A DNA stretch of 52,330 nucleotides from a virus (taxonomy: Duplodnaviria > Caudoviricetes). The position numbers and the translations under genes were made by a program. The notes under the pieces were generated by a model. That model had not been told where the DNA came from and ran no database searches. It was given only the letters and a program-made list of their open reading frames with translations. This document shows, in pieces, positions 1-52,330 of this stretch (within the stretch, counting starts at the first letter, position 1; each line of letters starts with the position of its first letter). Where the stretch lies: positions 1-52,330 of IMG/VR virus record IMGVR_UViG_3300030385_001830; one strand, 5' to 3'.

Positions 1-1
1 T

Positions 2-805
2 GAAAACGCCACTACCGGAAGCCAGATCATCACGATCAAGCAGGGTGCAGGTGCTACCGTTAATGTAGCAAGTGGTGCCCGTGCTTTGGTATATACGGAT
101 GGAGCGGGGGCCGGAGCCGCTGTATTTACAGCCGATCCGAGCCTTGTCGTTGACCTTACTTCAGAGGTCACCGGCACCCTCCCTGTTGGTAATGGTGGTA
201 CAGGGATTACCAGCTTGGCTACGGGTGTTGCAACCTTCCTTGGGACATCTTCATCAGCCAACCTTGCCAGTGCGGTAACTGACGAAACAGGATCAGGCTC
301 GTTAGTTTTTGCGACAAGCCCAACCCTTGTTACACCTGCTCTTGGAACACCGTCTGCTTTGGTGCTAACTAACGCTTCGGGCACAGTAACTAGCCTTACA
401 CTTGTTACCCCTGCTCTTGGCACACCCGCATCTGGTACGTTGTCTGGATGCACTGTTGACGGAACAGATGCGGTTGGTTTTAAGAACATTCCACAAAACA
501 GCAAAAGTGCAGATTACACTTTGGTTCTGGCTGACGCAGGAAAACATATATTTCACCCCTCTACTGATGGGACCATTCGGACTTACACCATCCCGGCTAA
601 TAGTTCAGTAGCTTATCCGATAGGTACTGCGGTAGTTTTTGTCAACATGACTTCTCAGGTCGTATCAATAGCGATTACATCCGACACTATGTATCTCGCC
701 AAAGATGGCACAACAGGTACTAGGTCACTGGCCCACTACGGGTCTGCGACAGCCCTTAAAATGACCGCAACAACGTGGCTTATATCGGGAAGCGCCTTAA
801 CATGA
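2..805 (+). CDS. Tail fibre protein, C-terminal part (5' truncated by window edge)
   Basis: Frame is open from base 2 (ENATTGSQIITIKQGAG...). Thr/Gly/Ala-rich with LVTPALGTP repeats and TDETGSGSLVFATSPTL, typical of phage fibres; ends in ...ATTWLISGSALT. Confidence 0.75.
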   Translation, partial: ENATTGSQIITIKQGAGATVNVASGARALVYTDGAGAGAAVFTADPSLVVDLTSEVTGTLPVGNGGTGITSLATGVATFLGTSSSANLASAVTDETGSGSLVFATSPTLVTPALGTPSALVLTNASGTVTSLTLVTPALGTPASGTLSGCTVDGTDAVGFKNIPQNSKSADYTLVLADAGKHIFHPSTDGTIRTYTIPANSSVAYPIGTAVVFVNMTSQVVSIAITSDTMYLAKDGTTGTRSLAHYGSATALKMTATTWLISGSALT

Positions 806-1848
806 GTGGCGCTCTTATAGGAGTTTTCAGAGCCTTTCGTACTTTTGCTGTTGTCGCTGATGCACCGGGGATTGGTACTGCCGCTGCAACCAGCACCACA
901 ACTGCAAATGTAGCATTTACGGCTCCCGCAAATGATGGTGGTGCGGCCATTACTTCCTATGTAGCTACCTCTACACCCGGAAGTATCACGGGCACACTAA
1001 GCCAATCTGGATCGGGGACGGTTGCGGTCACAGGGCTTACTGCATCTACAAGCTACACGTTTACTGTTCATGCTGTAAATAGTGTAGGTAATAGTGCAGA
1101 GAGTTCAGCAAGTAATTCAACCTCCACAACAGCAACAACTAGCCAAGTGGACTTTACGACTGCGGGGACATTCTCTTGGGTAGCGGTGGCCGGAGCATTT
1201 AATGTCTCTGTCATGGCTGTAGGGGGTGGTGGGTCCAGAGGTGGTGGTGGCCTTGGCTATAAAAACAATTACACTACAGTTCCCGCTAGTTCCTATACTG
1301 TTGAAGTTGGTTCGGGCAGTGCGGGCACTGGCGGTGATTCCTATTTTGTATCCAGTGGCACTGTAGAAGGAGAAGGCGGTGACGCTAGTGCTGGTGGCGG
1401 TAACACAGGCGACGGCGGCGGTGATGGTGGGCGTGGAGTGCCTTGGAATGGTGGTGGGGCTGCTGGTTACTCTGGCAATGGCGGCGCTGGCTCGGGAAAT
1501 CCAGGTAGTGGTGGCGGTGGCGGTAGTTCTGGCTACGATGGTTATTGTGGTAGTGGTGGCGGTGGCGGTGGTGTCGGCCTTTTAGGTGAAGGTTCTAATG
1601 GGGGGGCTGGTTCAAGCTGTAGCAATGCCCCCAGCGCCAGTTGTTGTGATCCGGGTGGCGGCGGAGGTGGTTCAGGTGGTGCTGCTGGTCAGACTCTTAG
1701 GGCTGGAGCGGGGGGTAATTACGGTGGTGGGGGCGGAACTAACGCTTGGGGGTCTGGCGGAACCGGGGCGGGAGCAAAGGGCGCGGTTCGCATTCTCTGG
1801 CCCGGAAGCTCACGTTCTTATCCCTCAACAAATACGGGGAACTTATAG
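802..1848 (+). CDS. Fibre/adhesin-like virion protein with FN3-like domain and glycine-rich domain
   Basis: ATG at 802 overlaps the upstream TGA. FN3-like motifs (FTAPANDGGAAITSY, VTGLTASTSYTFTVHAVNSVGNS) precede long GGxGG runs. Confidence 0.7.
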   Translation: MSGALIGVFRAFRTFAVVADAPGIGTAAATSTTTANVAFTAPANDGGAAITSYVATSTPGSITGTLSQSGSGTVAVTGLTASTSYTFTVHAVNSVGNSAESSASNSTSTTATTSQVDFTTAGTFSWVAVAGAFNVSVMAVGGGGSRGGGGLGYKNNYTTVPASSYTVEVGSGSAGTGGDSYFVSSGTVEGEGGDASAGGGNTGDGGGDGGRGVPWNGGGAAGYSGNGGAGSGNPGSGGGGGSSGYDGYCGSGGGGGGVGLLGEGSNGGAGSSCSNAPSASCCDPGGGGGGSGGAAGQTLRAGAGGNYGGGGGTNAWGSGGTGAGAKGAVRILWPGSSRSYPSTNTGNL

Positions 1849-2450
1849 TGAGGCTTTTTATACGCATTAAAAACGAAGTTCCTTTTGAGCATCCAATTTT
1901 GGAAGAGAACTTTATTCAGGCTTTTCCAGAAGTAGATATAAATAACTTACCTCCTGAATTTGTAGAGTTCATACGAATAGAAAAGCCAGAGCCGGGAACC
2001 TATGAGACTCATGTTTCCACAACCTACGAATTGGTTGATGGGATGTGTACGGATAAGCACGTAGCTCATGAAATGTCACCTGCGGAGAAGATAGAAAAAG
2101 ACGAGCTAATCCAAGCGGAAAGAGCCTTTTATATAAAAGAGTTACTAGCGGATTGGAAGAAAAAAGATCAAGTTTCAAACTGGGACGCCTTCATATTTGA
2201 CGAAACCGATCTCATCTTCGTTCCCCCAGTCCCTAGACCTGATGACGATGAAATCTATCGTTGGTCGGGTGGGGATAACAATTGGAGAGAAGAACCTGAA
2301 TATCCAAGTGACGGCGCGACATACACATTTGATTTTACTCAATGGATTTGGGTTGAGCTGCCGGAGGGCAAGACTTGGAAAGACGTTATGACTTACCCTG
2401 AGTGGCACTTCTTCAATAAAGTCACCAATTTTCCGCCACCCCATGATTAG
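1848..2450 (+). CDS. Hypothetical acidic tail-associated protein
   Basis: Likely GTG start at 1848, coupled to the upstream stop (VRLFIRIKNEVPFEHP); PPVPRP..YRW motif; tail module context. Confidence 0.55.
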   Translation: MRLFIRIKNEVPFEHPILEENFIQAFPEVDINNLPPEFVEFIRIEKPEPGTYETHVSTTYELVDGMCTDKHVAHEMSPAEKIEKDELIQAERAFYIKELLADWKKKDQVSNWDAFIFDETDLIFVPPVPRPDDDEIYRWSGGDNNWREEPEYPSDGATYTFDFTQWIWVELPEGKTWKDVMTYPEWHFFNKVTNFPPPHD

Positions 2451-3231
2451 TAAATTTATAGGGTTGAGCGGAATGATAAGAGGTGGTGCTACCTTATTAT
2501 CCGCAATCCTAGATCAGAACCCCGCTATTCATGCAGAAGGTAATAGCGCAGTTTGTCAGTTGATGTGGGATATGCAGCAGTCTTGTTATGGAGCAGCCAA
2601 TGAACAGCTTAATGGGGCTTATAGACTTCACACAACGGATGATCTGGTGGCCTCTATCCCCAATGTATATTACAAAGACATATCGGCCTCTATAGTTATG
2701 GATAAGTGTAGGACATGGACGCTCCCCGACAATATGGATATGTTGAAACGATATTTTAAAAACTCCCCGAAAGTTATAGTTTTAGAAAGACCAATCATTG
2801 ATGTAATTAAGTCCTTAGTGGCACAGAAAAGGCGAAGCGGTAACAGCACTTTCGAGATGCTGGAAAATTTTACAAAAGGGATTGATAAATGGCTAATACC
2901 GCCGTTAACCGGACTTAACTGGGCTAGACAGAATAACAACGGTGAGTTCTTGTTTATTAAATATGATGATTTAGTGGACAACCCTCAAGATGTTTTAGAT
3001 TCCATTTATAGCTTTTGTGGGATAAAACCATTTAAGCATGACCTAACAAGCATAAAGAATAACCATCCCGACAATGACGAATTCTTTTATAAAAATGCAG
3101 GGTTACACGATGTTCGACCAACAATTAGTCGTCGTAAGATTGATGTTGAACTTTCGGATGATGTTATTCAGAGATGCGCCGTGTTGCAACAATTAACACT
3201 GGAAAACAGTAATTCGCATTTGCGTCCATAG
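2443..3231 (+). CDS. Sulfotransferase family protein
   Basis: N-terminal GMIRGGATLLSAILDQNP resembles the PAPS-binding loop; also DKCRTW, KVIVLERP..DV..S and IKYDDLVDNP motifs. Confidence 0.8.
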   Translation: MISKFIGLSGMIRGGATLLSAILDQNPAIHAEGNSAVCQLMWDMQQSCYGAANEQLNGAYRLHTTDDLVASIPNVYYKDISASIVMDKCRTWTLPDNMDMLKRYFKNSPKVIVLERPIIDVIKSLVAQKRRSGNSTFEMLENFTKGIDKWLIPPLTGLNWARQNNNGEFLFIKYDDLVDNPQDVLDSIYSFCGIKPFKHDLTSIKNNHPDNDEFFYKNAGLHDVRPTISRRKIDVELSDDVIQRCAVLQQLTLENSNSHLRP

Positions 3232-3239
3232 GCCAAGAG

Positions 3240-3782
3240 ATGAATTTTGAAGGGAATTTTAAGGTTCTACAAGAAAACGCTGAGGTGGCGGCTTTGGCAG
3301 AATTCTGTAACGGAATAACTCCCGAACAATGGGATGTATGGGACCATCGACAGAACACATTTGGCGCACACAGGGACACAAAAACATTTCCTCTTGTGTG
3401 GAGTAGTTTAGACACTATCACCTTACCTACTGTCTTAATGAATGTTGATTCTTTAGCCGCGAAATTAGTGCAGCCATTTATTGCATTCCTTGAGAATCTT
3501 TATAGCGGGATTGTGTACAAGGCGATGCTCACACTATTACCTGATGGGGGCAAAATTATTCCTCATGCAGATAGGGGGGTAGGTCTTTTAACTATCCACA
3601 GGTGTCACCTCGTAGTAACCGCAGAAACTGGAACTGACTTTATGGTGGGTGATGTAAATAAGTATTTTGCTCCCGGCACTTTGTTTGAGTTTAACAACTC
3701 CCGTGTGCATTCTGTAACAAATAATTCGGAGGCAGATAGAGTTCATTTAATAATAGATATTCTACCAATGGCACTTAGCTGA
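3240..3782 (+). CDS. Aspartyl/asparaginyl beta-hydroxylase-like 2OG-Fe(II) oxygenase
   Basis: HAD...H facial triad (IIPHADRG; RVHSVTN) and C-terminal RVHLIID. Confidence 0.8.
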   Translation: MNFEGNFKVLQENAEVAALAEFCNGITPEQWDVWDHRQNTFGAHRDTKTFPLVWSSLDTITLPTVLMNVDSLAAKLVQPFIAFLENLYSGIVYKAMLTLLPDGGKIIPHADRGVGLLTIHRCHLVVTAETGTDFMVGDVNKYFAPGTLFEFNNSRVHSVTNNSEADRVHLIIDILPMALS

Positions 3783-4015
3783 TGACTATACCTTCTAGTG
3801 TCTATCCTTGGCGCGACCGCGTTGTTAGGTCTTCCCCCTTCTCCCGCGTGTTAAGATCATCTCGCAGGGAGAGGTTAGCTACGTGTAAGGAATGCCCCCG
3901 ATATATTAAGGCGGTTAAGGTGTGTGAAGAATGTGGATGTTTTATACCAGCTAAAACTTGGTTTAAAGGGCAAAGCTGCCCCCTTGGTAAATGGAAAGAA
4001 ATTGAATTTGACTAA
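3782..4015 (+). CDS. Small Cys-rich metal-binding protein (DUF6171-like)
   Basis: RLATCKECP...CEECGCF...CPLGKW. Confidence 0.65.
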   Translation: MTIPSSVYPWRDRVVRSSPFSRVLRSSRRERLATCKECPRYIKAVKVCEECGCFIPAKTWFKGQSCPLGKWKEIEFD

Positions 4016-4640
4016 TGAATGGTATTTTTTTACTGAGGCGCTAAACAAAGAAACTTGCAACCGAATAATAAAATTAGGAGACAAGGGCTTTGAAAAAGCT
4101 ACAATAGAAAAAAGTAATGGGGGAGCTACCGCCCAAGAAAGAATAGAGGGTAAAAAACCCGAAGAAGAATTAAATAAAAATATTAGAACAAGTGATATTG
4201 CGTGGGTAGCGGATCAATGGGTATATGACTTAATATGGCCCTACATGGTCACAGCAAACGAACAAGCGGGTTGGAAATATGACATCAAAGCCGCTGAAAC
4301 AATCCAGATAACTCGTTACAAAAAAGGCGGCTTCTACGGATTTCACAAGGACGGAAGAAGTGACAATTTATCTGCTTATAATCGGCCCGACCATTCTTTC
4401 CTACACGGAAATGTTAGAAAATTGAGCATGAGTATCCTCTTAAATGATGATTACGAAGGAGGGGATTTTGAGTTCACCACGTTAAACCCAGAAGGGAAAA
4501 GCGTAATGAAAGCATCCGATTTGTATAAGGCAGGTTCTATTATAGTGTTTCCTTCTTTTATGATGCACGGAGTTAAACCAATAACTAGAGGAGTTAGAGA
4601 CTCACTTGTTGCATGGTTTATAGGGCCACCGTTTAAATGA
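4002..4640 (+). CDS. PKHD-type / prolyl-hydroxylase-like 2OG-Fe(II) oxygenase
   Basis: FHKD, RKLSMSILLNDDYEGGDF and IVFPSFMMHGVKP..RDSLVAW motifs; probable TTG start at 4002 (track ORF begins at 3924). Confidence 0.85.
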   Translation: MNLTNEWYFFTEALNKETCNRIIKLGDKGFEKATIEKSNGGATAQERIEGKKPEEELNKNIRTSDIAWVADQWVYDLIWPYMVTANEQAGWKYDIKAAETIQITRYKKGGFYGFHKDGRSDNLSAYNRPDHSFLHGNVRKLSMSILLNDDYEGGDFEFTTLNPEGKSVMKASDLYKAGSIIVFPSFMMHGVKPITRGVRDSLVAWFIGPPFK

Positions 4641-4867
4641 CTAATAGACAACCCTCAATGCGCTCGGATTTACAGGATGTTCTTATCACTGTTGCGCGTA
4701 TTGATGAGCGTATTGTGACGATGTTTAACCGCCAGGAATCTACAGAAGAACGTGTAAATTCTATGGATGAGAAAATTCAAAAAATGAGTCCTTCGGTTAA
4801 ATTCGGGGAGCGGGTTTTTTGGATTGTTTTAGCGGTTATAGCCACAGTAGCAGGAAGGATGTACTAA
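4637..4867 (+). CDS. Small coiled-coil protein with C-terminal transmembrane helix (possible holin-like)
   Basis: Coiled coil followed by VFWIVLAVIATVAG. Confidence 0.5.
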   Translation: MTNRQPSMRSDLQDVLITVARIDERIVTMFNRQESTEERVNSMDEKIQKMSPSVKFGERVFWIVLAVIATVAGRMY

Positions 4868-6793
4868 ATGCCTTTTGCAAAATTAGAATTCCGTCCTGGA
4901 ATAGTAAGAGATACTACTTCCTATACTAATGAAGGCGGCTGGTTCGATTCTGATAAAATCCGGTTCCGTTCAAATTTACCCCAAAAAATAGGGGGGTGGG
5001 CCAAGTACTCTATTTCCAGTTTTTTAGGCAAATGCAGGTCTATTTTTTCCTTCTTATCTTTAGTTGGCACCAAGTTTTTGGGAGTAGGGACGGGCCTTAA
5101 ATTCTATATTGAGGAAGGGGGTCTTTTTTATGATGTTACCCCTATCCGTGTTATTACAGCGGCGGGCGATGTAACTTTTGCCGCCAGCAATGGCTCTTCT
5201 ACCATTACCATTACGGATCTTGTTCATGGCGCAATAGAAAATGATTTTGTGACGTTCTCCGGTGCAGCCACCCTTGGCGGCGTCATTACTGCGGATGTAC
5301 TTAATCAGGAATACGAGGTTGTAAATGTGGCGACAGCTAATTCCTATACCATACAGGCAAGAGACGCCGGAACCTCTATTCAAAGCATTACAGTAGATGG
5401 ACAGCTTGTTCCTAGTCTTGTAACAGCAAATGTTTCCGATACGGGTAATGGTGGGGGTTCGATTGTTGGAACTTATCAGATTAATACAGGATTAGCAGTA
5501 GCAGTTACCGGCACAGGTTGGGGTGCAGGAACATGGAGTGCAGGAACATGGGGAACCCCAACACCTTTAACTGTTGCTAATACCTTGCGTATTTGGTCAC
5601 AAGATAATTTTGGTGAAGACCTTATTTTTAATGCCCGAGACGGGGGTATTTATTACTGGGATACCAGTGTTGATACGCTAGGCACAGATAGAGGAATTGC
5701 CCTTTCTGATTTAGCGGGAGCTGATGCAGGTACGCCTACGTTGGCTAAACAAGTGTTAGTAAGTAATAGAGATAGACACATTATAGTGTTGGGGTGTGAT
5801 GCGGCAGCTTCTTTAGGAACCTTAGACCCTTTACTCATTCGGTTTAGTAGTCAAGAATCGGCAACTATATGGGACACTCAGGTAGAAAACTCAGCAGGTG
5901 ATTTACGGGTAGGTGCAGGAACACAAATTATTTGTGCAGTAGAAACACGCCAATATGTGTTGATTTTTACTGATGTAAGTGTTCACACTATGCAATACCT
6001 AGGCCCTCCGTTTACCTTTGGCATTGACCAGATTTCAGAGAACACCACGATTGCAGGGCCATTAGCAGCCAAAGCCGTGGATGATATGGTGTTTTGGATG
6101 GGCCTGGAAGAGTTTTACATATACACCGGACAGGTACAAAAATTGCCATGCACGGTTTTAACGTATGTTTTTAATGACTTTAATTTAGAGCAAACAGAGC
6201 AGGTTACAGCAGCGTTAAATTCTTCTTTTTCTGAGGTTTGGTGGTTTTATTGTTCGGCTGCTTCTGCTGTGCAGGACAAGTATGTAGTTTATAACTACGA
6301 GTCTCAAGTGTGGTATTACGGCACTTTATCGCGCACTGCATGGATAGATAGAGGTAAGAATACTTACCCTATTGCTGCCAGTACAGATGGATATTTATAT
6401 AACCATGAGTTTGGTTTGGATGATGGATCTACTACCCCTCCCACTGCTATAGACAGTTATATAGAAAGCAGCCAGATGGATATAGGAGATGGTGAAAAGT
6501 TTGTGTTTTTAAGCCGTTTAATACCTGATTTAACCTTTACCGATTCTACAGACTCAAGTGCCAGTGTAGATATGACCCTTAAAACCCGTAACTATCCGGG
6601 AGGGACTTATTTGCAAAGTGACTCTACCACTATTACCAAAACTGCGTCCGCACCTGTGCAGGAGTTTACTAATCAGGTAAACATTCGGTTACGGGGCAGG
6701 TCGTTTGCATTAAAGGTACAGTCTAGTGGTACGGGTATTCAATGGAGATTAGGAACGCCCCGAGTAGAAATAAGGGAGGATGGTAGAAGATGA
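4868..6793 (+). CDS. Tail tubular / packaged-DNA stabilisation protein (P22 gp10-like)
   Basis: 641 aa, beta-rich; N-terminal FRPGIVRD..YTNEGGWFDSDKIRF and C-terminal WRLGTPRVEIREDGRR; lies before the ejection proteins. Confidence 0.7.
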   Translation: MPFAKLEFRPGIVRDTTSYTNEGGWFDSDKIRFRSNLPQKIGGWAKYSISSFLGKCRSIFSFLSLVGTKFLGVGTGLKFYIEEGGLFYDVTPIRVITAAGDVTFAASNGSSTITITDLVHGAIENDFVTFSGAATLGGVITADVLNQEYEVVNVATANSYTIQARDAGTSIQSITVDGQLVPSLVTANVSDTGNGGGSIVGTYQINTGLAVAVTGTGWGAGTWSAGTWGTPTPLTVANTLRIWSQDNFGEDLIFNARDGGIYYWDTSVDTLGTDRGIALSDLAGADAGTPTLAKQVLVSNRDRHIIVLGCDAAASLGTLDPLLIRFSSQESATIWDTQVENSAGDLRVGAGTQIICAVETRQYVLIFTDVSVHTMQYLGPPFTFGIDQISENTTIAGPLAAKAVDDMVFWMGLEEFYIYTGQVQKLPCTVLTYVFNDFNLEQTEQVTAALNSSFSEVWWFYCSAASAVQDKYVVYNYESQVWYYGTLSRTAWIDRGKNTYPIAASTDGYLYNHEFGLDDGSTTPPTAIDSYIESSQMDIGDGEKFVFLSRLIPDLTFTDSTDSSASVDMTLKTRNYPGGTYLQSDSTTITKTASAPVQEFTNQVNIRLRGRSFALKVQSSGTGIQWRLGTPRVEIREDGRR

Positions 6794-7086
6794 CGCGCCA
6801 AGTTGTTCGCCCATTTTTCCCTGTTGCGCCGCCAAAATACAATTCAAGTTACATGGCAAATGTGGTACATGCGTTTAGTGTGTTTTTGGAGCAGGTGCAG
6901 AATCCTGGAGATTTAAGAGCTACCACTTTAACCCTAACAGAGCTACCAATTAGCGATGCAGGGTTGGAAACGGGAGCTCTTTTTCAGGTTTCTGGAGTAG
7001 TACATATAGCATTAGTTAATATAGCTTACCCCGCAGGGATAAGTGCTACGAGTGCGGTAGGTAGTGTTACAGTAGTTACAACTTAG
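6790..7086 (+). CDS. Hypothetical virion protein
   Basis: 98-aa ORF coupled to the upstream gene in the structural operon. Confidence 0.55.
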   Translation: MTRQVVRPFFPVAPPKYNSSYMANVVHAFSVFLEQVQNPGDLRATTLTLTELPISDAGLETGALFQVSGVVHIALVNIAYPAGISATSAVGSVTVVTT

Positions 7087-7184
7087 TTGTCAGGCTTTTA
7101 GGGGGCAGGTATGATGCAAACAGCGTTTTACAGGAAAATCGCTACTCCTGCATCTAAAAATATACACTTAAACGGTGCTAAAAA

Positions 7185-8714
7185 ATGCAGGGTATAGCCA
7201 CACTTAACTACAATCTCCTCTCTGGTATTCAAGCTACGTCGGCCATGCACAATGCTGCCAAGATTTTGGCGGAGATGGGCCGCGAGGAAGATATGTACGT
7301 TGTCCATGCCGCAGAGGGAGAAACAGTTCTCCCAATGGAGGTGATGGAAGCTAACCCCAAGATGGCTGAAATGATTTATACCCAGTTAAGAGAGATGGGG
7401 CTAGATCCACAACGGTACATTGTAGGTAATGAATTAAACAGTATTAACCCCGAAACAGGAATGCCTGAGTTTTTCCTCAGTGGGTTGTGGAAGGGTATTA
7501 AGAAAATTGCAAAAGTGGTATTGCCTATTTTAGCTACTGTGTGGCTAACCAGTATGGGTATTCCCCTGCCGGTATCAAGTGCCATTGTTAGTGGTACGAG
7601 TACTGCTATACAGGGAGGTAGTACAGGGGATGTATTGAAGTCGGCGGCAACAGGCTATGCGTTAGCGGCTGTTACTCAGGCTGGTATTAAAGGAATGCAA
7701 GCTCCTGCGGGACAAAGAGTTAGTACGGGTTTGGAGTCGTTGGGACAGAGTGTTACGCAACCCTTTACACCACAGCCCATGTTTACAGGAACATCTGGGG
7801 CGCAAGCGGGAGCTCCAGCTGGTGGTACATTGGGTGGAACTTCTGGTACGCAATTTACTAACCAACAACTTATAGACTTTGCCAATAGCCCCCTCTCTTC
7901 CGCATCAAATTTACCTCCCCCTGTTTTAGGAAACACACTATCAGGAGCCACAGGTACAGGAGGTTACACCACAGCTGACCTTTCTAGCTTACAACAAGCT
8001 GCTGTAACGGGAGGAATGAAAATTACTCCTACAGGAGTACAAAGTCCAGCGGCAGCGGGTACCGCTGCGGGTGGTGCGGGTGGTGATGGTTTATGGCAGA
8101 AGACTAAAGATTTTTACGGAGAACATATCAGCCCAAGCCGTCCAGGACTACCTGCAGATGCTGGTATGCTACAAAAATACGGCCCTCTAGCCGCTACGGT
8201 TACAGGCGGGGCAGCAGCCCTAGGTGCTTTTGATGAACAACCATTCTTGGGAGAAGAGGATATAGAATCCTATGCCACAACAGGTGAGGATTTGCTCTAT
8301 TCCCAGCCTGACCGCTACATGTATAATTTTGCAGATTTTGTAGGCCGTAACCCGTTTTATCAAAGAGGCCCACCATCACAAACGGGTACTCCTACTCCTA
8401 CTTCTTCTACACCTAACCTGTTAGCCAGTGGCCCTGCACAAATGGGGCTTGGAGCTCCTCCTAATATATTGGCTGGTACGCCTTATGCTCAGTCTGCTTC
8501 GCGGAAAGCACTCAATGCTTATATTGCAGGAGCGCGTGAAGGCGGGGCTATTAATGGAGCGGGGTCAGGACAAAGTGATTCTATTCCCGCTATGTTAAGT
8601 GATGGTGAATTTGTAATGACAGCCAAGGCAGTAAGAAACGCAGGAAATGGAGATAGAAGACAGGGAGCTAAGAAAATGTACAGAATGATGCACCGCTTGG
8701 AGGGGAGAGGATAA
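7185..8714 (+). CDS. Internal virion / DNA transfer protein
   Basis: SINPETGMPEFF and GGAINGAGSGQSDSIPAMLSDGEFVMTAKAVR motifs, hydrophobic segment, Gly/Ala-rich. Confidence 0.6.
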   Translation: MQGIATLNYNLLSGIQATSAMHNAAKILAEMGREEDMYVVHAAEGETVLPMEVMEANPKMAEMIYTQLREMGLDPQRYIVGNELNSINPETGMPEFFLSGLWKGIKKIAKVVLPILATVWLTSMGIPLPVSSAIVSGTSTAIQGGSTGDVLKSAATGYALAAVTQAGIKGMQAPAGQRVSTGLESLGQSVTQPFTPQPMFTGTSGAQAGAPAGGTLGGTSGTQFTNQQLIDFANSPLSSASNLPPPVLGNTLSGATGTGGYTTADLSSLQQAAVTGGMKITPTGVQSPAAAGTAAGGAGGDGLWQKTKDFYGEHISPSRPGLPADAGMLQKYGPLAATVTGGAAALGAFDEQPFLGEEDIESYATTGEDLLYSQPDRYMYNFADFVGRNPFYQRGPPSQTGTPTPTSSTPNLLASGPAQMGLGAPPNILAGTPYAQSASRKALNAYIAGAREGGAINGAGSGQSDSIPAMLSDGEFVMTAKAVRNAGNGDRRQGAKKMYRMMHRLEGRG

Positions 8715-11700
8715 TGGCACTTCCAGGACAATCCGCAGAGTATTATCAAGACCTCGAGTTTTACAGTGCATGGCAAAATGCTGTAAATCCCGGACAAGCC
8801 CCTACGATTGGGGGAGAGAATTTAAGTGATCCTGCCTTTTTAGCGTGGAAACAACAACAAGGTATTGGGGTAGCACCCCAAGAAGAGCCAATCTTACCGC
8901 AGCCACAACCCCAACTTGGCGGCGACTATCTTTATGATGTGGCTGGAACCAGACATGACGTACAACCCGGATGGACAAATAGCACTGTAGCTTCGTATTT
9001 AGCTGATGGGACGTTGACTCCGGAGGAATCGGCTGGTATTCGGGGGCTTTTGGAATCTAGTTCGGACGAAGGCAAAGCGGCAATTATGGGTACGTTTGGA
9101 GCCTTTGACCCAGAGTTTAGAGCACAATTTGACCAACAAGTTTCGCTCAACCCAGTGCCGATGCCACCACCAGACGAAGTTATAGACGATTTCCCTACTA
9201 TGCCGCCACCACCCGGACAAGATGTCCCTATTATGCCGCCACCACCCGGACAAGATGTCCCTACTATGCCGCAACCTCAATTTGATCCGGGAACTCCTCC
9301 TCCTCCCACAATTAATATGCCGCCACCGATAAGTTCATGCCCATCTCCAGAAACTCTTATTAGATTAAAGGATGGAGAGACTCCAGCGGGTGAGTTAAAG
9401 GTAGGTGATTTAGTACATACCCAACATGAGGAAACTCTGGAATGGGGCCAGTGGCCTGTTACTTATGTTGAGCTTATTGAGGACCAACCACGCTTAAAAC
9501 TGGGTTTTTGTGATAATAACAATAAAGAGCAGGAAATTCTTTGTTCTTGGTCGCATAAGTTTTATGTAGACGGCAAGAAGTGGGTTAAAGCCGAAGATAT
9601 GAAGATAGGTGATGTCGTAAACGGAAGGGCGTTGCATGGTGTTAGATGGTGGAGTGATGGTGATGTTGTAAAGATTACGGTAGACGAGGCTCATACTTAT
9701 GTAGCAGCAGGTTTGTTATCACATAACAAGACGCCTAAACGCCCGCGTGGACCTCCTCCTCCACAAAACCTACAGGAAGCAATAGCCCAAAATGGTAAGT
9801 TGGGAGGAGCGCGTTGGTTACATGGTCAAGGACAACCTATTCCTCCCGAGTTACAAAAGGCTGCGTTTGCGGAAGCCTCATATAAGGGTATGCAAGCAGA
9901 GCAACTGGAAGATATGTTTGATATGCCACGGGGGACGGCCTACGCTTTTGCTAATGAGATGGGCGTACCTCAATTATTTCATCAAAGAGGAACACCACCA
10001 CAAAGAGCTGAATACGAAGCTAGAATTGCGACAGAGAGAGCAGAAGACGCCAAGTGGCAGCAACAAGTAGCAGCCGCAGCAGCTAAAGGACAGGATATTA
10101 GTAATTTCCGCCCAGTTGCTATGAGTCCGCAACCAGAACCTCGGACGCCTCCTGTCCCCAAATACCCAGGAGGAGGGCCACAGAGTATAGGGCATGCTTA
10201 TAGGACGTATGGGGCGTTGGGTGCAGCTAGATGGGCTAATGAGCAGGGGTTAGATATTCCTTCTGGGTTGCAAGTTGAAGCGTTTAAGGAAGCAGGAGCC
10301 ACTGGTATAAGTGAGAGCCAAATTGAAAAAATGTTTGGTTTGCCAGCGGGGGCAGCGGCACAATTTGCCAAGAGTAACGCTATTCCGGCATTACCGGGGG
10401 TATACTCACCCCCGACAGGGGGCATAGGAAACCTTCCTGGAATTCCACCAATAGGAACGCAAGGAACAGCAACCACAACAACACAACGCCCGTCTATTAC
10501 CTATGTAGATCCTGTTACTGGATTACCAACCCATGAGCCTCCGGCAGTAGGGGCTGGTAATCCTATGACTGATGCTTTAAACATTATAAATAGCGGAGGA
10601 CAGCCAACCCCAGAACAACAAATTGCTGCGTTTGAACACGCACGTAAATCAGGAACATCTGCTGCCACTTTTGAGCAGTTGTTTGGTGTTCCTGCGGGAA
10701 CTGCTGCTAGAGTTGCAGCAGAATTGGGAATTGATAATTTATCTACAGCACCCGCAGGGGGACAAACGACTACTATTACAGCCGGTGGAGGACAGATTAT
10801 ACCACCAGCGGTAACGCCAGCAACGGGTATAGGAACCCTTACACAAACAGGAACGCCAGCAGCGGTAACGCCAGCAGCGGTAACGCCAGCAGCGGTAACG
10901 CCAGCAGCGGTAACGCCAGCAGCGGTAACGCCAGCAGCGGGTATAGGAACCCTTACACAAACAGCGGGAGTAGGACCTACCGCCGGGGTAGCGCAAACTA
11001 TTGCCGCTAACATAGCCAATACTGTAACGAACCAACAAGGCGGTTTGGGAAGTTTAAGCCCAACACAAGTTGCCGGTGGAGTAGGTACTACAGAAGGTGC
11101 TGTTGCTCTTGGTGCAGATGGACAACCAGTAGTTACTGATGGATCTATTGACACATACGGAATCCCGGGAGCAACCACGGGAGCAGGAACCACAACCACT
11201 ATTGGTGGAACAACCGCCGCAGGAACAACCGCCGCAGGAACAACCGCCGCAGGGGGTTTAGGCTCACTTGCTAGTCTTGTAAACAAATTTAAAACTACTG
11301 GAAATTTAAGCCAGAGTGAACTCCAAAACCTTATTGGCATGGCACGGTCACAGGGCGTTAGTGCCAATGAACTTGCAAACATGGCAGGAGTACCAGTAGA
11401 GACTGTAACAACCAGTTTACAGGCCCAAGGATATGCAGCAGATTACTTGGCAGGAGGACAAAAAACTCTGGTTCCAGGAAGCACCAGCGTAACTACTCCC
11501 AGTGATGCCACTACAACCATTACCAGAGAATCCCCAGAAATTGAGGCAAGAAAACTTGGTGTAATAGACCTTGCTAAACAGTTAGCTTCTCAAGAACCCA
11601 CTGGAGGGCTTCCTCCGGAACAGGTGGCGGCACTTTCCCCGTTAGAAAGATCTGCTTACCAAGCTACAGTAGACAGCTTTGGCGGGTTTTTACCGGCGGT

Positions 11701-13003
11701 ACAACAGGGCTATCAAACAGTAGGTACAGGGCTACGCGCTCTTACTGACCTTTATGGCAATAGGCTACCTACGGCAGATGCCAGTATTCGGGGGGCGGTG
11801 CAGGGTTATGATCCTTTTGTTGCACAGGGCATAGGGGCATTAGGACAAGGTAGACAATTAGTAACTGACGTAGTACAGGGAGCGCAGCCCTATTTAGCAG
11901 AGTCTGGTCAATATGGCAGAGATGCCGCAGGATTTGGAATAGGTAGTTATGCCGATGCTATGAAAAAAGCAAGGGGGGCTAAGGGCAGGGCATATAGAGC
12001 AGGTGATATAGGCTTGGCAAGTGCGGCAAGTGGAATGCGCCAGTTGGCGGGAACAGGGGATCAATATGACCCTTACTCTACAATGTCCTATATGAACCCG
12101 TATGAGCAACAGGTTATTGATGCTGCAATGGGTGATATAAGGCGTGAAGGTAATAAGCAATTAATGGCACAAAGAGCGCAAGCGGTAGGAGCAGGAGCCT
12201 TTGGGGGTTCACGTGCAGCTTTGGCAGAAAGTGAGCTCAACCGTAATATCATGGAGCAACAGGCTAAAACATCAGCGAATTTAAGGGCACAGGGCTATAC
12301 CCAAGCACAGGCTAACTCCATGGCTTCGTTTGAAGCTTCTCAGAGGCGTCGCCAGCAAGGTGCCCAGATGATGGGTAGCCTAGGAACACAGGGCGCACAA
12401 ACGTCTCTACAGGCCGCTCAACAAGCCCAAACAGGGGCTATACAGGGTGGACAGCTAGGGGGCCAAACCGCCGGAGGAATTAGAGACACAGGTACCTTGC
12501 TCGGTAATTTAGGCACAGGCTATGGACAGCTTGGTATGCAAGGCGCAGAAATCTATGGCCGACAAGCAGGGTTGCTCGGCCAGTTGGGTGAGTCCCGCGC
12601 TAACCTTGGTTTGCGTGGCGTACAACAGTATGGCGATGTTACTAAACAGGGCGTTGCAATGGCAGATTTGGCACGGCAGTACGGATTAAATCAAGCCGAA
12701 TTAGGGCAAGTAGGCCAAACCATGAATATAAGAGACCTAGCAACATTAGAAGCTGCTGGTGGTCGCTTGAGACAGCAGGAGCAAACCCAACTAGATGTAG
12801 CAAGACAGAACAAGTTACAAGATATTTATGAACCGTATCAGCGTATTGGATTCATGAGCGATGTGTTACGTGGAGCTCCCAGCACTCAAATGCAGCTTAC
12901 TAAAAACTACACACAGCAACCCAGTCGTGCTGCTCAGGCCATTGGGGGCATAGGTAGTTTAGTTTCCACTGCTGCTGGGGCTAAACAGGCTAATATTATT
13001 TAA
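8714..13003 (+). CDS. Large internal virion / ejection protein with a Hint domain and internal repeats
   Basis: 1429 aa; C-terminal YMNPYEQQVIDAAM and AGAFGGSR motifs of podophage ejection proteins; Hint domain at aa 209-338. Confidence 0.65.
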   Translation: MALPGQSAEYYQDLEFYSAWQNAVNPGQAPTIGGENLSDPAFLAWKQQQGIGVAPQEEPILPQPQPQLGGDYLYDVAGTRHDVQPGWTNSTVASYLADGTLTPEESAGIRGLLESSSDEGKAAIMGTFGAFDPEFRAQFDQQVSLNPVPMPPPDEVIDDFPTMPPPPGQDVPIMPPPPGQDVPTMPQPQFDPGTPPPPTINMPPPISSCPSPETLIRLKDGETPAGELKVGDLVHTQHEETLEWGQWPVTYVELIEDQPRLKLGFCDNNNKEQEILCSWSHKFYVDGKKWVKAEDMKIGDVVNGRALHGVRWWSDGDVVKITVDEAHTYVAAGLLSHNKTPKRPRGPPPPQNLQEAIAQNGKLGGARWLHGQGQPIPPELQKAAFAEASYKGMQAEQLEDMFDMPRGTAYAFANEMGVPQLFHQRGTPPQRAEYEARIATERAEDAKWQQQVAAAAAKGQDISNFRPVAMSPQPEPRTPPVPKYPGGGPQSIGHAYRTYGALGAARWANEQGLDIPSGLQVEAFKEAGATGISESQIEKMFGLPAGAAAQFAKSNAIPALPGVYSPPTGGIGNLPGIPPIGTQGTATTTTQRPSITYVDPVTGLPTHEPPAVGAGNPMTDALNIINSGGQPTPEQQIAAFEHARKSGTSAATFEQLFGVPAGTAARVAAELGIDNLSTAPAGGQTTTITAGGGQIIPPAVTPATGIGTLTQTGTPAAVTPAAVTPAAVTPAAVTPAAVTPAAGIGTLTQTAGVGPTAGVAQTIAANIANTVTNQQGGLGSLSPTQVAGGVGTTEGAVALGADGQPVVTDGSIDTYGIPGATTGAGTTTTIGGTTAAGTTAAGTTAAGGLGSLASLVNKFKTTGNLSQSELQNLIGMARSQGVSANELANMAGVPVETVTTSLQAQGYAADYLAGGQKTLVPGSTSVTTPSDATTTITRESPEIEARKLGVIDLAKQLASQEPTGGLPPEQVAALSPLERSAYQATVDSFGGFLPAVQQGYQTVGTGLRALTDLYGNRLPTADASIRGAVQGYDPFVAQGIGALGQGRQLVTDVVQGAQPYLAESGQYGRDAAGFGIGSYADAMKKARGAKGRAYRAGDIGLASAASGMRQLAGTGDQYDPYSTMSYMNPYEQQVIDAAMGDIRREGNKQLMAQRAQAVGAGAFGGSRAALAESELNRNIMEQQAKTSANLRAQGYTQAQANSMASFEASQRRRQQGAQMMGSLGTQGAQTSLQAAQQAQTGAIQGGQLGGQTAGGIRDTGTLLGNLGTGYGQLGMQGAEIYGRQAGLLGQLGESRANLGLRGVQQYGDVTKQGVAMADLARQYGLNQAELGQVGQTMNIRDLATLEAAGGRLRQQEQTQLDVARQNKLQDIYEPYQRIGFMSDVLRGAPSTQMQLTKNYTQQPSRAAQAIGGIGSLVSTAAGAKQANII
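9194..9272 (+). repeat. 33-bp coding tandem repeat (PTMPPPPGQDV), about 2.4 copies
   Basis: CCTA(C/T)TATGCCGCCACCACCCGGACAAGATGTC is repeated. Confidence 0.9.
9338..9727 (+). other. Hint (intein-like) domain, 130 aa, no endonuclease
   Basis: Begins CPSPETLI..ELKVGDLV, has a block-B-like CSWSHKF and WVKAEDMKIGD, and ends ITVDEAHTYVAAGLLSHN followed by K. Confidence 0.85.
10853..10940 (+). repeat. 15-bp coding tandem repeat (TPAAV), 5 full copies plus a partial
   Basis: ACGCCAGCAGCGGTA units, flanked by the direct repeat CGGGTATAGGAACCCTTACACAAACAG (10824-10850 and 10938-10964). Confidence 0.95.
11207..11251 (+). repeat. 15-bp coding tandem repeat (GTTAA) x3
   Basis: GGAACAACCGCCGCA x3. Confidence 0.9.
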
Positions 13004-13013
13004 GGAGAGCGTC

Positions 13014-13217
13014 ATGGTAAAAAGAGTCATTTACGGTAAAAAGCCACCTAACCCCCCTAAACCGGTCACAGTAGAATATATTAAAGACCAAGGGGAAGTG
13101 TTCTTACCGTATGAGTATGATGTAAAAACTCCCAATGTTTCAAAACCCAAAGCCACTAAAGGCAAAAGCCGTGGAAAAGGGGCAATGTTACGTGGGACAA
13201 GTTTCACAATCACCTAG
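13014..13217 (+). CDS. Small basic hypothetical protein
   Basis: AAGGAG RBS; C-terminal SRGKGAMLRGTSF. Confidence 0.65.
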   Translation: MVKRVIYGKKPPNPPKPVTVEYIKDQGEVFLPYEYDVKTPNVSKPKATKGKSRGKGAMLRGTSFTIT

Positions 13218-13225
13218 GAATAAAC

Positions 13226-15835
13226 ATGGCTAGAAAAGACGTTTTGAAGCGTTCTATGTTCCAGATGGGTGGAGAGGCAATTGGGGCACCCCCGCCTATG
13301 GCCCCACCGCCGATGGGGGGAGGGATTGTGGAAGGCTTGGGATTAGATATCCCTGATGCAATGCCTACCGCTGCTCCCCCTACACCTTCTCCTGCTGAAC
13401 AACAAACAATTACCGGCGGGATTGAGTCATTGACAGGAATGCTTGACCAAATTGAAGGAGCCGGTGATACCCAGTCCTTAATCAACGCCATGCGCGGTGA
13501 TGAAAAAACAGTGGACGAAAGGTATACCGAACTAGCCAAGTATGTAGGGCGGAAAGATGCCACGGCTACACCGGAATCAGTGCTTACTTTGGTACAGCCC
13601 ACCTTTGAGTTATTAGACCAAGCCGAAGGGGGAGGGGGAGGATTAGGGTTAGGGGTGCCAAGTGACATTTTAGGGCCGTCTGCACCACCCCCAGTAGAAG
13701 AAACAATGTCCCTTACTGAAACCGAAACAATTACTGAGCCAGTGCAAGGTTTTCAGTGGGGAGGTTTTGCTGCAAAAAAGTCTAATACCCCTGTGTATCG
13801 CCAAGATGGAAGTCCGTACACAGGGGAAGTTGCTCCATTTGTTATGCAGGGGGTACCAAACCCTTACGTAGAAACACCAGATGCTTTATCTCGCGCACAA
13901 GAATTTCAACAGCAATACCCACTAACATCCAAGTATAACTTGCTAGGGGCAGAACAAGATGCGCTGCATGAATATAACCTTCCTTCTAATATAGCAGCTC
14001 GTCAAATAGCTGGAACTGATTCCTATCAAGACATAGTATTTGAAGGAAGCAGCTTGGCTAATGTTCCAGAACACCTCACCCAAGTAGGTTTAAAAGACAC
14101 TATAGCTGAAGGCCTCGTGGCTCCTCAAGATGCGAAGATGCTCATGGGCACATCCATGGAACTGGCTGAAGATGAAGGTCTTTTTGCTACAGACACCACT
14201 ACAGACATACAAAATAGATTAAATGCCCTGTTGGGGCCAAGTAAAGAAGTAGAAAAAACTCCTGAACAACTGCTCAAAGAAAGACAAGACTTTATAGGAT
14301 TACCAGAGGATAAAGGAGCAGCGGCTTTTGCCCTAGCAGAAGCATTTGGCACACTGGCAACAACTCCTGGACCAATATTACAGGGCATGGCTGCAATGGG
14401 TAAAGAGCTCGCCCCCAAGTTGGCAGAAATAGGGAGAGAGAAAAGCGTACTGGAATATCAAGCTAAAAACCTAGCCTTTGATGAATATAAAGCCTTAAAG
14501 GAAAGAATACGATTAGATGACAGGGGTATTGCCGAAAAAGCATTTGACATGAGTCAAAGTAATATTGAAGGCAATAGGAGCTTTAAACAAAATCTATTAG
14601 CAAATGCCCTGCAAGAAGCTGCCATGCAGTCTCGTACTCATCAGGAACTTATGACACACATAAGAGAACTCTCAATTACCCTTGGTATGGATTGGTCAAC
14701 AGAAACTATGAAGGTTCTAGCCAAAACGTATGAACCTATGTTGACGCCAGAGTATGATAAGGCAGGAAGAGAATTTAGATGGATTCCAGATGTAGAAATG
14801 GGTGGCCTTAAAAAGATATATTCAGGGTTTATGGGAGAAGATGGTGCGGTTATACGAGCTGGCCCTAACAGGATAACCGCAGCTGATCCTAGTTATGTTG
14901 CTCCTGCAGAAGGAGCTACCGCTGTGGCAGATGTTGGCACTTGGCCGGAAGCATCTCTAAACAACCTTAGAACAAGACTATTTGAACGGGATCAAGCCAT
15001 AGCCGAGGGAAACTCTATAATGAGGGATATGGCTAAACTACCAACTGGGCCAGGATCTACCTTAAAGAGCTTTTCTACCAATACCCTTGGTGCATTTGGA
15101 GTAGACGAGTATGCCACGTTTATAGGTAATTCCGCCAATAAAGCCCGTGTAAGAGAATGGATAAGAATGTATATTGCGGCTGAAGCATTAAGTGACCGCT
15201 ATGCAATGGGCGAGCAAAAACTAATCGGAGAGATTCCTGATATAGATCAAGAATTTTTCAATGACCCAGAAGCTGGTTTTGCTAGACTTAAGACCCTTGT
15301 AACAGGCATGATTAACACTAACGAGTTTGATCACGCTCTGTTAGAGGGTAGAGCTCCGGGACGTATAGAACATCAAGCCAGTGCAACCCGTAATGATCCA
15401 ATGGATTGGGACAAGCCATCAGTGAGAGCTACTATAGGTCTTATGGAAGAACAAGGTAGAACATGGTCTGGATGGATAGAAATGACACCAGATCAAGCCA
15501 CTGTACAAAACCCAAGAATTAACCCTAATGGGTTACAAAGAATGGAAGAAGTAGCAGCAGTATTTGACCCAGAAAGTGTTTTGGGTAAAGAAATCCGCAG
15601 TAGAGAAGGTTTTATAAAACCCACTTTGGATATTAGTTTATATGAGGGTTTTAGAGAAAAAGGCAATAATGTATATACACAGCTGAAACTACGCCCACCA
15701 GCAAAAGAAGGGGATTATAGTAGGATAGAATTTACCGATATGGCTTCATCCTTAGCCACCCCTCTAGATGTAGAGTTGGCATGGGACAATCAACGCCGAT
15801 ACATCTTAGGGGGCCTTTTTCCTATATCTTTTTAA
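13226..15835 (+). CDS. Putative internal virion protein
   Basis: 869 aa, helical; INAMRGDE..RYTELAKYVG..DATATPESVLTLVQP motif; structural operon context. Confidence 0.55.
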   Translation: MARKDVLKRSMFQMGGEAIGAPPPMAPPPMGGGIVEGLGLDIPDAMPTAAPPTPSPAEQQTITGGIESLTGMLDQIEGAGDTQSLINAMRGDEKTVDERYTELAKYVGRKDATATPESVLTLVQPTFELLDQAEGGGGGLGLGVPSDILGPSAPPPVEETMSLTETETITEPVQGFQWGGFAAKKSNTPVYRQDGSPYTGEVAPFVMQGVPNPYVETPDALSRAQEFQQQYPLTSKYNLLGAEQDALHEYNLPSNIAARQIAGTDSYQDIVFEGSSLANVPEHLTQVGLKDTIAEGLVAPQDAKMLMGTSMELAEDEGLFATDTTTDIQNRLNALLGPSKEVEKTPEQLLKERQDFIGLPEDKGAAAFALAEAFGTLATTPGPILQGMAAMGKELAPKLAEIGREKSVLEYQAKNLAFDEYKALKERIRLDDRGIAEKAFDMSQSNIEGNRSFKQNLLANALQEAAMQSRTHQELMTHIRELSITLGMDWSTETMKVLAKTYEPMLTPEYDKAGREFRWIPDVEMGGLKKIYSGFMGEDGAVIRAGPNRITAADPSYVAPAEGATAVADVGTWPEASLNNLRTRLFERDQAIAEGNSIMRDMAKLPTGPGSTLKSFSTNTLGAFGVDEYATFIGNSANKARVREWIRMYIAAEALSDRYAMGEQKLIGEIPDIDQEFFNDPEAGFARLKTLVTGMINTNEFDHALLEGRAPGRIEHQASATRNDPMDWDKPSVRATIGLMEEQGRTWSGWIEMTPDQATVQNPRINPNGLQRMEEVAAVFDPESVLGKEIRSREGFIKPTLDISLYEGFREKGNNVYTQLKLRPPAKEGDYSRIEFTDMASSLATPLDVELAWDNQRRYILGGLFPISF

Positions 15836-15850
15836 GAGAATTATAACTAG

Positions 15851-18800
15851 ATGCCTATTATTCCCCACACCCCTGAAGAGCTAGCGGCAAGAGAAAGACG
15901 CTTCCCTGAAGGTGGGACTGGATTTCCTTTACAAACAATTATAGGCGACCCCCGTTTAGTAGCTCCTCCCGAAGAAAGGACAACGGCTACTTTTGACCTT
16001 GGCTCAATGTCTCAAAAAGAGCAAAGAAGAGGTGGTGATTATAGTGCGTTAGGTTTAGGAGTACCTGGAGCATTAGCGCAAGATATAACAGGGGGTTTAT
16101 TAAAGGGATTGGCATTAATCCCCGATACCATTTTAAATTTAGCTCTGCGTGATGCAGAAAGAGACTTGGGACTAGAAAAAGGAACCTTTAGTCGTGATAA
16201 CCTAAAACGCCTCCTTGTTTCCGGTGATTATGAAGAAGCCGAACCTATGGTTGGTGGACTCCTGAAGTTCGGAAAAGGTGAAGAATTAGGAACAGGTAGT
16301 AAGGTAGGTGATATAGCAAGTGCTACAGCTGAGTTTGCCATATTAGCTCACCCCTTTGCCAAGGCGATAGGTGCAATGGCAAAAGCAAGTAAGGCAAGTC
16401 AAGCCGCCGCCGCTGGAACAACCACATTTAGATCCACTCAAGCTGCCGGTCCCGGAGGAGTAAGAATGGCTGTTCCCGCCTCTCCCGTTGACCCCCTTAC
16501 AGGAAGAGCAGTGGGAGTTGGGTTTGCACCAACTACCCTAACAGGTAAAGCAAAAGAAGCGATTCTTGCTCCCTACCGCAGAGACCCAAAATCAGCAACC
16601 CGTGTTGAAATGCTATTTGGTGGCCTTAGTGGGCTAGGGCTGGGAATAGACCAACAAGTATTTGGGGGGTCTGGAATAAAAGGTGCCTTGATAGGCCCAT
16701 TAGCTCCTATGGTCTTAGGGAGTATTTTTAAGATTGCCCCTACCCGCTGGATAGCTAATAAAGCAATGGCTCTAACTGGGGGGGTGGCAGATGATATGGC
16801 CTTTGCTAGAACAATGCACCAAGGCAAAGCCGTTGATGATCTTCTAAATTCAACCGACCCAAAACTTGTAGAAGCAAAACAGCTTTTAGCAAGAGAGCTC
16901 CAAAAAATAGCGGGAACCCCAACAGCAGAAGCTGAGTTGGCACGATCTCGATTAATACAAGAACAATTTGGGCATTTGTTTGATGAATTTGACGAAGTCG
17001 GTAAGATAGTAAAAGAAGGTACTGTTCCTTTATCCGTTGCAGCAATGCTAAACGACCCTATCTTAATTCAAAAGACCCAAATAGCTATTGCTCAAGGAGG
17101 AGCAGATGCTTACCGTGCAGAACTAGCTATAGTTGATGATATGTTAGAGAAAATTAAAACTCAAATCTATAAAGATTATGAGATAGGACTAACAAGTGCA
17201 GCAGGTGGAACGACTACCCGACCTAATTACATCATTAATGAATTAACTGATGAATATGATTCTTTAGCTTCTAGTAGTTTAACCCACGAAAACCAGTTGC
17301 AGACACAACTAGATGCAATAGCGGGAACCAGACTCAGCCAAAGTGAAAGAGTAGCAGCAGGAACAACGGTGCGTGAGCAACTAGACGCAGCGAAACGAAC
17401 AGCTATAAACCGAATGGAAGCAGAAGCTAATAGGATTGGTATTAATTCATCTGACCAAGTTGCTGCGGTAGATGATTTAAGACAATTTGGAATCTTTGTA
17501 ACAGACATAATGACTCCAGGACAAGGAAAGGAGAGTCTAACGTGGAAAACTATTATTAATCCACTTATTAAAGAATTTACACTTCATGCCCAAACCGGAA
17601 AACTATCATTACAAGATTGGAAAGCGTTTAGAGAAAAAATTGGAATAAATATTGGACATGCAGCCCGAGACGGAGCACACATAGAAGCTAATCAACTTAG
17701 ACTTTTTAACGATATGCTTGATGATTTTGTATCTGGCTCGGCAAAAGCTAAGAAAAATAGATTAGCACCTCCCGAATTACAACAGTTTGGAGTCCCGTCC
17801 TCACCTGCTTTAAGTGGAAAATACCAATATGGTGGAGCTAGTGGCGAGGATATTTTAAAGTACATAGATGACTACAAACGAGAAGTAATAGAACCTTTTA
17901 GCAATAATTATATTGCTCAATCAAACGCTAGGATTGGTGGCACAAAAGACGTTCCTGTTTATCAAACTCGTGCAGAAAATATAGCGGGTTCTTATTTAAC
18001 CCCCGAAGGCATAGATTCTTACATAAGGGTCTTTGGAAATAACACCGAGAGAATGAATGATGCGCGTAATGCCATGCGGGACAGAGCATTGGGTCAGGCG
18101 TATGATGGTAAAGGGAATTTAAAACTGCCAAAGTTAAAGACCTTCATTACAGATAATGATGATGTTCTAAGAAAGTTAAATTTATTCGATGAGCTTTCAG
18201 ATAATGTAACAGCCTACGATACTCTCAGCCAACGGTTAACAAAACAAACCGAGTTAAGTGAGGGCATTGCCAATAACAAATTAAAACTAATGCTGAATAG
18301 GTTTTCAGGAGACAATGCAGATCTCCTATTTCCTAAGCTATTTCAAAATACTGAGGCTATGAGAGAAGCATCAGGGATGATAGCTCAGGCAAATAATCCT
18401 GCTTTAACCAAAGCCTTTAATGCCAATGTAGTAGATGAAGCCTTAAAACGAGTTTATAAAGACGTATCTACAGATATTACAACAGACCCTTCTAAATTCT
18501 TAATGTGGATTAACAATGGAAGAAACAGGGCAAATCTAATAAGTGGGATTGGAGAAGAGGCTACTGACCGATTACAACTCCTCGCTGATTTTGCAGACAG
18601 GGCAAACTCTGTATTAAAAAAATCATCTGGGAAAGGAACAGGATTCATTAATGTAGGACAGTTAGCGGGAGCCGATGCCACCACTATTATCGACGCCATA
18701 AAAAACGCAACCGGAACCAGTATACCGGCGGCAACTGCTCGTTTTATTGCAGTACAAGAAGGCCGTATTGGTGGAAGAACAGCCTTAGTTTACTTTTTAG

Positions 18801-19360
18801 TAAGGGCACTTAACACTGGATCCACAGCCCGATACGATGCAGTAATGGCAGAAGCATTACGCAATCCCTCCTTTGCCAAACAATTACTCAAACAAGCCCC
18901 CACAGAAATGTTACCTAACAATCAAACAGGACTTCCTTTAGCCGGTCCCAGGAATGTTTTAGGAGATTTCCTGTTTAGAAGAGCGATGGGTGGTGGTTAT
19001 GCCGCAGGTATGAGCCAGTTAGAAACAAAAGCGGAAGAAACAGACCTTAATTTAGGGGCAGTTTCGCAACCAATTTTACCCCCTAGAACTCCTGACTCTG
19101 ACTTTCAATTTATAAATCCAACTGATCCACCAGTAAACCCTAGACCTCTTACCGTTCCTCCCACTAGCGGATTTGCGGGTGGGCCTCCTATGCCCTCTCC
19201 TCCCATTGGTATTGCCGGAGTTGCCTCCCAACAACCTGTAGAAGAAGAAGTTACTGAAACAACTTCCTTTTCCGAATTGTTTCCTTTTGACGCTACAGGC
19301 CAAGCTATCGCCAACCGCCGTAAACAAGAAGGCGGTGGTGGTTTAGGTTCCCTTGTCTAA
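15851..19360 (+). CDS. Putative internal virion / ejection protein
   Basis: 1169 aa, last gene of the structural operon; C-terminal FSELFPFD...GLGSLV. Confidence 0.55.
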   Translation: MPIIPHTPEELAARERRFPEGGTGFPLQTIIGDPRLVAPPEERTTATFDLGSMSQKEQRRGGDYSALGLGVPGALAQDITGGLLKGLALIPDTILNLALRDAERDLGLEKGTFSRDNLKRLLVSGDYEEAEPMVGGLLKFGKGEELGTGSKVGDIASATAEFAILAHPFAKAIGAMAKASKASQAAAAGTTTFRSTQAAGPGGVRMAVPASPVDPLTGRAVGVGFAPTTLTGKAKEAILAPYRRDPKSATRVEMLFGGLSGLGLGIDQQVFGGSGIKGALIGPLAPMVLGSIFKIAPTRWIANKAMALTGGVADDMAFARTMHQGKAVDDLLNSTDPKLVEAKQLLARELQKIAGTPTAEAELARSRLIQEQFGHLFDEFDEVGKIVKEGTVPLSVAAMLNDPILIQKTQIAIAQGGADAYRAELAIVDDMLEKIKTQIYKDYEIGLTSAAGGTTTRPNYIINELTDEYDSLASSSLTHENQLQTQLDAIAGTRLSQSERVAAGTTVREQLDAAKRTAINRMEAEANRIGINSSDQVAAVDDLRQFGIFVTDIMTPGQGKESLTWKTIINPLIKEFTLHAQTGKLSLQDWKAFREKIGINIGHAARDGAHIEANQLRLFNDMLDDFVSGSAKAKKNRLAPPELQQFGVPSSPALSGKYQYGGASGEDILKYIDDYKREVIEPFSNNYIAQSNARIGGTKDVPVYQTRAENIAGSYLTPEGIDSYIRVFGNNTERMNDARNAMRDRALGQAYDGKGNLKLPKLKTFITDNDDVLRKLNLFDELSDNVTAYDTLSQRLTKQTELSEGIANNKLKLMLNRFSGDNADLLFPKLFQNTEAMREASGMIAQANNPALTKAFNANVVDEALKRVYKDVSTDITTDPSKFLMWINNGRNRANLISGIGEEATDRLQLLADFADRANSVLKKSSGKGTGFINVGQLAGADATTIIDAIKNATGTSIPAATARFIAVQEGRIGGRTALVYFLVRALNTGSTARYDAVMAEALRNPSFAKQLLKQAPTEMLPNNQTGLPLAGPRNVLGDFLFRRAMGGGYAAGMSQLETKAEETDLNLGAVSQPILPPRTPDSDFQFINPTDPPVNPRPLTVPPTSGFAGGPPMPSPPIGIAGVASQQPVEEEVTETTSFSELFPFDATGQAIANRRKQEGGGGLGSLV

Positions 19361-20817
19361 ATAATCCATTCCTTATAGCCCTCTGCCATCACCAGAGAAC
19401 TGATATTTATTTTATTGCGTAGGGCTTGCAGAATTTTTTCGTCAATCGTTCCTTTGGTTATTATGTCTATATAGGTAACTTTATTAGTCTGGCCTATACG
19501 GTGCGCTCTATCTTCACTTTGAAGCCTAACTTCTAAATCATAGCCATTACTGTAATAAATCACTGTTTTTGCTTCAGTTAATGTAAGGCCGTAACCACCT
19601 GTTCTTGGCTGTCCTACAAAGAACCGTAAAGGGTGGGCTGGGTCTTGAAACTTCTCTACAATGTCTTGTCTTTCTTCACCTTTTGTTGCTCCATAAAACG
19701 TCTCCACAGTTTCTGGGCCATACTCTGCTGCTATGGCAGTGCGTATAGAAAGAATATCATGGGTAAAGTTTGCCCAGATAATAACCTTTCCATCTGTTTC
19801 CTCTAATACAGCTAAAAGCTCTTTGGGCTTTTGGGTATCTACAGTTACTATGCTCCCGTCCTCTAACTTGGCAAAGCCTGAACATACCTGTTGCAGCCGT
19901 AAAATTTGAGTAAGGATAGTAGATGCAGTAATCATGCCCTTTTGCTCTACAAAAGCTATGGCATGGCTCTTTAAGTCTGAATACAGCTTTTGTTGCTCTT
20001 TAGTTAGTTCTACCTCTCGCTTTATATACACCTTATCGGGTAAATCTAAACAATCCTCTTTTCTTACTCGATAACTAAAAGGAAGAAGTAAGCGATTGAG
20101 TTCTGTTAAATTTTGAAATCCCACCACCGCATGAAAGCTGTGTGTCCCTACTGTACGTCTTACCAACTTGGCATACCTGTTTTGAAATGACCAATAGGAA
20201 CTCTGATTTAAACATTCTTCTTGTAAAAACTCACATTGAGAATACAGGTCTATAGGGCTTTTAGTTACAGGGCTACCAGTTAAGATACGCCGATACCCTG
20301 AAAATTTACTTAGCTTAATTAAATTTTTAGTTCTAGCTGCCTTGGGGGATTTAATGGTGGTGCTTTCATCTATTGCTAGTAGAGCTTTACGGCATTGTAA
20401 AAATTGAGCCGCTTTTTGAAACCCCCGTTTGGTGCTTAATGCTTCAACATTCATTAAAAATATTTTAAGGGTGTAATCTACTTTATCCAGTTTACTTAGT
20501 TCTTTCTCCTTCTTCTTTGTTTTTTCTGGTGACCATGCCACTACTACTGCTTGAATATGATCTGGCAAATGGGTTGGGAGTTCTTTGCGTTCCCAGTTAT
20601 GGTAGACACTCTTTGGTGCAACAATAAGTGCAGAGTCTAAATGCCCTTTGTCATATAGCAGACATATGTTGTCAATGAGGACTTTTGATTTCCCAGTGCC
20701 CATATCCATGAACAGAGCAAAGTACTCTTTATACCAAGATTGTTCCAATGCTTCTATTTGATGAGCATAAGGTTTTAGCTTAAATTTGTATCTCATACCT
20801 GCAATATCTTGCAACAT
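19357..20817 (-). CDS. SNF2-family helicase
   Basis: DMGTGKS Walker A, IDES, LTGSP and QSEDRAHRIGQ motifs; true start may be ATG 20796 (MRYKFK). Confidence 0.92.
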   Translation of the reverse strand: MLQDIAGMRYKFKLKPYAHQIEALEQSWYKEYFALFMDMGTGKSKVLIDNICLLYDKGHLDSALIVAPKSVYHNWERKELPTHLPDHIQAVVVAWSPEKTKKKEKELSKLDKVDYTLKIFLMNVEALSTKRGFQKAAQFLQCRKALLAIDESTTIKSPKAARTKNLIKLSKFSGYRRILTGSPVTKSPIDLYSQCEFLQEECLNQSSYWSFQNRYAKLVRRTVGTHSFHAVVGFQNLTELNRLLLPFSYRVRKEDCLDLPDKVYIKREVELTKEQQKLYSDLKSHAIAFVEQKGMITASTILTQILRLQQVCSGFAKLEDGSIVTVDTQKPKELLAVLEETDGKVIIWANFTHDILSIRTAIAAEYGPETVETFYGATKGEERQDIVEKFQDPAHPLRFFVGQPRTGGYGLTLTEAKTVIYYSNGYDLEVRLQSEDRAHRIGQTNKVTYIDIITKGTIDEKILQALRNKINISSLVMAEGYKEWII

Positions 20818-20888
20818 GGGTATAGCCTCTTTCTATGGCTTACTTTGTAAATGATATGCACCCCATTACGGAGCGCATACCTGATTAC

Positions 20889-21050
20889 TTATTTCGCTCT
20901 TTCATTATTACCAAGCGTTGCTATAGCATTAGCTAAATTCAGAACGGCTTGCGAGTATTTCATCGCTTCGTCTTGATTCTGACTCTGCTCTGCTTTGCTG
21001 ACTAACGACTTTACTGCTGTTTCCCAATACGCCGTGATTTCGTAATTCAT
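20889..21050 (-). CDS. Small helical hypothetical protein, 53 aa (not in ORF track)
   Basis: CAGGAG RBS before the ATG; MNYEITAYWETAVKSLVSKAEQSQNQDEAMKYSQAVLNLANAIATLGNNERAK. Confidence 0.55.
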   Translation of the reverse strand: MNYEITAYWETAVKSLVSKAEQSQNQDEAMKYSQAVLNLANAIATLGNNERAK

Positions 21051-21302
21051 GGGTTCTAACTCCTGAATATATAATGGCGATTTAGGCCCGCCGTTGCCTT
21101 ACTGCTACTTTACTATATAGTGGTAAAATAAAAAAGTAGTAATTTACTTTTAACGACTTTCTATAATATACAATATACAATATATCCTACAGACCCCAAC
21201 TTTCGGGGACGCGCGACTCATTTTCTATTAAAATATATTGGTAAACTTTTTTATTATATGCCTATAATACTAAACCTGCTATATAGCCATGTAGAGAAAG
21301 AC

Positions 21303-21668
21303 ATGACAGTTTACATAGTACAAGAACTTCGGGGAAGAAATTTTGCAGATGCCACCAGTTTCGGTGACTGTGAAATACTACTCCCAGCAGACGTGCAAAC
21401 CAGCTACTCCACTTTACCCACTATTAGGAAGCTAAACCAAAAACTTGCGGGTTTTTGTGATGATGACTATTTGTTATTGGCAGGGGATCCTGCGGCAATT
21501 GCCCTTGCTGCTTCCATAGCGGCTAGGTTCAACAACTCAAAATTTAAAATGCTCAAGTGGGATAGGCTAGAAGAAAAATACTATCCTCTAGAAGCCGACC
21601 TCACTGGTAAAGCAACAACACCAACATGGCAAACAGAAATATTGGAGGGGCCGAATGAAAAGGTTTGA
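21303..21668 (+). CDS. Hypothetical protein, first gene of the replication operon
   Basis: Likely start MTVYIVQE at 21303; DDYLLLAGDP...LKWDR motif. Confidence 0.6.
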   Translation: MTVYIVQELRGRNFADATSFGDCEILLPADVQTSYSTLPTIRKLNQKLAGFCDDDYLLLAGDPAAIALAASIAARFNNSKFKMLKWDRLEEKYYPLEADLTGKATTPTWQTEILEGPNEKV

Positions 21669-22200
21669 AAAAGTCAGCGAGGAATTGCACACTTTAGGTG
21701 ATGAATCATTAAGTGAAGTTAGCAGGTTAGCCAAACAACTCTCAGAGGCCCAACAAGAAGTAGAACAAATTGAAGAATTACTTAGAGTATGGAAAGGTGC
21801 AGCAAGGGAAATTGCAGAACAGTCATTACCAGACGCCATGAGTGAACTTAATCTTTCCGAGCTAACATTAAACGATGGTTCTAAAATTACCGTTAGTAAG
21901 TTTTATCGTACTTCTATTCCTAAAGACAGGGCAGACGAAGCCTTTACTTGGCTCATTGACAATAACCACGGCGACTTAATTAAAAACCAAGTTTCTGTAA
22001 ACTTTGTACGTGGGGAGGAAGAAAAGGCGCAAGAATTTGCGAATAAATTAATTAGTCAGGATATGGCAGTTAATACTCGCAAATGGGTAGAACCCATGAC
22101 CTTAAAAGCATTTTGTAAAGGTCAGACAGAAAAAGGGCACCATATTCCACCAGATTTATTTGGTTTGTATATAGGTGAAAAAGCAAAAATTAAACTATAA
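21655..22200 (+). CDS. Hypothetical replication-module protein
   Basis: GGAGG RBS; coiled coil then AFTWLIDNNHGDLIKN...VEPMTLKAF. Confidence 0.6.
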   Translation: MKRFEKVSEELHTLGDESLSEVSRLAKQLSEAQQEVEQIEELLRVWKGAAREIAEQSLPDAMSELNLSELTLNDGSKITVSKFYRTSIPKDRADEAFTWLIDNNHGDLIKNQVSVNFVRGEEEKAQEFANKLISQDMAVNTRKWVEPMTLKAFCKGQTEKGHHIPPDLFGLYIGEKAKIKL

Positions 22201-22211
22201 GTGAGATACGT

Positions 22212-23006
22212 ATGCCAGAAATAACTGTAAGAAAAGCTACTAGCGTAGCGATAGCAAACAAGCAATTTGAGGAAATCAAAGATACAGGCTGGGATGAAGT
22301 TGAAGCCGAAGATCTTTCCATTCCTTTTGTTCGTATACTCCAATCCGGGAGTCCACAGGTTAAAAAGTCAGATGGTGCTTATCTCAAAGGTGCCCAAGAA
22401 GGCGACCTTTATAATACTGTGCAAAACTGTTGTTACAGTGGGGAAGATGGGATTTTAGTAATACCTTGTTATTACAGTAGGCGTTTTATTGAATGGATTC
22501 CCCGTAGCCAAGAAGGAGGCTACGTAGCTAGTTATACTAAAGATGACCCCATTAAAGGAACCGCTCATAAAAATGACAAAGGGCATGACATATTACCTAA
22601 TGGCAATGAATTAGTGAATACGGCACATTTTTACAGTTTGCTGCTTAATGCTGAAACAGGCCGTCCAGAACATGTGCTAATAACCATGTCTAGTACGGCA
22701 CTTAAAAAAGCACGGGCTTGGACTACAATGGCCCAATCTAAAACATATCTAAATTCTGGTGGGCGTACACAAATCCAACCCTTAATGGCGCATGTTTATA
22801 AATTGTCTACAGTTCCTGAAACTAATTCTTCAGGGACATGGGTAAATTGGAAAATAGAACATGAACGTCCATTAGATCTCGAGGATGAAAACGATCTCAG
22901 TATGTTTGAACTTGGTGTGCTGTTTGCTAAATCTGTTAAAGCGGATGAAGTAACCCCAGTTGAACAACCTGTTCATATAGAAGATGCTGATAATTCAGTC
23001 ATGTAA
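22212..23006 (+). CDS. Putative single-stranded DNA-binding protein
   Basis: DLSIPFVRILQSGSPQV motif, acidic C-terminal tail, located before the primase. Confidence 0.6.
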   Translation: MPEITVRKATSVAIANKQFEEIKDTGWDEVEAEDLSIPFVRILQSGSPQVKKSDGAYLKGAQEGDLYNTVQNCCYSGEDGILVIPCYYSRRFIEWIPRSQEGGYVASYTKDDPIKGTAHKNDKGHDILPNGNELVNTAHFYSLLLNAETGRPEHVLITMSSTALKKARAWTTMAQSKTYLNSGGRTQIQPLMAHVYKLSTVPETNSSGTWVNWKIEHERPLDLEDENDLSMFELGVLFAKSVKADEVTPVEQPVHIEDADNSVM

Positions 23007-23026
23007 TAGTTTCTTAAGGAAGTTAC

Positions 23027-24550
23027 ATGACATTAGAAGAAGAATTTAATAGCCTTTTTAAAGGCAGTGATATTGCTCATGGCACGTATGTTGTTAATGG
23101 CAGTAGGGACAGTGATGGAAAAAAGCAGGGAACTGCTAAGGTTATAAGAGAACCACCGTCTCCTGAGCTTTGGGGAAAGCACCTGAAAGGGGGAACAGGC
23201 TTAGGGATAATTCCTATCCGGAGTGATAACACTTGTCAGTGGGGAGCCATTGACATTGATGAATATGACATTGAACACAAAATACTGGTTCAAACTTTAA
23301 GATCCAATAAAATTCCTGCCGTAGTAGGTAGAACAAAAAGCGGTGGGGCGCATGTATGGATATTTTTAACAGAGCCAGTAGATGCTGCGGACATGCAAGG
23401 GAGACTGACCGAATTAGCGGCTGCGTTAGGATATTCTGGTAGTGAGATTTTTCCCAAGCAAACTACCATTCTTCTTGATAGAGGAGATACGGGCAACTTT
23501 TTAAACATGCCTTATCATGCAGCCAAGAACAGTACGCGCTATGCGTTTGATGATGAAGGAAATGGTTTAACAGCCACACAGTTTATTGAGTATGTTCGCC
23601 CTTTTATTTCCACTCCTTCCATTTTTAATAAGTTAGACTTTAGTTTTGGTATAAAAAAGCAAAAACACTTAAAGCAGGGGCCTCCTTGCTTGCAGCATTT
23701 ATGCGTTCAAGGCTTTGCAGAAGGGTCACGCAACAATGCCCTTTTTAATTTAGGGGTTTATGCTCGTCTTTCTGATATTGAAAATTGGGAAACCTTAGTA
23801 CAACGATACAATATTGACTACCTGCACCCGCCATTAAATCATGGTGAGGTAGGAACAATCATTAAACAACTCAACAAGAAAGAATATTTCTACAAATGTG
23901 AAGACCAACCCATTAAACCCTTCTGTAATAAAGAGGTATGTAAAAGTCGTAAATTTGGAGTAGGGCTTGGTACATTAGGAAGTGACCTAAGTAGCTTAAC
24001 CAAAATTGATGGAGATCCTCCCATTTGGATTTTAAATGTAGACGGTAACAGGGTAGAACTTTCTACCACCGGATTAACTTCTCAAACACAGTTTCAGAAA
24101 GAATGTGTAAGTCAGATAAATAAATTTCCATTAACAGTTGCTCAACGGGCATGGCAGGTTAGAATACAAACACTGTTGGATACTTTAACAGTGGTTGAGG
24201 TTCCACCAGACGCCACATTCAAAGGAGAATTTGAAGAATTAATGTATGCCTTTGCAGCAGAAAGAGCCAAAGGTGAAGAAAAAGAAGATATTTTACAGGG
24301 AATTGCAGTATGGATAGATGAACGGGTGTACTTTCAAGTTAAAGATTTGAAGAAGCACTTAACAGTTAATGATTTTAACCACTACACATCCAACAAAATT
24401 ACATTAAGATTACAAGACATAGGTGCAGAAAAAATGTTTTGGAGAACAAGAGGAAAAGGGGTACATGTGTGGTCTTTGCCACAGTCCTATTTTTCCGAAT
24501 CTGAAATTGAAATACCACTTCCACCAATCCCCCAAAAAGAAATTCTTTAA
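23027..24550 (+). CDS. AEP-superfamily primase with PriCT-like domain
   Basis: WGAIDID, RTKSGGAH and GNFLNMPY AEP motifs; PPC..EGSRNNALF. Confidence 0.85.
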   Translation: MTLEEEFNSLFKGSDIAHGTYVVNGSRDSDGKKQGTAKVIREPPSPELWGKHLKGGTGLGIIPIRSDNTCQWGAIDIDEYDIEHKILVQTLRSNKIPAVVGRTKSGGAHVWIFLTEPVDAADMQGRLTELAAALGYSGSEIFPKQTTILLDRGDTGNFLNMPYHAAKNSTRYAFDDEGNGLTATQFIEYVRPFISTPSIFNKLDFSFGIKKQKHLKQGPPCLQHLCVQGFAEGSRNNALFNLGVYARLSDIENWETLVQRYNIDYLHPPLNHGEVGTIIKQLNKKEYFYKCEDQPIKPFCNKEVCKSRKFGVGLGTLGSDLSSLTKIDGDPPIWILNVDGNRVELSTTGLTSQTQFQKECVSQINKFPLTVAQRAWQVRIQTLLDTLTVVEVPPDATFKGEFEELMYAFAAERAKGEEKEDILQGIAVWIDERVYFQVKDLKKHLTVNDFNHYTSNKITLRLQDIGAEKMFWRTRGKGVHVWSLPQSYFSESEIEIPLPPIPQKEIL

Positions 24551-26070
24551 TGAACATTGTATTGGGGCCTCCAGGAACCGGAAAAACCACTAAGCTACTA
24601 TCCCTTGTAGAATTCTATTTGAATAAAGGGGTGGCCCCCGATAGAATTGGGTATTTTGCCTTTACCCGCCGCGCAGCTAATGAAGCGGTAGAAAGAGCAT
24701 GTTCTCAATTTTATTTATCAAAGAAAGACCTACCCTATTTTCGTACTCTTCACAGCTTGGCTTTTGTACAAGGAGGACTCAACCACAGCCAAATAATGAC
24801 GGATTCCAAATATCAGGAAGTAGCAGACTGGTTAAAAATAGGTAGTTTTTATATTAACCATAATGCTAATGATCAAGGGCCATATAAAGATTCTGGATAT
24901 GGGGATAAGTTTTTAGAAATCATAAATATTGCCAAAATTTTACAGCAGCCATTACGAAAAATTTATAAGGAAAGCATCGTTCCTCTTAAAACAGATTGGG
25001 CTAGAGTAGAATATGTAAGCAAAGGATTAGAACAGTGGAAAAAAACCCATCACCTTTTTGATTTTACAGACATGTTAGAATATTTCAATAAAAATAATTT
25101 AGCCCCCAAATTAGAAGTTTTATTTATAGATGAAGCCCAAGATTTAAGCCCCATCCAATGGGAAATGGTAAGGTTATTAGAAAATAATAGCCAAGAATGT
25201 TATATAGCAGGAGATGATGATCAAGCAATCTTCCGTTATGCAGGGGCAGATGTACAACAATTTATAAACTTAGAGGGGGAAGTGACCCTTTTAAACCAAA
25301 GTTATCGAATCCCAGCAATGCACCATGAATTATCTACCAGAGTTATTAGCCGAGTTAAAGGCCGCAGGAAAAAAGAATTTTCTCCAAGAAACGAAAAGGG
25401 AGGAATTTATTGGCATAGCCATTCCGAAGAGGTAGATATTTCAGAAGGAGACTGGCTCTTGTTGAGCAGAACAACCAGAGGAGCCAAACAAATAGAGGAA
25501 GAGGTACGTAGAAGGGGACATCTTTACAGTTACCGTAGTTCTAAAAGTATCGACTCCAAAGTTTTAGAGGCAGTGCGGTTATGGGAATTTTTGTTAGAGG
25601 GTGAAAGTATCACAGCAGAAAAAGTACGGTTGGTTTACCAACAGATGCTTTCTCGATCACAAATTGCGTATGGGCAAAAAGGAATGCCCCAAGGTCTAGA
25701 GGGCCAGTTTTATTCACTAGGAGACTTAAAACGGGATCACGGGTTATTACATACTTTGCCGTGGGACACAGGGTTAGGAAAAATTAGTGAACGAGACAGA
25801 ACCTATATCATAGCCTGTTTACGCAAGGGAGAATCTCTAAATACAGAACCCCGTATACGGATTTCAACTATACATTCTGCTAAAGGAGCTCAGGCAACAA
25901 ATGTTATGTTACTAACAGACACCATGAAAAGACCTTACTCCATGTGGCGTAAGCCAGATCATTATGAGGATGACGAAGCAAGAGTATTCTATGTTGGTTT
26001 AACGCGAGCATTTGAAAATTTACATTTAGTACATCCCATGTATAGTCAAGGTTATAGCTTACCTTACTAG
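24550..26070 (+). CDS. UvrD/Rep-family SF1 helicase
   Basis: GPPGTGKT, IDEAQD, GDDDQAIF, STIHSAKG and YVGLTRA motifs. Confidence 0.92.
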   Translation: MNIVLGPPGTGKTTKLLSLVEFYLNKGVAPDRIGYFAFTRRAANEAVERACSQFYLSKKDLPYFRTLHSLAFVQGGLNHSQIMTDSKYQEVADWLKIGSFYINHNANDQGPYKDSGYGDKFLEIINIAKILQQPLRKIYKESIVPLKTDWARVEYVSKGLEQWKKTHHLFDFTDMLEYFNKNNLAPKLEVLFIDEAQDLSPIQWEMVRLLENNSQECYIAGDDDQAIFRYAGADVQQFINLEGEVTLLNQSYRIPAMHHELSTRVISRVKGRRKKEFSPRNEKGGIYWHSHSEEVDISEGDWLLLSRTTRGAKQIEEEVRRRGHLYSYRSSKSIDSKVLEAVRLWEFLLEGESITAEKVRLVYQQMLSRSQIAYGQKGMPQGLEGQFYSLGDLKRDHGLLHTLPWDTGLGKISERDRTYIIACLRKGESLNTEPRIRISTIHSAKGAQATNVMLLTDTMKRPYSMWRKPDHYEDDEARVFYVGLTRAFENLHLVHPMYSQGYSLPY

Positions 26071-26137
26071 CTATGTGAAAAATAAAATGGCATACTTTTA
26101 TATGGTAATAAATTGTTCTCACAGAAAGGAGAAATAG

Positions 26138-27208
26138 ATGGCTATTAGACCAAAAGGTTTTAACGGAAAACCTCCTGTAAAACCAGGAGATATTCAGAAG
26201 TTAGAAGTAACAAAAGAATTTTATAGGTGGATAGTAGAACGCCATGAAATCTATCGTCGCCGACTAGACGGTTATCCTTATCCATGGACAGAAGACCCTG
26301 TCTTAAATCGCTACAAATTCACTAACCCCTTTAGAGAAAATGATGCAGACACTATATGGATGCGTGATTATTTTAGGCCTGACATTTTAAACAAAAAAAT
26401 CGGTTTTGCTGATATCAACCATAATATAGTTAATGCCGCATTGTTTAGAATGATAGGCACCCCCGAATTTGCACAAGAGTTTTTAGAGCAGCATAGGTGG
26501 ATAACTAAAATTAATTACAACCCCGAGTTAATTAAAAAAATAATAAAAGACCGGCTGGCTGCAAAGAAAAAATGCTTCACGGGTGCATATATTGTTACTA
26601 ACCAAGGGATTAAAGCACCCAAGGCTGATGTGGTAATAGATGAATTTATCACACCACTGGCTAAGACACTTCAATACCCTTACACACTTCCCATAGAAGG
26701 CGCAATTTTCAATAGACCTGTTTTAGATTGCATGGAAGATTTACATTCCCTATTGAAAAAGTTTAAAGGGTTTGGGGGTGGAGGTTTTATGGCCTACGAG
26801 GTAGTTACTGATGTAGCTAACATGCCTTTTTATAATCCACTAACAATGAAAATGCGCCATCCTGCCAAGTATATTAGTGACAGGTACCGTTGGGCTAATG
26901 CAGGTCCCGGAGCCATACGAGGATTAAACCGTATATATGATTTTCCTTATAAAGCACGTATGCCGCAAAAAGACGCTAACCTTAGAATGCGAGAAATCAT
27001 AGGGCATAAGTACCTAGCGCATCAATTAGCCGAAGAAAAGGGTTATGACCCAATAGAATTTAAAGACATAGACATGCGCTGCATAGAACACAGCTTATGT
27101 GAATTTGATAAGTATTGCCGAGTTTGTTACAAACAAGGCAAACCCCGTTCTGTTTGTAAATATGACCAAGGGGAAATTTATCCTATTAAGGAAGGCCCAG
27201 TTAAATGA
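26138..27208 (+). CDS. 5-hmdU DNA kinase helical-domain (aGPT-Pplase1-like) DNA base-modification protein
   Basis: ERHEIYRRR...PWTEDPVLNRYKFTNPFRE, GFGGGGFMAYEVVTD, GPGAIRGL and IEHSLCEFDKY motifs. Confidence 0.8.
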   Translation: MAIRPKGFNGKPPVKPGDIQKLEVTKEFYRWIVERHEIYRRRLDGYPYPWTEDPVLNRYKFTNPFRENDADTIWMRDYFRPDILNKKIGFADINHNIVNAALFRMIGTPEFAQEFLEQHRWITKINYNPELIKKIIKDRLAAKKKCFTGAYIVTNQGIKAPKADVVIDEFITPLAKTLQYPYTLPIEGAIFNRPVLDCMEDLHSLLKKFKGFGGGGFMAYEVVTDVANMPFYNPLTMKMRHPAKYISDRYRWANAGPGAIRGLNRIYDFPYKARMPQKDANLRMREIIGHKYLAHQLAEEKGYDPIEFKDIDMRCIEHSLCEFDKYCRVCYKQGKPRSVCKYDQGEIYPIKEGPVK

Positions 27209-28548
27209 AAATATTAATGACGCTTTACCAAATACAAGATTATGGTGGGATAATTAACCACCTTGAAAATCTTACACATGGGTTCAGGCGTAATGGTCAT
27301 CAAGTGGATGTGGTTATGTTATGCCCTAAGCATAAGATAACTAACGTAAAATCTAAACGGGACGATTGGCAAGTTAATCCCGAGGGCACAGGTTATAAAT
27401 TTAACCAAGCTAGAGGATGGACAGGGTTGCCTAAAGTACCCTACCTAAATGCAGCCGCTCGAGAAGCCTTCAGAGACCGCTGCGAGGAATATGATGGGGT
27501 GTTGTGGCATATACCTGTGCCTACCTTAAACAAGGAAAATAAGGGGGTCTCAGAGTGGGTAGAGTTATACAGCTCACGAGCTAAGAACTTTGCTATTCTT
27601 CATGATGGTAACTTCCCTAAGCTGTACCCTCACTTAAACCATGTCAAACATTATTTTAAAGGGTTGATATGTGTACATGAGGCAGCTTACAATGCAGCAG
27701 CCGCTATTGACCTAAAACGTATACTAATTGTTAATCCCTTTGACCTACACACATGGCGTAGAAACCCTGAAGGCTTTGCGCCGTTGAATTTTAATGAAAG
27801 AAATGGGTTTACTTCAGTACAAATATTCAAAGCATGGAAAAGGGTAGACGAATTAATACGCGCTATTCCTTTAATGAACAGCACTCAACACAAACGTATT
27901 GGGGGAGCGGGAATTGAGTACCGCTATATGACAAGCAAGGATAAGTGCAAACCTAAATATTATAACGAACAGGGAGAAAAAATTTGGGATGCAGCTTTAA
28001 AAAGAGGGATGCTGTATTTGGGAACTATCCCAAACTCTAGTGTGTATGCCCATTTAATGCAATCTAAATTACAGATAGACCCAAGCTGGTCTCACAAGTA
28101 TGCAGCCTACGGAGCTCACTTTAACCGCACAACCGTAGAAGCCATGATATGTGGTGCAGTCCCTATGGCAACTGACCTAGGAATGATAGACAGTAAAATA
28201 TTTAAACCAGATATTAACTATGTACAAATTCCCCACGATACCACTCCCAATTATTACGCTGCCCTACTTGACCATTGTTTAAGTGAAGATTATAAGGTGC
28301 AGTGGGAAACAATACGCCAGAACAACTTAGAGTTAATACCAAGGTTTGATTTACAAACAGTGGCGGGTGCTTATGGATATGTTATTCAATGGTCAAATTT
28401 TGCTGATCGAACCACAAACCAATATAGTGCTGAAAAAGGTGAGTTAAGTGACGAAGTAAGGGAAGCATCTAAGAAAAACCTAAAGTTCTTTGGGATAACC
28501 ACAACCGATAATTATAAGGAAAGTTTGGATTTATTTAGGACACACTAA
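27205..28548 (+). CDS. GT-B glycosyltransferase, probably DNA-modifying
   Basis: N-terminal YGGIINHLENL..G..RNGHQV, WKRVDELIRA and C-terminal FNRTTVEAMICGAVP (GT-B donor-binding motif). Confidence 0.75.
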   Translation: MKILMTLYQIQDYGGIINHLENLTHGFRRNGHQVDVVMLCPKHKITNVKSKRDDWQVNPEGTGYKFNQARGWTGLPKVPYLNAAAREAFRDRCEEYDGVLWHIPVPTLNKENKGVSEWVELYSSRAKNFAILHDGNFPKLYPHLNHVKHYFKGLICVHEAAYNAAAAIDLKRILIVNPFDLHTWRRNPEGFAPLNFNERNGFTSVQIFKAWKRVDELIRAIPLMNSTQHKRIGGAGIEYRYMTSKDKCKPKYYNEQGEKIWDAALKRGMLYLGTIPNSSVYAHLMQSKLQIDPSWSHKYAAYGAHFNRTTVEAMICGAVPMATDLGMIDSKIFKPDINYVQIPHDTTPNYYAALLDHCLSEDYKVQWETIRQNNLELIPRFDLQTVAGAYGYVIQWSNFADRTTNQYSAEKGELSDEVREASKKNLKFFGITTTDNYKESLDLFRTH

Positions 28549-29534
28549 TGTATACGTTTACCGCCAGAGGGCCAAGTGAGGGATTATTCCTTGTTAAACA
28601 AGCACTAGAAGAGGTAGGAAAACCCATTGTTACACGCAATGGCGCAGCTTTAGAATTTGTTTCCCCCGTTTTAATTCACTATACTCACCCTAAAGAAAGA
28701 GTACTTTTTTACAAAGAAAGAGACGCTAATCCTTTTTTCCATTTAATGGAAGCCTTATGGATGTTAGCAGGACGCAGGGATGTAAAGTTTGTAAACAACT
28801 TTAATGGACGCATTAAAGACTATTCTGATGACGGTGAAATTTTTCACGGGGCTTATGGATACAGATGGCGCAACTGGTTTAAAAAAGACCAACTAGACGT
28901 AGCAGTAGAGAGATTATCAAAGTGGCCTCATGACAGAAGGACAGTAGTGTCCATGTGGGATGCTAATACTGACTTAATAAAAACCAATGAACACAAAGAC
29001 TTACCCTGTAATACCGCCATTTTTTTCAAACAAAGAAACAACAAGCTAGACATAACAGTTACTAACCGTAGCAATGACCTTATATGGGGTACCTTTGGAG
29101 CCAACATGGTTCACATGTCTATTTTACAAGAATATATGGCAGCAAGATTAGGGTGTGAAGTAGGGAGCTATTACCATTTTACCAATAACCTTCATGCTTA
29201 TGAAGATGTGCTGGCAAAAATTAAGCACATAAAACCTGAATATGACCCTTACCTTACGCTAGGAAAAGATGGTCTTTCTTATAAGCCCCCTTCTTTTGTA
29301 GAGGCACCTGATTATTTTGATAAAGAGTTACAACAATGGTTTAAGGATAGAGACCGAACCCTTTTTGCCAATGAGTACTTATTTAGAACATGCAGCATGG
29401 TAAGGTCAGCGTGGAAATGTTTTAAAGAAGATAATTTAAAAGGGGCGTTTAGTTTTGCAGAGGAAATTAGTGACCGAGCATGGCAAAAAGCCTGTATTGA
29501 ATGGCTAACAAGGAGGGAGATAAAAAAGAGATGA
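28548..29534 (+). CDS. Thymidylate synthase homologue, likely dUMP hydroxymethylase
   Basis: GAYGYRWR, DLPCN catalytic Cys, RSNDLIWG..GAN (Asn at the specificity position points to dUMP) and NNLHAYE. Confidence 0.8.
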   Translation: MYTFTARGPSEGLFLVKQALEEVGKPIVTRNGAALEFVSPVLIHYTHPKERVLFYKERDANPFFHLMEALWMLAGRRDVKFVNNFNGRIKDYSDDGEIFHGAYGYRWRNWFKKDQLDVAVERLSKWPHDRRTVVSMWDANTDLIKTNEHKDLPCNTAIFFKQRNNKLDITVTNRSNDLIWGTFGANMVHMSILQEYMAARLGCEVGSYYHFTNNLHAYEDVLAKIKHIKPEYDPYLTLGKDGLSYKPPSFVEAPDYFDKELQQWFKDRDRTLFANEYLFRTCSMVRSAWKCFKEDNLKGAFSFAEEISDRAWQKACIEWLTRREIKKR

Positions 29535-29869
29535 GCGAAATAAAGGTAAAAAAACTAAATCTAAGTAACCAACTTCAGAAGGCAGAATCTATTGCTTTAG
29601 CTGATATCCTTGCTTTAAATGCAGCGGAAGCCAACTATGGGGATAGTTGGAAAAAGCGTGGAGGTGTGGGTGCCTTTATGATGTTAGCCCGCAAGTGGGA
29701 CAGAATAGAAAACCAAGTTTCACCACGTCGCCGCAATAAAAATTATCCCACCTATGATATATTTCAAGCTCTCACTACCGATGATAGAGATGAGGGTATC
29801 TTAGATGATGTTAGGGATTTAAGAAGATACTTACTGCTAGTAGAATCTGAGGTATATGTGGGTGAATAA
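29531..29869 (+). CDS. Nucleotide-modification-associated (Nmad1 / MazG-like) protein
   Basis: YGDSWKKRGGVGAFMMLARKWDRIEN...DLRRYLLL; likely ATG at 29531. Confidence 0.65.
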   Translation: MSEIKVKKLNLSNQLQKAESIALADILALNAAEANYGDSWKKRGGVGAFMMLARKWDRIENQVSPRRRNKNYPTYDIFQALTTDDRDEGILDDVRDLRRYLLLVESEVYVGE

Positions 29870-30023
29870 AAAAGAAATGGATAAAGAAGTATTAGCTGTT
29901 TGTAAATGTGGAAAAGAATACAAAGCAATTTCTTTTCGCACTATAAAGAATAAATGGCCTCAGTGTGAGTGCAAACAACCCATGATAATTAAACCCAATT
30001 CCCCCTTACCACATAAAATTTAA
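29862..30023 (+). CDS. Small Zn-ribbon protein, 53 aa (not in ORF track)
   Basis: CKCG...CECKQPM; fills the gap between two coupled genes. Confidence 0.5.
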   Translation: MNKKEMDKEVLAVCKCGKEYKAISFRTIKNKWPQCECKQPMIIKPNSPLPHKI

Positions 30024-31877
30024 ATGCAAATTCCTCTGATCCAACCTCAAACTGAGTGGGTAATGCCGGACAGGTATCCGGAACTCGATAACTATGCAGA
30101 AATAGCAATTGACCTAGAAACCAAAGACCCAAACCTAACCACCTCTGGATCTGGTTGGGCACGAAAAGATGGACATGTAATTGGGATCGCCGTAGCCGTA
30201 GAAGGGGACAGTTGGTACTTTCCTATACGGCATGAAATTGGCCCTAACTTTGACGTTGCCATAACCTTTAAATGGTTAAAAGATATAGTGTCCAAAGATA
30301 GAGACTACATTTTCCATAATGCCCAATATGATGTGGGGTGGTTATTGACAGAAGGAATTTCTGTAAAGGGCCGAATTATAGATACTCTAGTGTGCGCCCC
30401 TCTTTTAGATGAAAACAGATTTTCTTATTCTCTTGATGCTTTAAGCAGGGACTACTTACAAGAGCGGAAATCTGAACGCTTACTACGCGAAGCAGCCGCA
30501 ACTTTTGGCGTAAATGCTAAAAGTGAAATGTATAAACTTCCTGCTCAACACGTAGGAACCTACGCAGAGCAAGATGCAGAATTGACATTGCGTCTGTGGC
30601 AACAGTTTAAAGCTCTAATTATTAAAGAAGATATAGGGGATATTTTTAAGTTAGAAACCAAGGTCTTACGCACCATTATCCCAATGAGAGAGAGGGGGGT
30701 TAGGGTAGATTTAGAAAAAGCAGAACGCATAAAGAAAGTTTTCCAAAAACGAGAGACGAGTTTACTCAAACAAATAAAAAAGGAATCAGGAATTGGAGTA
30801 GAAATCTGGGCTGCTGAAAGTGTCGCCAAGGTTTTTGAAGCATTAGGCTTACCTTACAGCAAGACCAAAAAAACAGAAGCTCCCAGTTTCACAAAGAATT
30901 TTTTAGCTAACCACCCTCACCCTGTAGCTCAGATGGTTGTCCAAGCTAGAGAATTTAATAAAGCCCGAACCACGTTTGTAGATTCTTTCTTAAAACATCA
31001 AGTAAATGGCAGAATCCATGCAGAACTTCACCCACTCCGTAGTGGATTAGGCGGTACGGTGACTGGACGATTCAGCTATAGTAATCCTAATTTACAACAA
31101 ATTCCAGCAAAGCATGTAGAAATTGGCCCTATGATAAGGAGCCTTTTTATACCAGAAGAAGGTTGTAAATGGGGTGTGTTTGATTATAGTAGTCAAGAGC
31201 CACGCATAGTTGTTCACTATGCCAAGCTAATGAATTTTAAGGGGGCAGAGGATTTTGCAGATCGGTATAAGCTAGATGCCCGCACTGATTTTCACCAACT
31301 AGCGGCAGATATTGTGGGAGTTTCACGTAAACATGCCAAAGATATTAACTTGGGATTATTTTATGGGATGGGAAGTAGAAAACTAGCAGAAACGCTAGGG
31401 CTAGAACTAGAAGAAGCGAAGGAACTATTTGCTATTTATCACTCTAAAGTCCCCTTTGTTAAACAACTGGCAGACTACACCACTAATCGTGCAGCAAGCA
31501 AGGGGACAATTCGTACTTTATTAGGAAGGCGATGCCGCTTTGATAAATGGGAACCAAGCCGATACGGAACCTGGAAACCATTATCTTACCAAGAAGCCTT
31601 TGCGGAACACGGCCCTGCTATTAAGCGAGCGTTCACTTACAAAGCTCTCAATAAATTGGTGCAGGGTTCAGCGGCTGACCAAACAAAAGCTGCGATGGTA
31701 GCGTTACATGAAGAAGGTATCTTACCGATGATTCAGGTGCATGATGAATTAGATATCTCAATTGAAAGCGAGAAACAGAAACAACACATAATAGAAGTTA
31801 TGGAGGAATGTGTAAAACTAGAAGTGCCAAGTGTAGTAGATGCAGAGATAGGACCAAATTGGGGAGAGGTGATATGA
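30024..31877 (+). CDS. polA: Family A DNA polymerase (3'-5' exonuclease plus polymerase)
   Basis: IDLET, HNAQYD and YAEQDA exonuclease motifs; DYSSQEPR (A), RKHAKDINLGLFYG (B) and QVHDE (C). Confidence 0.95.
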   Translation: MQIPLIQPQTEWVMPDRYPELDNYAEIAIDLETKDPNLTTSGSGWARKDGHVIGIAVAVEGDSWYFPIRHEIGPNFDVAITFKWLKDIVSKDRDYIFHNAQYDVGWLLTEGISVKGRIIDTLVCAPLLDENRFSYSLDALSRDYLQERKSERLLREAAATFGVNAKSEMYKLPAQHVGTYAEQDAELTLRLWQQFKALIIKEDIGDIFKLETKVLRTIIPMRERGVRVDLEKAERIKKVFQKRETSLLKQIKKESGIGVEIWAAESVAKVFEALGLPYSKTKKTEAPSFTKNFLANHPHPVAQMVVQAREFNKARTTFVDSFLKHQVNGRIHAELHPLRSGLGGTVTGRFSYSNPNLQQIPAKHVEIGPMIRSLFIPEEGCKWGVFDYSSQEPRIVVHYAKLMNFKGAEDFADRYKLDARTDFHQLAADIVGVSRKHAKDINLGLFYGMGSRKLAETLGLELEEAKELFAIYHSKVPFVKQLADYTTNRAASKGTIRTLLGRRCRFDKWEPSRYGTWKPLSYQEAFAEHGPAIKRAFTYKALNKLVQGSAADQTKAAMVALHEEGILPMIQVHDELDISIESEKQKQHIIEVMEECVKLEVPSVVDAEIGPNWGEVI

Positions 31878-32269
31878 TCATTGGACTAACTGCTTCTGCT
31901 TTTGACATGCTTCATGTGGGACATGTGGCTATGTTAGAAGATGCTAAAAAACATTGTGACCATCTCATTTGTTGTTTACATGTTGACCCCTCTGTTGAGA
32001 GACCGGAGAAAAACCCTCCTCTCCAATCTTTAGTAGAAAGGTATATACAGTTACAAGCTGTCTGTTATGTGGACGAAATCATTCCCTACGAGAGAGAAAA
32101 AGATTTACAAGATATAATTGAACTTAAAACTCCTGATGTAAGAATAATCGGAGAGGAATATAAATTTAAAGAGTTTACCGGAAAAGGGTTGTGTCCTGTA
32201 ATTCATTACAATAAAAGGAGACACAGGTTTTCTAGCACAGAAATGAGAATAAGGATGAATAGAACATGA
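31874..32269 (+). CDS. Cytidylyltransferase (TagD / glycerol-3-phosphate CTase-like)
   Basis: FDMLHVGH (HxGH) and RRHRFSST motifs; ATG at 31874 overlaps the polA stop. Confidence 0.85.
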   Translation: MIIGLTASAFDMLHVGHVAMLEDAKKHCDHLICCLHVDPSVERPEKNPPLQSLVERYIQLQAVCYVDEIIPYEREKDLQDIIELKTPDVRIIGEEYKFKEFTGKGLCPVIHYNKRRHRFSSTEMRIRMNRT

Positions 32270-32853
32270 AAGAGAATTTTGAAAAAGCATTAAAGCTAAT
32301 CTTAATCCATGAAGGAGGATTTATTAATCACCCTTCCGATCCAGGAGGAGCAACCAATAAGGGAATTACATTGACTACATATATGGATTTTATCAGAGAC
32401 GCAGTAGACAGTGACGCATTAGTAACAGTAAATGATTTACAAGAAATTACAGATGATGATGTAGAAACAATATACAAGACCCGTTACTGGGACAAAGTAC
32501 AAGGGGATGAACTCCCACATGGGCTAGATATTTTTATGTTTGATTTTGCTGTCAATGCAGGACCGATTGCCGCTGTCAAAACCCTGCAAGGAGTGTTTGG
32601 TGCTTTACTGGTAGACGGATACCTAGGGCCAAAGACATTGGCTAAAGTTCATAAGGTTCTACATACAGATTTTAGAAGCTGTTCCAATAAAACCATTATC
32701 AAGCAAAGAACACTGGATTTATTGGAACAGCTACATGGACAACGTATTGATTATTATAAAGATTTAAAGAACTTTAAAATATTTGGACGTGGCTGGCTAA
32801 ACCGCTGTGACTCTACCCTAGAAAGTTCCCGTGCCGCTTGTTCAGTTACCTAA
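32266..32853 (+). CDS. Glycoside hydrolase family 108 lysozyme (endolysin)
   Basis: HEGGFINHPSDPGGATNKGIT, FDFAVNAG and FGRGWLNR motifs. Confidence 0.92.
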   Translation: MKENFEKALKLILIHEGGFINHPSDPGGATNKGITLTTYMDFIRDAVDSDALVTVNDLQEITDDDVETIYKTRYWDKVQGDELPHGLDIFMFDFAVNAGPIAAVKTLQGVFGALLVDGYLGPKTLAKVHKVLHTDFRSCSNKTIIKQRTLDLLEQLHGQRIDYYKDLKNFKIFGRGWLNRCDSTLESSRAACSVT

Positions 32854-32914
32854 ATAACAAGGGGTTAGAAAATCATGTGTGGTAAAATATGCCTATTAGC
32901 AAGCAGGTATAAAC

Positions 32915-33115
32915 ATGGGGACAGTATTACAGTTCAAAAGAAAAGAACCTGTTAAACCAGCACCAACTGTTGAAACAGTAGAGTTACAAGCATGTGGCCT
33001 ATGCGGAGGGCAGTATTTTTGGTTAGTAGTGGATACTACCAAAACAAATGAGGCCAACTGTGTAGCATGTAGTGAATGTGGGCATCGCCTACAGGTTGTT
33101 TGGACAGCTACATAG
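32915..33115 (+). CDS. Small Zn-finger protein
   Basis: CGLCG...CSECG. Confidence 0.6.
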   Translation: MGTVLQFKRKEPVKPAPTVETVELQACGLCGGQYFWLVVDTTKTNEANCVACSECGHRLQVVWTAT

Positions 33116-33116
33116 C

Positions 33117-33156
33117 TTGTACTGGGATAGGTACTTTGCCATACTACAAAGGTAGT
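33117..33156 (+). promoter_or_regulatory. Sigma70-type early promoter with overlapping ACTAC-N4-GTAGT palindrome
   Basis: TTGTAC, 17 nt, then CATACT with TG extension; one of 7 related copies. Confidence 0.7.
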
Positions 33157-33188
33157 TAATAAAACACACTCACAGAAAGGAGTTTTTT

Positions 33189-33734
33189 ATGAAAACACCA
33201 CAAGTAGAACATGGGGTACTTGACCCCAAAACCGGAGAGGAACTCACTACTCCACTGGGATTAAGGCGTATTATCCCAATATTGAGAGAAGGCAACAATC
33301 CATTTGAAATGGATGACCTCTCAAAAGAAGAACAGGCAAAAAAGTTTAACGAAACTTTAGAGTCATGTATAGGAAGTGACCAGCCCCCCATCGCCCATCA
33401 AATTCCAGGCTGGCAATATAAATTGTTGTTATCACAAGGCACCTCTTATTTTAGAGAGTTTGCCTATGGGGGAGCTTACTGGTTAATGGATATTTTAGTA
33501 ACGGAAGTGGTTCCCTTCTTTGAGCAACAAAAAGAACTCTCCATGATAGTGATTAAAGTTAAGTCCAAAGATGGAGAGGCCGGAATTACAGCAACAGCGG
33601 AAGATGCAGATGGGCAAACATATACAATTTGGCATCGCCAAATTGATTTTACATCTCTGGATGGTGACTACACATTCTGGCTTTTCCCTGTTGCATCGAA
33701 CACAGCCCATTTAATTCTACCTAGAGAATACTAG
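33189..33734 (+). CDS. Hypothetical protein (DUF6876-like)
   Basis: CACAGAAAGGAG leader; GAYWLMDIL...QIDFTSL...LILPREY. Confidence 0.6.
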   Translation: MKTPQVEHGVLDPKTGEELTTPLGLRRIIPILREGNNPFEMDDLSKEEQAKKFNETLESCIGSDQPPIAHQIPGWQYKLLLSQGTSYFREFAYGGAYWLMDILVTEVVPFFEQQKELSMIVIKVKSKDGEAGITATAEDADGQTYTIWHRQIDFTSLDGDYTFWLFPVASNTAHLILPREY

Positions 33735-33842
33735 GTAGGTGATATGGGTAATCTTGTTTTACCTCTTGCTGGTGGTACTCGCTCTTAAAAGAAAGGGTTA
33801 ATTTTGTTTTATGACCCGCACTTTAGTAGTATTGTTACTACA

Positions 33843-33941
33843 TAGCCAATGGGCTAATCAAACAACCTGCATGGTTGTGTACCTAGGCTCTGTGCTGTGG
33901 TTGGGGTTTAAATTCCAACGCTGGATGCCAACCACGGCGCA
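33843..33941 (+). ncRNA. Candidate structured RNA or 5' leader
   Basis: Three consecutive stems: TAGCC/GGCTA, ACAACC/GGTTGT and the 14-bp TGTGCTGTGGTTGG/CCAACCACGGCGCA with G-U pairs. Confidence 0.35.
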
Positions 33942-33973
33942 TCCTTCTTATAAACCACAGAAAGGGGGTTAAG

Positions 33974-34180
33974 ATGGAAGAATTTTATACAAAAAACGAA
34001 GCTATTGGCAATATTAGTAAGATAATTGATGCTTTAGAGCAGTCGCAAGAAATTATGAAAACATTAAATCAGCAGACCCAAGACTTAGCTGAAGAGATAT
34101 TCAGGATAGGCGCAAAGGTGAAAGTAATGTCTAAACAAATAGATTCCCTAATGGGAGAGGAAATCCATGACAGCCATTAA
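33974..34180 (+). CDS. Small coiled-coil hypothetical protein
   Basis: CACAGAAAGGGGG leader; heptad pattern. Confidence 0.6.
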   Translation: MEEFYTKNEAIGNISKIIDALEQSQEIMKTLNQQTQDLAEEIFRIGAKVKVMSKQIDSLMGEEIHDSH

Positions 34181-34379
34181 AGGAAAAAACGTGCGGGTGG
34201 ATGATGAAACTTACGAGAAAATACACCAACTCGCCAAAGAAGAAGAAAGAACTCTATCCATGATTATCCAACGCGCAGTAAGGGAATACTGGAATAGCGA
34301 TCACTTAGGGGATCCAACGCTGGAGAGAGTAGAACCCAGTATTGAGAAAGATACGACAAGCTATATTGGATATGATTAA
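34167..34379 (+). CDS. Ribbon-helix-helix (CopG/Arc-like) DNA-binding protein
   Basis: KNVRVDDETYEKIHQLAKEEERTLSMIIQRAV. Confidence 0.75.
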   Translation: MTAIKGKNVRVDDETYEKIHQLAKEEERTLSMIIQRAVREYWNSDHLGDPTLERVEPSIEKDTTSYIGYD

Positions 34380-34638
34380 GTGAGAACAATGAAAAAGATA
34401 ATTACTACAATCCCAGCTAAGACCAAATGTTTGTTCTTATATTTGATTGGTTGATTAAGTTTTTTCTGCATTCGAATAATGAACTGCTGGAGTTTCTCTA
34501 ACAATGCAACCATATCTGCTCACCTTAGAGTAAAATAGTTTGTCATAGTGTATTCTAATTATAGCTATGTGATAATCGTTTTAGTAAACTACAATTGTAG
34601 TAAAAGCAACTTAATCAAACCACAGAAAGGGTGATTAT

Positions 34639-34965
34639 ATGAAAGAAGATTTTAATACACTCCATAACACAGCGACACAAGCCGCAGTAGAGGCTTGCCA
34701 AGCTGTTGAGGAAAGAAGCGGTGGACACTGGTGGCCTTGCGGTTTCGCATGGGTTAATGTCCGGCCCGCCACTCAACCTTTTGCACGATGGCTTAAAAAA
34801 GCAGGAATCGTCGAAAGGGCTTCCTACCAAGGGGGTTACGATATTTGGAACCCCTCAAATAATCCAACCCAAAGCATGGATGCTAAAGAGGCGGGTGCCA
34901 GAGCCTACGCTAGAGTCTTACAAGACAAGGGCATTCACGCATACGCACAATCAAGGATGGACTAA
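34639..34965 (+). CDS. Hypothetical early protein
   Basis: Promoter palindrome at 34585-34601 and CACAGAAAGGG leader; CGFAWV...QSMDAKEAGARAYA...SRMD. Confidence 0.7.
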   Translation: MKEDFNTLHNTATQAAVEACQAVEERSGGHWWPCGFAWVNVRPATQPFARWLKKAGIVERASYQGGYDIWNPSNNPTQSMDAKEAGARAYARVLQDKGIHAYAQSRMD

Positions 34966-35192
34966 TGGCTAAATTCAAAAATAAAAGCTATAACGCATGG
35001 AAAATTTGTGTCCTGTGCAAAAACCCTATCTTGCCACAAGTTAATAAGGATGGGTTTCTATGGGATAGGGGTCACAACCCCTATCCCTTAGCTACAAAAG
35101 GATCATGTTGTAGTGATTGCAATGAGGATGTTATTTACGCTCGGTTAAAAGAAATGGGTCTCGTTTTAGGTACCCAAGAGCCAGGAAAATAA
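34965..35192 (+). CDS. Small Zn-binding hypothetical protein
   Basis: CVLC...GHNPYPL...CCSDCN. Confidence 0.65.
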   Translation: MAKFKNKSYNAWKICVLCKNPILPQVNKDGFLWDRGHNPYPLATKGSCCSDCNEDVIYARLKEMGLVLGTQEPGK

Positions 35193-35196
35193 CCCT

Positions 35197-35370
35197 ATGT
35201 CATATGCAACGTGTGAAATTTGTACTAAACAACGTCATGCTAACGATGTTGAATTAAAACATATAGATGGTACACCCACATGGGTGTGTACCATCTGTGA
35301 TAAGACAACGTCTACACCGCCAAGACAAGGAATCCCAAATGAAAAAATGCACCATAAAGAAAGAGACTAG
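35197..35370 (+). CDS. Small Zn-finger protein, 57 aa (not in ORF track)
   Basis: MSYATCEIC...VCTICD. Confidence 0.45.
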   Translation: MSYATCEICTKQRHANDVELKHIDGTPTWVCTICDKTTSTPPRQGIPNEKMHHKERD

Positions 35371-35626
35371 AGATCTCATAGGTTTTGGACTACCGGGAAC
35401 AAGGGGCAGAACAGAAGAAATAGCCCTCTTCATAGGATTAACCTATGAAAAAGAATGTCTCACCTTTACCGATCAAAAAGAGTGGGACAACATATACAGA
35501 GTTATCCACAGTTACTGTATAAGGCAAAAAACCTCGTTTCGACCGTGTCAACGCACAAACCCAAGTGGAAAATGCTTCCACATATGGAAGATAAAGCTCA
35601 AAAAAGTAAACAAGAGGAAAATATGA
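35339..35626 (+). CDS. Hypothetical protein
   Basis: AAGGA RBS before ATG 35339 (MKKCTIKKE). Confidence 0.5.
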   Translation: MKKCTIKKETRDLIGFGLPGTRGRTEEIALFIGLTYEKECLTFTDQKEWDNIYRVIHSYCIRQKTSFRPCQRTNPSGKCFHIWKIKLKKVNKRKI

Positions 35627-35853
35627 TCAAAGATGCAGATAACCAAGCCATGACACCCAATCAAGCGGCGAAGTCATTACTCCTAGACCACATATTTGCT
35701 TTTGACAACAGTAGGGCATGGGGAGAGGATCATGACCGGCTTTGTGCTATGGTCACTGACCGTGAATACGTAGCCATCTCAAAGATGATTAGAATACAAA
35801 CTAAAAGAGTCTTAAAATTCATGGGCGGCGAAAAAAATTACCGTCTCGTCTAA
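35623..35853 (+). CDS. Hypothetical protein
   Basis: GAGG RBS before ATG 35623 (MIKDADNQ). Confidence 0.55.
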   Translation: MIKDADNQAMTPNQAAKSLLLDHIFAFDNSRAWGEDHDRLCAMVTDREYVAISKMIRIQTKRVLKFMGGEKNYRLV

Positions 35854-35941
35854 TAGGGGCGACGGTGAAAAACAAAAATTTGCACAAGTGATAAAAACTA
35901 GGTATCGTTTTAGAGCAGTACGTATAAACTCCTTGAACTAT

Positions 35942-35979
35942 GCCCCGAGTAGGTTCCCTTTACCTCTTGGGGCTTTTTT
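35942..35979 (+). terminator. Rho-independent terminator
   Basis: GCCCCGAG...CTTGGGGC followed by TTTTTT. Confidence 0.7.
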
Positions 35980-36078
35980 CATTTAAAACCCTAATAAGTT
36001 TGTTCTGCATTACTCGTTGTGCAATACTACAATAGTAGTAAGTAACCAAATCACCATAGAAAGGGGAGACTAAACAGC

Positions 36079-36258
36079 ATGAAAAATAAATTTGAAGTAG
36101 GCAGTTTGCATACACTCAATAAAACCCATGATGCTATAGTCTGGGAAATCGTCGAAATCATCGACATTTTCGCGGTAATGATTAAAGAGCATGGGCGCGA
36201 CTTTAAGCCCCAGCAAATGGATACCAGTTATCTAATTCCTGCTGAAAGGGGTCTATAA
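36079..36258 (+). CDS. Hypothetical early protein, 59 aa (not in ORF track)
   Basis: Promoter palindrome at 36023-36039, GGGGAG RBS, MKNKFEVGSLH... Confidence 0.55.
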   Translation: MKNKFEVGSLHTLNKTHDAIVWEIVEIIDIFAVMIKEHGRDFKPQQMDTSYLIPAERGL

Positions 36259-36260
36259 CG

Positions 36261-36506
36261 ATGCGTTTCAAGAAATTAAACAAAAAAGAAACAGAAGAGT
36301 ATAAACAATGGGCGCGTGATACCTACGTTGTTGGGGATAAAATATCCTCGGTTTGGCATCCGGTTGTAGTAGCAGAATGCGAACGCATAAATGCCGACCA
36401 CAACCGCAACCAGGACGGGCGCATACGACACGTTGTCGGTGATCAGATGAAAGCCTCGCTCTTGCGTATAGCGAAACGCCGGTTGGAGAATAGGGGAACA
36501 CAATGA
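36261..36506 (+). CDS. Hypothetical protein
   Basis: AAAGGGG RBS; KQWARDTY...WHPVVVAEC. Confidence 0.6.
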   Translation: MRFKKLNKKETEEYKQWARDTYVVGDKISSVWHPVVVAECERINADHNRNQDGRIRHVVGDQMKASLLRIAKRRLENRGTQ

Positions 36507-36691
36507 CTACAAACCCACCTGAACTGGAAGTTACGGAAGATGATCTCGCTGAATTAAATCATCGTTGCCACAAAAGGTTGAACATATTGCTTAAAAGAAC
36601 AAGTTGGTCTGAATTAGACCAAGGAGACATTAGGTGGTGTCTTCATGTTGTACTAACCTCGGCAGGGTATTTAGAACAGGAGGACATGTGA
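36503..36691 (+). CDS. Hypothetical protein
   Basis: ATGA-coupled to the upstream gene. Confidence 0.5.
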   Translation: MTTNPPELEVTEDDLAELNHRCHKRLNILLKRTSWSELDQGDIRWCLHVVLTSAGYLEQEDM

Positions 36692-37017
36692 CTACATACT
36701 ACGCAGCCCATATCGCCAACCCCACAGTGTTTCGTAAATTCACTTCTGTTAAAAAGATGAAGGAAACCCTACAGCGAAATCAGCACACCTTTTCTTTTTT
36801 AAAGCAACGGGAGAACCGCTACATGGTGTATTCCTGCCGCCCCGCTGACCATAAACCTTTCCGTATTCTAATCATCCCCAAAATAGGAGAGCCCATTTGG
36901 ATGGAATCCCTGTTAAACGGGACATGGGAACAAAAAGTTGACGCCATGAGAACTTTAGATATGGACATTTTGACAGGAATACTCCCTGTCTTTTGCGATA
37001 ATGAAACTGGAAATTAG
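36688..37017 (+). CDS. Hypothetical protein
   Basis: GGAGG RBS and GTGA coupling (VTTYYAAH...). Confidence 0.5.
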   Translation: MTTYYAAHIANPTVFRKFTSVKKMKETLQRNQHTFSFLKQRENRYMVYSCRPADHKPFRILIIPKIGEPIWMESLLNGTWEQKVDAMRTLDMDILTGILPVFCDNETGN

Positions 37018-37290
37018 AATAGAAATAGAGAACCAAGAAGATCTTGATGAAGGATTAGAGGGGTTGCGTAACTTCATACGGCAAGAGGTAGAATACGCGC
37101 TCGTCTCTCTACTAGAAGATCTAGAAGGGAGATTGGCAAAAAACAATCAAAAAACAAAGCCCCACTAAAACTTCCTCTACTACTCTTATTTTTAGCCCTA
37201 CCCCTACTATTGCTTTTTTATCTACGGCCCGTAGACGTGGTCTAGTAAAGCCCGATTTTTAAAAAGTACTCTAAAAACAAGCATTTAGGC

Positions 37291-37318
37291 AAAAAAAGCC
37301 GTCTTTTTACAGACGGCT
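37291..37318 (-). terminator. Rho-independent terminator for the leftward early genes
   Basis: AGCCGTCT/AGACGGCT stem with a U run on the minus strand. Confidence 0.7.
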
Positions 37319-37332
37319 CTAGTTTAACCCAT

Positions 37333-37698
37333 TTACCCGTAATAGGGCCGTTGCTCTGGGAAATCCTTACCCTCATGCAGTTCCATGTGTACACTCAAAC
37401 TTTCATCTCCCCACTGGCCCCCGCTAATGAGATAAAGGTCATCACCCTCCCCATTTGGGTCTGCGCCATCATGTGGCCCCATCCCCATTTGGTTCTTGGC
37501 TACGCATACTTCAAACGTCTTACCTTCCCTAATTTTTTCCCTTATGGACTGGGCAAGTACATCTGCTTGGTCCTCTGCATCTGACCCTGCAAATTTCCCC
37601 AGTTGCTTTTCAAACTCACCATAGTCGTAAAACCAACCTCCCTCTTCTGGCCCACCATAGGCCCGACCAACCTTGTATAGATTAACGTAATAACTCAT
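37333..37698 (-). CDS. Hypothetical early protein
   Basis: RAYGGPEEGGWFYD...FPEQRPYY motif; coupled to the upstream ORF. Confidence 0.7.
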   Translation of the reverse strand: MSYYVNLYKVGRAYGGPEEGGWFYDYGEFEKQLGKFAGSDAEDQADVLAQSIREKIREGKTFEVCVAKNQMGMGPHDGADPNGEGDDLYLISGGQWGDESLSVHMELHEGKDFPEQRPYYG

Positions 37699-37955
37699 GA
37701 GTCCTTACCTCCGGTTTTAACAAAATTTTCCCAACCCTCTGGGATTTTCATAATTATTTTTTCTTGCTCTGCAATATAATTCTCAAGCTGCTCTAAAACC
37801 TTGGCCCGACTGCCTTTAAAACCGAACCGTTGTTTAGTGCGAGAATACGCTGTTTGACCCCGGAACTTCAACCCCTTGATCTCTAGTTGTAGCTGCGAGC
37901 GCAGCACTTTGAGACCATACAGCTGGATTAATGAGGTGTCTGTGATGGTTGCCAT
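37695..37955 (-). CDS. Hypothetical early protein
   Basis: GAGAGG RBS; promoter TTGGCA-17-CATACT upstream. Confidence 0.65.
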   Translation of the reverse strand: MATITDTSLIQLYGLKVLRSQLQLEIKGLKFRGQTAYSRTKQRFGFKGSRAKVLEQLENYIAEQEKIIMKIPEGWENFVKTGGKDS

Positions 37956-38039
37956 AATGAGTCCTCTCTTTGACTAACTGGCTTTTTACTACTTTTGTAG
38001 TATGCCACAGGGAGTATCCCATGCCAACCACCGATTTAC

Positions 38040-38213
38040 TTACTTGGGAGGCTTCTTATTTTCCTCGTCCCATTGCCATTCTCTCCAACGCTCATAGGCT
38101 TCATCCTCGTCCACCTCCTTGGGAGGAAGAAAAGGCTTATAATCCGCATCGCCCACGCGGTTAGGATCATCTGGCAATTCTCTCCAATCCGTGTATCGTT
38201 TCACGTGAAACAT
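38040..38213 (-). CDS. Small acidic hypothetical protein, 57 aa (not in ORF track); start overlaps parS
   Basis: AGGAG RBS; MFHVKRYTDWRELPDD... Confidence 0.4.
   Translation of the reverse strand: MFHVKRYTDWRELPDDPNRVGDADYKPFLPPKEVDEDEAYERWREWQWDEENKKPPK
38197..38212. promoter_or_regulatory. parS: parS-like site
   Basis: CGTTTCACGTGAAACA matches the chromosomal parS consensus TGTTTCACGTGAAACA at 15 of 16 positions. Confidence 0.7.
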
Positions 38214-38217
38214 TCTC

Positions 38218-38610
38218 CTAGGGTATATCTACTAATTCGTCATACTTAGAAACAAATTCTTGTAAGGGGCCATTATAAATTTGCTCCCACTCATGGAAAG
38301 GGGCAGACGACGTTTGTTCGTAGTGTTTTTCATTTGCCTTTATCCACGTTTGCGGTACTACACCTCCGTTAGCCGTGGATCCCTTTAAATGCACAGTGTA
38401 GCGATACTGCGTATCGCCGTGGGCTTCATGCCCATCTATAACCTCTCCCTGTCTGTTTGCCTTTAAAAATGCCAACACCGTAGGATCCTCCTTTTTAAGC
38501 CAGAGACTAAAATATCTCGCTGCCCCCTCAGGATAACCATCCCAGTGTATATAGACCCAAACAGGCTCTTTGTCAGGCTCATGAAACTCATAAGTTGCTC
38601 TAGTTGCCAT
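38218..38610 (-). CDS. Hypothetical early protein
   Basis: AGGAG RBS; MATRA...VYIHWDGYPEG...HGDTQYRY. Confidence 0.7.
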   Translation of the reverse strand: MATRATYEFHEPDKEPVWVYIHWDGYPEGAARYFSLWLKKEDPTVLAFLKANRQGEVIDGHEAHGDTQYRYTVHLKGSTANGGVVPQTWIKANEKHYEQTSSAPFHEWEQIYNGPLQEFVSKYDELVDIP

Positions 38611-38643
38611 ACTATTTTCTCCTAGTATTGCTGCTTCATAAAG

Positions 38644-38862
38644 TTAATAGAGATCATATTGATCGTTGTCGTAGAGTCTTTGTGCTTGCTTTTGGAAGTA
38701 CGATTTATCCTTGTATTCTTCAACCCAGAACCCTCGCGCCTCTACATAGCGTTCCGTTACCGCATCCAAGTCCCGCTCGGCACCCTTCCTTGACCCATAC
38801 TCCTTTTCATTTGGGCGGAACTCTTGGTTACATTCATCGATTCCCATAATAATGTAAGTCAT
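38644..38862 (-). CDS. Hypothetical protein
   Basis: 72-aa ORF in the leftward early operon. Confidence 0.55.
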   Translation of the reverse strand: MTYIIMGIDECNQEFRPNEKEYGSRKGAERDLDAVTERYVEARGFWVEEYKDKSYFQKQAQRLYDNDQYDLY

Positions 38863-39047
38863 ACCCTAGGCTCCCAGTAAACTTTCACAGTAAAAAGAAA
38901 AGGCACCGCAAGCAACGCCCAACGAGTGTCCCACGGGCTGAATTTCAAACCCCTGTGGGGGGTGAGCAATAAAAATACCTTGGTACGATTACGGTAAAAG
39001 TAAATCCCCGTACGACCTTTACTAATTGGATAGTTCATAGCTTTGTC

Positions 39048-39272
39048 CTATTGGTTAGGTTGTTGTAGACGTTGCAGTTCTGCTGCCAGCGCATCAATGG
39101 CGCGAGCGGCATGATCATCTATTACATGAGGCTTGGGGGGGTCGCGGTGCAAAGCAACCAACCCGACCCTAAGTAGTTTGAGTTGTTCCTCAATACAGCG
39201 AATTGCCGAACCACGCATATTTTCATAGTTGGCTATGAGATGCTGCTGCTTGTGCCATTCGTCGTTGTTCAT
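39048..39272 (-). CDS. Hypothetical protein
   Basis: AAAGGA RBS; promoter palindrome at 39309-39325 upstream. Confidence 0.6.
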   Translation of the reverse strand: MNNDEWHKQQHLIANYENMRGSAIRCIEEQLKLLRVGLVALHRDPPKPHVIDDHAARAIDALAAELQRLQQPNQ

Positions 39273-39386
39273 AGCTGTCCTTTCTTTGACATTGACTTAA
39301 AGTTATGTACTACAATGGTAGTATGGGCCAACGACTGTCCAATTACCACCACAAAACAGCTTTTACACGAACATTGAAAGACAGGC

Positions 39387-39412
39387 AAAAAGAGGGGGCA
39401 TTGCTGCCCCCT
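39387..39412 (-). terminator. Rho-independent terminator
   Basis: AGGGGGCA/TGCCCCCT stem with a U run on the minus strand. Confidence 0.6.
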
Positions 39413-39429
39413 AAGACACAGGCTACTAC

Positions 39430-39780
39430 TTACTCTTGTATAAAATAGATGGTTAAGGCTGAGCTAAATGGGCAACCATTGTACGAAACAGCAATGATTT
39501 TGGTTTTACCCTGTGTGTATTCATACACAATGTGGTAGACGTCATGGTGCTTAAACTTAGCAATCTGCTTGCCTTGCTTGAGGTCACCTACAAACGCTTC
39601 TGCCTTTTTATTTTCATAATTAAGCTCTTGGTCATAAACGTGGTAAGTGCCATCAGGTAGGTAGGTGTCTAGTAAAAACTCTAAACCTTTGTAAATAGGA
39701 TCCTCTAAATCTGGCTGGTAATCTGGCATTAAAAAATCCTGCATTACCTGCTCTTTACTACCTTGTTTTAAATCAAACAT
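39430..39780 (-). CDS. Hypothetical protein (paralogue of 39783-40142)
   Basis: Shares YDxEL, YHxV and YNGC..AL..YFI motifs with its neighbour. Confidence 0.7.
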   Translation of the reverse strand: MFDLKQGSKEQVMQDFLMPDYQPDLEDPIYKGLEFLLDTYLPDGTYHVYDQELNYENKKAEAFVGDLKQGKQIAKFKHHDVYHIVYEYTQGKTKIIAVSYNGCPFSSALTIYFIQE

Positions 39781-39782
39781 AG

Positions 39783-40142
39783 CTAAATCTCCTTAATAAA
39801 GTAACAATCTAAAGCACCGTGGGCCGAGCAACCATTGTATGCAAGACGCACTACCCGCTCATGCTTTGTGTTACAGACCCACACCCCATGATACGTGCCT
39901 TTTATTTTCACACTGGCTTGCTCCACAAAGTTAAACTGGTCACTTAGCAGTGCTTCATACAGGCCGTCGTCTTTTTCATGGTGTAATTCTGGGTCATAAA
40001 ATACCCAAAATTCATTGCCCAAAAACTCTTTAAGCAATAACTCTAGCGCAGGTTTTTCCTGCTGCGTATATGCCAACCACTCACGCGCTATATCGTTGTA
40101 ATGGTAATACGGTAAGTTCTGCGTGTTTAATTTATCTTGCAT
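39783..40142 (-). CDS. Hypothetical protein (paralogue of 39430-39780)
   Basis: AGGAG RBS; shared motifs with its neighbour. Confidence 0.7.
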   Translation of the reverse strand: MQDKLNTQNLPYYHYNDIAREWLAYTQQEKPALELLLKEFLGNEFWVFYDPELHHEKDDGLYEALLSDQFNFVEQASVKIKGTYHGVWVCNTKHERVVRLAYNGCSAHGALDCYFIKEI

Positions 40143-40377
40143 GGTTATAACTCCTTTGCAGCGGAGTCATTGCAGCGTAGTCATTAATGGCGTTAGCTAA
40201 TGCGGCACTAGATTCAGCCAACAGTTTAGATACAGTTGCGGCATACGCTAAATCTGTTGTGCCTGTACCGAACTCTTTTTGTAGCTGGTCTATTAAAAGT
40301 TGGCTGATTTCACCAACGTAATTTTCTAGGGTGATGTTGTTACCACCATAATCTTTGTGGCTTGGGAATGTAGACAT
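40132..40377 (-). CDS. Hypothetical early protein
   Basis: AGGAG RBS; promoter palindrome at 40412-40428 upstream. Confidence 0.6.
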   Translation of the reverse strand: MSTFPSHKDYGGNNITLENYVGEISQLLIDQLQKEFGTGTTDLAYAATVSKLLAESSAALANAINDYAAMTPLQRSYNHAR

Positions 40378-40726
40378 GGCTAAAACTCCTGTGTGTGAAC
40401 TTTTGTTGTGTACTACACTTGTAGTATGGGGCCGCGACTATCACACCACAACAACAACTAACTGTATATTGGAGCTTCTACAAAAAGTTTGCTATATAGG
40501 GGGATTTACAAATATCAACAATAAACTTTTTCACATATACAAAATATACAATATCACACTATATTAATATCTTTCCCAATTATCAACTACTTATCAACCA
40601 TGGAACCATCAAATGTATATTGTGTTGATCAATAATTGACCAAGTCTCTGGGACGCGCGATCCTTTTTCGTGAAAAAATAAAAAGTGTAACTTTTCACTT
40701 GGGGTCCTATATAGTAAAGTTACTTC

Positions 40727-41263
40727 ATGCCCTTACCCAAACAAACTCATAAACCCCATCTAGAAGTTGTGGCAAATCCCCGCACTGAAAAAAAGATAAC
40801 TCCCAAGCAAGAGGAATTTGTAAGGATTTATTGTTGCGAGGATGTAAGCCAGACAGAAGCTGCGGTACGGGCTGGATACTCTAAGAAGTCTGCACACGCC
40901 ATAGCATCCCAATTATTAAACGGCACTAGATATCCCCACGTAGTAGCTAGAGTTTATGAGGTAAAAAATGAGCTGGCACACAAGTATGAAGTCACATTTG
41001 AAAACCATGTAAAAAAACTAGCAGACATAAGGGATCTAGCATTACGTGAAGGATCATACGCTGCTGCTGTAGCGGCTGAAAAGAACAGAGGACAGGTAGC
41101 AGGTTTATACATTGATCGTAAAGAAATCTTGCACGGAAAGATAGATACTATGACAAGGCCAGAAGTATTGAGGGAAATACAAAAGCTGCATGAGGAATAC
41201 CCTGTGTTGAGTGCAGTGACGGAAAGCAACCTAGTGATAGAAGGGGAAGTTGATAAAACCTGA
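40727..41263 (+). CDS. terS: Terminase small subunit
   Basis: ITPKQEEFV...QTEAAVRAGYS..SA...ASQLL HTH; AAVAAEKNRGQVAGLY. Confidence 0.85.
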   Translation: MPLPKQTHKPHLEVVANPRTEKKITPKQEEFVRIYCCEDVSQTEAAVRAGYSKKSAHAIASQLLNGTRYPHVVARVYEVKNELAHKYEVTFENHVKKLADIRDLALREGSYAAAVAAEKNRGQVAGLYIDRKEILHGKIDTMTRPEVLREIQKLHEEYPVLSAVTESNLVIEGEVDKT

Positions 41264-41675
41264 AAGCAAATTATGGCGAAAACTGAGGGAAGGCACGCGT
41301 GGGCAAGATGTGTTTTGGACAAGGTTGGAGTCATGGGCTGTACCTGGAGTCCCAGATCTGCATGGTATTGTAAATGGTTACTCTTTTTGGCTAGAACTCA
41401 AGCTGCATAAGTTAAAGTCCTTAAATTATATAAATCTAAGTCCGCATCAAATAGCGTGGCAAATAAGATATAGTGGGAATAGTGGATGTGTGTGGAACTT
41501 GGTTGAGCATCCTTCCTCAACCACTATAAATATATTTAGAGGGGAGAGGGCCATTGAGATAGGCCCAAAGAGGGAGAGGAAAGACCCATTGGTAGTGGAC
41601 TGGAGCTCATGTGCCCCGTACGATTGGAGGGGAATGATGGCATATATCGTCTCCCATCCACTCCCCAAAAAATAG
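41250..41675 (+). CDS. PD-(D/E)xK nuclease (Holliday junction resolvase / VRR-NUC-like)
   Basis: ESKLW, GVPDL, FWLELK and LSPHQIAW motifs. Confidence 0.8.
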   Translation: MIKPESKLWRKLREGTRGQDVFWTRLESWAVPGVPDLHGIVNGYSFWLELKLHKLKSLNYINLSPHQIAWQIRYSGNSGCVWNLVEHPSSTTINIFRGERAIEIGPKRERKDPLVVDWSSCAPYDWRGMMAYIVSHPLPKK

Positions 41676-41695
41676 AGACCAAAAAATGAGAGAAG

Positions 41696-41832
41696 TCGTG
41701 TCTACTCGCCTCTAGTCGTGTCCCTTCGTATCTTGTCAACTCCCCGTGGATCATGGACGATGGTCATTGATCGATTACGATCGCCATGGATCGCCATGGA
41801 TCGCCATGGATCTTGGCCGATCGCCCACGATC
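41696..41832 (+). repeat. Phased TC array (5-bp period) running into a GATC array (10-bp period)
   Basis: TC every 5 bp from 41696 to 41741 (ten copies); GATC at 41749 and every 10 bp from 41769 to 41829 (GATG at 41759). Confidence 0.95.
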
Positions 41833-41848
41833 GGTTAACCGTGGGCAT

Positions 41849-41883
41849 AAAAAAGTCCCGCTTGCTAAACTAACAAGCGAGAC
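41849..41883 (-). terminator. Rho-independent terminator of 41906-42496
   Basis: GUCUCGCUUG/CAAGCGGGAC stem followed by U6 on the minus strand. Confidence 0.7.
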
Positions 41884-41905
41884 CGTGTAGTGGCAAAATA
41901 GTCAG

Positions 41906-42496
41906 TTAGGCTTTAGAAGCCATAACGGTTATAGGTTTAACGACCAATTGCACCAAGGACTTGCCGTAGAAAAACTTGCTACGATCCTTTGTGGTATTGG
42001 TCCCGTTTAGCAACATGAGAAGCGTATTGCCATCCCCAATTGTTGCTGTGGACTCTGCTACTTTACCACCAGTAGCTTTGATGGCTACATTTATGTGGTT
42101 GAGTCTACGGCTGGCGGTTTTGCCACCTGCGACTGGTTCCCACTTGAGCTTATCAAATGCTTTGCTCTTGTTGCTGGGTATACCGTCTTTAGGTAGCTGG
42201 ACTCCAAATAGCCAGCAGCGTAACTGATTAGCACGAGTTGTAGTGCTAGCTGCGAACATACCCGCAATCTTAGCGGTATTGGCCCAATTTTCAGCAGTAA
42301 TACCTAGTGAGTCAAACAGTGGTGTAGTTTCTACCACCACATTGGCTTGAAGGTCTGCTGCATTGTCTTTAACAAATTTTGCTACACAAGAACCGCTGAC
42401 CAATTTGTTGCCATTGGTTGCGAAATTCAGGGTAGCCCCGTCGGTAAGGTTTAGAGCCTTTACCAGAGGCTTGGCGGTTACTTTCTGTTTAACCAT
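41906..42496 (-). CDS. Unknown protein, paralogue A
   Basis: 196 aa; promoter TTGTGG-17-TAGTAT upstream; shares GMFA, TGGKV, GNTLxMLLxGTNT and VQLVVKP with 43127-43738. Confidence 0.75.
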   Translation of the reverse strand: MVKQKVTAKPLVKALNLTDGATLNFATNGNKLVSGSCVAKFVKDNAADLQANVVVETTPLFDSLGITAENWANTAKIAGMFAASTTTRANQLRCWLFGVQLPKDGIPSNKSKAFDKLKWEPVAGGKTASRRLNHINVAIKATGGKVAESTATIGDGNTLLMLLNGTNTTKDRSKFFYGKSLVQLVVKPITVMASKA

Positions 42497-42688
42497 AGTC
42501 GTGTACCTTATGTTTGACTATTTTTGCCACTACAAATTCATACTAACATGTACCACATCGTACCACAACAACTGATTACCTAATTACCGAGCGGTTCCCC
42601 CAAGATTGAGACCCAAAATTGAGACGCCGAACTAAGATGGAGGGAGTAGGAGTGACTATACATGTATCTATATATGTTACTTATGGTT

Positions 42689-42732
42689 GATCGTGGCCGA
42701 TCTTGGCCGATCGCCATGGATCATGGGCGATC
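42689..42732 (+). repeat. Second GATC array (10-bp period, 5 copies)
   Basis: GATC at 42689, 42699, 42709, 42719 and 42729; units GATCTTGGCC, GATCGCCATG and GATCATGG are shared with the first array. Confidence 0.95.
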
Positions 42733-42847
42733 TAGGGTGTTGCCTCTTTCCCCCTATCCCCTCTATTGTATCTAGTGCTGTAGGTTGGATAGTCGTTGTG
42801 CCATACTACAATTGTAGCAACTAACCCCAAAAAGGGAGACCCAAAAT

Positions 42848-42946
42848 ATGAGACAGCTCCTCTATTATACTCTGTTATCACTCGCGTTTATTACGCTCGC
42901 TATTAGCTCCGCCATCATCTGGTGGTTGGTAGCACCATGGGTATAG
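42848..42946 (+). CDS. 32-aa single-transmembrane peptide (not in ORF track)
   Basis: Promoter palindrome at 42802-42818, AGGGAG RBS; MRQLLYYTLLSLAFITLAISSAIIWWLVAPWV. Confidence 0.5.
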   Translation: MRQLLYYTLLSLAFITLAISSAIIWWLVAPWV

Positions 42947-43126
42947 CAATAGCTTTTTATATAGTGCTAATACTACTGTATATATAGCCAGTACAATATA
43001 CTGTATAAAATAACAGTATAAATATACCATTGTTTAACACAAAAGTGTTGTGTTTAGCATTTACCTGTGCCTATAATGCTTTATTGGCTTGCAATAAAGC
43101 GGGTCAATAAACACAGGTATAAAACC

Positions 43127-43738
43127 ATGCAAAAAGTAAATACACAAAAAGCAATTACAGCCGGTATAGCTAACCTTAACAGCAATGCCATTTATACATT
43201 ACCTGCTAGTGGTTTAGCTAATGGTGCAAACATTGCAACCTATGCAACTAATAACTGCAATAATAAACTTAGCCAAATAGCCGTGGTAATAACACCATTT
43301 GGTAAGGGTTTAATAAAAGGGTTACCCGTACCCGCTAATGGTTTAAGTGGTAACGCTGCTATTAATGCTTACATGCTGGCGTTTAAAAACTTAAACAATG
43401 GCATGTTTGCGGTTGGCAGCACGGTACGTTGTTACCAGTTTTTGTGTTACATGTTAGGTGTTGTGCCTAACAGTAGCAAAAACAATAAAAGTAAAAAGTG
43501 GGCTAATTTACAGGCTGCTAATGCTTTGGGTACATTAGGTGGTAACAATGCTAGTAGTAGCTTAGGGCATATTGGCACAGTGGTTGGGCACACTGGCGGT
43601 AAAGTTACCAGTGGCAACATTGCCAATGGCAACACACTTGCTATGTTGCTAAGTGGCACCAACACTATTAAAAGCCCGCAACATGCTTTTTTTAAAAAGC
43701 CCATTGTGCAACTGGTAGTTAAGCCTAACCTTAAGTAA
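43127..43738 (+). CDS. Unknown protein, paralogue B (no Asp or Glu)
   Basis: Perfect TATAAT at 43072-43077, CAGGT before ATG 43127, 203 aa, homologous to 41906-42496. Confidence 0.75.
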   Translation: MQKVNTQKAITAGIANLNSNAIYTLPASGLANGANIATYATNNCNNKLSQIAVVITPFGKGLIKGLPVPANGLSGNAAINAYMLAFKNLNNGMFAVGSTVRCYQFLCYMLGVVPNSSKNNKSKKWANLQAANALGTLGGNNASSSLGHIGTVVGHTGGKVTSGNIANGNTLAMLLSGTNTIKSPQHAFFKKPIVQLVVKPNLK

Positions 43739-43760
43739 TACACTTGGCCCCATTGGGCAT

Positions 43761-43793
43761 AAGCCGGGTAGCTAATAACTACCCGGCTTGTTT
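43761..43793 (+). terminator. Probable terminator hairpin
   Basis: 11-bp AAGCCGGGTAG/CTACCCGGCTT stem with a weak U tract. Confidence 0.55.
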
Positions 43794-43942
43794 GTGCTTG
43801 TTACTTTTTGCCTAACGCCTACCATATGGTTAGGTACCTAGCACCCGTTATATGGTGGTACCCTAACACCTACCCTATGGCCCCCCCCCTGAGACATATA
43901 AGGGTACCCGTCAGGGTGGCCTTATACTGTTTACCATGATTC

Positions 43943-45511
43943 GTGGGAGAGCAAAAAATTATTAACAGGGGTACCCCCCTAGACACTGAAAGTGGCCCTA
44001 GGTTCATTGCTGTGTGGAAAATTTCGATATATGATTTTTATATGGATGATAAAGAAATTGAGAAAGTCCCAGAGGAGCGATTGAGGAGTTATGCCCAGTT
44101 GCTTGAGCGAGCGCAGCAGTTGGATCTGGCGGCGGCGGCGCGATTGGGATTTATGGAGTTTGTGTTGTTGGCGTGGCCTGAGTTTATAAATGGACGCCAC
44201 CATAAGATAATGGCTGATAAGTTTAATAAGTTGGCGGCTGGAAAGATTAAGCGCTTGATAGTTAATATGCCGCCGCGCCATACGAAGAGTGAGTTTGCCA
44301 GTTATTTGTTACCGGCATGGATGATGGGTAATAGACCCCATTTGAAGATAATGCAGACGACGCACACGGCAGAGTTGGCTTTTAGATTTGGCCGAAAGGT
44401 GCGTAATTTGATGAATACGGACCATTATAAGCAGATATTTCCTGGAGTGAGTTTACGCGCAGACAGCCAAGCGGCGGGACGTTGGGAGACAAATGCGGGT
44501 GGTGAGTACTTTGCGGCAGGAGTAGGTGGTGCGGTTACGGGCCGTGGTGCGGATTTGTTAATAATAGACGACCCCCACAGTGAGCAGGATGCCCTAAGCC
44601 CAAGTGCCTTGGAAAATGCTTACGAATGGTATACAAGTGGCCCGCGCCAACGGCTCCAGCCAGGAGGCAGTATAGTAATAGTAATGACCCGCTGGGCAGA
44701 TAATGACCTCACCGGTAAGCTGGTAAAGCAACAGGCAAGAGACATCCTAGCCGACAAATGGGACATTGTAGAGTTCCCAGCTTTAATGCCCGACGATAAA
44801 CCGCTCTGGCCCGAATTCTGGAAGAAGGAAGATTTAATAGGCGTAAAGGGTAGTTTAAGTGTAATCAAGTGGGAGGCCCAGTGGCAACAGAACCCCACCA
44901 GTGAGCTGAGCGCGATACTAAAACGCGATTGGTGGAAAAAGTGGAAACACAAGGAAATCCCATCCTGTGTTTACTTAATGCAAAGCTACGACACCGCATT
45001 TAGCAAGAAGGAATCCAGCGACTACAGCGCAATAACCACATGGGGCGTTTTTTATCCAGAGGAAGATGGCCCCCCAAATATCATGCTATGCGATGCACGA
45101 CGAGGACGTTGGGATTTTCCAGAGTTACGCCGCATCGCCTTTGAAGAGTACAAATACTGGGACCCAGAGATAGTGCTAATCGAAGCAAAAGCCAGCGGTA
45201 CCCCCCTAATACAAGAGCTACGCACCATGGGCATACCTGTAACCGAATACAGCCCAAGCCGAGGAAACGACAAGATGTCACGGGTTAATTCAATTGCCCC
45301 GTTATTTGAAACTGGGTTAGTATGGGCACCGGATACCCGCTGGGCTGAAGAAGTAATAGAAGAATGTGGTGCTTTTCCATCGGGAGAGTTCGATGATTAT
45401 GTGGACACTGTTACCCAAGCACTGCGCCGCTTTAGAGAGGGTGGTTTTATAACCCACCCCGAAGATTACAAAGACGACTTCTCGGTTCCTAAGCAGAGAG
45501 TATATTACTAA
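43943..45511 (+). CDS. terL: Terminase large subunit
   Basis: MPPRHTKS Walker A, IIDDPH Walker B, VMTRW, QSYDTA and DDYVD nuclease motifs; true start may be ATG 44042. Confidence 0.95.
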   Translation: MGEQKIINRGTPLDTESGPRFIAVWKISIYDFYMDDKEIEKVPEERLRSYAQLLERAQQLDLAAAARLGFMEFVLLAWPEFINGRHHKIMADKFNKLAAGKIKRLIVNMPPRHTKSEFASYLLPAWMMGNRPHLKIMQTTHTAELAFRFGRKVRNLMNTDHYKQIFPGVSLRADSQAAGRWETNAGGEYFAAGVGGAVTGRGADLLIIDDPHSEQDALSPSALENAYEWYTSGPRQRLQPGGSIVIVMTRWADNDLTGKLVKQQARDILADKWDIVEFPALMPDDKPLWPEFWKKEDLIGVKGSLSVIKWEAQWQQNPTSELSAILKRDWWKKWKHKEIPSCVYLMQSYDTAFSKKESSDYSAITTWGVFYPEEDGPPNIMLCDARRGRWDFPELRRIAFEEYKYWDPEIVLIEAKASGTPLIQELRTMGIPVTEYSPSRGNDKMSRVNSIAPLFETGLVWAPDTRWAEEVIEECGAFPSGEFDDYVDTVTQALRRFREGGFITHPEDYKDDFSVPKQRVYY

Positions 45512-47910
45512 TGGCAGAGACCCCCCGCCCAAGTAACGTAGACAAAGCGTTAATAGAGGCCCCCCTTGGTGGATTAACAGAAGAGGAACAAGGCTTTGCC
45601 AACGCCGAAGATGAAATGCGTACGACGAGTGTGGATGTTGTTATTCAGCGTAATGACGATGGCACAGAAATTGTACTCGAAGGCGAAGAGGAAACAGAAC
45701 AGGAGATTGAAGAATTAGGCAGAGAGCCGGATGAATTTTTCGACAATTTGATTGATTCATTAAGCGATAAGACGATAAGCAGTGTAAAGTCTTATGTAAT
45801 GTCTTCTGTGCAAGATGATAAAAGCAGCCGTGATGAATGGTCACAAGCCTATACCAAAGGACTTAAATTACTGGGGTTAAGGTACCAAGATCGTACGCAG
45901 CCATTTGCCGGAGCATCAGGGGTTACGCACCCTTTGTTAAATGAAGCTGTAACCCAATTCCAAGCCCAAGCCTACAAAGAACTGCTACCCAGCACTGGGC
46001 CAGTAACCGCGCGAATTATAGGGGTTTCCAACCCAGAAATAGAAAAACAGGCACAGCGGGTGCAGGAATACATGAACTATCAAATCATGTATGGCATGGA
46101 AGAGTACGAATCAGAATTTGACCAGATGCTCTATTTTATAGGGTTGGCGGGTTCCGCTTTTAAAAAGGTCTATTTTGATGATGTAACTAAAAAACCAGTA
46201 AGTAAATTTGTGCCCGCTGAGGATGTGCTTGTACCTTACACAGCTACTGACTTAAGAACAGCAGAGCGCATAACCCATGTTGTAAAGATGTCCAAAAATG
46301 AGTTGCGTAAAATGCAACTTAGCGGTTTTTATGCGGATGTAAAAATAACCGAGGGGGGTTTTACTGAGTATAGTGCCATACAGGAAGAATATGACAGATT
46401 AGAGGGTATAGAGCGTACCTCTCCAGATGAGGAGGTCACATTATACGAGTGCCATTGCTCCTTGGATTTGGAGGAATTTCCAGATATTGCAGGTATTACG
46501 GGTGAGAACACCGAGGTTAAATTACCCTATGTAGTAACCGTCTGTGACGATATGAATGCGGTATTGCGTATAAGCCGTAATTATCGCCAAGATGACCCAG
46601 TTAAAGCGAGTATTGGGTCTTTTGTACAGTACAAGTTTACTCCCGGCTTGGGCTTTTATGGTTTTGGATTAGTGCATTTACTGGGTAATTTGAGCCGCAC
46701 CGCTACCAGTACATTGCGCCAATTGATAGATGCTGGAACATTAGCTAATTTGCCCTCAGGATTTAAAGCAAAAGGGGTGCGGATAGCTGATCAAGGTAAT
46801 CCGCTGCATCCGGGAGAATGGCGTGATATTGATGTTCCCGGCGGGGATATACGATCAGGACTTATACCGTTGCCTTATAAGGAACCAAGCGCGACTTTAT
46901 TTCAGTTAATGGGGTTTGTAGTGGATGCGGCCCAACGCTTTATAGGTACAACCGATATAAGTGTTGGTGACAGTAATGAGGCAATGCCAGTAGGCACGAC
47001 TATTGCTTTGCTGGAGAGAGGATCGAGGATTGTTTCGGCAGTACATAAGCGTATGTATGCCAGTATGAAAATAGAACTTAAAATGTTGTCTAGATTATTT
47101 GCTGAGGACCCCGCCCCCTACCCCTATGACGTAGGAGAAGACGCCCAAATTAAATCAAGTGATTTTGACAGCCGCATTGATATTTTACCAGTGAGTGATC
47201 CCAATATTTTCAGTATGTCTCAACGGGTGGTATTGGCACAAGAGCAGTTAAAGCTCGCAACAGCAGACCCAGACATGCACAATATGTATGAAGCCTATAC
47301 CCGTGTGTATCAGGCATTAGGGGTACAGAACATAGATGAAATTTTAAAACCGCAGCCGACTCCTGAACCAACCGACCCAGCCACCGAAAACCAAGAAGCC
47401 AGCAATGCTGCCAACGGTCAAGGAGAACTCAAGGCTTTTCCTGAGCAAGACCATCAAGCCCATATTAAAGTACACATGGGGTATATGGAGAGTGGGATAG
47501 CCCAGCAACAAACTCCGGTATTATTGACATTAGAAAAGCACATTTATGACCATTTGGGCCTACAGGCTCAGATGATGGCAGAACAACAAGCACAACAGAT
47601 GGGAATCCAAGACCCCGCGCAAATGGCAGCTTTAGTAGCTCAAATACAGGCACAGATTATAGAACAGCATCAGGAGACATTACCACCGGCTAATAAAGGG
47701 GATGATGACCCATTAATTGCTCTGAAAGAACGAGAATTGGATCTTAAAGAACAAGACCAACGTGCAGACCAAATGTACGATGCAGAAAGGCTAGAGTTCG
47801 AAGAAGAGAAAAATGCCCGCAACATGGAAATTCAAAACCGCCGTATAGACAGCACAGAAGACATAGCACAATTACGTGCGAGAATTGCATTACAAAGGTC
47901 TAATAAATAG
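45511..47910 (+). CDS. Portal protein
   Basis: 799 aa, directly after terL; HPLLNEAVTQFQAQA, GSAFKKVY and LRQLIDAGTLANL motifs. Confidence 0.88.
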   Translation: MAETPRPSNVDKALIEAPLGGLTEEEQGFANAEDEMRTTSVDVVIQRNDDGTEIVLEGEEETEQEIEELGREPDEFFDNLIDSLSDKTISSVKSYVMSSVQDDKSSRDEWSQAYTKGLKLLGLRYQDRTQPFAGASGVTHPLLNEAVTQFQAQAYKELLPSTGPVTARIIGVSNPEIEKQAQRVQEYMNYQIMYGMEEYESEFDQMLYFIGLAGSAFKKVYFDDVTKKPVSKFVPAEDVLVPYTATDLRTAERITHVVKMSKNELRKMQLSGFYADVKITEGGFTEYSAIQEEYDRLEGIERTSPDEEVTLYECHCSLDLEEFPDIAGITGENTEVKLPYVVTVCDDMNAVLRISRNYRQDDPVKASIGSFVQYKFTPGLGFYGFGLVHLLGNLSRTATSTLRQLIDAGTLANLPSGFKAKGVRIADQGNPLHPGEWRDIDVPGGDIRSGLIPLPYKEPSATLFQLMGFVVDAAQRFIGTTDISVGDSNEAMPVGTTIALLERGSRIVSAVHKRMYASMKIELKMLSRLFAEDPAPYPYDVGEDAQIKSSDFDSRIDILPVSDPNIFSMSQRVVLAQEQLKLATADPDMHNMYEAYTRVYQALGVQNIDEILKPQPTPEPTDPATENQEASNAANGQGELKAFPEQDHQAHIKVHMGYMESGIAQQQTPVLLTLEKHIYDHLGLQAQMMAEQQAQQMGIQDPAQMAALVAQIQAQIIEQHQETLPPANKGDDDPLIALKERELDLKEQDQRADQMYDAERLEFEEEKNARNMEIQNRRIDSTEDIAQLRARIALQRSNK

Positions 47911-47912
47911 GG

Positions 47913-48323
47913 ATGATAGAAATCTTTAATAGAATTATTGGCCCTGTTACTAAAATTTTAGACAAGGTAATCCCTGATAAAGATTTAAGAACATCGCTTG
48001 CCCATGAGATAGCTACAATGGCAGCTAAACAATCTCATGAAAATGCCTTAGCCCAAATTGAAGTTAATAAGCAAGAAGCAGCCCATAAGAGCCTATTTGT
48101 AGCAGGATGGAGACCCTTTATTGGTTGGACATGCGGAATTGCACTGGCATGGCACTTTATTTTTTCCCCCGTTACTATGTTTTTCTGTTCCTATTTAGGG
48201 ATAGCACTCCCCCCCTTACCAGAATTTGATATGACCAGTTTGCTGACTGTATTAGGGGGTATTTTAGGGCTTGGTGGATTCAGAACATATGAGAAAGTGA
48301 AAGGAGTTCAAAGACCAGAATGA
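47913..48323 (+). CDS. Holin of 3TMs (GTA-type)
   Basis: FVAGWRPFIGWTCG...LGGILGLGGFRTYEK. Confidence 0.8.
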   Translation: MIEIFNRIIGPVTKILDKVIPDKDLRTSLAHEIATMAAKQSHENALAQIEVNKQEAAHKSLFVAGWRPFIGWTCGIALAWHFIFSPVTMFFCSYLGIALPPLPEFDMTSLLTVLGGILGLGGFRTYEKVKGVQRPE

Positions 48324-48517
48324 GTTTAGACCTTTACATTTACGAAAAAATGCTTAAGATACTAAGAGAGCGGCGTGAAGCAACACAAGAGGCCCTTTGT
48401 TTTGGGGCTGTTGCTGATTTTGCCGTACACAAGGAGCTCCGTGCTGTAATTGGAGAACTTGCCGTTTTAGAACAGGAGTTAAAAGCCCTGCTAGATACAC
48501 AGGATATAGATGACTAA
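48320..48517 (+). CDS. Hypothetical protein
   Basis: Coupled 65-aa helical ORF. Confidence 0.6.
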   Translation: MSLDLYIYEKMLKILRERREATQEALCFGAVADFAVHKELRAVIGELAVLEQELKALLDTQDIDD

Positions 48518-49007
48518 CATAATTGTCCCTGATCATTTAAAAGATATTACCCCCGTTAAACCCAAGAAAAAACTGAAAAGTGTGCCTGTTGCTGAAGACA
48601 AAGTTGAGTCGGTGGCAGATGCTTATGTGAATGAACACCATCTTTTTTTAGACCCTACTAAAATTCCCGAATCTGCCAAAGAAAAAATGCCTAAACCTAC
48701 GGGGTGGCGTATTTTATTATTGCCTTATATGGGTAAAAGAGTAACAGATGGCGGAATTGTCTTGACAGACAGTCAGGTAGAAAGAGAGCAGGTAGCCACA
48801 GTATGTGGCTATGTTCTTGCAGTAGGACCAGATGCCTATAAAGATGTAAACAGGTACGAAAGACCGTGGTGTAAAGAAGGAGATTGGATAATTTTTGGGC
48901 GTTATGCCGGAAGCAGATTCCGTATTGAAGGTGGTGAGGTCAGATTATTAAATGACGATGAAGTTTTAGCCACTATCACTCACCCTGATGATATATTGCA
49001 CTATTAA
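48510..49007 (+). CDS. groES: GroES-like co-chaperonin
   Basis: PKPTGWRILL..TDGGIVL..VLAVGP..GDWIIFGRYAG..LLNDDEVLA. Confidence 0.9.
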   Translation: MTNIIVPDHLKDITPVKPKKKLKSVPVAEDKVESVADAYVNEHHLFLDPTKIPESAKEKMPKPTGWRILLLPYMGKRVTDGGIVLTDSQVEREQVATVCGYVLAVGPDAYKDVNRYERPWCKEGDWIIFGRYAGSRFRIEGGEVRLLNDDEVLATITHPDDILHY

Positions 49008-49021
49008 CATGGAGATAAACC

Positions 49022-49918
49022 ATGCCAGAAGATGATAAAGAAGAAAGTTCCCCAGAGCAGCTTACTATAGAGCTTGATAACGATGTGGCTGATGAGGTTA
49101 AAATTGTTGCAAATGAAGCAGCTATCACGGATGAAGATGAAGAATTAAAAACCCATAGTGAGAAAGTACAAAGGCGTATTAACAAACTTACGGCTAAATT
49201 AAGAGAAGCAGAAAGACGAGAAAACGCTGCAACGGAGTATGCTCGGTCTGTTAATGTGGAAATGGACGAAATGAGGCATAAAACTGCCTCTTTGGACAAT
49301 TCTTATGTTAATGAGTATGACCATAGGGTGCAAACTCAAGAAAAACTCCTCAAACAAGAGCTTAAAAAGGCAATAGACAGTGGAGATTCGGACAAACAGG
49401 CTGATATTCAGGTTTTATTGGCTAATGTAAGCGCAGATAAGGATAAAGTGGGGCGTGTACGCCGTAGACAGCAGCAACAACTTCAAGCTCCCGTTCAACA
49501 ACCTCGCCTTCAAGCTCCTATATATCAAGCCTCGCCTCAACAACAAACAGACCCCCGTGCAGAAAACTGGGCAGAGCGTAATGAGTGGTTTGGGGAAAAT
49601 AGACCCATGACTTTGGTGGCTATGTCGGAGCATGAGACCTTATTAGAAGAGGGATATGACCCATTAGGGGAGCCAGATTCTTATTATAATGAGCTTGATA
49701 AGCGTATTGGGGAGGCATTTCCTCATAAATTTCAAAAGAATAAGAGAAGAGCTACCCCCCGTGTTGCAGGAGCAAGTAGAAGTACAATTAATAAAAAAGG
49801 TAAAAAAGAGGTTGTACTTACAGAATCTGAGGTTAAAATGGCCGATAAGTTGAATGTACCGCACAAAAAATACGCCGAACAAGTAGAGAAGATTAGGATT
49901 AGGGAGCAATATTCATGA
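49022..49918 (+). CDS. Putative scaffolding protein
   Basis: Acidic N-terminus, long coiled coil, DPRAENWAERNEWFG; located before the capsid genes. Confidence 0.65.
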   Translation: MPEDDKEESSPEQLTIELDNDVADEVKIVANEAAITDEDEELKTHSEKVQRRINKLTAKLREAERRENAATEYARSVNVEMDEMRHKTASLDNSYVNEYDHRVQTQEKLLKQELKKAIDSGDSDKQADIQVLLANVSADKDKVGRVRRRQQQQLQAPVQQPRLQAPIYQASPQQQTDPRAENWAERNEWFGENRPMTLVAMSEHETLLEEGYDPLGEPDSYYNELDKRIGEAFPHKFQKNKRRATPRVAGASRSTINKKGKKEVVLTESEVKMADKLNVPHKKYAEQVEKIRIREQYS

Positions 49919-50403
49919 CAGATAACGTGAAAACCGATCAAAAAGAAAATGATCGTAGTCCACGCAATAGCCGTACAAGGGCTAAAAATAGTCGTCCACG
50001 AACGTGGGCACCTCCGTCCTCACTAGACGCACCGCCACCTCCCGAGGGGTTTATTCATCGTTGGATCCGTGAATCAGTTATGGGATTCGACGATAAGAAA
50101 AACATTTCGGCGAGGCTCCGCGAAGGCTTTGAGTTAGTTCGCGCTGATGAGTATCCAGACTGGGAAGGCCAAGTAGTAAATGAAGGTAAACACCTAGGAA
50201 TTTTTGGTCAAGGCGGTCTGTTACTCGCTCGATTTCCTGAAGACTTACGTCAACAAAGAGAAGAGTATTTTCGTCGTAAAACATCCGATATGATGGATGC
50301 CGTTGATAATGATTTATTAAGGGAATCGCAACCTAGTATGCCTATCAGTAAACCTGAAAGGCAATCCCGTATAACTTTTGGGGGCGGTAAAGCTCCCGAA
50401 TAA
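49915..50403 (+). CDS. Conserved hypothetical head-module protein
   Basis: WAPPSSLDAPPPPEGFIHRWIR...REGFELVR motif. Confidence 0.65.
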   Translation: MTDNVKTDQKENDRSPRNSRTRAKNSRPRTWAPPSSLDAPPPPEGFIHRWIRESVMGFDDKKNISARLREGFELVRADEYPDWEGQVVNEGKHLGIFGQGGLLLARFPEDLRQQREEYFRRKTSDMMDAVDNDLLRESQPSMPISKPERQSRITFGGGKAPE

Positions 50404-50418
50404 TGAGGATCTGAGCTT

Positions 50419-51036
50419 ATGGCAAATATAGATGCTGCTTTTGGATTGCGTCCATATAAAATGCTCGGTGCAGGTGCGAACACAAGTGGATTGGTCTCTT
50501 ATCCAATTCAAACCGTAGCTACGGCTGGGAGTTCCAGTGTAATTTATCAAGGCACTCCTGTTATTCCTTTAGCTAATGGTATGATTGATATTGTAGGAGG
50601 AGCCACTGGTGGAACCGTGCCTTTATTGGGTGCTTTTATGGGGTGTGAATACACCGACTTAAACGGTACGCCTACGTTTAATAACAAGTATCCGGGAACT
50701 GCGGCTGTTAAAGCTAGTACCATAGTAACCGGATTAATTGCTGCTAACCCTGACCAGTTGTTTTTAATCAACTGTGATGCAGCAGCGGCAGATTTGATCG
50801 TTCATGCAAACGCTGATTTTGCAACAGCTACAAGTGGAAATGCGACTACATTTATTTCCACCGCAGAGTTGGCTGTGTCTACAGTTAATACTACTAATAC
50901 TCTTAATATGAGAATTATTGGTTTTGAAGACACACCTGATAATGATGATGCTACTGTTGCTGGTCGTTTAGCGATTGTTCTTTTAAATAACCACTTCTAT
51001 CGTTACAACGCTAACGGTACTGGTGCTGGAATCTAA
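50419..51036 (+). CDS. Capsid-associated (decoration / minor capsid) protein
   Basis: MANIDAAFGLRP start; directly upstream of the major capsid gene. Confidence 0.6.
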   Translation: MANIDAAFGLRPYKMLGAGANTSGLVSYPIQTVATAGSSSVIYQGTPVIPLANGMIDIVGGATGGTVPLLGAFMGCEYTDLNGTPTFNNKYPGTAAVKASTIVTGLIAANPDQLFLINCDAAAADLIVHANADFATATSGNATTFISTAELAVSTVNTTNTLNMRIIGFEDTPDNDDATVAGRLAIVLLNNHFYRYNANGTGAGI

Positions 51037-51050
51037 TAGGAGATTAGGAT

Positions 51051-51959
51051 ATGGCTATTTCACGTTCCCAACTCCTAAAAGAACTAGAGCCGGGATTGAA
51101 TGCTTTGTTCGGTTTGGAGTATGACCGGTATGACGATGAGCAAGCAGAAATTTTCGATGAAGAAAGTTCTGATAGAGCTTTTGAAGAGGAAGTTATGCTT
51201 TCGGGCTTTGGTCAAGCCCCCGTAAAAGGTGAGGGTGCTGCGGTAACGTATGACACAGCAAACGAGGCTTATACGGCACGTTATACAATGGAAACTATTG
51301 CACTTGCTTTTGCTATTACTGAGGAAGCAGTGGAAGATAATCTTTATGATCGTCTTTCTACTCGGTACACTAGAGCATTGGCTCGTTCAATGGCTAATAC
51401 CAAGCAGGTTAAGGCTGCGAATGTGTTAAACAACGCATTTGATAGTAGTTTTCTGATGGGAGATGGTGTAGAGCTTTGTTCTACAGCTCACCCGACTGTT
51501 GGTGGGGGTAACTTTGCCAACACGTTGACTACTGCGGCAGACCTTAATGAAACGTCATTAGAGCAATCTCTTATTGATATTGCCGCATTTATTGACGAAA
51601 GAGGCTTAAAAATTGCATTAAGAGGGATGAAACTAATTATTCCTGCTTCTTTGCAGTTTATAGCTGAACGCCTATTGGCTTCTAATTTGCGTCCTGGGAC
51701 AGCAGATAATGATATCAATGCTACTAAGAGCATGGGTATGTTGCCAAATGGCTATGTGGTTAATCACTTCTTGACTGATACGGATGCGTATTTTCTCAAG
51801 ACTGATTGCCCTAATGGGTTTAAACATTTTGTACGTACACCTATTAAAACCACTATGGAAGGTGATTTTGAGACAGGTAATGTGCGATATAAAGCCCGTG
51901 AACGATATACCTTTGGTGTATCGGATCCAAGGTGCGTATTTGGCTCTCCTGGAGCTTAA
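51051..51959 (+). CDS. Major capsid protein
   Basis: MAISRSQLLKELEPGLNALFG...YKARERYTFGVSDPR..GSPGA; AGGAG RBS; followed by a terminator. Confidence 0.9.
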   Translation: MAISRSQLLKELEPGLNALFGLEYDRYDDEQAEIFDEESSDRAFEEEVMLSGFGQAPVKGEGAAVTYDTANEAYTARYTMETIALAFAITEEAVEDNLYDRLSTRYTRALARSMANTKQVKAANVLNNAFDSSFLMGDGVELCSTAHPTVGGGNFANTLTTAADLNETSLEQSLIDIAAFIDERGLKIALRGMKLIIPASLQFIAERLLASNLRPGTADNDINATKSMGMLPNGYVVNHFLTDTDAYFLKTDCPNGFKHFVRTPIKTTMEGDFETGNVRYKARERYTFGVSDPRCVFGSPGA

Positions 51960-51973
51960 TTAAACTGAGGATT

Positions 51974-52008
51974 AAAAAGGGCGGCATTATTGCCGCCCTT
52001 TTTATTTT
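51974..52008 (+). terminator. Rho-independent terminator after the capsid gene
   Basis: AAAAAGGGCGGCA/TGCCGCCCTTTTT stem. Confidence 0.85.
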
Positions 52009-52078
52009 GGGGTATAGTTCCCCCGTCACTGACTATTACATCCCGTGATAGACACTAGCCACGACAGGAGACACTTAC

Positions 52079-52330
52079 ATGGCTACTCATTTTAAAGGTC
52101 CTATTCTTTATTCCGCTTCCCGTAAGGGGCTTGAAAACCTGCAAGTTGGGGTTTGGCCTGATCAGGCGGTTTTTCTTGATGATTTCACCGGTATATTTTT
52201 TGACGCTACCAATGACTGGACGGTGGTAAAAGACACCAGTGCCGCAGTAGCTATTGCCGCAGATACGGCTACAGGTGTCGTGACACTTACTTCAGCCGCT
52301 ACTACTGATAATGATGGCTCCTCCATACAG
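52079..52330 (+). CDS. Virion protein, 3' truncated by window edge
   Basis: AGGAG RBS; MATHFKGPIL...FLDDF...DWTV, open to the end of the window. Confidence 0.65.
   Translation, partial: MATHFKGPILYSASRKGLENLQVGVWPDQAVFLDDFTGIFFDATNDWTVVKDTSAAVAIAADTATGVVTLTSAATTDNDGSSIQ

What the first reader, a model, noticed from the sequence alone, without database searches (positions are those of the whole stretch)
26138..29869. Thymidine hypermodification cluster with an unusual enzyme set
Seen: a TS homologue with RSND and Asn at the specificity position, an aGPT-Pplase1/HMUDK-helical protein, a GT-B glycosyltransferase and an Nmad1/MazG-like protein. All four are translationally coupled between UvrD and PolA and have their own CACAGAAAGGAG leader. 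Established: phages such as ViI, M6 and phiW-14 make 5-hmdU DNA, phosphorylate it and transfer amines or amino acids in a context-dependent way. Here I see no P-loop kinase motif and no amino acid:DNA transferase, but a glycosyltransferase is present. Inference: a sugar- or polyol-phosphate-modified hmdU, possibly a new base.
Basis: partly seen in the sequence, partly recalled or inferred. Interest (0 to 1): 0.78.

Follow-up and report, generated by a model that had tools for sequence, protein, structure and literature searches.

The report
Kinase-less thymidine glycosylation cassette in marine phage
A marine phage carries a tightly coupled gene set that most likely swaps thymine for hydroxymethyluracil and then adds a sugar to it, using a variant of a known DNA-hypermodification pathway whose chemistry nobody has measured.

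Summary
The genes are real and coupled (26138-30023, running on into polA). Three of the four family calls hold:
- ORF A is a full-length HMUDK_hel / aGPT-Pplase clade 1 protein.
- ORF B is a GT4-like GT-B glycosyltransferase by fold.
- ORF C is a TS homologue with the full 5-hmdUMP-synthase signature.

ORF D is 'MazG/Nmad1-like' only as a weak lead. A fifth small Cys-rich ORF (E) was missed.

No 5-hmdU DNA kinase or ADDT is found in this record. The kinase is also absent from all 50 related records searched, 12 of them at least 90% complete.

The window is an HTVC023P-type marine phage. In relatives, the slot between Pplase1 and TS holds either this GT-B, a distant GT-B, or a TET-associated DNA glycosyltransferase (TAGT). 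That argues the GT acts on 5-hmdU DNA.

Pplase1 keeps an invariant Cys that aligns with the catalytic Cys of the solved amino acid:DNA transferase. Its step is unknown.

The cassette is widespread. It was already noted in print at annotation level, and first readers of this scan flagged it in seven other genomes. I rate it a new variant of a known kind, chemistry untested.

The parts
26120..26131 (+). Shared leader / ribosome-binding motif CACAGAAAGGAG, 6 nt upstream of the ORF A start
   Evidence: There are 4 matches at <=1 mismatch in the window against 0.27 expected. The motif also precedes the gene starts at 33189 and 33974, so it is not specific to this cluster.
26138..27208 (+). ORF A, 356 aa: aGPT-Pplase clade 1 (Pfam HMUDK_hel). 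HhH-glycosylase-like fold with an invariant Cys321 in IEHSLCEFDKY
   Evidence: PF18723 E 1.6e-39. 32% identical to M6 gp55. Model pLDDT 86.6. Best solved match is PaMx11 gp46/PUGT, 8z2m, Z 10.1. C321 and E322 are kept in 41 of 41 relatives.
27205..28548 (+). ORF B, 447 aa: GT4-like GT-B glycosyltransferase; predicted to glycosylate 5-hmdU DNA
   Evidence: Foldseek matches HepE, PimA, BshA and MshA at E 1e-13 to 1e-11, and T4 alpha-glucosyltransferase with DNA (1y6f) at E 4.9e-11. It sits in the slot that holds TAGT in relatives. All 43 of 43 GT loci carry the TS.
28548..29534 (+). ORF C, 328 aa: thymidylate-synthase homologue; predicted dUMP hydroxymethylase (5-hmdUMP synthase)
   Evidence: PF00303 E 1.1e-22. 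Cys154; Asp151 at the ThyA L143 position; Asp177 at D169; Asn186 at N177 (signature taken from PMC13326640). Falls in a clade with SPO1-like gp29 and M6 gp58, 100/100 support, apart from T4-like td.
29531..29869 (+). ORF D, 112 aa from the likelier start (122 aa from 29501): conserved protein of unknown family, possibly an all-alpha NTP-pyrophosphatase-like (Nmad1/MazG) fold
   Evidence: No HMM hit. ESM Atlas: a cluster in which 25% of members carry DUF1599 scores 0.93; structure TM 0.54/0.63 to a DUF1599 cluster and 0.48/0.50 to MazG-like. Present in 66 of 80 and 42 of 43 related loci. Start site.
29856..30023 (+). ORF E, 55 aa: small Cys-rich (CxC...CxC) protein just upstream of polA
   Evidence: No Pfam or PHROG hit. 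Conserved in 43 of 80 and 41 of 43 related loci.
30024..31877 (+). DNA polymerase A, the replicase that must accept the modified dNTP; same coupled gene chain
   Evidence: PF00476 E 4.7e-63. 50-55% identical to HTVC023P-type pelagiphage polymerases.
31874..32269 (+). Cytidylyltransferase-like nucleotidyltransferase (RfaE domain II / TagD-like); possible supplier of an activated donor
   Evidence: PF01467 E 2e-14. TIGR02199 E 2.3e-18 and TIGR01518 E 9e-14, both below cut-off. ATGA overlap with the polA stop. Present in 15 of 43 GT-B loci and in 5 of 80 Pplase1 loci.

Best explanation
This is the DNA-modification cassette of an HTVC023P-type marine phage, inserted between the helicase and polA.

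Step 1 (inferred from active-site signature and phylogeny): the TS homologue makes 5-hydroxymethyl-dUMP from dUMP. After phosphorylation by host or unidentified kinases, PolA puts 5-hmdU in place of thymidine.

Step 2 (inferred from fold and from what occupies the same slot in relatives): the GT4-like GT-B enzyme transfers a sugar from an NDP-sugar to the 5-hydroxymethyl group on the DNA polymer. The product would be a glycosyl-5-hmdU. If the GT4 retaining mechanism holds, it would be an alpha-linked, base-J-like nucleoside.

Step 3 (role open): the clade-1 aGPT-Pplase is a DNA-binding, base-flipping HhH-fold enzyme. It has an invariant Cys equivalent to the nucleophile of the amino acid:DNA transferases. 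It acts on the same 5-hmdU DNA without the usual 5-hmdU DNA kinase. It may install a second substituent or further process part of the sites.

ORF D (possibly a MazG-like pyrophosphatase acting on the dNTP pool), ORF E and the cytidylyltransferase (possible donor supply) are accessory.
For: TS homologue is a hydroxymethylase.
- Asp at the ThyA L143 position, Asp kept at D169 and Asn at N177, in this protein and in 74 of 74 lineage homologues. This matches the hydroxymethylase, non-5-hydroxylase, dUMP signature described in PMC13326640.
- 40-43% identity to SPO1-like and M6-like enzymes, against 24-26% to T4-type td.
- A 100/100 clade with those enzymes, apart from two bona fide TS.
- The closest solved relative is the CMP hydroxymethylase MilA.

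GT acts on DNA.
- GT-B fold with GT4 neighbours, plus T4 alpha-glucosyltransferase bound to DNA.
- All 43 IMG/VR loci with this GT carry the TS; 42 carry Pplase1; 41 have the order Pplase1-GT-TS.
- Slot contents in 71 related loci: TAGT in 30, plus L038's singleton ORF; this GT-B in 16; a distant GT-B in 11 (hhalign prob 78.5%, E 1.7e-5). No locus has both TAGT and this GT-B.
- TAGT is above Pfam's cut-off in 20 of 50 records and in 0 of the 14 records that carry GT-B.

No kinase, no clade-2 transferase.
- for this record.
- PF18748 in 0 of 50 related records, 12 of them >=90% complete. Positive controls: M6 and L064.
- The only ADDT-like signals (6 of 50 records, sub-threshold) that I mapped, 2 of the 6, fall inside the Pplase1 gene itself.

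Pplase1 is probably an enzyme.
- C321 and E322 kept in 41 of 41 relatives.
- Best solved match is the AADT PUGT, Z 10.1.
- Profile-profile alignment puts IEHSLC on vETvLC, the Glu243/Cys247 needed for DNA binding and proposed catalysis in PMC11472151. Mutation of these residues abolished activity in PMC8989533.
- SP10, reported to make alpha-glutamylthymidine (abstract of PMC5889632, listing and passages), has a clade-1 domain fused to its kinase and no ADDT hit.

The cassette is an accessory insert: HTVC023P and 023Pt_psg01 lack it between helicase and polA.
Against: - No chemistry was measured. Every enzymatic step is inferred.
- The GT reaches no Pfam GT cut-off and its model is only moderate (pLDDT 68.9).
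- The GT has no match among 50,697 deposited phage records, so no cultured example exists.
- In 2 of 43 loci the GT lies about 6.8 kb from Pplase1.
- Seven of 71 loci have Pplase1-TS-D with no recognised slot enzyme, although one of these (L038) has a TAGT-like ORF. Pplase1 therefore does something that needs no GT.
- The Pplase1/AADT link is weak by sequence: hhalign prob 6.7%, E 0.0054; Foldseek found nothing below E 0.086. Z around 10 is within the background range the tool gives for helical folds.
- A hydroxyl is a poor leaving group, so AADT-like chemistry without a kinase is unexplained.
- The record is about 89% complete, so a gene could be missing.
- M6 gp55 (clade 1) was dispensable in vitro (PMC8989533).
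Confidence: 0.55

Rival explanations
1. Two-step 'linker then sugar' pathway. Pplase1 is the primary group transferase. It attaches a hydroxyl-bearing metabolite (amino acid, polyol or polyol-phosphate) to the 5-methylene of hmdU, without a dedicated kinase or with an unrecognised activation. The GT then glycosylates that substituent, not hmdU itself. The cytidylyltransferase would supply a CDP/ADP-activated donor.
For: - Pplase1 is the constant element and the slot enzymes vary. This mirrors AADT plus variable tailoring enzymes in M6, PaMx11 and ViI (PMC8989533).
- The Cys is invariant.
- Clade 1 is SP10's only Pplase-family domain.
- Radical-SAM and FkbM methyltransferase genes share the slot in relatives.
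- RP13, a cultured phage, has Pplase1 without a kinase, about 3 kb from a myo-inositol-1-phosphate synthase gene.
- The cytidylyltransferase is coupled to polA here.
Against: - No activating kinase is present.
- TAGT-family enzymes are described as acting directly on hydroxymethylpyrimidines (bioRxiv 10.1101/2023.12.21.572611). The simpler acceptor is therefore hmdU itself.
- The cytidylyltransferase is present in only 15 of 43 GT loci.
- SP-15, YerA41 and Carin-5, the phages with measured linker-plus-sugar thymidines, have no PF18723 match (0 of 3).
Confidence: 0.2
2. The GT is not a DNA enzyme. It would modify a host envelope glycan or a phage protein, as an auxiliary metabolic gene. The DNA would carry only 5-hmdU or the unknown Pplase1 product.
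For: - Its nearest structural neighbours act on lipids, small molecules and polysaccharides.
- JGI names some homologues 'glycosyltransferase involved in cell wall biosynthesis'.
- In 2 of 43 loci it sits away from Pplase1/TS.
Against: - It is translationally coupled on both sides to Pplase1 and TS.
- It co-occurs with TS in 43 of 43 loci.
- It is mutually exclusive with TAGT in the same slot.
- Even when displaced, it stays inside the replication module.
Confidence: 0.1
3. Canonical kinase/AADT pathway, with the missing genes lying in the unsequenced ~11% of the genome or too diverged to detect.
For: - The record is linear and about 89% complete.
- PF18748 missed the Ackermannviridae phage SH-Ab 15599, so the model's sensitivity is incomplete.
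Against: - 0 of 12 related records at >=90% completeness have PF18748.
- No separate ADDT gene is evident. Matches occur in 2 of those 12 records, and in the 2 of 6 matches I mapped they lie inside the Pplase1 gene.
- In known systems these genes cluster with Pplase1 and TS.
- The only Walker A in a real gene is UvrD's.
Confidence: 0.05
4. The TS homologue is an ordinary dTMP synthase. The cluster is plain nucleotide metabolism and the DNA is unmodified.
For: PHROG and GenBank annotations call relatives 'thymidylate synthase'.
Against: - All NCBIfam TS equivalog scores are far below cut-off.
- Asp replaces the water-excluding Leu143.
- The clade is separate from td-type TS, 100/100 support.
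- It is constantly linked with Pplase1 and DNA glycosyltransferase families.
Confidence: 0.05

Closest known systems
Thymidine hypermodification pathways of phages M6, PaMx11, ViI, PhiW-14 and SP10 (Lee et al. 2018, PMC5889632; Lee et al. 2021, PMC8989533)
   Same: - A TS-like dUMP hydroxymethylase, 42% identical to M6 gp58.
- A clade-1 aGPT-Pplase, 32% identical to M6 gp55.
- A PolA 36% identical to M6 gp62, in a similar gene order.
   Different: - No 5-hmdU DNA kinase, no clade-2 amino acid:DNA transferase, and no PLP, radical-SAM or FAD tailoring enzyme in this record.
- A glycosyltransferase occupies their place.
HTVC023P-type pelagiphage 'DNA hypermodification partner AMGs' (mSystems 2022, PMC9599517)
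   Same: - Same phage group: PolA is 50-55% identical to HTVC023P, HTVC027P and 023Pt_psg01.
- The paper reports TS plus aGPT-Pplase1 next to PolA, with a glucosyltransferase and a 5'-deoxynucleotidase nearby in some genomes.
   Different: - That paper stops at annotation and phylogeny. It names no product and does not discuss the missing kinase/AADT.
- This window lacks the HD nucleotidase and has a cytidylyltransferase instead.
Phage DNA glycosyltransferases: T4 alpha-glucosyltransferase, phage TAGT/GT-B enzymes on 5hmC, and kinetoplastid base J glucosyltransferase (bioRxiv 10.1101/2023.12.21.572611)
   Same: - GT-B fold, with a structural match to T4 AGT bound to DNA.
- Association of GT-B enzymes with ThyS homologues in viromes is described there.
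- The slot is shared with TAGT.
   Different: - The predicted acceptor is 5-hmdU, not 5hmC.
- The sequence family is GT4-like, with no detectable similarity to any deposited phage genome.
- It is always accompanied by a clade-1 Pplase.
PaMx11 gp46 / PUGT, the solved 5-PmdU glycinyltransferase (8z2m; PMC11472151)
   Same: - Best structural match to ORF A: Z 10.1, rmsd 4.0, 219 residues.
- The E-x3-C motif aligns.
   Different: - 9% identity. The ADDT Pfam model does not match ORF A.
- PUGT needs a phosphorylated substrate made by a kinase, which is absent here.
Ralstonia phage RP13 (SP15-like polymerase group; PMC13697223)
   Same: A cultured phage with a clade-1 Pplase (PF18723 E 1.7e-48) and no PF18748 kinase. 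The paper notes the same absence.
   Different: - A 171-kb phage of another lineage.
- No homologue of this GT was seen in deposited phages.
- Its modified base is also unknown.

Membership tests
Thymidylate synthase superfamily, dUMP hydroxymethylase (5-hmdUMP synthase) branch | Pfam Thymidylat_synt match above the gathering score | tested here: met
   80.9 bits against a cut-off of 24.3.
Thymidylate synthase superfamily, dUMP hydroxymethylase (5-hmdUMP synthase) branch | Catalytic Cys (ThyA C146) and Asn at N177 (uracil rather than cytosine) | tested here: met
   C154 and N186 are invariant in alignment A9. RSND...N is present in 74 of 74 lineage homologues.
Thymidylate synthase superfamily, dUMP hydroxymethylase (5-hmdUMP synthase) branch | Acidic residue in place of ThyA L143 (hydroxymethyl versus methyl product), with Asp kept at D169 (Asn there marks 5-hydroxylases). 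Criteria from PMC13326640. | tested here: met
   D151 lies within D-x-P-C-N in 74 of 74 homologues. D177 is kept.
Thymidylate synthase superfamily, dUMP hydroxymethylase (5-hmdUMP synthase) branch | Groups with enzymes of phages known to carry hmdU-derived bases, apart from true TS | tested here: met
   A 100/100 split separates T4-like td and JBP901 TS from the clade holding SPO1-like gp29, M6 gp58 and the window. The tree has 25 rows: 18 of 74 lineage sequences chosen by me plus 7 references. Only two TS outgroups were used.
Thymidylate synthase superfamily, dUMP hydroxymethylase (5-hmdUMP synthase) branch | Product is 5-hmdUMP | not testable with these tools
   Needs an enzyme assay or in vivo nucleotide LC-MS.
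aGPT-Pplase clade 1 (Pfam HMUDK_hel, PF18723) | Full-length Pfam match above the cut-off | tested here: met
   136.4 bits against a cut-off of 25; profile positions 2-278 of 281.
aGPT-Pplase clade 1 (Pfam HMUDK_hel, PF18723) | HhH DNA-glycosylase-like fold | tested here: met
   VIA-align: PUGT Z 10.1; DUF2419 Z 9.4; Mag1, EndoIII, AlkA and OGG Z 7-9. Foldseek was weak, E>=0.086.
aGPT-Pplase clade 1 (Pfam HMUDK_hel, PF18723) | Co-occurrence with a 5-hmdU DNA kinase, as in M6, ViI, PhiW-14 and SP10 | tested here: not met
   PF18748 is absent from the record at E<=1 and from 0 of 50 related records. Controls were positive.
Amino acid:DNA transferase (ADDT, PF18724; clade 2) | Pfam ADDT match | tested here: not met
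   No hit at E<=1 in the record. In 6 of 50 relatives there are sub-threshold hits; the two I mapped lie inside the Pplase1 gene itself.
Amino acid:DNA transferase (ADDT, PF18724; clade 2) | Catalytic Glu-x3-Cys pair | tested here: inconclusive
   E317-x3-C321 aligns with E243-x3-C247 in hhalign, but at prob 6.7%, E 0.0054. C321 is kept in 41 of 41 and E317 in 33 of 41.
5-hmdU DNA kinase (PF18748, P-loop) | P-loop kinase domain | tested here: not met
   Despite the Pfam name, ORF A is the helical non-kinase domain only.
GT-B glycosyltransferase, GT4-like | Two-Rossmann GT-B fold | tested here: met
   Foldseek E 1.5e-13 to 1e-9 against many GT4 structures; TM 0.5-0.66. Model pLDDT 68.9.
GT-B glycosyltransferase, GT4-like | Pfam Glycos_transf_1 / Glyco_transf_4 above the cut-off | tested here: inconclusive
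   20.1 and 20.0 bits, below cut-offs of 26.4 and 28.5. Many homologues carry precomputed PF00534/PF13692.
DNA-base glycosyltransferase (functional class) | Acts on hydroxymethylpyrimidine in DNA | not testable with these tools
   Indirect evidence only: the slot is shared with TAGT, there is a structural match to T4 AGT-DNA, and linkage to the TS is 43 of 43.
Nmad1 / DUF1599 / MazG-like all-alpha NTP pyrophosphatase (ORF D) | HMM match to DUF1599 or MazG | tested here: not met
   (0 of 50 records). A PDB profile search gave nothing.
Nmad1 / DUF1599 / MazG-like all-alpha NTP pyrophosphatase (ORF D) | Structural or language-model likeness | tested here: inconclusive
   ESM Atlas: feature score 0.93 to a cluster in which 25% of members carry DUF1599; TM 0.54/0.63 to DUF1599, 0.48/0.50 to MazG-like, 0.44 to dUTPase_2.

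The most novel reading that the evidence does not exclude
Clade-1 aGPT-Pplases are kinase-independent, Cys-dependent enzymes that work directly on 5-hmdU in newly replicated DNA. Some metagenomic proteins carry this domain on one predicted protein with PolA or primase-helicase domains. Together with interchangeable glycosyltransferases (TAGT, two GT-B families) they would generate a family of glycosylated thymidine derivatives not yet described. These would be bacterial-virus counterparts of base J, and common in ocean phages related to pelagiphage HTVC023P.
Probability: 0.3. Interest if true: 0.75.

Novelty: new variant of a known kind. Interest (0 to 1): 0.55.

Why it matters
If the prediction holds, an abundant group of marine phages carries glycosylated hydroxymethyluracil DNA made without the kinase/transferase pair that defines all characterised thymidine hypermodification routes.

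That would matter in four ways:
- It would give the long-unassigned clade-1 aGPT-Pplase a testable role.
- It would add a new sugar-bearing thymidine to the list of natural DNA bases.
- It would bear on how well such phages are recovered by amplification-based viromics.
- It would bear on how they evade restriction and CRISPR.

The interchangeable slot (TAGT, GT-B, radical SAM, methyltransferase) offers a natural set of enzymes for tailoring DNA in vitro.

Tried and rejected
**SP-15-type linker idea.** I asked whether Pplase1 is the enzyme behind SP-15-type 'linker plus sugar' thymidines. PF18723 is absent from SP-15, YerA41 and Carin-5 (0 of 3) and present only in RP13. I dropped the idea as a general link.

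**Pplase1-GT complex.** Complex prediction on Pplase1 (A5) with the GT (A8) gave 'no answer' (score 0.00, mark 0.32). It counts neither for nor against binding.

**ORF D.** All of the following gave nothing usable, so 'MazG-like' stays a lead:
- Pfam at E<=10 on four homologues.
- PDB profile searches with 4 and 41 sequences.
- PF07659 in this record and in 50 related records.

**ORF A by sequence against the PDB.** Nothing, alone or as a 41-row profile. Foldseek found nothing below E 0.086. Only the exhaustive VIA-align search ranked PUGT first.

**First hhalign, shallow profiles (A3 vs A4).** It aligned only the motif and was not significant.

**Nucleotide and GT-protein searches of deposited phages.** No match.

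**Promoter/terminator scan.** No more sites than shuffled sequence (26 against 28.2 promoter-like). The TTTACA-16-TATAGT site at 26019-26046 is therefore only a candidate.

**Cytidylyltransferase-GT link.**
- GT-centred loci: 15 of 43 carry the cytidylyltransferase.
- Pplase1-centred set: 3 of 20 GT-B loci and 2 of 60 others.
- Many loci are near-duplicates, so I do not claim an association.

**Papers not held or not seen.**
- Iyer et al. 2013 (the source of the names aGPT-Pplase and Nmad) is not held. What I say of it is recalled.
- Supplementary files of PMC9599517, PMC8989533 and the Pyle et al. preprint were not seen. Their figures and tables of gene neighbourhoods may already show this exact cassette.

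**Searches behind 'not measured in print'.**

Full report
**What the window is.** The window is a whole IMG/VR virus record of 52,330 bp, linear, with CheckV completeness about 89%. Its PolA is 55% identical to phage 023Pt_psg01, 51.5% to Pelagibacter phage HTVC027P and 50.5% to HTVC023P. It also carries Pam3 gp32-34-like genes, an AEP primase and a UvrD helicase upstream of the cluster. It therefore belongs to the HTVC023P-type group of marine phages. No deposited phage shares DNA similarity over the cluster.

**The observation.** One search lists the four ORFs at the stated coordinates, and one search shows the junctions.
- A/B overlap as ATGA.
- B/C overlap as TAATG.
- C/D overlap as ATGA if D starts at 29531. 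That ATG follows AGGAGG; the ATG at 29501 has no ribosome-binding site.
- A fifth ORF, E (29856-30023, 55 aa, two CxC pairs), runs up to the polA start.
- polA overlaps a cytidylyltransferase-like gene (ATGA at 31874).
- That gene overlaps a GH108 endolysin (ATGA at 32266).

The leader CACAGAAAGGAG is at 26120. It recurs before two other gene starts, with 4 matches at <=1 mismatch against 0.27 expected. It is a shared translation-initiation motif, not a mark of this cluster.

**ORF C, the TS homologue.**
- It matches PF00303 (E 1.1e-22) and phrog_5131 (E 2.3e-104). Every NCBIfam TS equivalog is far below its cut-off.
- Its closest solved relative is MilA, a CMP hydroxymethylase (E 5e-15).
- Against deposited phages it is 42-43% identical to M6-type enzymes, 40% to an SPO1-like enzyme, 33% to Ackermannviridae enzymes and 24-26% to T4-type td.
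- A maximum-likelihood tree of 25 rows (18 of 74 lineage sequences chosen by me plus 7 references) separates T4-like td and a Bacillus phage TS from everything else with 100/100 support. The window lies in the clade with SPO1-like gp29 and M6 gp58. Only two TS outgroups were used, and several branches are long.

PMC13326640 (sections 24 and 28 read) gives active-site criteria in ThyA numbering:
- N177 marks dUMP; Asp there marks dCMP.
- L143 excludes water in methylases and is acidic in hydroxymethylases.
- D169N marks 5-hydroxylases.

The window has N186, D151 and D177 at these positions. All 74 lineage homologues have D-x-P-C-N and RSND...N. This is the signature of a 5-hmdUMP synthase.

**ORF A.**
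- It is a full-length HMUDK_hel protein (PF18723, E 1.6e-39), 32% identical to M6 gp55 and to Orf49 of an Acinetobacter Ackermannviridae phage.
- In the literature this family is 'aGPT-Pplase clade 1'. It is not the kinase.
- The P-loop kinase is PF18748 and the characterised amino acid:DNA transferase (clade 2) is PF18724, as shown by scanning M6 gp54 and gp51.
- In M6, lysates with only the kinase gp54 and gp51 sufficed for glycine transfer, so gp55 was dispensable in vitro (PMC8989533, passages). The function of clade 1 is thus open.

A model built on 41 relatives is confident (pLDDT 86.6).
- Foldseek gave only weak HhH-glycosylase hits.
- An exhaustive structural search ranked the solved clade-2 enzyme PaMx11 gp46/PUGT first (Z 10.1, rmsd 4.0, 219 residues). 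The queuine-salvage enzyme DUF2419 and HhH DNA glycosylases followed (Z 7-9.4). The tool warns that such Z values can arise for helical folds.

Sequence links to clade 2:
- Profile-profile comparison of 41 clade-1 and 38 clade-2 sequences gave one alignment (E 0.0054, probability 6.7%). It places IEHSLCE on vETvLCK.
- That is the Glu243/Cys247 pair of PUGT (PMC11472151). Alanine mutants of this pair were inactive in M6 gp51 and ViI gp247 (PMC8989533).
- The ADDT Pfam model gave sub-threshold matches in 6 of 50 related records. I mapped two by coordinates, and both fall inside the Pplase1 gene.
- Cys321 and Glu322 are invariant in 41 of 41 sequences; Glu317 is kept in 33 of 41.

SP10 gives a precedent.
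- It is reported to carry alpha-glutamylthymidine.
- It has one PF18723 domain, fused behind its kinase in a 653-aa protein, with the E-x3-C-E motif.
- It has no PF18724 match.

A clade-1 domain is therefore plausibly the transferase there. This step is my inference.

**ORF B.**
- It reaches no Pfam GT cut-off and has no relative in deposited phages.
- Its model (pLDDT 68.9, pTM 0.70) matches GT4-type GT-B enzymes: HepE at E 1.5e-13, then PimA, BshA and MshA. It also matches T4 alpha-glucosyltransferase bound to DNA (1y6f, E 4.9e-11; 1y8z).
- The family is common in marine metagenomes. 212 proteins score E<=1e-3; the best 120 are 40-98% identical, and the longest contig listed is about 83 kb.

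**Comparative genomics.**

*GT-centred search.* It returned 43 IMG/VR loci.
- TS in 43, Pplase1 in 42 (the exception starts inside the GT), D in 42, E in 41, PolA in 41.
- The order Pplase1-GT-TS holds in 41. In two loci the GT sits about 6.8 kb upstream, next to SNF2.

*Pplase1-centred search.* It found at least 556 loci, of which the best 80 were kept. By tblastn at 1e-4:
- TS 76, PolA 71, D 66, HD nucleotidase 53, E 43, this GT 20, cytidylyltransferase 5.
- M6-like kinase 2, AADT 0.

*The slot after Pplase1.* In the 71 loci holding both Pplase1 and PolA, the slot is variable:
- TAGT (PF20691) in 30, of which 17 also have a radical-SAM/SPASM gene. A further TAGT-like ORF is in L038.
- This GT-B in 16.
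- A 348-aa family in 11, which hhalign links to this GT-B (probability 78.5%, E 1.7e-5 over 310 columns).
- An unassigned 353-aa family in 7.
- None of these families in 7. L038 is one of these seven.
- No locus has both TAGT and this GT-B.

*HMM checks.*
- TAGT is above its cut-off in 20 of 50 related records and in 0 of the 14 that carry GT-B. The window itself has no TAGT.
- PF18748 is found in 0 of 50 related records, 12 of them at least 90% complete.
- Controls: it hits M6 and L064 but misses an Ackermannviridae phage, so sensitivity is imperfect.

*The cassette is accessory.* HTVC023P and 023Pt_psg01 have only small ORFs between helicase and PolA.

**Reading.**
- A DNA-base glycosyltransferase family (TAGT) and two GT-B families replace one another in one slot, beside a 5-hmdUMP synthase. 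The simplest reading is that the GT glycosylates 5-hmdU in DNA.
- Pplase1 is the constant partner of the synthase and looks like an enzyme. With no kinase, the known chemistry (displacement of phosphate from 5-PmdU) cannot apply as described. Its step is therefore unknown.
- Seven of 71 loci have no recognised slot enzyme. This says Pplase1 has a function that needs no GT.
- Long metagenomic proteins carry PF18723 on the same predicted protein as PolA or primase/helicase domains. There are 9 hits, each a singleton. This hints at action at the replication fork, but they may be gene-calling artefacts.

**ORF D and the cytidylyltransferase.**
- ORF D is conserved but has no HMM family. The Atlas look-alikes (DUF1599, MazG-like, dUTPase_2) fit a dNTP-pool pyrophosphatase, but only as a lead.
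- The cytidylyltransferase is RfaE-II/TagD-like, below equivalog cut-offs. It is present in 15 of 43 GT loci. It may supply a donor; I give this low weight.

**What is already known.**
- PMC9599517 reports TS plus aGPT-Pplase1 beside PolA in HTVC023P-type clades, with a glucosyltransferase and a deoxynucleotidase nearby in some (passages).
- The Pyle et al. preprint reports GT-A and GT-B contigs associated with ThyS in viromes (passages).
- PMC13697223 notes aGPT-Pplase1 without a detectable kinase in RP13 (passage). I confirmed this.
- In five literature searches I found no paper that measures a simple glycosyl-5-hmdU in a phage or assigns an activity to clade 1.
- First readers of this scan flagged the same cassette in seven other genomes. 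Some of those notes call ORF A's homologue a kinase, which the data here do not support.

**Verdict.** The feature is real. It is well explained in outline as a kinase-less, glycosyltransferase-bearing variant of thymidine hypermodification. It is widespread and was partly anticipated in print. The product and the role of Pplase1 remain open.

Noticed in passing
window 3240-3782 and 3924-4640: Two adjacent oxygenase genes: an Asp/Asn beta-hydroxylase-like gene (PF05118, E 1.1e-12) and a 2OG-Fe(II) oxygenase (PF13640, E 3.7e-11). The pelagiphage paper describes such 2OG-Fe(II) genes as frequent in this phage group.
   Followed up: no
window 33171-33182, 33956-33967, 32236-32247: The leader CACAGAAAGGAG recurs (exact or with 1 mismatch) 6 nt before the starts at 33189 and 33974, and inside the end of the cytidylyltransferase gene before the endolysin start.
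   Followed up: partly
L013:8900-10984 and 16 similar loci: An alternative cassette in relatives: an NrdR-like zinc ribbon, TAGT and a radical-SAM/SPASM enzyme between Pplase1 and TS. Others carry an FkbM methyltransferase or a PD-(D/E)XK nuclease. This suggests several different thymidine derivatives within one phage group.
   Followed up: partly
L015:8890-9951 (7 loci): A 323-354 aa slot protein with no Pfam hit and no hhalign link to GT-B or TAGT. Function unknown.
   Followed up: partly
proteins P0121-P0129: Metagenomic proteins of 744-1765 aa that carry PF18723 together with PolA, DnaG-type zinc ribbon, Prim-Pol or AAA_25 helicase domains. One algal protein is named 'tRNA-Phe hydroxylase'. 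All are singletons.
   Followed up: no
L214 (Ralstonia phage RP13, record 87801-88775 and 91878-93158): The kinase-less Pplase1 (ORF120) lies about 3 kb from a myo-inositol-1-phosphate synthase gene and about 7 kb from a WbqC-family gene. This is another sugar/polyol context.
   Followed up: no
L008:3029-5088 (also L009): In two relatives a 2.1-kb insert lies between UvrD and Pplase1. It holds a DUF932 protein and two unknown ORFs.
   Followed up: no
window 23027-24550: The primase's best Pfam match is the AEP domain of the TOTE conflict system (PF22548, E 9.9e-20), together with PriCT_1.
   Followed up: no
window 41696-43738: Earlier first-reader notes report phased TC/GATC arrays and a TC/GA-poor island here. 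If the modification is context-dependent this could be related. I did not look.
   Followed up: no

What the first reader, a model, noticed from the sequence alone, without database searches (positions are those of the whole stretch)
41676..43980. Candidate new system: modification-patterned genome end between terS and terL
Seen: terS and the resolvase are separated from terL by about 2.3 kb. The interval holds TC/GATC-saturated arrays, paralogue A, a TM peptide, TC/GA-free paralogue B and a palindrome cluster. The same genome encodes a T-hypermodification cluster (26-32 kb). Inference: if packaging starts near 43.9 kb and runs rightward, the TC/GA-free unit is packaged last and ejected first. 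It would be a modification-free (or defence-invisible) pioneer gene, followed by densely marked arrays and then the small early genes. Dinucleotide density would then form a positional code on top of the genes. I know of no description of this, but I cannot search the literature.
Basis: inference. Interest (0 to 1): 0.88.

Follow-up and report, generated by a model that had tools for sequence, protein, structure and literature searches.

The report
Phage gene unit purged of TC/GA
A marine phage with thymine-modification genes keeps one small gene unit beside its DNA-packaging genes completely free of the two-letter step TC/GA, at the cost of a protein without acidic residues, probably so that this stretch alone escapes the phage's own DNA mark.

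Summary
Window 42919-43890 (972 bp) holds one TC and no GA where about 97 TC/GA are expected. It carries two palindromes, gene B (43127-43738, 203 aa, no Asp/Glu) and an intrinsic terminator. It ends at a conserved poly-C+GAGAC motif about 150 bp before terL.

No other dinucleotide class is missing. The purge goes beyond amino-acid choice: genome-typical codons would give 37±5 TC/GA in B, and 0 are seen. Relatives keep it at as little as 52% DNA identity, also in a second, distantly related protein family in the same slot.

Eight of nine relatives with the thymine-modification-type cassette have the island. Two complete relatives without PF18723 lack it, and one of them was shown to lack the whole cassette. 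Flodman 2019 inferred TG/TC as the modified context in M6, ViI and phiW-14.

Best reading (about 0.5): a modification-exempt, early gene unit. That it is a terminal, first-entering unit like T5 first-step-transfer DNA rests only on a 1.8-fold depth step.

The scan's earlier notes report similar GA/TC-free islands in other phages. My four searches of the held library found no description in print.

The parts
26138..29869 (+). Thymine-modification-type cassette: M6 gp55-like HMUDK_hel protein, GT-like 447-aa protein, thymidylate-synthase homologue (likely dUMP hydroxymethylase) and a 122-aa ORF, between the UvrD-like helicase and PolA
   Evidence: Pfam PF18723 E 1.6e-39, weak glycosyltransferase hits, PF00303 E 1.1e-22. 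tblastn gives M6 gp55 32% and gp58 42%, with no gp54 or gp51 hit at E<=1. All four genes are absent from complete relative G007.
40727..41263 (+). Small terminase subunit
   Evidence: Pfam Terminase_2 E 3.4e-12. 60-93% identical in 22 IMG/VR loci.
41250..41675 (+).
   Evidence: PHROG 2165 1.8e-15, endonuclease 6e-5, resolvase 0.0018. RecU 0.004, below cut-off. No Pfam hit.
41749..41832 (.). GATC array 1: 7 GATC at exact 10-bp spacing (41769-41832), plus one at 41749
   Evidence: 15 of 15 related loci examined have such arrays, only on this side of the island.
41854..41884 (-). Intrinsic-terminator-like hairpin after paralogue A
41906..42496 (-). Paralogue A: basic 196-aa protein of normal composition (42 TC/GA, 12 Asp+Glu)
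   Evidence: AF2 model pLDDT 79, pTM 0.79. No Pfam, PHROG or NCBIfam hit. One X4 contig skips 41854-42595.
42689..42732 (.). GATC array 2: 5 GATC at exact 10-bp spacing
42848..42946 (+). 32-aa hydrophobic ORF; the island's left edge lies in its 3' part
   Evidence: ORF list. Similar ORF start in L001 and L003. Not tested further.
42919..43890 (.). TC/GA-free island: 972 bp with one TC (43104) and no GA
42974..43018 (.). Two adjacent 20-bp palindromes that match a recalled gammaproteobacterial LexA-box pattern (1 and 0 mismatches)
   Evidence: 6 strand-matches at 3 sites in the window against 0.46 expected. A similar 20-mer sits upstream of B in L002, L004 and L006-L009.
43127..43738 (+). Paralogue B: 203-aa protein, 17 Lys+Arg, no Asp or Glu, no TC/GA in its DNA
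   Evidence: Ser is encoded only by AGY, Ile by ATT/ATA and Phe by TTT.
43759..43791 (+). Intrinsic-terminator-like hairpin after B, inside the island
   Evidence: A hairpin plus T-run stands at the same place in relatives.
43873..43895 (+). Poly-C run followed by TGAGAC: the conserved right edge of the island, and its first GA
   Evidence: Present in the 10 loci shown. The 13-mer occurs exactly once in the window. Poly-C length varies in X2 and X4.
43896..44041 (+).
   Evidence: Conserved blocks in all loci. A pattern from it recovered L001, L005, L038 and L039.
44042..45511 (+). Large terminase subunit
   Evidence: Pfam Terminase_6C. 75-93% identical in relatives.

Best explanation
The island is a modification-exempt gene unit.

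What the phage carries. It encodes a thymidylate-synthase homologue, an M6 gp55-like HMUDK_hel protein, a GT-like transferase and its own PolA. This set resembles the pathways that replace T with 5-hmdU and then decorate it after replication in a sequence-dependent way.

What I infer.
- The decorated context here is the step TC, which reads GA on the other strand.
- The 0.8-1.0 kb before the terL leader is kept free of that step on both strands. This stretch holds operator-like palindromes, gene B and its terminator, and it is then the one gene-sized piece of virion DNA that stays plain.
- B, a very basic protein of a lineage-specific family, can therefore be read or can survive when marked DNA cannot. 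That is most likely right after entry, before other phage functions exist.
- The ordinary paralogue A, which is marked like the rest of the genome, serves at other times.

Shown: the purge, its depth, its conservation, and its association with the cassette within this lineage.

Inferred: that TC is the marked context, that exemption is the selected effect, and when B acts.
For: 1. Only GA/TC is missing, on both strands, across non-coding flanks, the ribosome-binding region, the gene and the terminator.
2. B's protein written with genome-typical codons would carry 37±4.7 TC/GA (minimum 22 in 2000 draws); 0 are seen. The acidic residues present in A are gone from B.
3. Conservation. 8 of 9 IMG/VR loci have runs of 658-992 bp. 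In 16 of 24 metagenome loci the matched gene has 2 or fewer TC/GA; some of these loci are the same contigs as the IMG/VR ones. Of 44 distinct family genes, 18 have 0.5 or fewer per 100 bp, 5 have 1.2-4.0 and 21 have 6.5-12.8. Purged genes are 52-94% identical in DNA.
4. A second family in the same slot shows the same pairing of a normal and a purged copy. It is distantly related (hhalign probability 59%, E 9e-5). Evidence.
5. Association with the cassette. G000, G002, G003, G006 (nearly purged), G016, G017, G018 and G019 have both. G007 and G009 (complete genomes, no PF18723) lack the island and the family, and G007 lacks all four cassette genes. G016-G019 were found through the GT-like protein, not through B.
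6. Genome-wide TC and GA observed/expected are 0.69 and 0.90 in G000 against 1.21 and 1.16 in G007.
7. Literature. Hypermodification is sequence-specific (Lee 2018 PMC5889632 and Lee 2021 PMC8989533, passages). Resistant sites in M6, ViI and phiW-14 share TG/TC (Flodman 2019 PMC6449724, passages).
8. Other 4-bp palindromes are not avoided in the island, so this is not general restriction-site avoidance.
Against: - No chemistry. Nothing here shows that any base is modified, or that modification falls in TC.
- No homologue of the M6 P-loop kinase gp54 or of the transferase gp51 was found, so the pathway differs from the characterised ones.
- G011 has an apparently intact cassette but a relaxed slot gene, 7.6 per 100 bp. 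L058 is relaxed too, and its cassette state is unknown.
- All cassette-bearing genomes belong to one syntenic lineage, so the association rests on few independent events.
- M6, Pam3 and PhiJL001 (first 50 kb of each), which carry gp55 homologues, have no dinucleotide-free run.
- Hypermodified phages such as M6 and ViI express their genes from marked DNA, so it is unclear why one unit must be exempt.
- My hand-read -35/-10 for B fell below the promoter scan's threshold.
- If the LexA-box-like palindromes bind LexA, B could be repressed at entry.
Confidence: 0.5

Rival explanations
1. Terminal, first-entering unit; a refinement of the best reading and not exclusive of it. The island is the tip of the packaged DNA, at the right end of a roughly 2-kb direct terminal repeat that also holds A and the GATC arrays. 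It enters the cell first, like the first-step-transfer DNA of T5 or the leading 850 bp of T7. It must lack whatever a host factor reads, whether marked T or the bare TC step, until B has acted. The densely marked arrays behind it could pause entry.
For: - Unitig depths in X2 are 129 (40384-41515), then 213 (41871-42595) and 202 (43124-43742), then 111, 110, 106 and 110 (43881-47000). X3 gives 24 and 19 against 7-19.
- The island ends in every locus at the same poly-C+GAGA motif, next to a conserved leader.
- It lies beside the terminase genes, and its length is similar in relatives at 658-992 bp.
- A and B are inversely oriented units, as in the BF23 first-step-transfer region. T5 resists R-M and CRISPR provided that sites are absent from that region (PMC10644984, passages).
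- Nucleases that sense hypermodified DNA, and phage inhibitors of them, exist (END nuclease preprint, abstract).
- The portal is SU10-like and large ejection-type proteins are present.
Against: - No molecule ends were seen. The raw-read run X22 gave one read.
- The depth step could come from a co-occurring strain that shares this stretch, and X4 does not show it.
- No contig in hand ends at the motif. IMG/VR classes the window's record as linear without end repeats and 89% complete.
- B is transcribed towards the proposed tip, so transcription could not pull the DNA in as in T7.
- If packaging is headful from a pac site, ends are not fixed.
Confidence: 0.35
2. Avoidance of a host or competitor factor that reads the bare TC/GA step. 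Candidates are a TC-specific DNA deaminase, nuclease or ADP-ribosyltransferase. The island is intrinsically invisible to it. The cassette either protects the rest of the genome from the same factor or is linked only by descent.
For: - Removing TC on both strands is what immunity to a TC-reading DNA enzyme would need.
- G011 and L058 show that the purge can be lost, in G011 while the cassette stays. That fits a host-dependent pressure.
- TC-context enzymes exist; I recall DddA-type and APOBEC-type deaminases, DarT and T4 endonuclease IV, but this comes from no call.
Against: - Protecting 1.7% of a genome from a damaging enzyme gives little benefit unless the rest is protected or absent.
- Relatives without the cassette (G007, G009) show no purge and have an excess of TC/GA.
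- No such host factor is identified here.
Confidence: 0.15
3. Self-exemption of a reader. B, and A, bind or act on the marked TC sites, for example by coating, protecting or regulating marked DNA or by guiding the modifying enzymes. B's own gene lacks those sites to escape its product's action.
For: - A and B are strongly basic: +17 net charge for B and +14 for A, my count from the Lys, Arg, Asp and Glu totals.
- Weak structural rows, Z 2-3.5, are often winged-helix DNA-binding domains.
- The family is confined to this lineage: 12 representatives among 1.84 billion.
Against: - No significant fold or family match.
- A, the paralogue, is not exempt.
- In this model every other gene would be subject to the product.
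Confidence: 0.1
4. A cis-acting packaging or replication element. Plain DNA is needed beside the pac/cos site for terminase, portal or origin function, and the gene inside is incidental.
For: - Position between the 10-bp phased GATC arrays, which could be TerS binding sites, and the conserved terL leader.
- An AT-rich palindromic region lies inside the island.
Against: - Two protein families are maintained in the slot under heavy recoding, with conserved protein sequence. A purely structural spacer would not need a gene.
- The island spans the gene and its terminator closely.
Confidence: 0.07

Closest known systems
First-step-transfer (pre-early) DNA of phage T5 and BF23
   Same: The principle is the same: DNA exposed before protective functions exist must lack target sites. 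T5 resists R-M, CRISPR and Ssp systems provided that sites are absent from the first-step-transfer region. That region lies in a terminal repeat, carries two inversely oriented units, and is followed by a repeat-rich region (PMC10644984, passages).
   Different: Here a whole dinucleotide class is removed, not a few 4-8-bp sites, and at the cost of all Asp and Glu. The unit is about 1 kb, not about 10 kb. A terminal position and stepwise entry are not shown. The avoided step is tied to the phage's own modification genes rather than to a host enzyme.
Context-specific thymidine hypermodification from 5-hmdU (M6, ViI, phiW-14, SP10, PaMx11)
   Same: A thymidylate-synthase homologue, a gp55-like HMUDK_hel protein and an own PolA are clustered. 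In those phages modification is partial and sequence-specific and is inferred to fall on T followed by G or C.
   Different: No homologue of the P-loop kinase gp54 or of aGPT-Pplase2 gp51 was found; a GT-like protein stands in their place. No exempt island is described in the passages I read, and I found none in the first 50 kb of M6, Pam3 or PhiJL001.
Restriction-site and short-motif avoidance in phage genomes
   Same: Selection removes a short DNA word from phage sequence.
   Different: Known avoidance is genome-wide and statistical, and concerns palindromic or longer words (recalled, from no call). Here it is local and absolute, it concerns a 2-letter step, other palindromes are kept, and a normally written paralogue sits beside it.
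Leading end of T7-like phages (early promoters and gene 0.3)
   Same: A short leading stretch with host-type promoters and an anti-defence first gene (recalled, from no call). This phage is likely a podovirus with ejection-type proteins.
   Different: No compositional purge is known there. The direction of B does not fit transcription-driven entry.

Membership tests
5-hmdU-derived thymidine hypermodification pathway (Lee 2018, 2021) | Thymidylate-synthase homologue acting as dUMP hydroxymethylase | tested here: inconclusive
   PF00303 E 1.1e-22 and 42% identity to M6 gp58. NCBIfam thymidylate-synthase models score far below cut-off. Substrate and product were not tested.
5-hmdU-derived thymidine hypermodification pathway (Lee 2018, 2021) | P-loop 5-hmdU DNA kinase (M6 gp54 type) | tested here: not met
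   tblastn of M6 gp54 against the window gave no hit at E<=1. Only this one query was used, so a distant kinase could be missed.
5-hmdU-derived thymidine hypermodification pathway (Lee 2018, 2021) | HMUDK_hel / aGPT-Pplase1-type protein (M6 gp55 type) | tested here: met
   PF18723 E 1.6e-39 over 278 of 281 positions. 32% identity to M6 gp55.
5-hmdU-derived thymidine hypermodification pathway (Lee 2018, 2021) | Amino-acid:DNA transferase (aGPT-Pplase2, M6 gp51 type) | tested here: not met
   No tblastn hit below E 0.36. A GT-like 447-aa protein with sub-threshold glycosyltransferase hits stands in the cluster.
5-hmdU-derived thymidine hypermodification pathway (Lee 2018, 2021) | Modified thymidine in virion DNA, in a defined sequence context | not testable with these tools
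   Needs nucleoside analysis and single-molecule mapping. The only raw-read run gave one read.
T5-type first-step-transfer region | Lies in a direct terminal repeat | tested here: inconclusive
   1.8-fold unitig depth over about 41.9-43.7 kb in X2, weaker in X3, absent in X4. No read ends were seen.
T5-type first-step-transfer region | Free of the sites read by the relevant nuclease or defence | tested here: met
   One TC and no GA in 972 bp. The factor that reads the step is unknown.
T5-type first-step-transfer region | Enters first, with a pause before the rest of the genome | not testable with these tools
   Needs infection experiments.
T5-type first-step-transfer region | Pre-early genes under host-type promoters | tested here: inconclusive
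   The consensus scan found no plus-strand promoter upstream of B. By eye I read TTGTGT, an 18-bp spacer and TATAAT near 43050-43079. Terminators were found for both A and B.
Any described protein family for A/B | Significant match to a Pfam, PHROG or NCBIfam model or to a solved fold | tested here: inconclusive
   No family hit (family 2). Foldseek found none at E<=0.001. The best VIA Z was 3.5.
LexA (SOS) operator | CTGT-N8-ACAG palindrome at a promoter | tested here: inconclusive
   Two adjacent matches at 42974-43018, against 0.46 matches expected in the window. The consensus is recalled. Their position relative to a promoter and the identity of the host are unknown.

The most novel reading that the evidence does not exclude
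Phages that mark their DNA in a two-letter context use that context as an address. By spelling, they make one starter unit unwritable (no TC/GA at all) and the neighbouring 10-bp phased GATC arrays maximally writable. The packaged genome would then carry a fixed pattern of plain and densely marked DNA at its entering end, and this pattern orders the first minutes of infection. The scan's notes report GA/TC-free and GG/CC-free units in other phages (unchecked). If those hold, this would be a general and so far undescribed layer of phage genome design.
Probability: 0.25. Interest if true: 0.92.

Novelty: new variant of a known kind. Interest (0 to 1): 0.8.

Why it matters
If the reading holds, sequence alone reveals the context specificity of a DNA-modifying system: the missing step names the target. 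That context is an open point for thymidine hypermodification. Lee 2018 states that the motifs were not known, and Flodman 2019 only infers TG/TC.

It would also show that a phage must keep part of its genome out of reach of its own mark. That points to a cost of hypermodification, or to a modification-sensing defence, at the start of infection.

Practical uses:
- Purged islands could serve as a search key for context-specific modification systems in metagenomes.
- They flag B-type proteins as candidate first-acting anti-defence or takeover factors.
- The recoding of a protein family to do without Asp and Glu is a natural experiment in protein evolution under a nucleotide-level ban.

Tried and rejected
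- Naming A/B. Pfam, PHROGs and NCBIfam gave nothing. The phage tblastn gave no match. The ESM Atlas gave only unnamed viral clusters at scores of 0.89 or less.
- Fold of B. The AF2 model was poor (pLDDT 58), and Foldseek on it found nothing.
- Fold of A. The AF2 model with 30 sequences was good (pLDDT 79), but Foldseek pdb found nothing at E<=0.001 and the best VIA-wide Z was 3.5. The winged-helix rows are a lead only.
- The repeated GAGACCCAAAAT word is not enriched: 7 matches against 5.35 expected.
- General restriction-site avoidance is rejected, because non-TC/GA palindromes are present at or above expectation.
- Mutational decay, such as TC-to-TT deamination, is rejected. Base composition is unchanged, AA/TT is only slightly raised, and the protein is conserved.
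- An RNA-level cause is rejected as the main cause. Both TC and GA vanish over the same span, including about 200 bp upstream of the start codon and about 150 bp past the stop codon.
- A phage RNA polymerase was sought and not found among the ORFs scanned.
- Cultured phages with gp55 homologues (M6, Pam3, PhiJL001; first 50 kb of each, not whole genomes) show no dinucleotide-free run.
- Termini. The raw-read run X22 gave one read, so no ends could be mapped.
- The Carin-5 paper (abstract and section 17) and the Matilda preprint (passages) did not bear on the question.
- Literature searches found no description of a dinucleotide-free gene unit. The library lacks most subscription journals. Supplements are closed, and the supplementary restriction tables of Flodman 2019 and the SI of Lee 2018 may bear on the TG/TC claim.

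Full report
WHAT IS THERE

The window is a whole 52,330-bp viral record, classed as linear and 89% complete. It is a marine phage: the stretch is held by runs of 16 studies, all marine, seawater, marine sediment or hydrothermal vent metagenomes.

Its genes include:
- terS at 40727-41263 and terL at 44042-45511;
- an SU10-like portal, a capsid protein and large ejection-type proteins;
- a replication module with an AEP primase, a UvrD-like helicase and PolA.

Between the helicase and PolA lies a four-gene cassette at 26138-29869:
- an HMUDK_hel protein (PF18723, E 1.6e-39);
- a 447-aa protein with sub-threshold glycosyltransferase hits;
- a thymidylate-synthase homologue;
- a 122-aa ORF.

The HMUDK_hel protein is the homologue of M6 gp55, not of the P-loop kinase gp54. 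No gp54 or gp51 homologue was found, and the synthase homologue is 42% identical to M6 gp58. No RNA polymerase turned up among the ORFs scanned.

THE OBSERVATION

TC+GA make up 10.0% of dinucleotide positions in the window. From 42918 to 43891 there is a single TC, at 43104, and no GA. The longest other TC/GA-free run in the window is 96 bp. TC and GA disappear over the same span.

No other dinucleotide class is depleted, and base composition is the same inside and outside. Four-base palindromes without TC/GA occur at or above the expected rate.

From left to right the island holds:
- the 3' end of a 32-aa hydrophobic ORF;
- two adjacent 20-bp palindromes at 42974-43018;
- gene B at 43127-43738;
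- a terminator-like hairpin at 43759-43791;
- about 100 bp more, ending at a poly-C run followed by TGAGAC.

B has no Asp or Glu. Its Ser codons are all AGY, Ile is ATT/ATA and Phe is TTT. Drawing codons for B's own amino-acid sequence from the genome's usage gives 37±4.7 TC/GA, with a minimum of 22 in 2000 draws. None is observed.

Paralogue A (41906-42496, minus strand; 33% identical to B) has 42 TC/GA and 12 acidic residues, and it has its own terminator. Arrays of GATC at exact 10-bp spacing flank A, at 41769-41832 and 42689-42732.

CONSERVATION

The A/B family is tiny. There are 11 and 12 clusters in the 5.8-billion-protein search, and 12 representatives among 1.84 billion. Most members lack Asp and Glu, including the two most distant full-length ones.

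- In 8 of 9 IMG/VR loci the gene and its flanks form a TC/GA-free run of 658-992 bp. The ninth, L002, has 22 TC/GA in the gene but keeps purged flanks.
- In 16 of 24 metagenome loci the matched gene has 2 or fewer TC/GA.
- Phages with terS about 70-75% identical carry a second, smaller family in the same slot (hhalign to the first family: probability 59%, E 9e-5). It again comes as a normal copy followed by a depleted copy next to terL. The depleted copy ranges from fully purged (L039, 686 bp; G018 856 bp; G019 628 bp; G017 539 bp; G016 397 bp), through nearly purged (L027, 1.2 per 100 bp) and partly purged (L025, L029), to relaxed (L038, 7.6-8.3 per 100 bp).
- Over all loci, 44 distinct genes of the two families split into 18 at 0.5 or fewer TC+GA per 100 bp (15 at zero), 5 at 1.2-4.0 and 21 at 6.5-12.8. 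That tally missed some purged genes of G016-G018.
- Fifteen purged genes are 52-94% identical in DNA, median 65%. The ban has therefore been kept through hundreds of substitutions.
- The island's right edge is the same poly-C+GAGA motif in the 10 loci shown, followed by a conserved leader.
- All 15 loci examined have GATC arrays with 10-bp spacing, only to the left of the island.

LINK TO THE CASSETTE

The cassette or its PF18723 gene is present in G000, G002, G003, G006, G011 and G016-G019. G001's contig is cut at that module, so it is uninformative.

Eight of these nine have a purged or nearly purged slot gene. G011 does not, although its cassette genes are full length.

G007 and G009 are complete genomes with terS 60-63% identical. 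They have no PF18723 match, no A/B family member and no TC/GA-free run above 47 bp. G007 lacks all four cassette genes, going from the helicase straight to PolA.

TC and GA observed/expected are 0.69 and 0.90 in G000 against 1.21 and 1.16 in G007. GATC is about half of expectation in G000 and enriched in G007.

All these genomes are one syntenic lineage, so the association rests on few independent gains or losses.

WHAT THE LITERATURE GIVES

- Flodman 2019 (passages) found that restriction-resistant sites in M6, ViI and phiW-14 share TG or TC, and inferred that the kinase prefers T followed by G or C.
- The BF23 paper (passages) records that T5 resists R-M, CRISPR and Ssp defences provided that sites are absent from its first-step-transfer region. 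That region lies in the terminal repeat, carries two inversely oriented units, and is followed by a repeat-rich region.
- The END nuclease preprint (abstract) shows that hosts have nucleases that sense hypermodified DNA, and that such phages need inhibitors of them.

None of these, nor searches, describes a gene-sized dinucleotide-free unit.

HOW IT MOST LIKELY WORKS

Shown: selection at the DNA level forbids the step TC/GA on either strand across one gene unit, and this trait accompanies the modification-type cassette in this lineage.

Inferred: TC is the context that the phage's post-replicative machinery marks. The island is then the only gene-sized piece of plain DNA in the virion, so B can be expressed, or its DNA left alone, when marked DNA is not usable or is under attack.

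The paired normal copy suggests one function supplied in two regimes. I put this reading at about 0.5.

IS IT THE ENTERING TIP?

In run X2, from the same sample as the probable source, perfectly matching unitigs have the following depths:

| Span | Depth |
|---|---|
| 40384-41515 | 129 |
| 41871-42595 | 213 |
| 43124-43742 | 202 |
| 43881-47000 (four unitigs) | 111, 110, 106, 110 |

X3, from another study, gives 24 and 19 against 7-19. X4 does not agree, because conserved terL and portal words there are shared with commoner strains.

A 1.8-fold plateau with sharp sides fits a direct terminal repeat of about 2 kb that ends at the island's right edge. It could also be a second strain sharing just this stretch. 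That seems less likely, since A and B are the least conserved genes of the region, but it is not excluded.

No read ends could be seen. I give the terminal reading about 0.35, as a refinement and not a competitor.

RIVALS

- A host factor that reads bare TC, 0.15.
- Self-exemption of a protein that acts on marked sites, 0.1. A and B are +14 and +17 in net charge by my count, and the weak structural rows are often winged-helix domains.
- A cis-acting packaging element, 0.07.

THE PROTEIN

The A model is confident (pLDDT 79, pTM 0.79). It is a compact helix-rich domain closed by the conserved C-terminal strand. It has no significant neighbour among solved structures. Its function is unknown, and a nucleic-acid-binding early factor is my guess.

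EARLIER NOTES OF THIS SCAN

One search lists GA/TC-free islands in at least four other genomes, some with thymine-modification genes, and GG/CC-free islands near packaging genes in others. These are unchecked AI notes. They did not enter my evidence, but they suggest that the phenomenon is general.

VERDICT

- I found no description in print in what I could search.
- Class: new variant of a known kind, that is, site-free leading DNA and context-specific hypermodification. A bolder reading is not excluded.
- Interest: 0.8.

Noticed in passing
window 42974-43018: Two adjacent 20-bp palindromes match a recalled LexA-box pattern with 1 and 0 mismatches. The window has 3 sites in all, against 0.46 matches expected. 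A similar 20-mer sits upstream of B in L002, L004 and L006-L009. It may be an SOS or phage-repressor operator, and it hints at a gammaproteobacterial host.
   Followed up: partly
window 41854-42595 (run X4): One contig joins 41853 to 42596 with a single G between, which removes paralogue A and its terminator. G002, G003 and L058 also carry only one family member. A is therefore dispensable or mobile.
   Followed up: partly
L058 and L072 (one 117,023-bp metagenome contig): The same locus occurs twice, 58,724 bp apart, so the contig is a two-unit concatemer and the unit genome is about 58.7 kb. Its slot gene is relaxed at 7.2 TC+GA per 100 bp. I could not check whether it has the cassette.
   Followed up: partly
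window 43872-43880: The poly-C run at the island's edge varies in length between contigs of X2 and X4 (one C inserted behind 43880), and many unitigs pile up there (summed depth 2191 in X2).
   Followed up: no
window 8714-13003: The 1429-aa virion-type protein has a pretoxin-HINT domain (PF07591, E 4.2e-7) at residues 216-302.
   Followed up: no
window 2443-4640: Three neighbouring genes for a sulfotransferase-family protein, an Asp/Asn beta-hydroxylase-like protein and a 2OG-Fe(II) oxygenase sit among structural genes.
   Followed up: no
G007 (L045) about 6035-6217: A 183-bp run without AC/GT in the cassette-less relative (score 11.8). It is probably a simple repeat; I did not look at it.
   Followed up: no
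G016 45377-46660: In this 62-kb relative the GT-like gene lies apart from the rest of the cassette, beside the SNF2 helicase gene. The island is still present.
   Followed up: no
window 41664-41686, 42597-42632, 42825-42847, 43883-43895: A C-run followed a few bases later by GAGAC recurs four to five times in the terS-terL interval and only three times elsewhere in the window. The last copy is the island's right edge.
   Followed up: partly

What the first reader, a model, noticed from the sequence alone, without database searches (positions are those of the whole stretch)
41696..42732. Helically phased TC and GATC arrays next to the TC/GA-free island
Seen: ten consecutive 5-mers begin with TC while the other three bases vary (TCGTG TCTAC TCGCC TCTAG TCGTG TCCCT TCGTA TCTTG TCAAC TCCCC). 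Eight GATCs follow in the same 10-bp phase (41749-41832), and a second 5-copy GATC array sits at 42689-42732, preceded by a GA-dense tract (42604-42655). The dinucleotide and its spacing are conserved but the spacers are not, which argues for selection rather than slippage alone. It is the same dinucleotide that is excluded just downstream. Established analogy: phage P1 pac uses clustered GATC-containing hexamers whose methylation gates terminase cleavage. Inference: a face-of-helix array of modifiable sites that acts as a packaging or ejection-pause signal, or as a decoy for GATC/TC-binding defence proteins. I see no Dam-like methyltransferase in the window.
Basis: partly seen in the sequence, partly recalled or inferred. 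Interest (0 to 1): 0.85.

Follow-up and report, generated by a model that had tools for sequence, protein, structure and literature searches.

The report
Phased GATC/TC arrays in phage
A marine phage carries short DNA words (TC, then GATC) repeated exactly once or twice per turn of the double helix beside its packaging genes, its relatives keep the same design, and the arrays look like a selected docking or switching site whose job is still unproven.

Summary
There are ten TC pentamers at 41696-41745. Eight GATC follow at 41749-41832 in the same phase, so 18 of 19 TC share one 5-bp register. Five more GATC sit at 42689-42732.

The window is an uncultured marine podophage with thymidine-hypermodification genes. 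The arrays lie just after a terS + VRR-NUC-like nuclease operon. They flank an inverted, mobile copy (parA) of a basic-protein gene. Its paralogue (parB) fills a TC/GA-free island next to terL.

Relatives keep phased arrays at the same spot. GATC (consensus YGATCR) is kept and the spacers are not. Other lineages carry GATTC or GAARTC at 10 bp. In IMG/VR, varied-spacer GATC arrays are almost confined to this family.

The TerS recognition helix does not co-vary with the array core. Array-to-promoter spacing also varies. A plain pac site and a classical face-specific activator site are therefore both weakened.

My best reading (about 0.35) is a one-face platform built from the dinucleotide that thymidine hypermodification probably targets. 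It would act as a modification-dependent binding or bending element. Rivals are an operator for the basic proteins, a pac site, an origin, and a recombination scar. No termini or modification data could be obtained.

The parts
40727..41263 (+). terS (small terminase, Terminase_2 type)
   Evidence: PHROG 51 E 2.3e-16 and PF03592 E 3.4e-12
41250..41675 (+). Small PD-(D/E)xK nuclease, VRR-NUC/RecU-like. It is conserved after terS in all relatives, and the arrays always follow its stop codon.
   Evidence: PHROG 2165 E 1.8e-15. Invariant E27, D36, E49, K51 in 17 homologues. Weak hits to PDB 4qbo 'Nuclease' (E 0.66) and to RecU in 6 of 17 members.
41663..41694 (+). C-run + GAGAC leader-like motif, copy 1 (14-bp unit x2). 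It includes the start of a 9-codon mini-ORF (41686-41715; the mini-ORF is inferred).
   Evidence: TRF, repeat family D2, motif scan with 0 of 100 shuffles reaching the observed count
41696..41745 (+). TC tract: ten pentamers that start with TC, with no GA. It is also readable as a 20-bp unit x2.5.
   Evidence: (D11). Relatives L007 and L030 keep 12 and 19 phased TC with different sequence.
41749..41832 (.). GATC array 1: eight GATC at 10 bp, one slot reading GATG, in phase with the TC tract
41854..41884 (-). Intrinsic terminator of parA
   Evidence: 14-pair stem followed by a T run
41906..42496 (-). parA: basic protein (net +14), paralogue of parB, inside a mobile cassette
   Evidence: AF2 model pLDDT 88.5 without a clear fold match. 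The cassette sits elsewhere in L005 and is absent in a joint seen in runs X4 and X6.
42597..42632 (+). C-run + GAGAC motif, copy 2 (13-bp unit x2)
42604..42655 (+). GA-dense tract (11 GA, 0 TC), not phased
42689..42732 (.). GATC array 2: five GATC at 10 bp, between the divergent parA and small-TM/parB units
   Evidence: Its right end matches the right end of the single array of L005.
42785..42812 (+). Sigma-70-like promoter (TTGGAT, 16 nt, TACAAT), read by eye. The consensus scan did not list it.
Evidence: Sequence. One search did not report it.
42848..42946 (+). 32-codon hydrophobic ORF preceded by C-run/GAGAC motif copy 3 (42825-42840)
   Evidence: Translation and tblastn hits in L005, L006 and L087; motif
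42919..43890 (.). TC/GA-free island (one TC at 43104). It holds an AT-rich repeat, a promoter, parB and a terminator.
   Evidence: One such island per genome in six genomes.
43127..43738 (+). parB: basic protein with no Asp or Glu (net +17)
43881..44041 (+). Family-wide conserved non-coding element before terL: two C runs with TGAGAC/TAGAC, a hairpin, and a promoter-like TAGGTTCATTG...GAAAATTTCGATATAT
   Evidence: No Rfam match.
44042..45511 (+). terL. The probable true start is the ATG at 44042; the listed ORF starts at 43943.
   Evidence: PHROG 38 E 1.5e-105. Relatives align only from residue ~38 onward, and their starts are seen.

Best explanation
The TC tract and the GATC arrays form one selected, helically phased cis-element. 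Its unit is the palindrome YGATCR, which puts a TC on each strand, repeated every 10 bp. In this clade it is preceded by single-strand TC every 5 bp in the same register. All these TC steps therefore sit on one face of about 140 bp of DNA.

TC is the dinucleotide that the phage's thymidine-hypermodification pathway most likely targets. On that reading the array is a dense, one-sided patch of modifiable thymines. The neighbouring TC/GA-free island is a stretch that cannot be modified.

Proposed mechanism (inferred): once the sites are modified after replication, the patch changes shape and/or affinity. It then serves as a modification-dependent docking or bending platform at the junction between the terS-nuclease operon and the small promoter-gene-terminator cassettes before terL. 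The platform would gate what happens there, either terminase loading or firing of the adjacent promoters. The island gene would stay indifferent to modification state.

Shown: the phasing, its conservation, core-versus-spacer selection, uniqueness in the genome, presence of the pathway genes, and the TC-specific island.

Inferred: that TC is the modified context in this family, that modification changes binding or shape, and which process is gated.
For: 1. Phasing is far beyond chance and coherent over 140 bp.

2. It is conserved at the same position, 33-164 bp after the nuclease stop. Phased GATC (3 or more) occurs in 13 of 40 non-redundant nuclease-bearing loci that did not come from the GATC pattern scan, or 21 of 48 with those loci included.

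3. Core versus spacer: in 85 units from 21 arrays, GATC is fixed by the way units were picked. Position 5 is a purine in 79 of 85 and position 10 a pyrimidine in 65 of 85. The other four positions carry 0.04-0.23 bits. Among four close relatives, spacers differ while every shared GATC is kept.

4. Other lineages have 10-bp arrays of GATTC (L013: 7 copies; chain of 4) or GAARTC (chains of 3-4 in 8 loci). What the lineages share is TC on both strands plus the phase, not one word.

5. L007 and L030 keep 12 and 19 phased TC with different sequence.

6. The arrays are unique in the genome. Phased GATC triplets occur only here in G000 and in the 99%-complete G001. Of 30 IMG/VR stretches with 6 or more phased GATC, 10 are this family.

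7. The pathway is present. PF18723 hits the window ORF at E 1.6e-39, beside a thymidylate-synthase homologue. It is found in 5 of 5 and 4 of 5 relatives' records. It is found in 0 of 2 of the distant relatives HTVC023P and 023Pt, whose 14-kb terL regions have no island.

8. The island removes only TC/GA (0 and 1 per kb, against 66 and 36 elsewhere). TG/CA stay normal. The island includes promoter and terminator DNA, so the constraint acts on DNA.

9. Published inference of TG/TC as the context of thymidine hypermodification in M6, ViI and phi W-14 (PMC6449724, passages).
Against: - No modification data exist for this phage. The TC context is borrowed from other phages, where TG counted as much as TC.
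- M6 and PhiJL001 carry the pathway, yet the first 50 kb of each shows no dinucleotide-free island.
- Relatives G007 and G009 carry PF18723, but their loci L041 and L011 have islands of only 68-69 bp.
- Arrays and islands do not clearly co-occur across relatives. Loci with a large island and no array, and the reverse, both exist.
- 17 of 48 loci show no chain of 3 of the three motifs tested.
- Some arrays are plain 20-bp tandem repeats (L113, L030).
- The PF18723 correlation is confounded by phylogeny.
- No reader protein has been identified.
Confidence: 0.35

Rival explanations
1. Operator or centromere-like iteron array. A phage DNA-binding protein, most plausibly the basic ParA/ParB family encoded by the adjacent cassettes, binds one dimer per YGATCR along one face. 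It thereby represses, insulates or organises the cassette promoters, independently of base modification.
For: - In most relatives the array lies directly upstream of a sigma-70-like promoter plus a strong ribosome-binding site driving a par-family gene.
- Array 2 lies between divergent units.
- The palindromic consensus suggests a dimeric reader.
- Par proteins are strongly basic, with pI mostly 9.4-10.6 in 45 members.
- Par proteins diverge fast (15-27% identity between lineages), as do the array cores.
Against: - Array 1 keeps the most units (7-8) in the window, L006 and L087, although no plus-strand promoter follows it.
- Spacing from array to promoter differs between close relatives, 56 versus 42 bp by eye, with an 8-bp indel polymorphism.
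- The ParA model has no clear DNA-binding fold. The best Foldseek E-value is 0.44 and the best VIA Z is 3.8, with only weak winged-helix-like rows.
- L017-L019 have arrays followed by a gene that is not of the par family.
Confidence: 0.2
2. Packaging initiation (pac) site read by the small terminase. Phased sites would wrap around a TerS ring, and cleavage would occur nearby.
For: - The array lies inside the packaging module, 74 bp after the operon that starts with terS.
- It is a single locus per genome.
- There is one contact site per helical turn.
- Some relatives have two clusters 20-540 bp apart (L023, L055, L056, L080, L017).
- Two near-complete contigs break at different places with gene order running across the ends. 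This fits a circularly permuted (headful) genome.
Against: - The TerS recognition helix (…SKKSAHAIASQLLNG) is the same in GATC-type, GATTC-type (L013) and array-less relatives (L008, L011, L015).
- The arrays stay with the nuclease ORF where terS is 1-3 kb away (L034, L019, L049-L053).
- The core word changes between lineages.
- A much better conserved non-coding element lies directly before terL.
- No termini data exist.
Confidence: 0.15
3. Replication origin or host Dam/SeqA-type sensor. GATC-bearing iterons would be bound according to methylation state, as in oriC 13-mers, P1 oriR and Vibrio ori2 (all three recalled, not read here).
For: - Tandem GATC at one per turn is what hemimethylation readers prefer (recalled).
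- A 64% AT stretch adjoins array 2.
- L013 has phased GATTC, a GANTC word.
- An unrelated contig, L111, has two varied-spacer GATC arrays beside DnaC-like and ParB-like genes.
Against: - There is no DnaA-box or IHF consensus next to the arrays.
- GC skew shows no turning point in six genomes.
- The replication genes lie 15-20 kb away.
- The spacers in this window are GC-rich, so it is not an unwinding element.
- GATC and GANTC are equally depleted in genomes with and without GATC arrays.
- GAARTC arrays fit no common methylase word.
- Thymine in GATC is probably replaced.
Confidence: 0.1
4. Mostly a by-product: a minisatellite kept by unequal crossing-over and by the comings and goings of the parA cassette, without a function of its own.
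For: - There are identical units and 20-bp alternating units in L030 and L113.
- Unit number varies between relatives, 8/7/7/6.
- The array1-array2 fusion joint is present in 2 of 4 runs laid.
- L005 equals the left part of array 1 plus the right part of array 2.
- In L005 the cassette sits elsewhere, flanked by a different ~36-bp direct repeat.
Against: - The core is kept while spacers are randomised, over TerL divergence down to ~74%.
- The symmetric YGATCR bias is not expected from slippage.
- The phase is preserved between two different repeat types.
- Arrays recur at one genomic position in many lineages, within genomes otherwise depleted in GATC.
Confidence: 0.1
5. Ejection-pause signal or decoy for GATC/TC-binding defence proteins.
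For: Only the general logic. The arrays are the first TC-dense feature next to an island that no TC-directed enzyme could touch.
Against: The physical ends and the entry direction are unknown. No defence or anti-defence family was recognised in the neighbouring genes.
Confidence: 0.05

Closest known systems
Phage P1 pac site (GATC-bearing hexamers whose Dam methylation gates pacase cleavage). The gating is stated in passages of PMC6449724. The hexamer count and layout are recalled.
   Same: Clustered GATC words with a flanking preference (here YGATCR) in the packaging region. The idea of a base-modification gate.
   Different: - No phage Dam.
- Strict 10-bp register and up to 8 units.
- Lies outside terS.
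- The core word changes between lineages while the TerS helix does not.
- No cleavage data.
Iteron or centromere arrays bound cooperatively by small dimeric proteins, such as ParR-parC, omega-protein heptads and MetJ boxes (recalled)
   Same: Short repeats at one per turn, sometimes in two clusters around a promoter, next to the gene of a small basic protein.
   Different: No RHH or other known DNA-binding fold was recognised. This is a lytic podophage without partition genes in view. The unit has only a 6-bp specified core.
GATC-rich origin tracts read by SeqA/Dam: oriC 13-mers, P1 oriR, Vibrio cholerae ori2 (recalled)
   Same: Several GATC spaced about one helical turn apart.
   Different: No DnaA boxes, no skew shift, GC-rich spacers, far from the replication genes.
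Dinucleotide-context thymidine hypermodification (TG/TC) in phages M6, ViI and phi W-14 (PMC6449724, passages; pathway papers PMC8989533 passages, PMC5889632 listing only)
   Same: The same enzyme family is present. TC is the dinucleotide singled out by both the array and the island.
   Different: Those phages are not reported to use modified sites as positional signals in what I read. M6 and PhiJL001 (first 50 kb each) show no island. Here TG is not avoided.
Mu mom upstream GATC cluster, where methylation blocks a repressor (recalled)
   Same: GATC cluster upstream of a phage promoter acting as a modification-state switch.
   Different: That cluster has three sites and no strict phasing, and it is Dam-dependent. 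Here there are up to 8 sites, and array 1 has no downstream promoter.

Membership tests
P1-type methylation-gated pac site | Clusters of GATC-containing hexamers | tested here: met
   8 + 5 GATC; family consensus YGATCR
P1-type methylation-gated pac site | A Dam methylase of the phage (or host) writes the sites | tested here: not met
   No PF02086, PF05869 or PF01555 hit in the window, which is 89% complete. The host is unknown, so a host Dam is not testable.
P1-type methylation-gated pac site | Terminase cuts at or between the clusters, so genome ends start there | not testable with these tools
   All 24 runs listed are kept as contigs, so no read starts are available. IMG/VR classes 11 records as linear with differing break points.
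P1-type methylation-gated pac site | The site co-varies with the small-terminase DNA-binding domain | tested here: not met
   The same recognition helix occurs in GATC-type, GATTC-type and array-less relatives.
Iteron-type replication origin | Tandem short repeats beside an AT-rich unwinding element and initiator or DnaA sites | tested here: inconclusive
   Repeats are present. Only a 64% AT stretch lies next to array 2 and none next to array 1. The nearest matches to the DnaA-box consensus are at 40527 (+) and 44013 (-), neither beside the arrays. No skew shift.
Operator or centromere array of a small dimeric DNA-binding protein | Repeats upstream of the binder's own promoter | tested here: inconclusive
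   True for the parA cassette in most relatives. Array 1 in the window, L006, L087 and L007 is followed by a convergent terminator.
Operator or centromere array of a small dimeric DNA-binding protein | A recognisable DNA-binding fold in the neighbouring protein | tested here: inconclusive
   No Pfam or PHROG family. The AF2 model is good (pLDDT 88.5), but the best VIA Z is 3.8 and the best Foldseek E is 0.44.
Simple minisatellite (slippage only) | Near-identical units, with no position-specific constraint | tested here: not met
   50 distinct units among 85, with an invariant core and a symmetric flank bias. By contrast, 18 of 20 non-family IMG/VR arrays have 3 or fewer distinct spacers.
Thymidine-hypermodification target sites (TC context) | The phage encodes the 5-hmdU kinase / pyrophosphorylase pathway | tested here: met
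   PF18723 E 1.6e-39 and Thymidylat_synt E 1.1e-22. Relatives: 9 of 10 records.
Thymidine-hypermodification target sites (TC context) | Thymines in TC are the ones modified in this phage | not testable with these tools
   Only indirect evidence: the TC-specific island and the TS inference in other phages.

The most novel reading that the evidence does not exclude
Thymidine hypermodification is used here as a positional signal, not only as armour. On this reading a helically phased patch of modifiable TC sites acts as a checkpoint. It reports 'this DNA is fully modified' to the packaging or transcription machinery. It is paired with a deliberately unmodifiable (TC/GA-free) transcription unit that encodes an acid-free basic protein. 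The whole design is conserved across a widespread family of marine podophages.
Probability: 0.2. Interest if true: 0.9.

Novelty: new variant of a known kind. Interest (0 to 1): 0.68.

Why it matters
Phased short-repeat arrays are known as pac sites, origins and centromeres. This one is unusual in three ways.
- Only a 4-6-bp palindromic core and the helical register are kept, across a large family of abundant marine phages.
- The core is built from the one dinucleotide that is wholly purged from the adjacent 1-kb island.
- The phages carry thymidine-hypermodification genes.

If the link holds, it would be the first case of hypermodified bases being read as a signal. It would also explain why a gene has been recoded to the point of losing all acidic residues.

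Even if the link fails, the arrays are a clean, conserved landmark. They are a tractable target for finding the protein that reads them. They are also a recombination site at which a cassette is gained and lost in natural populations.

Tried and rejected
- **Physical ends.** The look-up of sequencing runs listed 24 runs, all kept as Logan contigs, with no RNA holder listed. Read laying on 4 of them (X3-X6) gave no start or end pile-ups, so termini could not be tested. Contig breaks at the arrays are what repeats cause in assembly, and I did not use them. IMG/VR classes all 11 records examined as linear.
- **Origin signals.** GC skew is monotonic in six genomes. No DnaA-box or IHF consensus lies at the arrays.
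- **RNA reading.** No Rfam family matched at E up to 1 in 40500-44300. I considered a TRAP-like or rut-like RNA reading of the TC tract. I did not test it beyond composition. The strict phase shared with a palindromic DNA word argues for DNA.
- **ParA/ParB identity.** No Pfam or PHROG family. No PDB sequence hit. The ESM Atlas gave only unnamed viral clusters. There were 11 close homologues without names. Foldseek on PDB and VIA-wide gave no clear fold.
- **ParA homodimer job.** No verdict. I do not count it either way.
- **Close cultured relatives.** None found. blastn against the phage collection gave 3 distant terL hits.
- **Generality of the island among hypermodifying phages.** Not found in the first 50 kb of M6 or of PhiJL001. 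I did not fetch the last 9-14 kb of either.
- **Literature.** Passages of PMC8989533 gave no sequence specificity of the kinase. Passages of PMC9599517 gave the clade distribution of hypermodification genes, and the passages shown did not mention such arrays. Searches returned no paper on phased GATC/TC arrays in these phages. Supplementary files were not opened. The restriction tables of PMC6449724 and the data sets of PMC9599517 may bear on the TC context and on clade assignment.
- **Curvature.** Not computed, because I had only remembered wedge parameters.
- **Dropped rows.** Near-identical loci were collapsed before the counts. The eight loci that entered through the GATC pattern scan are counted separately.
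Full report
**What the window is.** It is an uncultured marine phage record: 52,330 bp, classed linear, 89% complete. Around the finding the order is as follows.
- terS, 40727-41263.
- A small PD-(D/E)xK nuclease of VRR-NUC/RecU type, 41250-41675.
- The TC tract and GATC array 1.
- A minus-strand terminator and the basic-protein gene parA, 41906-42496.
- GATC array 2.
- A promoter and a 32-codon hydrophobic ORF.
- A TC/GA-free island holding the paralogue parB.
- A conserved non-coding element, then terL, portal and a holin-like gene.

Elsewhere the window encodes a primase, helicases, DNA polymerase, a thymidylate-synthase homologue, a PF18723 enzyme (5-hmdU DNA kinase / aGPT-pyrophosphorylase family, E 1.6e-39), a weak glycosyltransferase and a cytidylyltransferase. 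This is a thymidine-hypermodification set. GroES and 2OG oxygenases fit the HTVC023P-type pelagiphage group described in PMC9599517.

**The observation.**
- The ten TC pentamers (41696-41745) exceed any shuffle: the maximum was 4 in 300 shuffles.
- Seven GATC are strictly consecutive at 10 bp, and eight if one GATG slot is allowed. Shuffles never gave more than 2.
- Written in rows of ten, 13 of 14 successive helical turns from 41701 to 41831 carry TC at the same column.
- 18 of 19 TC in 41690-41840 share one 5-bp phase. That stretch has the strongest period-5 TC signal of the whole window.
- Array 2 has five GATC at 10 bp.
- The GA tract before array 2 is dense but not phased.
- The genome as a whole is poor in GATC, 109 against 195 expected from base composition.

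**Relatives.** A terL-based scan of IMG/VR found 464 related stretches and kept 80.
- The layout terS - nuclease - short repeats - promoter/gene/terminator cassettes - island - terL is general.
- Phased GATC arrays of 3 or more units occur in 15 of these 80 loci, always between the nuclease and terL.
- After collapsing near-identical loci, phased GATC occurs in 13 of the 40 nuclease-bearing loci that did not come from the pattern scan. GANNTC (GAARTC) chains of 3-4 occur in 8, GANTC in 2, and none of these in 17.
- The arrays start 33-164 bp after the nuclease stop, even where terS is 1-3 kb away.
- L007 and L030 (TerL 81-84%) keep 12 and 19 phased TC with different sequence.
- An IMG/VR-wide scan for six phased GATC found only 30 stretches. 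Ten are this family. Of the other twenty, eighteen are near-perfect tandem repeats.
- In the 99%-complete relative G001, phased GATC triplets occur only at the two sites between the nuclease and terL.

**Selection.**
- In an alignment of the window's two modules with L005, L006 and L087, all shared GATC are kept. Only 7 of 24 spacer columns are invariant. The core count is partly circular, because core columns were defined by being shared.
- The family logo is more telling. In 85 units from 21 arrays there are 50 distinct units, with purine after GATC in 79 and pyrimidine before it in 65. That gives a palindromic YGATCR with four nearly free positions.
- Slippage does add units. There are three identical units here, 20-bp alternating units in L030 and L113, and unit counts of 8/7/7/6 among close relatives.

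**The two arrays are one array split by a cassette.**
- L005 has a single array. Its left part matches array 1 and its right part matches array 2, and its parA sits elsewhere, flanked by a different ~36-bp direct repeat.
- Contigs from two of the four runs laid, from two studies, carry a joint 41777->42698 that removes the cassette.
- The module [C-run/GAGAC motif x2] - [~55 bp] - [GATC array] is directly repeated at a spacing of 910-933 bp.

**What it is not likely to be.**
- *Plain TerS-read pac site.* The TerS recognition helix is the same in GATC-type, GATTC-type and array-less relatives. A much better conserved element sits directly before terL.
- *Classical face-specific activator site.* The distance from array to promoter differs by about 1.5 turns between close relatives and carries an 8-bp indel polymorphism. 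Array 1 has no downstream promoter, yet it keeps the most units.
- *Origin.* There are no DnaA or IHF consensus sites, no skew shift, and the spacers are GC-rich.
- *Dam-based reading.* No phage methylase was found.

**What ties the pieces together.**
- Across lineages the common denominator is TC on both strands (GATC, GATTC, GAARTC), in this clade plus TC on one strand, in a helical register.
- Next to it lies a ~1-kb stretch, present once per genome in six genomes, from which TC/GA and only TC/GA has been purged. The purge covers promoter and terminator DNA.
- The family carries PF18723. It is found in the window, in 5 of 5 near-complete records and in 4 of 5 further records, the miss being 73% complete. 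The distant relatives HTVC023P and 023Pt have neither PF18723 nor an island in the 14 kb examined.
- Flodman et al. 2019 inferred from restriction resistance that TG/TC is the context converted to the hypermodified base in M6, ViI and phi W-14 (PMC6449724, passages).

I therefore read the array as a one-face patch of modifiable thymines and the island as an unmodifiable unit. This is inference.

Against it:
- M6 and PhiJL001 (first 50 kb each) have no island.
- Two relatives with PF18723 have only vestigial islands.
- Arrays and islands do not clearly co-occur across relatives.

**The neighbouring proteins.**
- ParA and ParB belong to one family, found as a pair in most relatives. One copy is of normal composition and one is acid-free inside the island.
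- All are strongly basic.
- The ParA model is confident (pLDDT 88.5) but matches no solved fold clearly.
- They are the obvious candidates for a reader, but nothing shows that they bind DNA.

**Verdict.** The pac analogy is weakened and the 'modifiable sites' idea is strengthened. The mechanism remains open. My odds:
- 0.35: modification-dependent platform.
- 0.20: modification-independent operator.
- 0.15: pac site.
- 0.10: origin or methylation sensor.
- 0.10: by-product.
- 0.05: ejection pause or decoy.

Noticed in passing
window 42919-43890; one per genome in G000-G005: A TC/GA-free island of 0.5-1.2 kb next to terL occurs in most of the 80 relatives' loci and once per genome in six genomes. 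Only TC/GA is removed. The island holds a promoter, an acid-free basic protein gene and a terminator. Some lineages (L011, L041, L049) have lost it.
   Followed up: partly
window 43881-44041: A non-coding element before terL is conserved down to ~72% TerL identity. It has two C runs followed by TGAGAC/TAGAC, a hairpin, and a promoter-like TAGGTTCATTG...GAAAATTTCGATATAT. It has no Rfam match. It is a candidate for the real pac/cos site or for a terL control region.
   Followed up: partly
window 43943-44044: The listed terL ORF probably starts too early. Relatives align only from about residue 38. The ATG at 44042 follows the conserved promoter-like element, leaving a very short leader.
   Followed up: partly
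window 41854-42534; L005 330-1345: The parA cassette (terminator, gene, promoter) is mobile. It is inverted between the arrays here and in L006, L007 and L087. In L005 it is elsewhere, flanked by a ~36-bp direct repeat. In L049-L053 it lies between terS and the nuclease, and in L065 and L075 it lies upstream of terS.
   Followed up: partly
window 41663, 42597, 42825, 43881, 43974 (+ strand): Five of the nine distinct C-run...(G/T)AGAC motif sites in the window cluster in 2.3 kb, all on the + strand. Three precede start codons like a leader plus ribosome-binding site.
   Followed up: partly
window 43811-43880 and 42969-43027: Two further tandem repeats lie inside the island: a 25-bp unit x2.8 after the parB terminator and a 26-bp AT-rich unit x2.3 before the parB promoter.
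   Followed up: no
L031 4296-4340 and 4806-4835; many relatives: GATGG/GATG microsatellite-like runs follow the terminators of successive cassettes in the GAARTC-type lineages. The C-terminal coding part of the nuclease there is also rich in GATGG.
   Followed up: no
L111 1627-1818: An unrelated high-GC viral contig has two varied-spacer phased GATC arrays (6 and 5 units) about 100 bp apart. They lie upstream of a DnaC-like ATPase gene and a ParB-like gene.
   Followed up: partly
G001 and G002 contig ends: Two near-complete contigs break inside the packaging module at different points (between terS and the nuclease; between terL and portal), with gene order continuing across the ends. This fits circular or permuted assemblies.
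   Followed up: no

What the first reader, a model, noticed from the sequence alone, without database searches (positions are those of the whole stretch)
42920..43890. ~1-kb island completely purged of the GA/TC dinucleotide, containing a whole transcription unit
Seen: 971 bp contain zero GA and one TC (43104, in the 5' UTR). A rough base-composition estimate gives about 55-60 of each. The island covers the promoter (TATAAT 43072), the 203-aa CDS, the terminator and downstream non-coding DNA, so the constraint acts on DNA and not only on protein. The protein has no Asp or Glu, Ser is only AGY, Phe only TTT, and there is no ATC, CTC, GGA or TGA. TT, CT, AG and CG remain present. The + strand GA-free stretch (42854-43891) is bounded on both sides by TGAGACA (42849, 43890). 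Inference: the unit must lack a TC/GA-context target. Candidates are the phage's own bulky T hypermodification, which could block host RNAP on the first-expressed gene, or host systems reading GA/TC motifs (GATC/GANTC restriction-modification, Dnd GAAC/GTTC, DarT TNTC).
Basis: partly seen in the sequence, partly recalled or inferred. Interest (0 to 1): 0.95.

Follow-up and report, generated by a model that had tools for sequence, protein, structure and literature searches.

The report
Phage gene cassette purged of GA/TC
A group of abundant uncultured marine phages keeps one complete small gene, with its control regions, free of the two-letter DNA step GA/TC, at the cost of every acidic amino acid in its protein, probably so that this stretch escapes the chemical mark the phage puts on its own thymines.

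Summary
Window 42920-43890 has 0 GA and 1 TC, against 100 GA+TC per kb genome-wide. It is neither chance nor an artefact. The same stretch lies in contigs of 19 runs from 16 studies. 51 of 80 related loci have a 512-1181 bp GA/TC-free island upstream of terL.

Each island holds a real gene. The AlphaFold model has pLDDT 91, and the protein is basic and has no Asp or Glu. The constraint acts on nucleotides: 0 G|A codon junctions were seen where about 486 were expected.

New here:
- A normal-composition paralogue sits upstream in 29 of 31 loci with enough flank.
- Of 27 core genes, only the thymidine-hypermodification cluster and these two paralogues are missing from all four island-less outgroup genomes.
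- The two strands relax independently, and sense-strand GA (template-strand TC) is the more persistent.

Best reading (0.42): the cassette avoids a TC-context thymine hypermodification so that it stays readable.

Against this, 0 of 7 cultured phages with the same enzyme family have such an island. No modification data exist.

Earlier notes of this scan report the same kind of cassette in at least 8 other windows from other phage genomes. I did not check them.

The parts
42919..43890 (.). GA/TC-free island (0 GA, 1 TC at 43104)
43127..43738 (+). CDS of P0001: 203 aa, no Asp/Glu, basic. Member of a family of 133 representative clusters.
   Evidence: (AF2 pLDDT 91, pTM 0.87)
43072..43077 (+). TATAAT, a candidate -10 box. 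Not called by the simple promoter scan.
   Evidence: read
43759..43791 (+). Terminator-like hairpin followed by a T-rich tail
43881..43889 (+). Run of nine C at the island's right edge. A C-run followed at once by GA marks the right edge in relatives too.
42848..42946 (+). 32-aa hydrophobic ORF. It is GA-free after codon 2 but holds TC, and its 3' end lies in the island. Similar small hydrophobic ORFs stand upstream of the island gene in relatives.
   Evidence: read
41906..42496 (-). Normal-composition paralogue ('copy A'): 196 aa, 12 Asp+Glu, 71 GA+TC per kb. 34% identical to P0001 (E 6e-26) and 57% to the island protein of L002.
26138..27208 (+). HMUDK_hel-domain protein (PF18723). Its relatives are annotated aGPT-Pplase1 in M6-like phages, Pam3 and Sonora.
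27205..28548 (+). Glycosyltransferase-like protein (weak GT1/GT4 Pfam hits). Replaced by TAGT plus radical SAM in other members of the clade.
28548..29534 (+). Thymidylate-synthase homologue, a candidate dUMP hydroxymethylase
29501..29869 (+). Conserved small ORF of the cluster, with no family hit. Absent from the outgroup.
43943..45511 (+). Terminase large subunit, directly downstream of the island
40727..41263 (+). Terminase small subunit

Best explanation
The island is a self-contained gene cassette. It comprises 5' flank, a ribosome site spelled without GA, a 203-aa basic protein and a terminator. It is kept free of the step 5'-TC-3' on both strands.

It occurs in a clade of uncultured marine podophages related to the HTVC023P-type pelagiphages. 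That clade has acquired a thymidine-hypermodification cluster: a TS-like candidate dUMP hydroxymethylase, an aGPT-Pplase1/HMUDK-helical protein, and a glycosyltransferase with or without a radical SAM enzyme.

Inferred mechanism: the DNA-level step of that pathway acts on 5-hmU followed by C. Most of the genome therefore carries bulky, probably glycosylated, thymine derivatives at TC. The cassette offers no target and stays plain DNA. This lets RNA polymerase initiate on it and read it whatever the modification state of the genome. The template strand matters most.

The cassette thus supplies a modification-independent copy of a small, strongly basic and probably nucleic-acid-binding protein. 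The ordinary paralogue of that protein lies 0.6-2.5 kb upstream.

Shown: the purge, its conservation, its action on nucleotides, the paralogue pair, the co-occurrence with the cluster, and the strand asymmetry.

Inferred: the TC context, the effect on transcription, and when the cassette is needed.
For: 1. The purge is absolute, local and conserved.
- 51 of 80 terL-related loci have a GA/TC-free island of 512-1181 bp upstream of terL.
- Each of 6 long purged records has exactly one island.
- Control: 0 of 80 loci around the Pplase1 gene have a stretch of 400 bp or more; the longest is 87.

2. The constraint acts on nucleotides.

3. Independent natural data agree. Contigs of three other studies cover the island, and the 6 substitutions of one variant create no GA or TC.

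4. Phyletic link. Of 27 in-group core ORFs, only the five ORFs of the hypermodification cluster (26138-30023) and the two paralogues are missing from all four complete outgroup genomes: HTVC027P, HTVC023P, 023Pt_psg01 and DSL-LC04. Those genomes also lack any island, their longest GA/TC-free stretches being 80-87. The same Pplase1 query found the gene in 8 of 10 in-group records.

5. The shared enzymes are the TS-like protein, the HMUDK_hel/Pplase1 protein and a small ORF. The downstream enzymes differ (GT4-like versus TAGT plus rSAM), and both cluster types include purged genomes. The rule therefore follows the shared part of the pathway.

6. Strand asymmetry. Nine terL-proximal copies have regained TC but kept GA at 2 or fewer: for example L033 0 GA/17 TC, L045 1/30, L073 1/10. 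Where GA returns it is nearly always at codon position 1, that is Asp/Glu codons: L011 5 of 5, L007 8 of 9. This fits a template-strand TC being the costlier one.

7. The constraint has a cost. Relaxed relatives restore GGAG ribosome sites and acidic residues.

8. Literature.
- Flodman 2019 (PMC6449724, section 10 read) infers a TG/TC dinucleotide preference for 5-hmdU modification.
- PMC9599517 (passages) reports TS plus aGPT-Pplase1 in clades V, VIII and IX of HTVC023P-type phages.
- Base J (glucosyl-hmU) promotes RNA polymerase II termination in kinetoplastids (abstracts only).
Against: - No modification data exist for any member, so the TC context is an inference.
- 0 of 7 cultured phages with a Pplase1 homologue have any dinucleotide-free island: M6, PhiJL001, Pam3, RHph_I72, Sonora, PaMx11, and SH-Ab 15599 (first 140 of 143 kb). 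The pathway as such does not demand one.
- Relaxed relatives still carry the cluster: 3 of 5 records, the other two being fragments. No gene was found that separates purged from relaxed genomes.
- All other phage genes hold GA/TC at normal density and must be transcribed too.
- TCGA (O/E 0.43) and GATC (0.73) are still under-represented genome-wide. That is not what full protection of TC sites would predict.
- I found only the helical-domain protein. No P-loop 5-hmdU kinase turned up among the ORFs scanned, and not all ORFs were scanned.
- L011, L022 and L012 regained more GA than TC.
Confidence: 0.42

Rival explanations
1. Escape from an enzyme of the host, or another phage enzyme, that reads GA/TC on DNA. 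Candidates are a low-specificity nuclease, a TC-specific cytosine deaminase or a DarT-like thymine ADP-ribosyltransferase. The rest of the genome would be shielded by modified T. The cassette, needed before or independently of that shield, would be protected by having no target.
For: - The purge covers both strands and the flanks.
- The cassette protein evolves fast: 13-24% identity to P0001 for most of the alignment, while terL of the fetched loci stays 63-92% identical to the window's. This is as expected of an arms-race gene.
- Relaxation in some lineages without loss of the phage's cluster fits an agent that differs between hosts.
Against: - No candidate enzyme was identified.
- It is unclear why the cassette could not simply be protected by the same modification.
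- The specific co-occurrence with the hypermodification cluster still has to be explained through that cluster.
Confidence: 0.2
2. Constraint at the RNA level. The mRNA avoids GA, and less strictly UC, to resist an endoribonuclease (a toxin, a collateral CRISPR RNase or a phage shut-off RNase). It would be a natural analogue of ACA-less, MazF-resistant messages.
For: - The two dinucleotides behave as separable constraints on the sense strand, with GA the stricter one.
- The purged span roughly matches a transcription unit: a median of 149 nt upstream and 85 nt downstream of the CDS.
Against: - It needs two specificities, whereas one DNA dinucleotide read on both strands explains both.
- The purge runs 32-492 nt past the stop codon and ends at a conserved C-run beyond the terminator hairpin. 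It also covers the 5' flank that should hold the promoter.
- No RNase candidate was found.
- It does not explain the link to the thymine-modification cluster.
Confidence: 0.12
3. A DNA-structural or packaging role. An unmodified zone next to the packaging signal (C-runs and inverted repeat upstream of terL) would be needed for terminase action. Alternatively it forms the end of the genome that enters the cell first, like the T5 first-step-transfer region. The gene would merely be a tolerated passenger.
For: - The island always abuts a conserved non-coding C-run element 150-250 bp upstream of terL, with terS nearby.
- In the window, + strand TC is also scarce in the first 750 nt of terL: 3 TC in 44101-44700, against a mean of 9.9 per 300 nt.
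Against: - The conserved element itself contains GA/TC.
- The island's length tracks the gene.
- The TC dip in terL is modest in the 49-locus meta-profile, and comparable TC-free gaps (365 and 352) occur elsewhere in the window.
- No termini could be mapped. Contig ends of complete records do not fall at the island.
Confidence: 0.1
4. A mutational origin. Recurrent TC-to-TT / GA-to-AA editing of a stretch that is exposed single-stranded would erode every TC on both strands, and the protein would adapt.
For: The island proteins are rich in Asn and Lys and have no Asp or Glu, as GA-to-AA changes would give. AA, TT and TA are abundant in the island.
Against: - The edges are sharp, and the absence stays total over deep divergence.
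- Relaxed lineages regain TC quickly.
- No deaminase was identified.
- In effect this differs little from selection against TC.
Confidence: 0.05

Closest known systems
Thymidine hypermodification from 5-hmdU in phages M6, ViI, phiW-14, SP10 and PaMx11 (Lee 2018 PMC5889632; Lee 2021 PMC8989533; Flodman 2019 PMC6449724)
   Same: The window has a TS homologue beside a HMUDK_hel/aGPT-Pplase1 protein and a transferase next to polA. In those phages only part of the T is modified, with an inferred dinucleotide (TG/TC) preference.
   Different: No modification-free gene cassette is described in the passages and section I read. M6, PaMx11 and five other cultured phages with the enzyme have no dinucleotide-free island. 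The marine clade uses glycosyltransferases, and I found no P-loop kinase.
Restriction-site and short-motif avoidance in phage genomes
   Same: Sequence is selected to lack the target of a sequence-reading enzyme.
   Different: Here the motif is a dinucleotide. The avoidance is total but confined to about 1 kb, the rest of the genome has normal density (100 per kb), and it forces a protein to do without Asp and Glu.
Leading-end early regions (T5 first-step-transfer DNA; the T7 leading end with gene 0.3). Recalled, not from a call.
   Same: A short, self-contained unit that may have to work before the rest of the genome is available or protected.
   Different: The position at a virion DNA end and early expression were not shown here. 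Neither example is recalled to lack a dinucleotide.
ACA-less mRNAs that resist MazF (recalled, not from a call)
   Same: A whole message is written without the target of a short-motif enzyme.
   Different: Here two dinucleotides that are reverse complements of each other are absent, and so are they from the flanks. This points to duplex DNA.
Base J (glucosyl-hydroxymethyluracil) in kinetoplastids (abstracts seen)
   Same: A glycosylated 5-hmU placed at particular thymines that affects RNA polymerase progress.
   Different: It is eukaryotic and is made by a JBP dioxygenase on T in DNA. No purged genes are known there, and the chemical nature of the phage mark here is unknown.

Membership tests
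5-hmdU-derived thymidine hypermodification system | dUMP hydroxymethylase (thymidylate-synthase homologue) | tested here: inconclusive
   PF00303 match, E 1e-22, and phrog_5131, E 2e-104. Homology cannot tell a hydroxymethylase from a plain thymidylate synthase.
5-hmdU-derived thymidine hypermodification system | aGPT-Pplase / HMUDK helical-domain protein | tested here: met
   PF18723, E 1.6e-39, over 2-278 of 281 profile positions. tblastn hits to genes annotated aGPT-Pplase1 in AN14, Pam3 and Sonora.
5-hmdU-derived thymidine hypermodification system | P-loop 5-hmdU DNA kinase | tested here: inconclusive
   None seen among the ORFs scanned with Pfam. Not every ORF of the window was scanned.
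5-hmdU-derived thymidine hypermodification system | Modified thymine present in virion DNA | not testable with these tools
   Only assembled contigs were laid; one raw read of run X22 lay on the stretch.
Genome-wide restriction-motif avoidance | Under-representation of the motif across the genome | tested here: not met
   GA+TC stand at 100 per kb outside the island, and the longest other gap is 96.
First-entering (leading-end) early region, as in T5 FST or T7 | Lies at the virion DNA end that enters first | not testable with these tools
   One search lists no place where many molecules begin or end. The IMG/VR records are classed linear without end repeats.
Toxin-resistant motif-less mRNA | Motif absent from the transcript only | tested here: inconclusive
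   The purge covers a median of 149 nt upstream and 85 nt downstream of the CDS. RNA ends are unknown and no RNA run was listed.
Any known protein family or fold for P0001 | Profile or fold match | tested here: inconclusive
   Pfam and PHROGs gave 0 families. Foldseek against PDB and BFVD gave no match at E <= 0.001. The best VIA-align Z was 3.3.

The most novel reading that the evidence does not exclude
In these phages a TC-specific, glycosylated 5-hmU mark acts as a genome-wide brake on transcription, a bacterial-virus counterpart of base J. The purged cassette would be the one unit readable on fully marked DNA. Its acid-free, basic protein and the normal paralogue would then bind the marked DNA and license its transcription or handling. 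On this reading the phage carries a built-in 'bootstrap' gene written in a reduced alphabet.
Probability: 0.15. Interest if true: 0.95.

Novelty: categorically new. Interest (0 to 1): 0.86.

Why it matters
If the reading is right, the sequence alone reveals the target context (TC) of an uncharacterised DNA hypermodification in one of the ocean's abundant phage groups. It would also show that such marks conflict with gene expression strongly enough to force a gene to be rewritten without two amino acids.

It gives a sequence signature, a gene-sized dinucleotide-free island, for finding context-specific DNA modification in metagenomes without chemistry.

It also supplies dozens of natural, confidently folded proteins built from 18 amino acids, each with a normal paralogue as a built-in comparison. 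That is of interest for protein evolution and design.

Whichever agent is responsible, something in the infected cell reads exactly the step GA/TC, and no published system that I could find accounts for it.

Tried and rejected
- **Chance or assembly artefact:** rejected.
- **Mobile element with a TGAGACA target duplication:** rejected. The right edge in relatives is a C-run and the left copy is a start-codon region.
- **Rfam and tRNA scans of the window:** nothing found.
- **GenBank phages:** no DNA or protein match to the island.
- **Presence or absence of the Pplase1 gene, of cluster type, or of any other gene as the difference between purged and relaxed genomes:** none found. The relaxed records are incomplete.
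- **Palindrome O/E, as a test of whether TC-containing sites are exempt from avoidance:** uninformative, or mildly against.
- **Dinucleotide-free islands in seven cultured phages with the same enzyme family:** none.
- **Islands within 10 kb of the Pplase1 gene:** none in 80 loci.
- **Family members around terL in the outgroup and in five cultured phages:** none.
- **Fold searches:** no convincing match. ESM Atlas returned only unnamed viral clusters.
- **Promoter mapping by regex:** only 10 of 42 loci matched and the offsets were mixed. I therefore cannot say that the purge always passes the -35 box.
- **Depth of Logan contigs over the island against its flanks:** no consistent excess. Mixed populations make this no test.
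- **RNA runs:** no RNA holder listed.
- **Virion ends:** no place where many molecules begin or end.
- **Graded TC depletion into terL (lead from earlier notes):** present in the window but weak in the meta-profile.
- **Searches for a published description of a dinucleotide-free gene cassette or an acid-free phage protein and term searches in PMC9599517:** nothing found. Supplementary files were not seen and might bear on this.
Full report
**Observation.** The 971 bases 42920-43890 hold no GA and one TC, at 43104. The window as a whole has 5237 GA+TC, or 100 per kb. The two longest stretches free of both are adjacent, 787 and 186 bases, and the next longest anywhere in the window is 96. The other nine dinucleotide classes have longest gaps of 52-281. 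The stretch contains a 203-aa ORF (43127-43738) without Asp or Glu, a terminator-like hairpin at 43759-43791 and non-coding DNA on both sides. Only the TATAAT 'promoter' and the TGAGACA 'boundaries' are weaker than stated.

**It is real and it is conserved.** Near-identical sequence lies in assembled contigs of 19 runs from 16 studies of marine samples. Contigs of three other studies cover the island, one of them (43124-43842) without a difference. The six substitutions of another variant create no GA or TC.

A search with the neighbouring terL returned 80 viral contigs with 63-92% TerL identity. Of these, 51 have a GA/TC-free island of 512-1181 bp. In most it lies within a few hundred bases upstream of terL; in a few, other DNA intervenes (up to about 1 kb). 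Most of the rest either lack the upstream flank or carry a partly 'relaxed' island. Six long records each have exactly one island. As a control, 80 loci of the same phages taken around another gene have no stretch over 87 bp.

**The constraint acts on letters, not on the protein alone.** Across 45 distinct purged coding sequences:
- G|A codon junctions number 0 (about 486 expected) and T|C junctions 2 (about 434 expected), out of 7969.
- TCN serine is 1 of 479, ATC 0 of 384, CTC 0 of 665, GTC 2 of 610, TTC 0 of 258, GGA 0 of 864, and AGA+CGA 0 of 95.

In 42 non-redundant loci the purge reaches a median of 149 nt upstream of the coding start and 85 nt (32-492) past the stop. It ends at a conserved C-run that is followed at once by GA. 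Ribosome sites inside islands are spelled with G-runs instead of GGAG.

**The cargo is a real protein with a normal twin.** The island ORFs of all loci are homologous, though very divergent: most are 13-24% identical to P0001 in alignment A1. AlphaFold2 on that alignment gives pLDDT 91 and pTM 0.87. No Pfam, PHROG or fold match was found.

It is 34% identical to P0001 (E 6e-26), has 12 acidic residues and carries 71 GA+TC per kb.

A profile search of the 80 loci gave the following:
- 65 loci hold a family copy.
- Of the terL-proximal copies, 49 have 0 GA and 0 TC, 3 have two or fewer in all, 9 have regained TC only, 1 has regained GA only and 3 have regained both.
- Of 31 loci with more than 3 kb of upstream flank, 29 hold a second, distal copy of normal composition (58-129 GA+TC per kb, median 107).

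In a library of 1.84 billion representatives the family has 133 members at E <= 0.001. Of the 101 that are 120 aa or longer, 38 have no Asp or Glu and 19 have 1% or less. Nearly all members of both classes keep a net charge of about +10 to +20. This points to nucleic-acid binding (inference).

**Link to thymine modification.** The window carries, next to polA, a thymidylate-synthase homologue, a HMUDK_hel-domain protein whose relatives are annotated aGPT-Pplase1, and a glycosyltransferase-like gene. The nearest named relatives by TerL are Pelagibacter phages HTVC027P and HTVC023P, 023Pt_psg01 and DSL-LC04, at 59-63% identity. A published survey of HTVC023P-type phages reports TS plus aGPT-Pplase1 in its clades V, VIII and IX. 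The terms 'dinucleotide', 'acidic' and 'codon' do not occur in its text (PMC9599517, passages only).

The four complete outgroup genomes have no island; their longest GA/TC-free stretches are 80-87. Of 27 in-group core ORFs they lack exactly the five ORFs of the modification cluster and the two paralogues, and share the other 20 at least in part. The co-occurrence is therefore specific, although it rests on one clade.

Two cluster types exist, GT4-like and TAGT plus radical SAM. Both contain purged genomes, so the rule goes with the shared TS, Pplase1 and small-ORF part.

Flodman et al. 2019 inferred from restriction patterns that 5-hmdU modification in M6, ViI and phiW-14 prefers TG/TC (PMC6449724, section 10 read). 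Lee et al. 2018 state that the exact motifs are not known (passage).

**The two strands are separable.** Aligning relaxed L033 with purged L034 (972 of 1093 aligned bases identical) shows 17 new TC and no GA in the gene. The same pattern holds for L037 (2 GA/15 TC), L045 (1/30), L056 (1/8), L072 (1/8) and L073 (1/10). L011 shows the reverse (5/0), and L007, L012 and L022 have both.

TC returns at all codon positions. GA returns almost only as the first two letters of Asp/Glu codons. Relaxed genes also regain GGAG ribosome sites. Sense-strand GA, which is TC on the template strand, is therefore the more persistent ban. Lifting either ban is followed by changes that look beneficial, so the purge is costly and must be held by selection.

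**Best reading and its limits.** One DNA dinucleotide read on both strands explains both absences. T is the base this clade modifies, and a dinucleotide context has precedent. The template-strand bias suggests that reading by RNA polymerase is what must be kept free.

I therefore favour a modification-exempt cassette that provides a copy of the basic protein that can be expressed whatever the modification state of the genome (confidence 0.42).

Against it:
- There are no chemical data.
- Seven cultured phages with the same enzyme family have no dinucleotide-free island of any class.
- Relaxed relatives keep the cluster.
- Every other gene must be transcribed despite holding GA/TC.
- TCGA and GATC are still avoided genome-wide.

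The rivals are given with odds in their own section: escape from another GA/TC-reading DNA enzyme, an RNase-proof message, an unmodified packaging or leading-end zone, and recurrent TC editing. None has a candidate agent in the data.

**Novelty.** Four literature searches and the papers read found no description of a gene-sized dinucleotide-free cassette or of an acid-free phage protein family.

Earlier notes of this same scan report GA/TC-free cassettes with other cargo, such as a PnuC-like protein and a regulator, in at least 8 other windows from other phage genomes that carry thymine-modification genes. I did not verify those notes. If they hold, the phenomenon is wider than this clade.

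Noticed in passing
window 41749-41829 and 42689-42729: Arrays of 8 and 5 GATC in strict 10-bp phase flank the normal paralogue. Similar arrays lie near the island in L001, L002, L003, L025, L026 and L030 only. They could be dense two-strand TC sites on one face of the helix, or protein binding sites.
   Followed up: partly
window 43001-43016 and 42976-42991: Inside the island, upstream of the gene, there are SOS-box-like palindromes: CTGT-N8-ACAG, and a second with CCAG. Related palindromes occur in L002, L003 and L013. These are a possible operator and a possible hint to the host.
   Followed up: no
window 43881-43975; loci: Between island and terL lies a conserved non-coding element: a C-run, an inverted repeat, GA(A/T)TC and a second C-run. 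It is a candidate packaging signal or terL control region, and the island ends exactly at its first C-run.
   Followed up: partly
window 42848-42946; L034, L038, L043, L054: A small hydrophobic ORF (32 aa in the window) precedes the island gene in many relatives and partly lies within the island.
   Followed up: no
window about 41686, 42607 and 42834: A repeated GAGACC(C)AAAA..TGAGA motif stands at three short-ORF starts around the paralogue pair.
   Followed up: no
window 44101-44700: + strand TC is scarce in the first part of terL: 3 in 600 nt, against a mean of 9.9 per 300 nt. The 49-locus meta-profile shows only a modest dip, and similar TC-free gaps occur elsewhere in the window.
   Followed up: partly
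L090 9519-13288 (record G001) versus window 26138-29534: The clade has two versions of the modification cluster: GT4-like transferase, or TAGT plus a radical SAM/SPASM enzyme. The TS-like and HMUDK_hel genes are shared.
   Followed up: partly
L045 and L011: Relaxed island genes have canonical GGAG/AGGAG ribosome sites again, whereas purged genes use GGGG runs.
   Followed up: partly
model mdbee2715e81f (P0001): A confident model (pLDDT 91) with no convincing match in PDB or BFVD. The best hits are weak winged-helix-like similarities at Z 2.0-3.3. It may be a new fold.
   Followed up: partly
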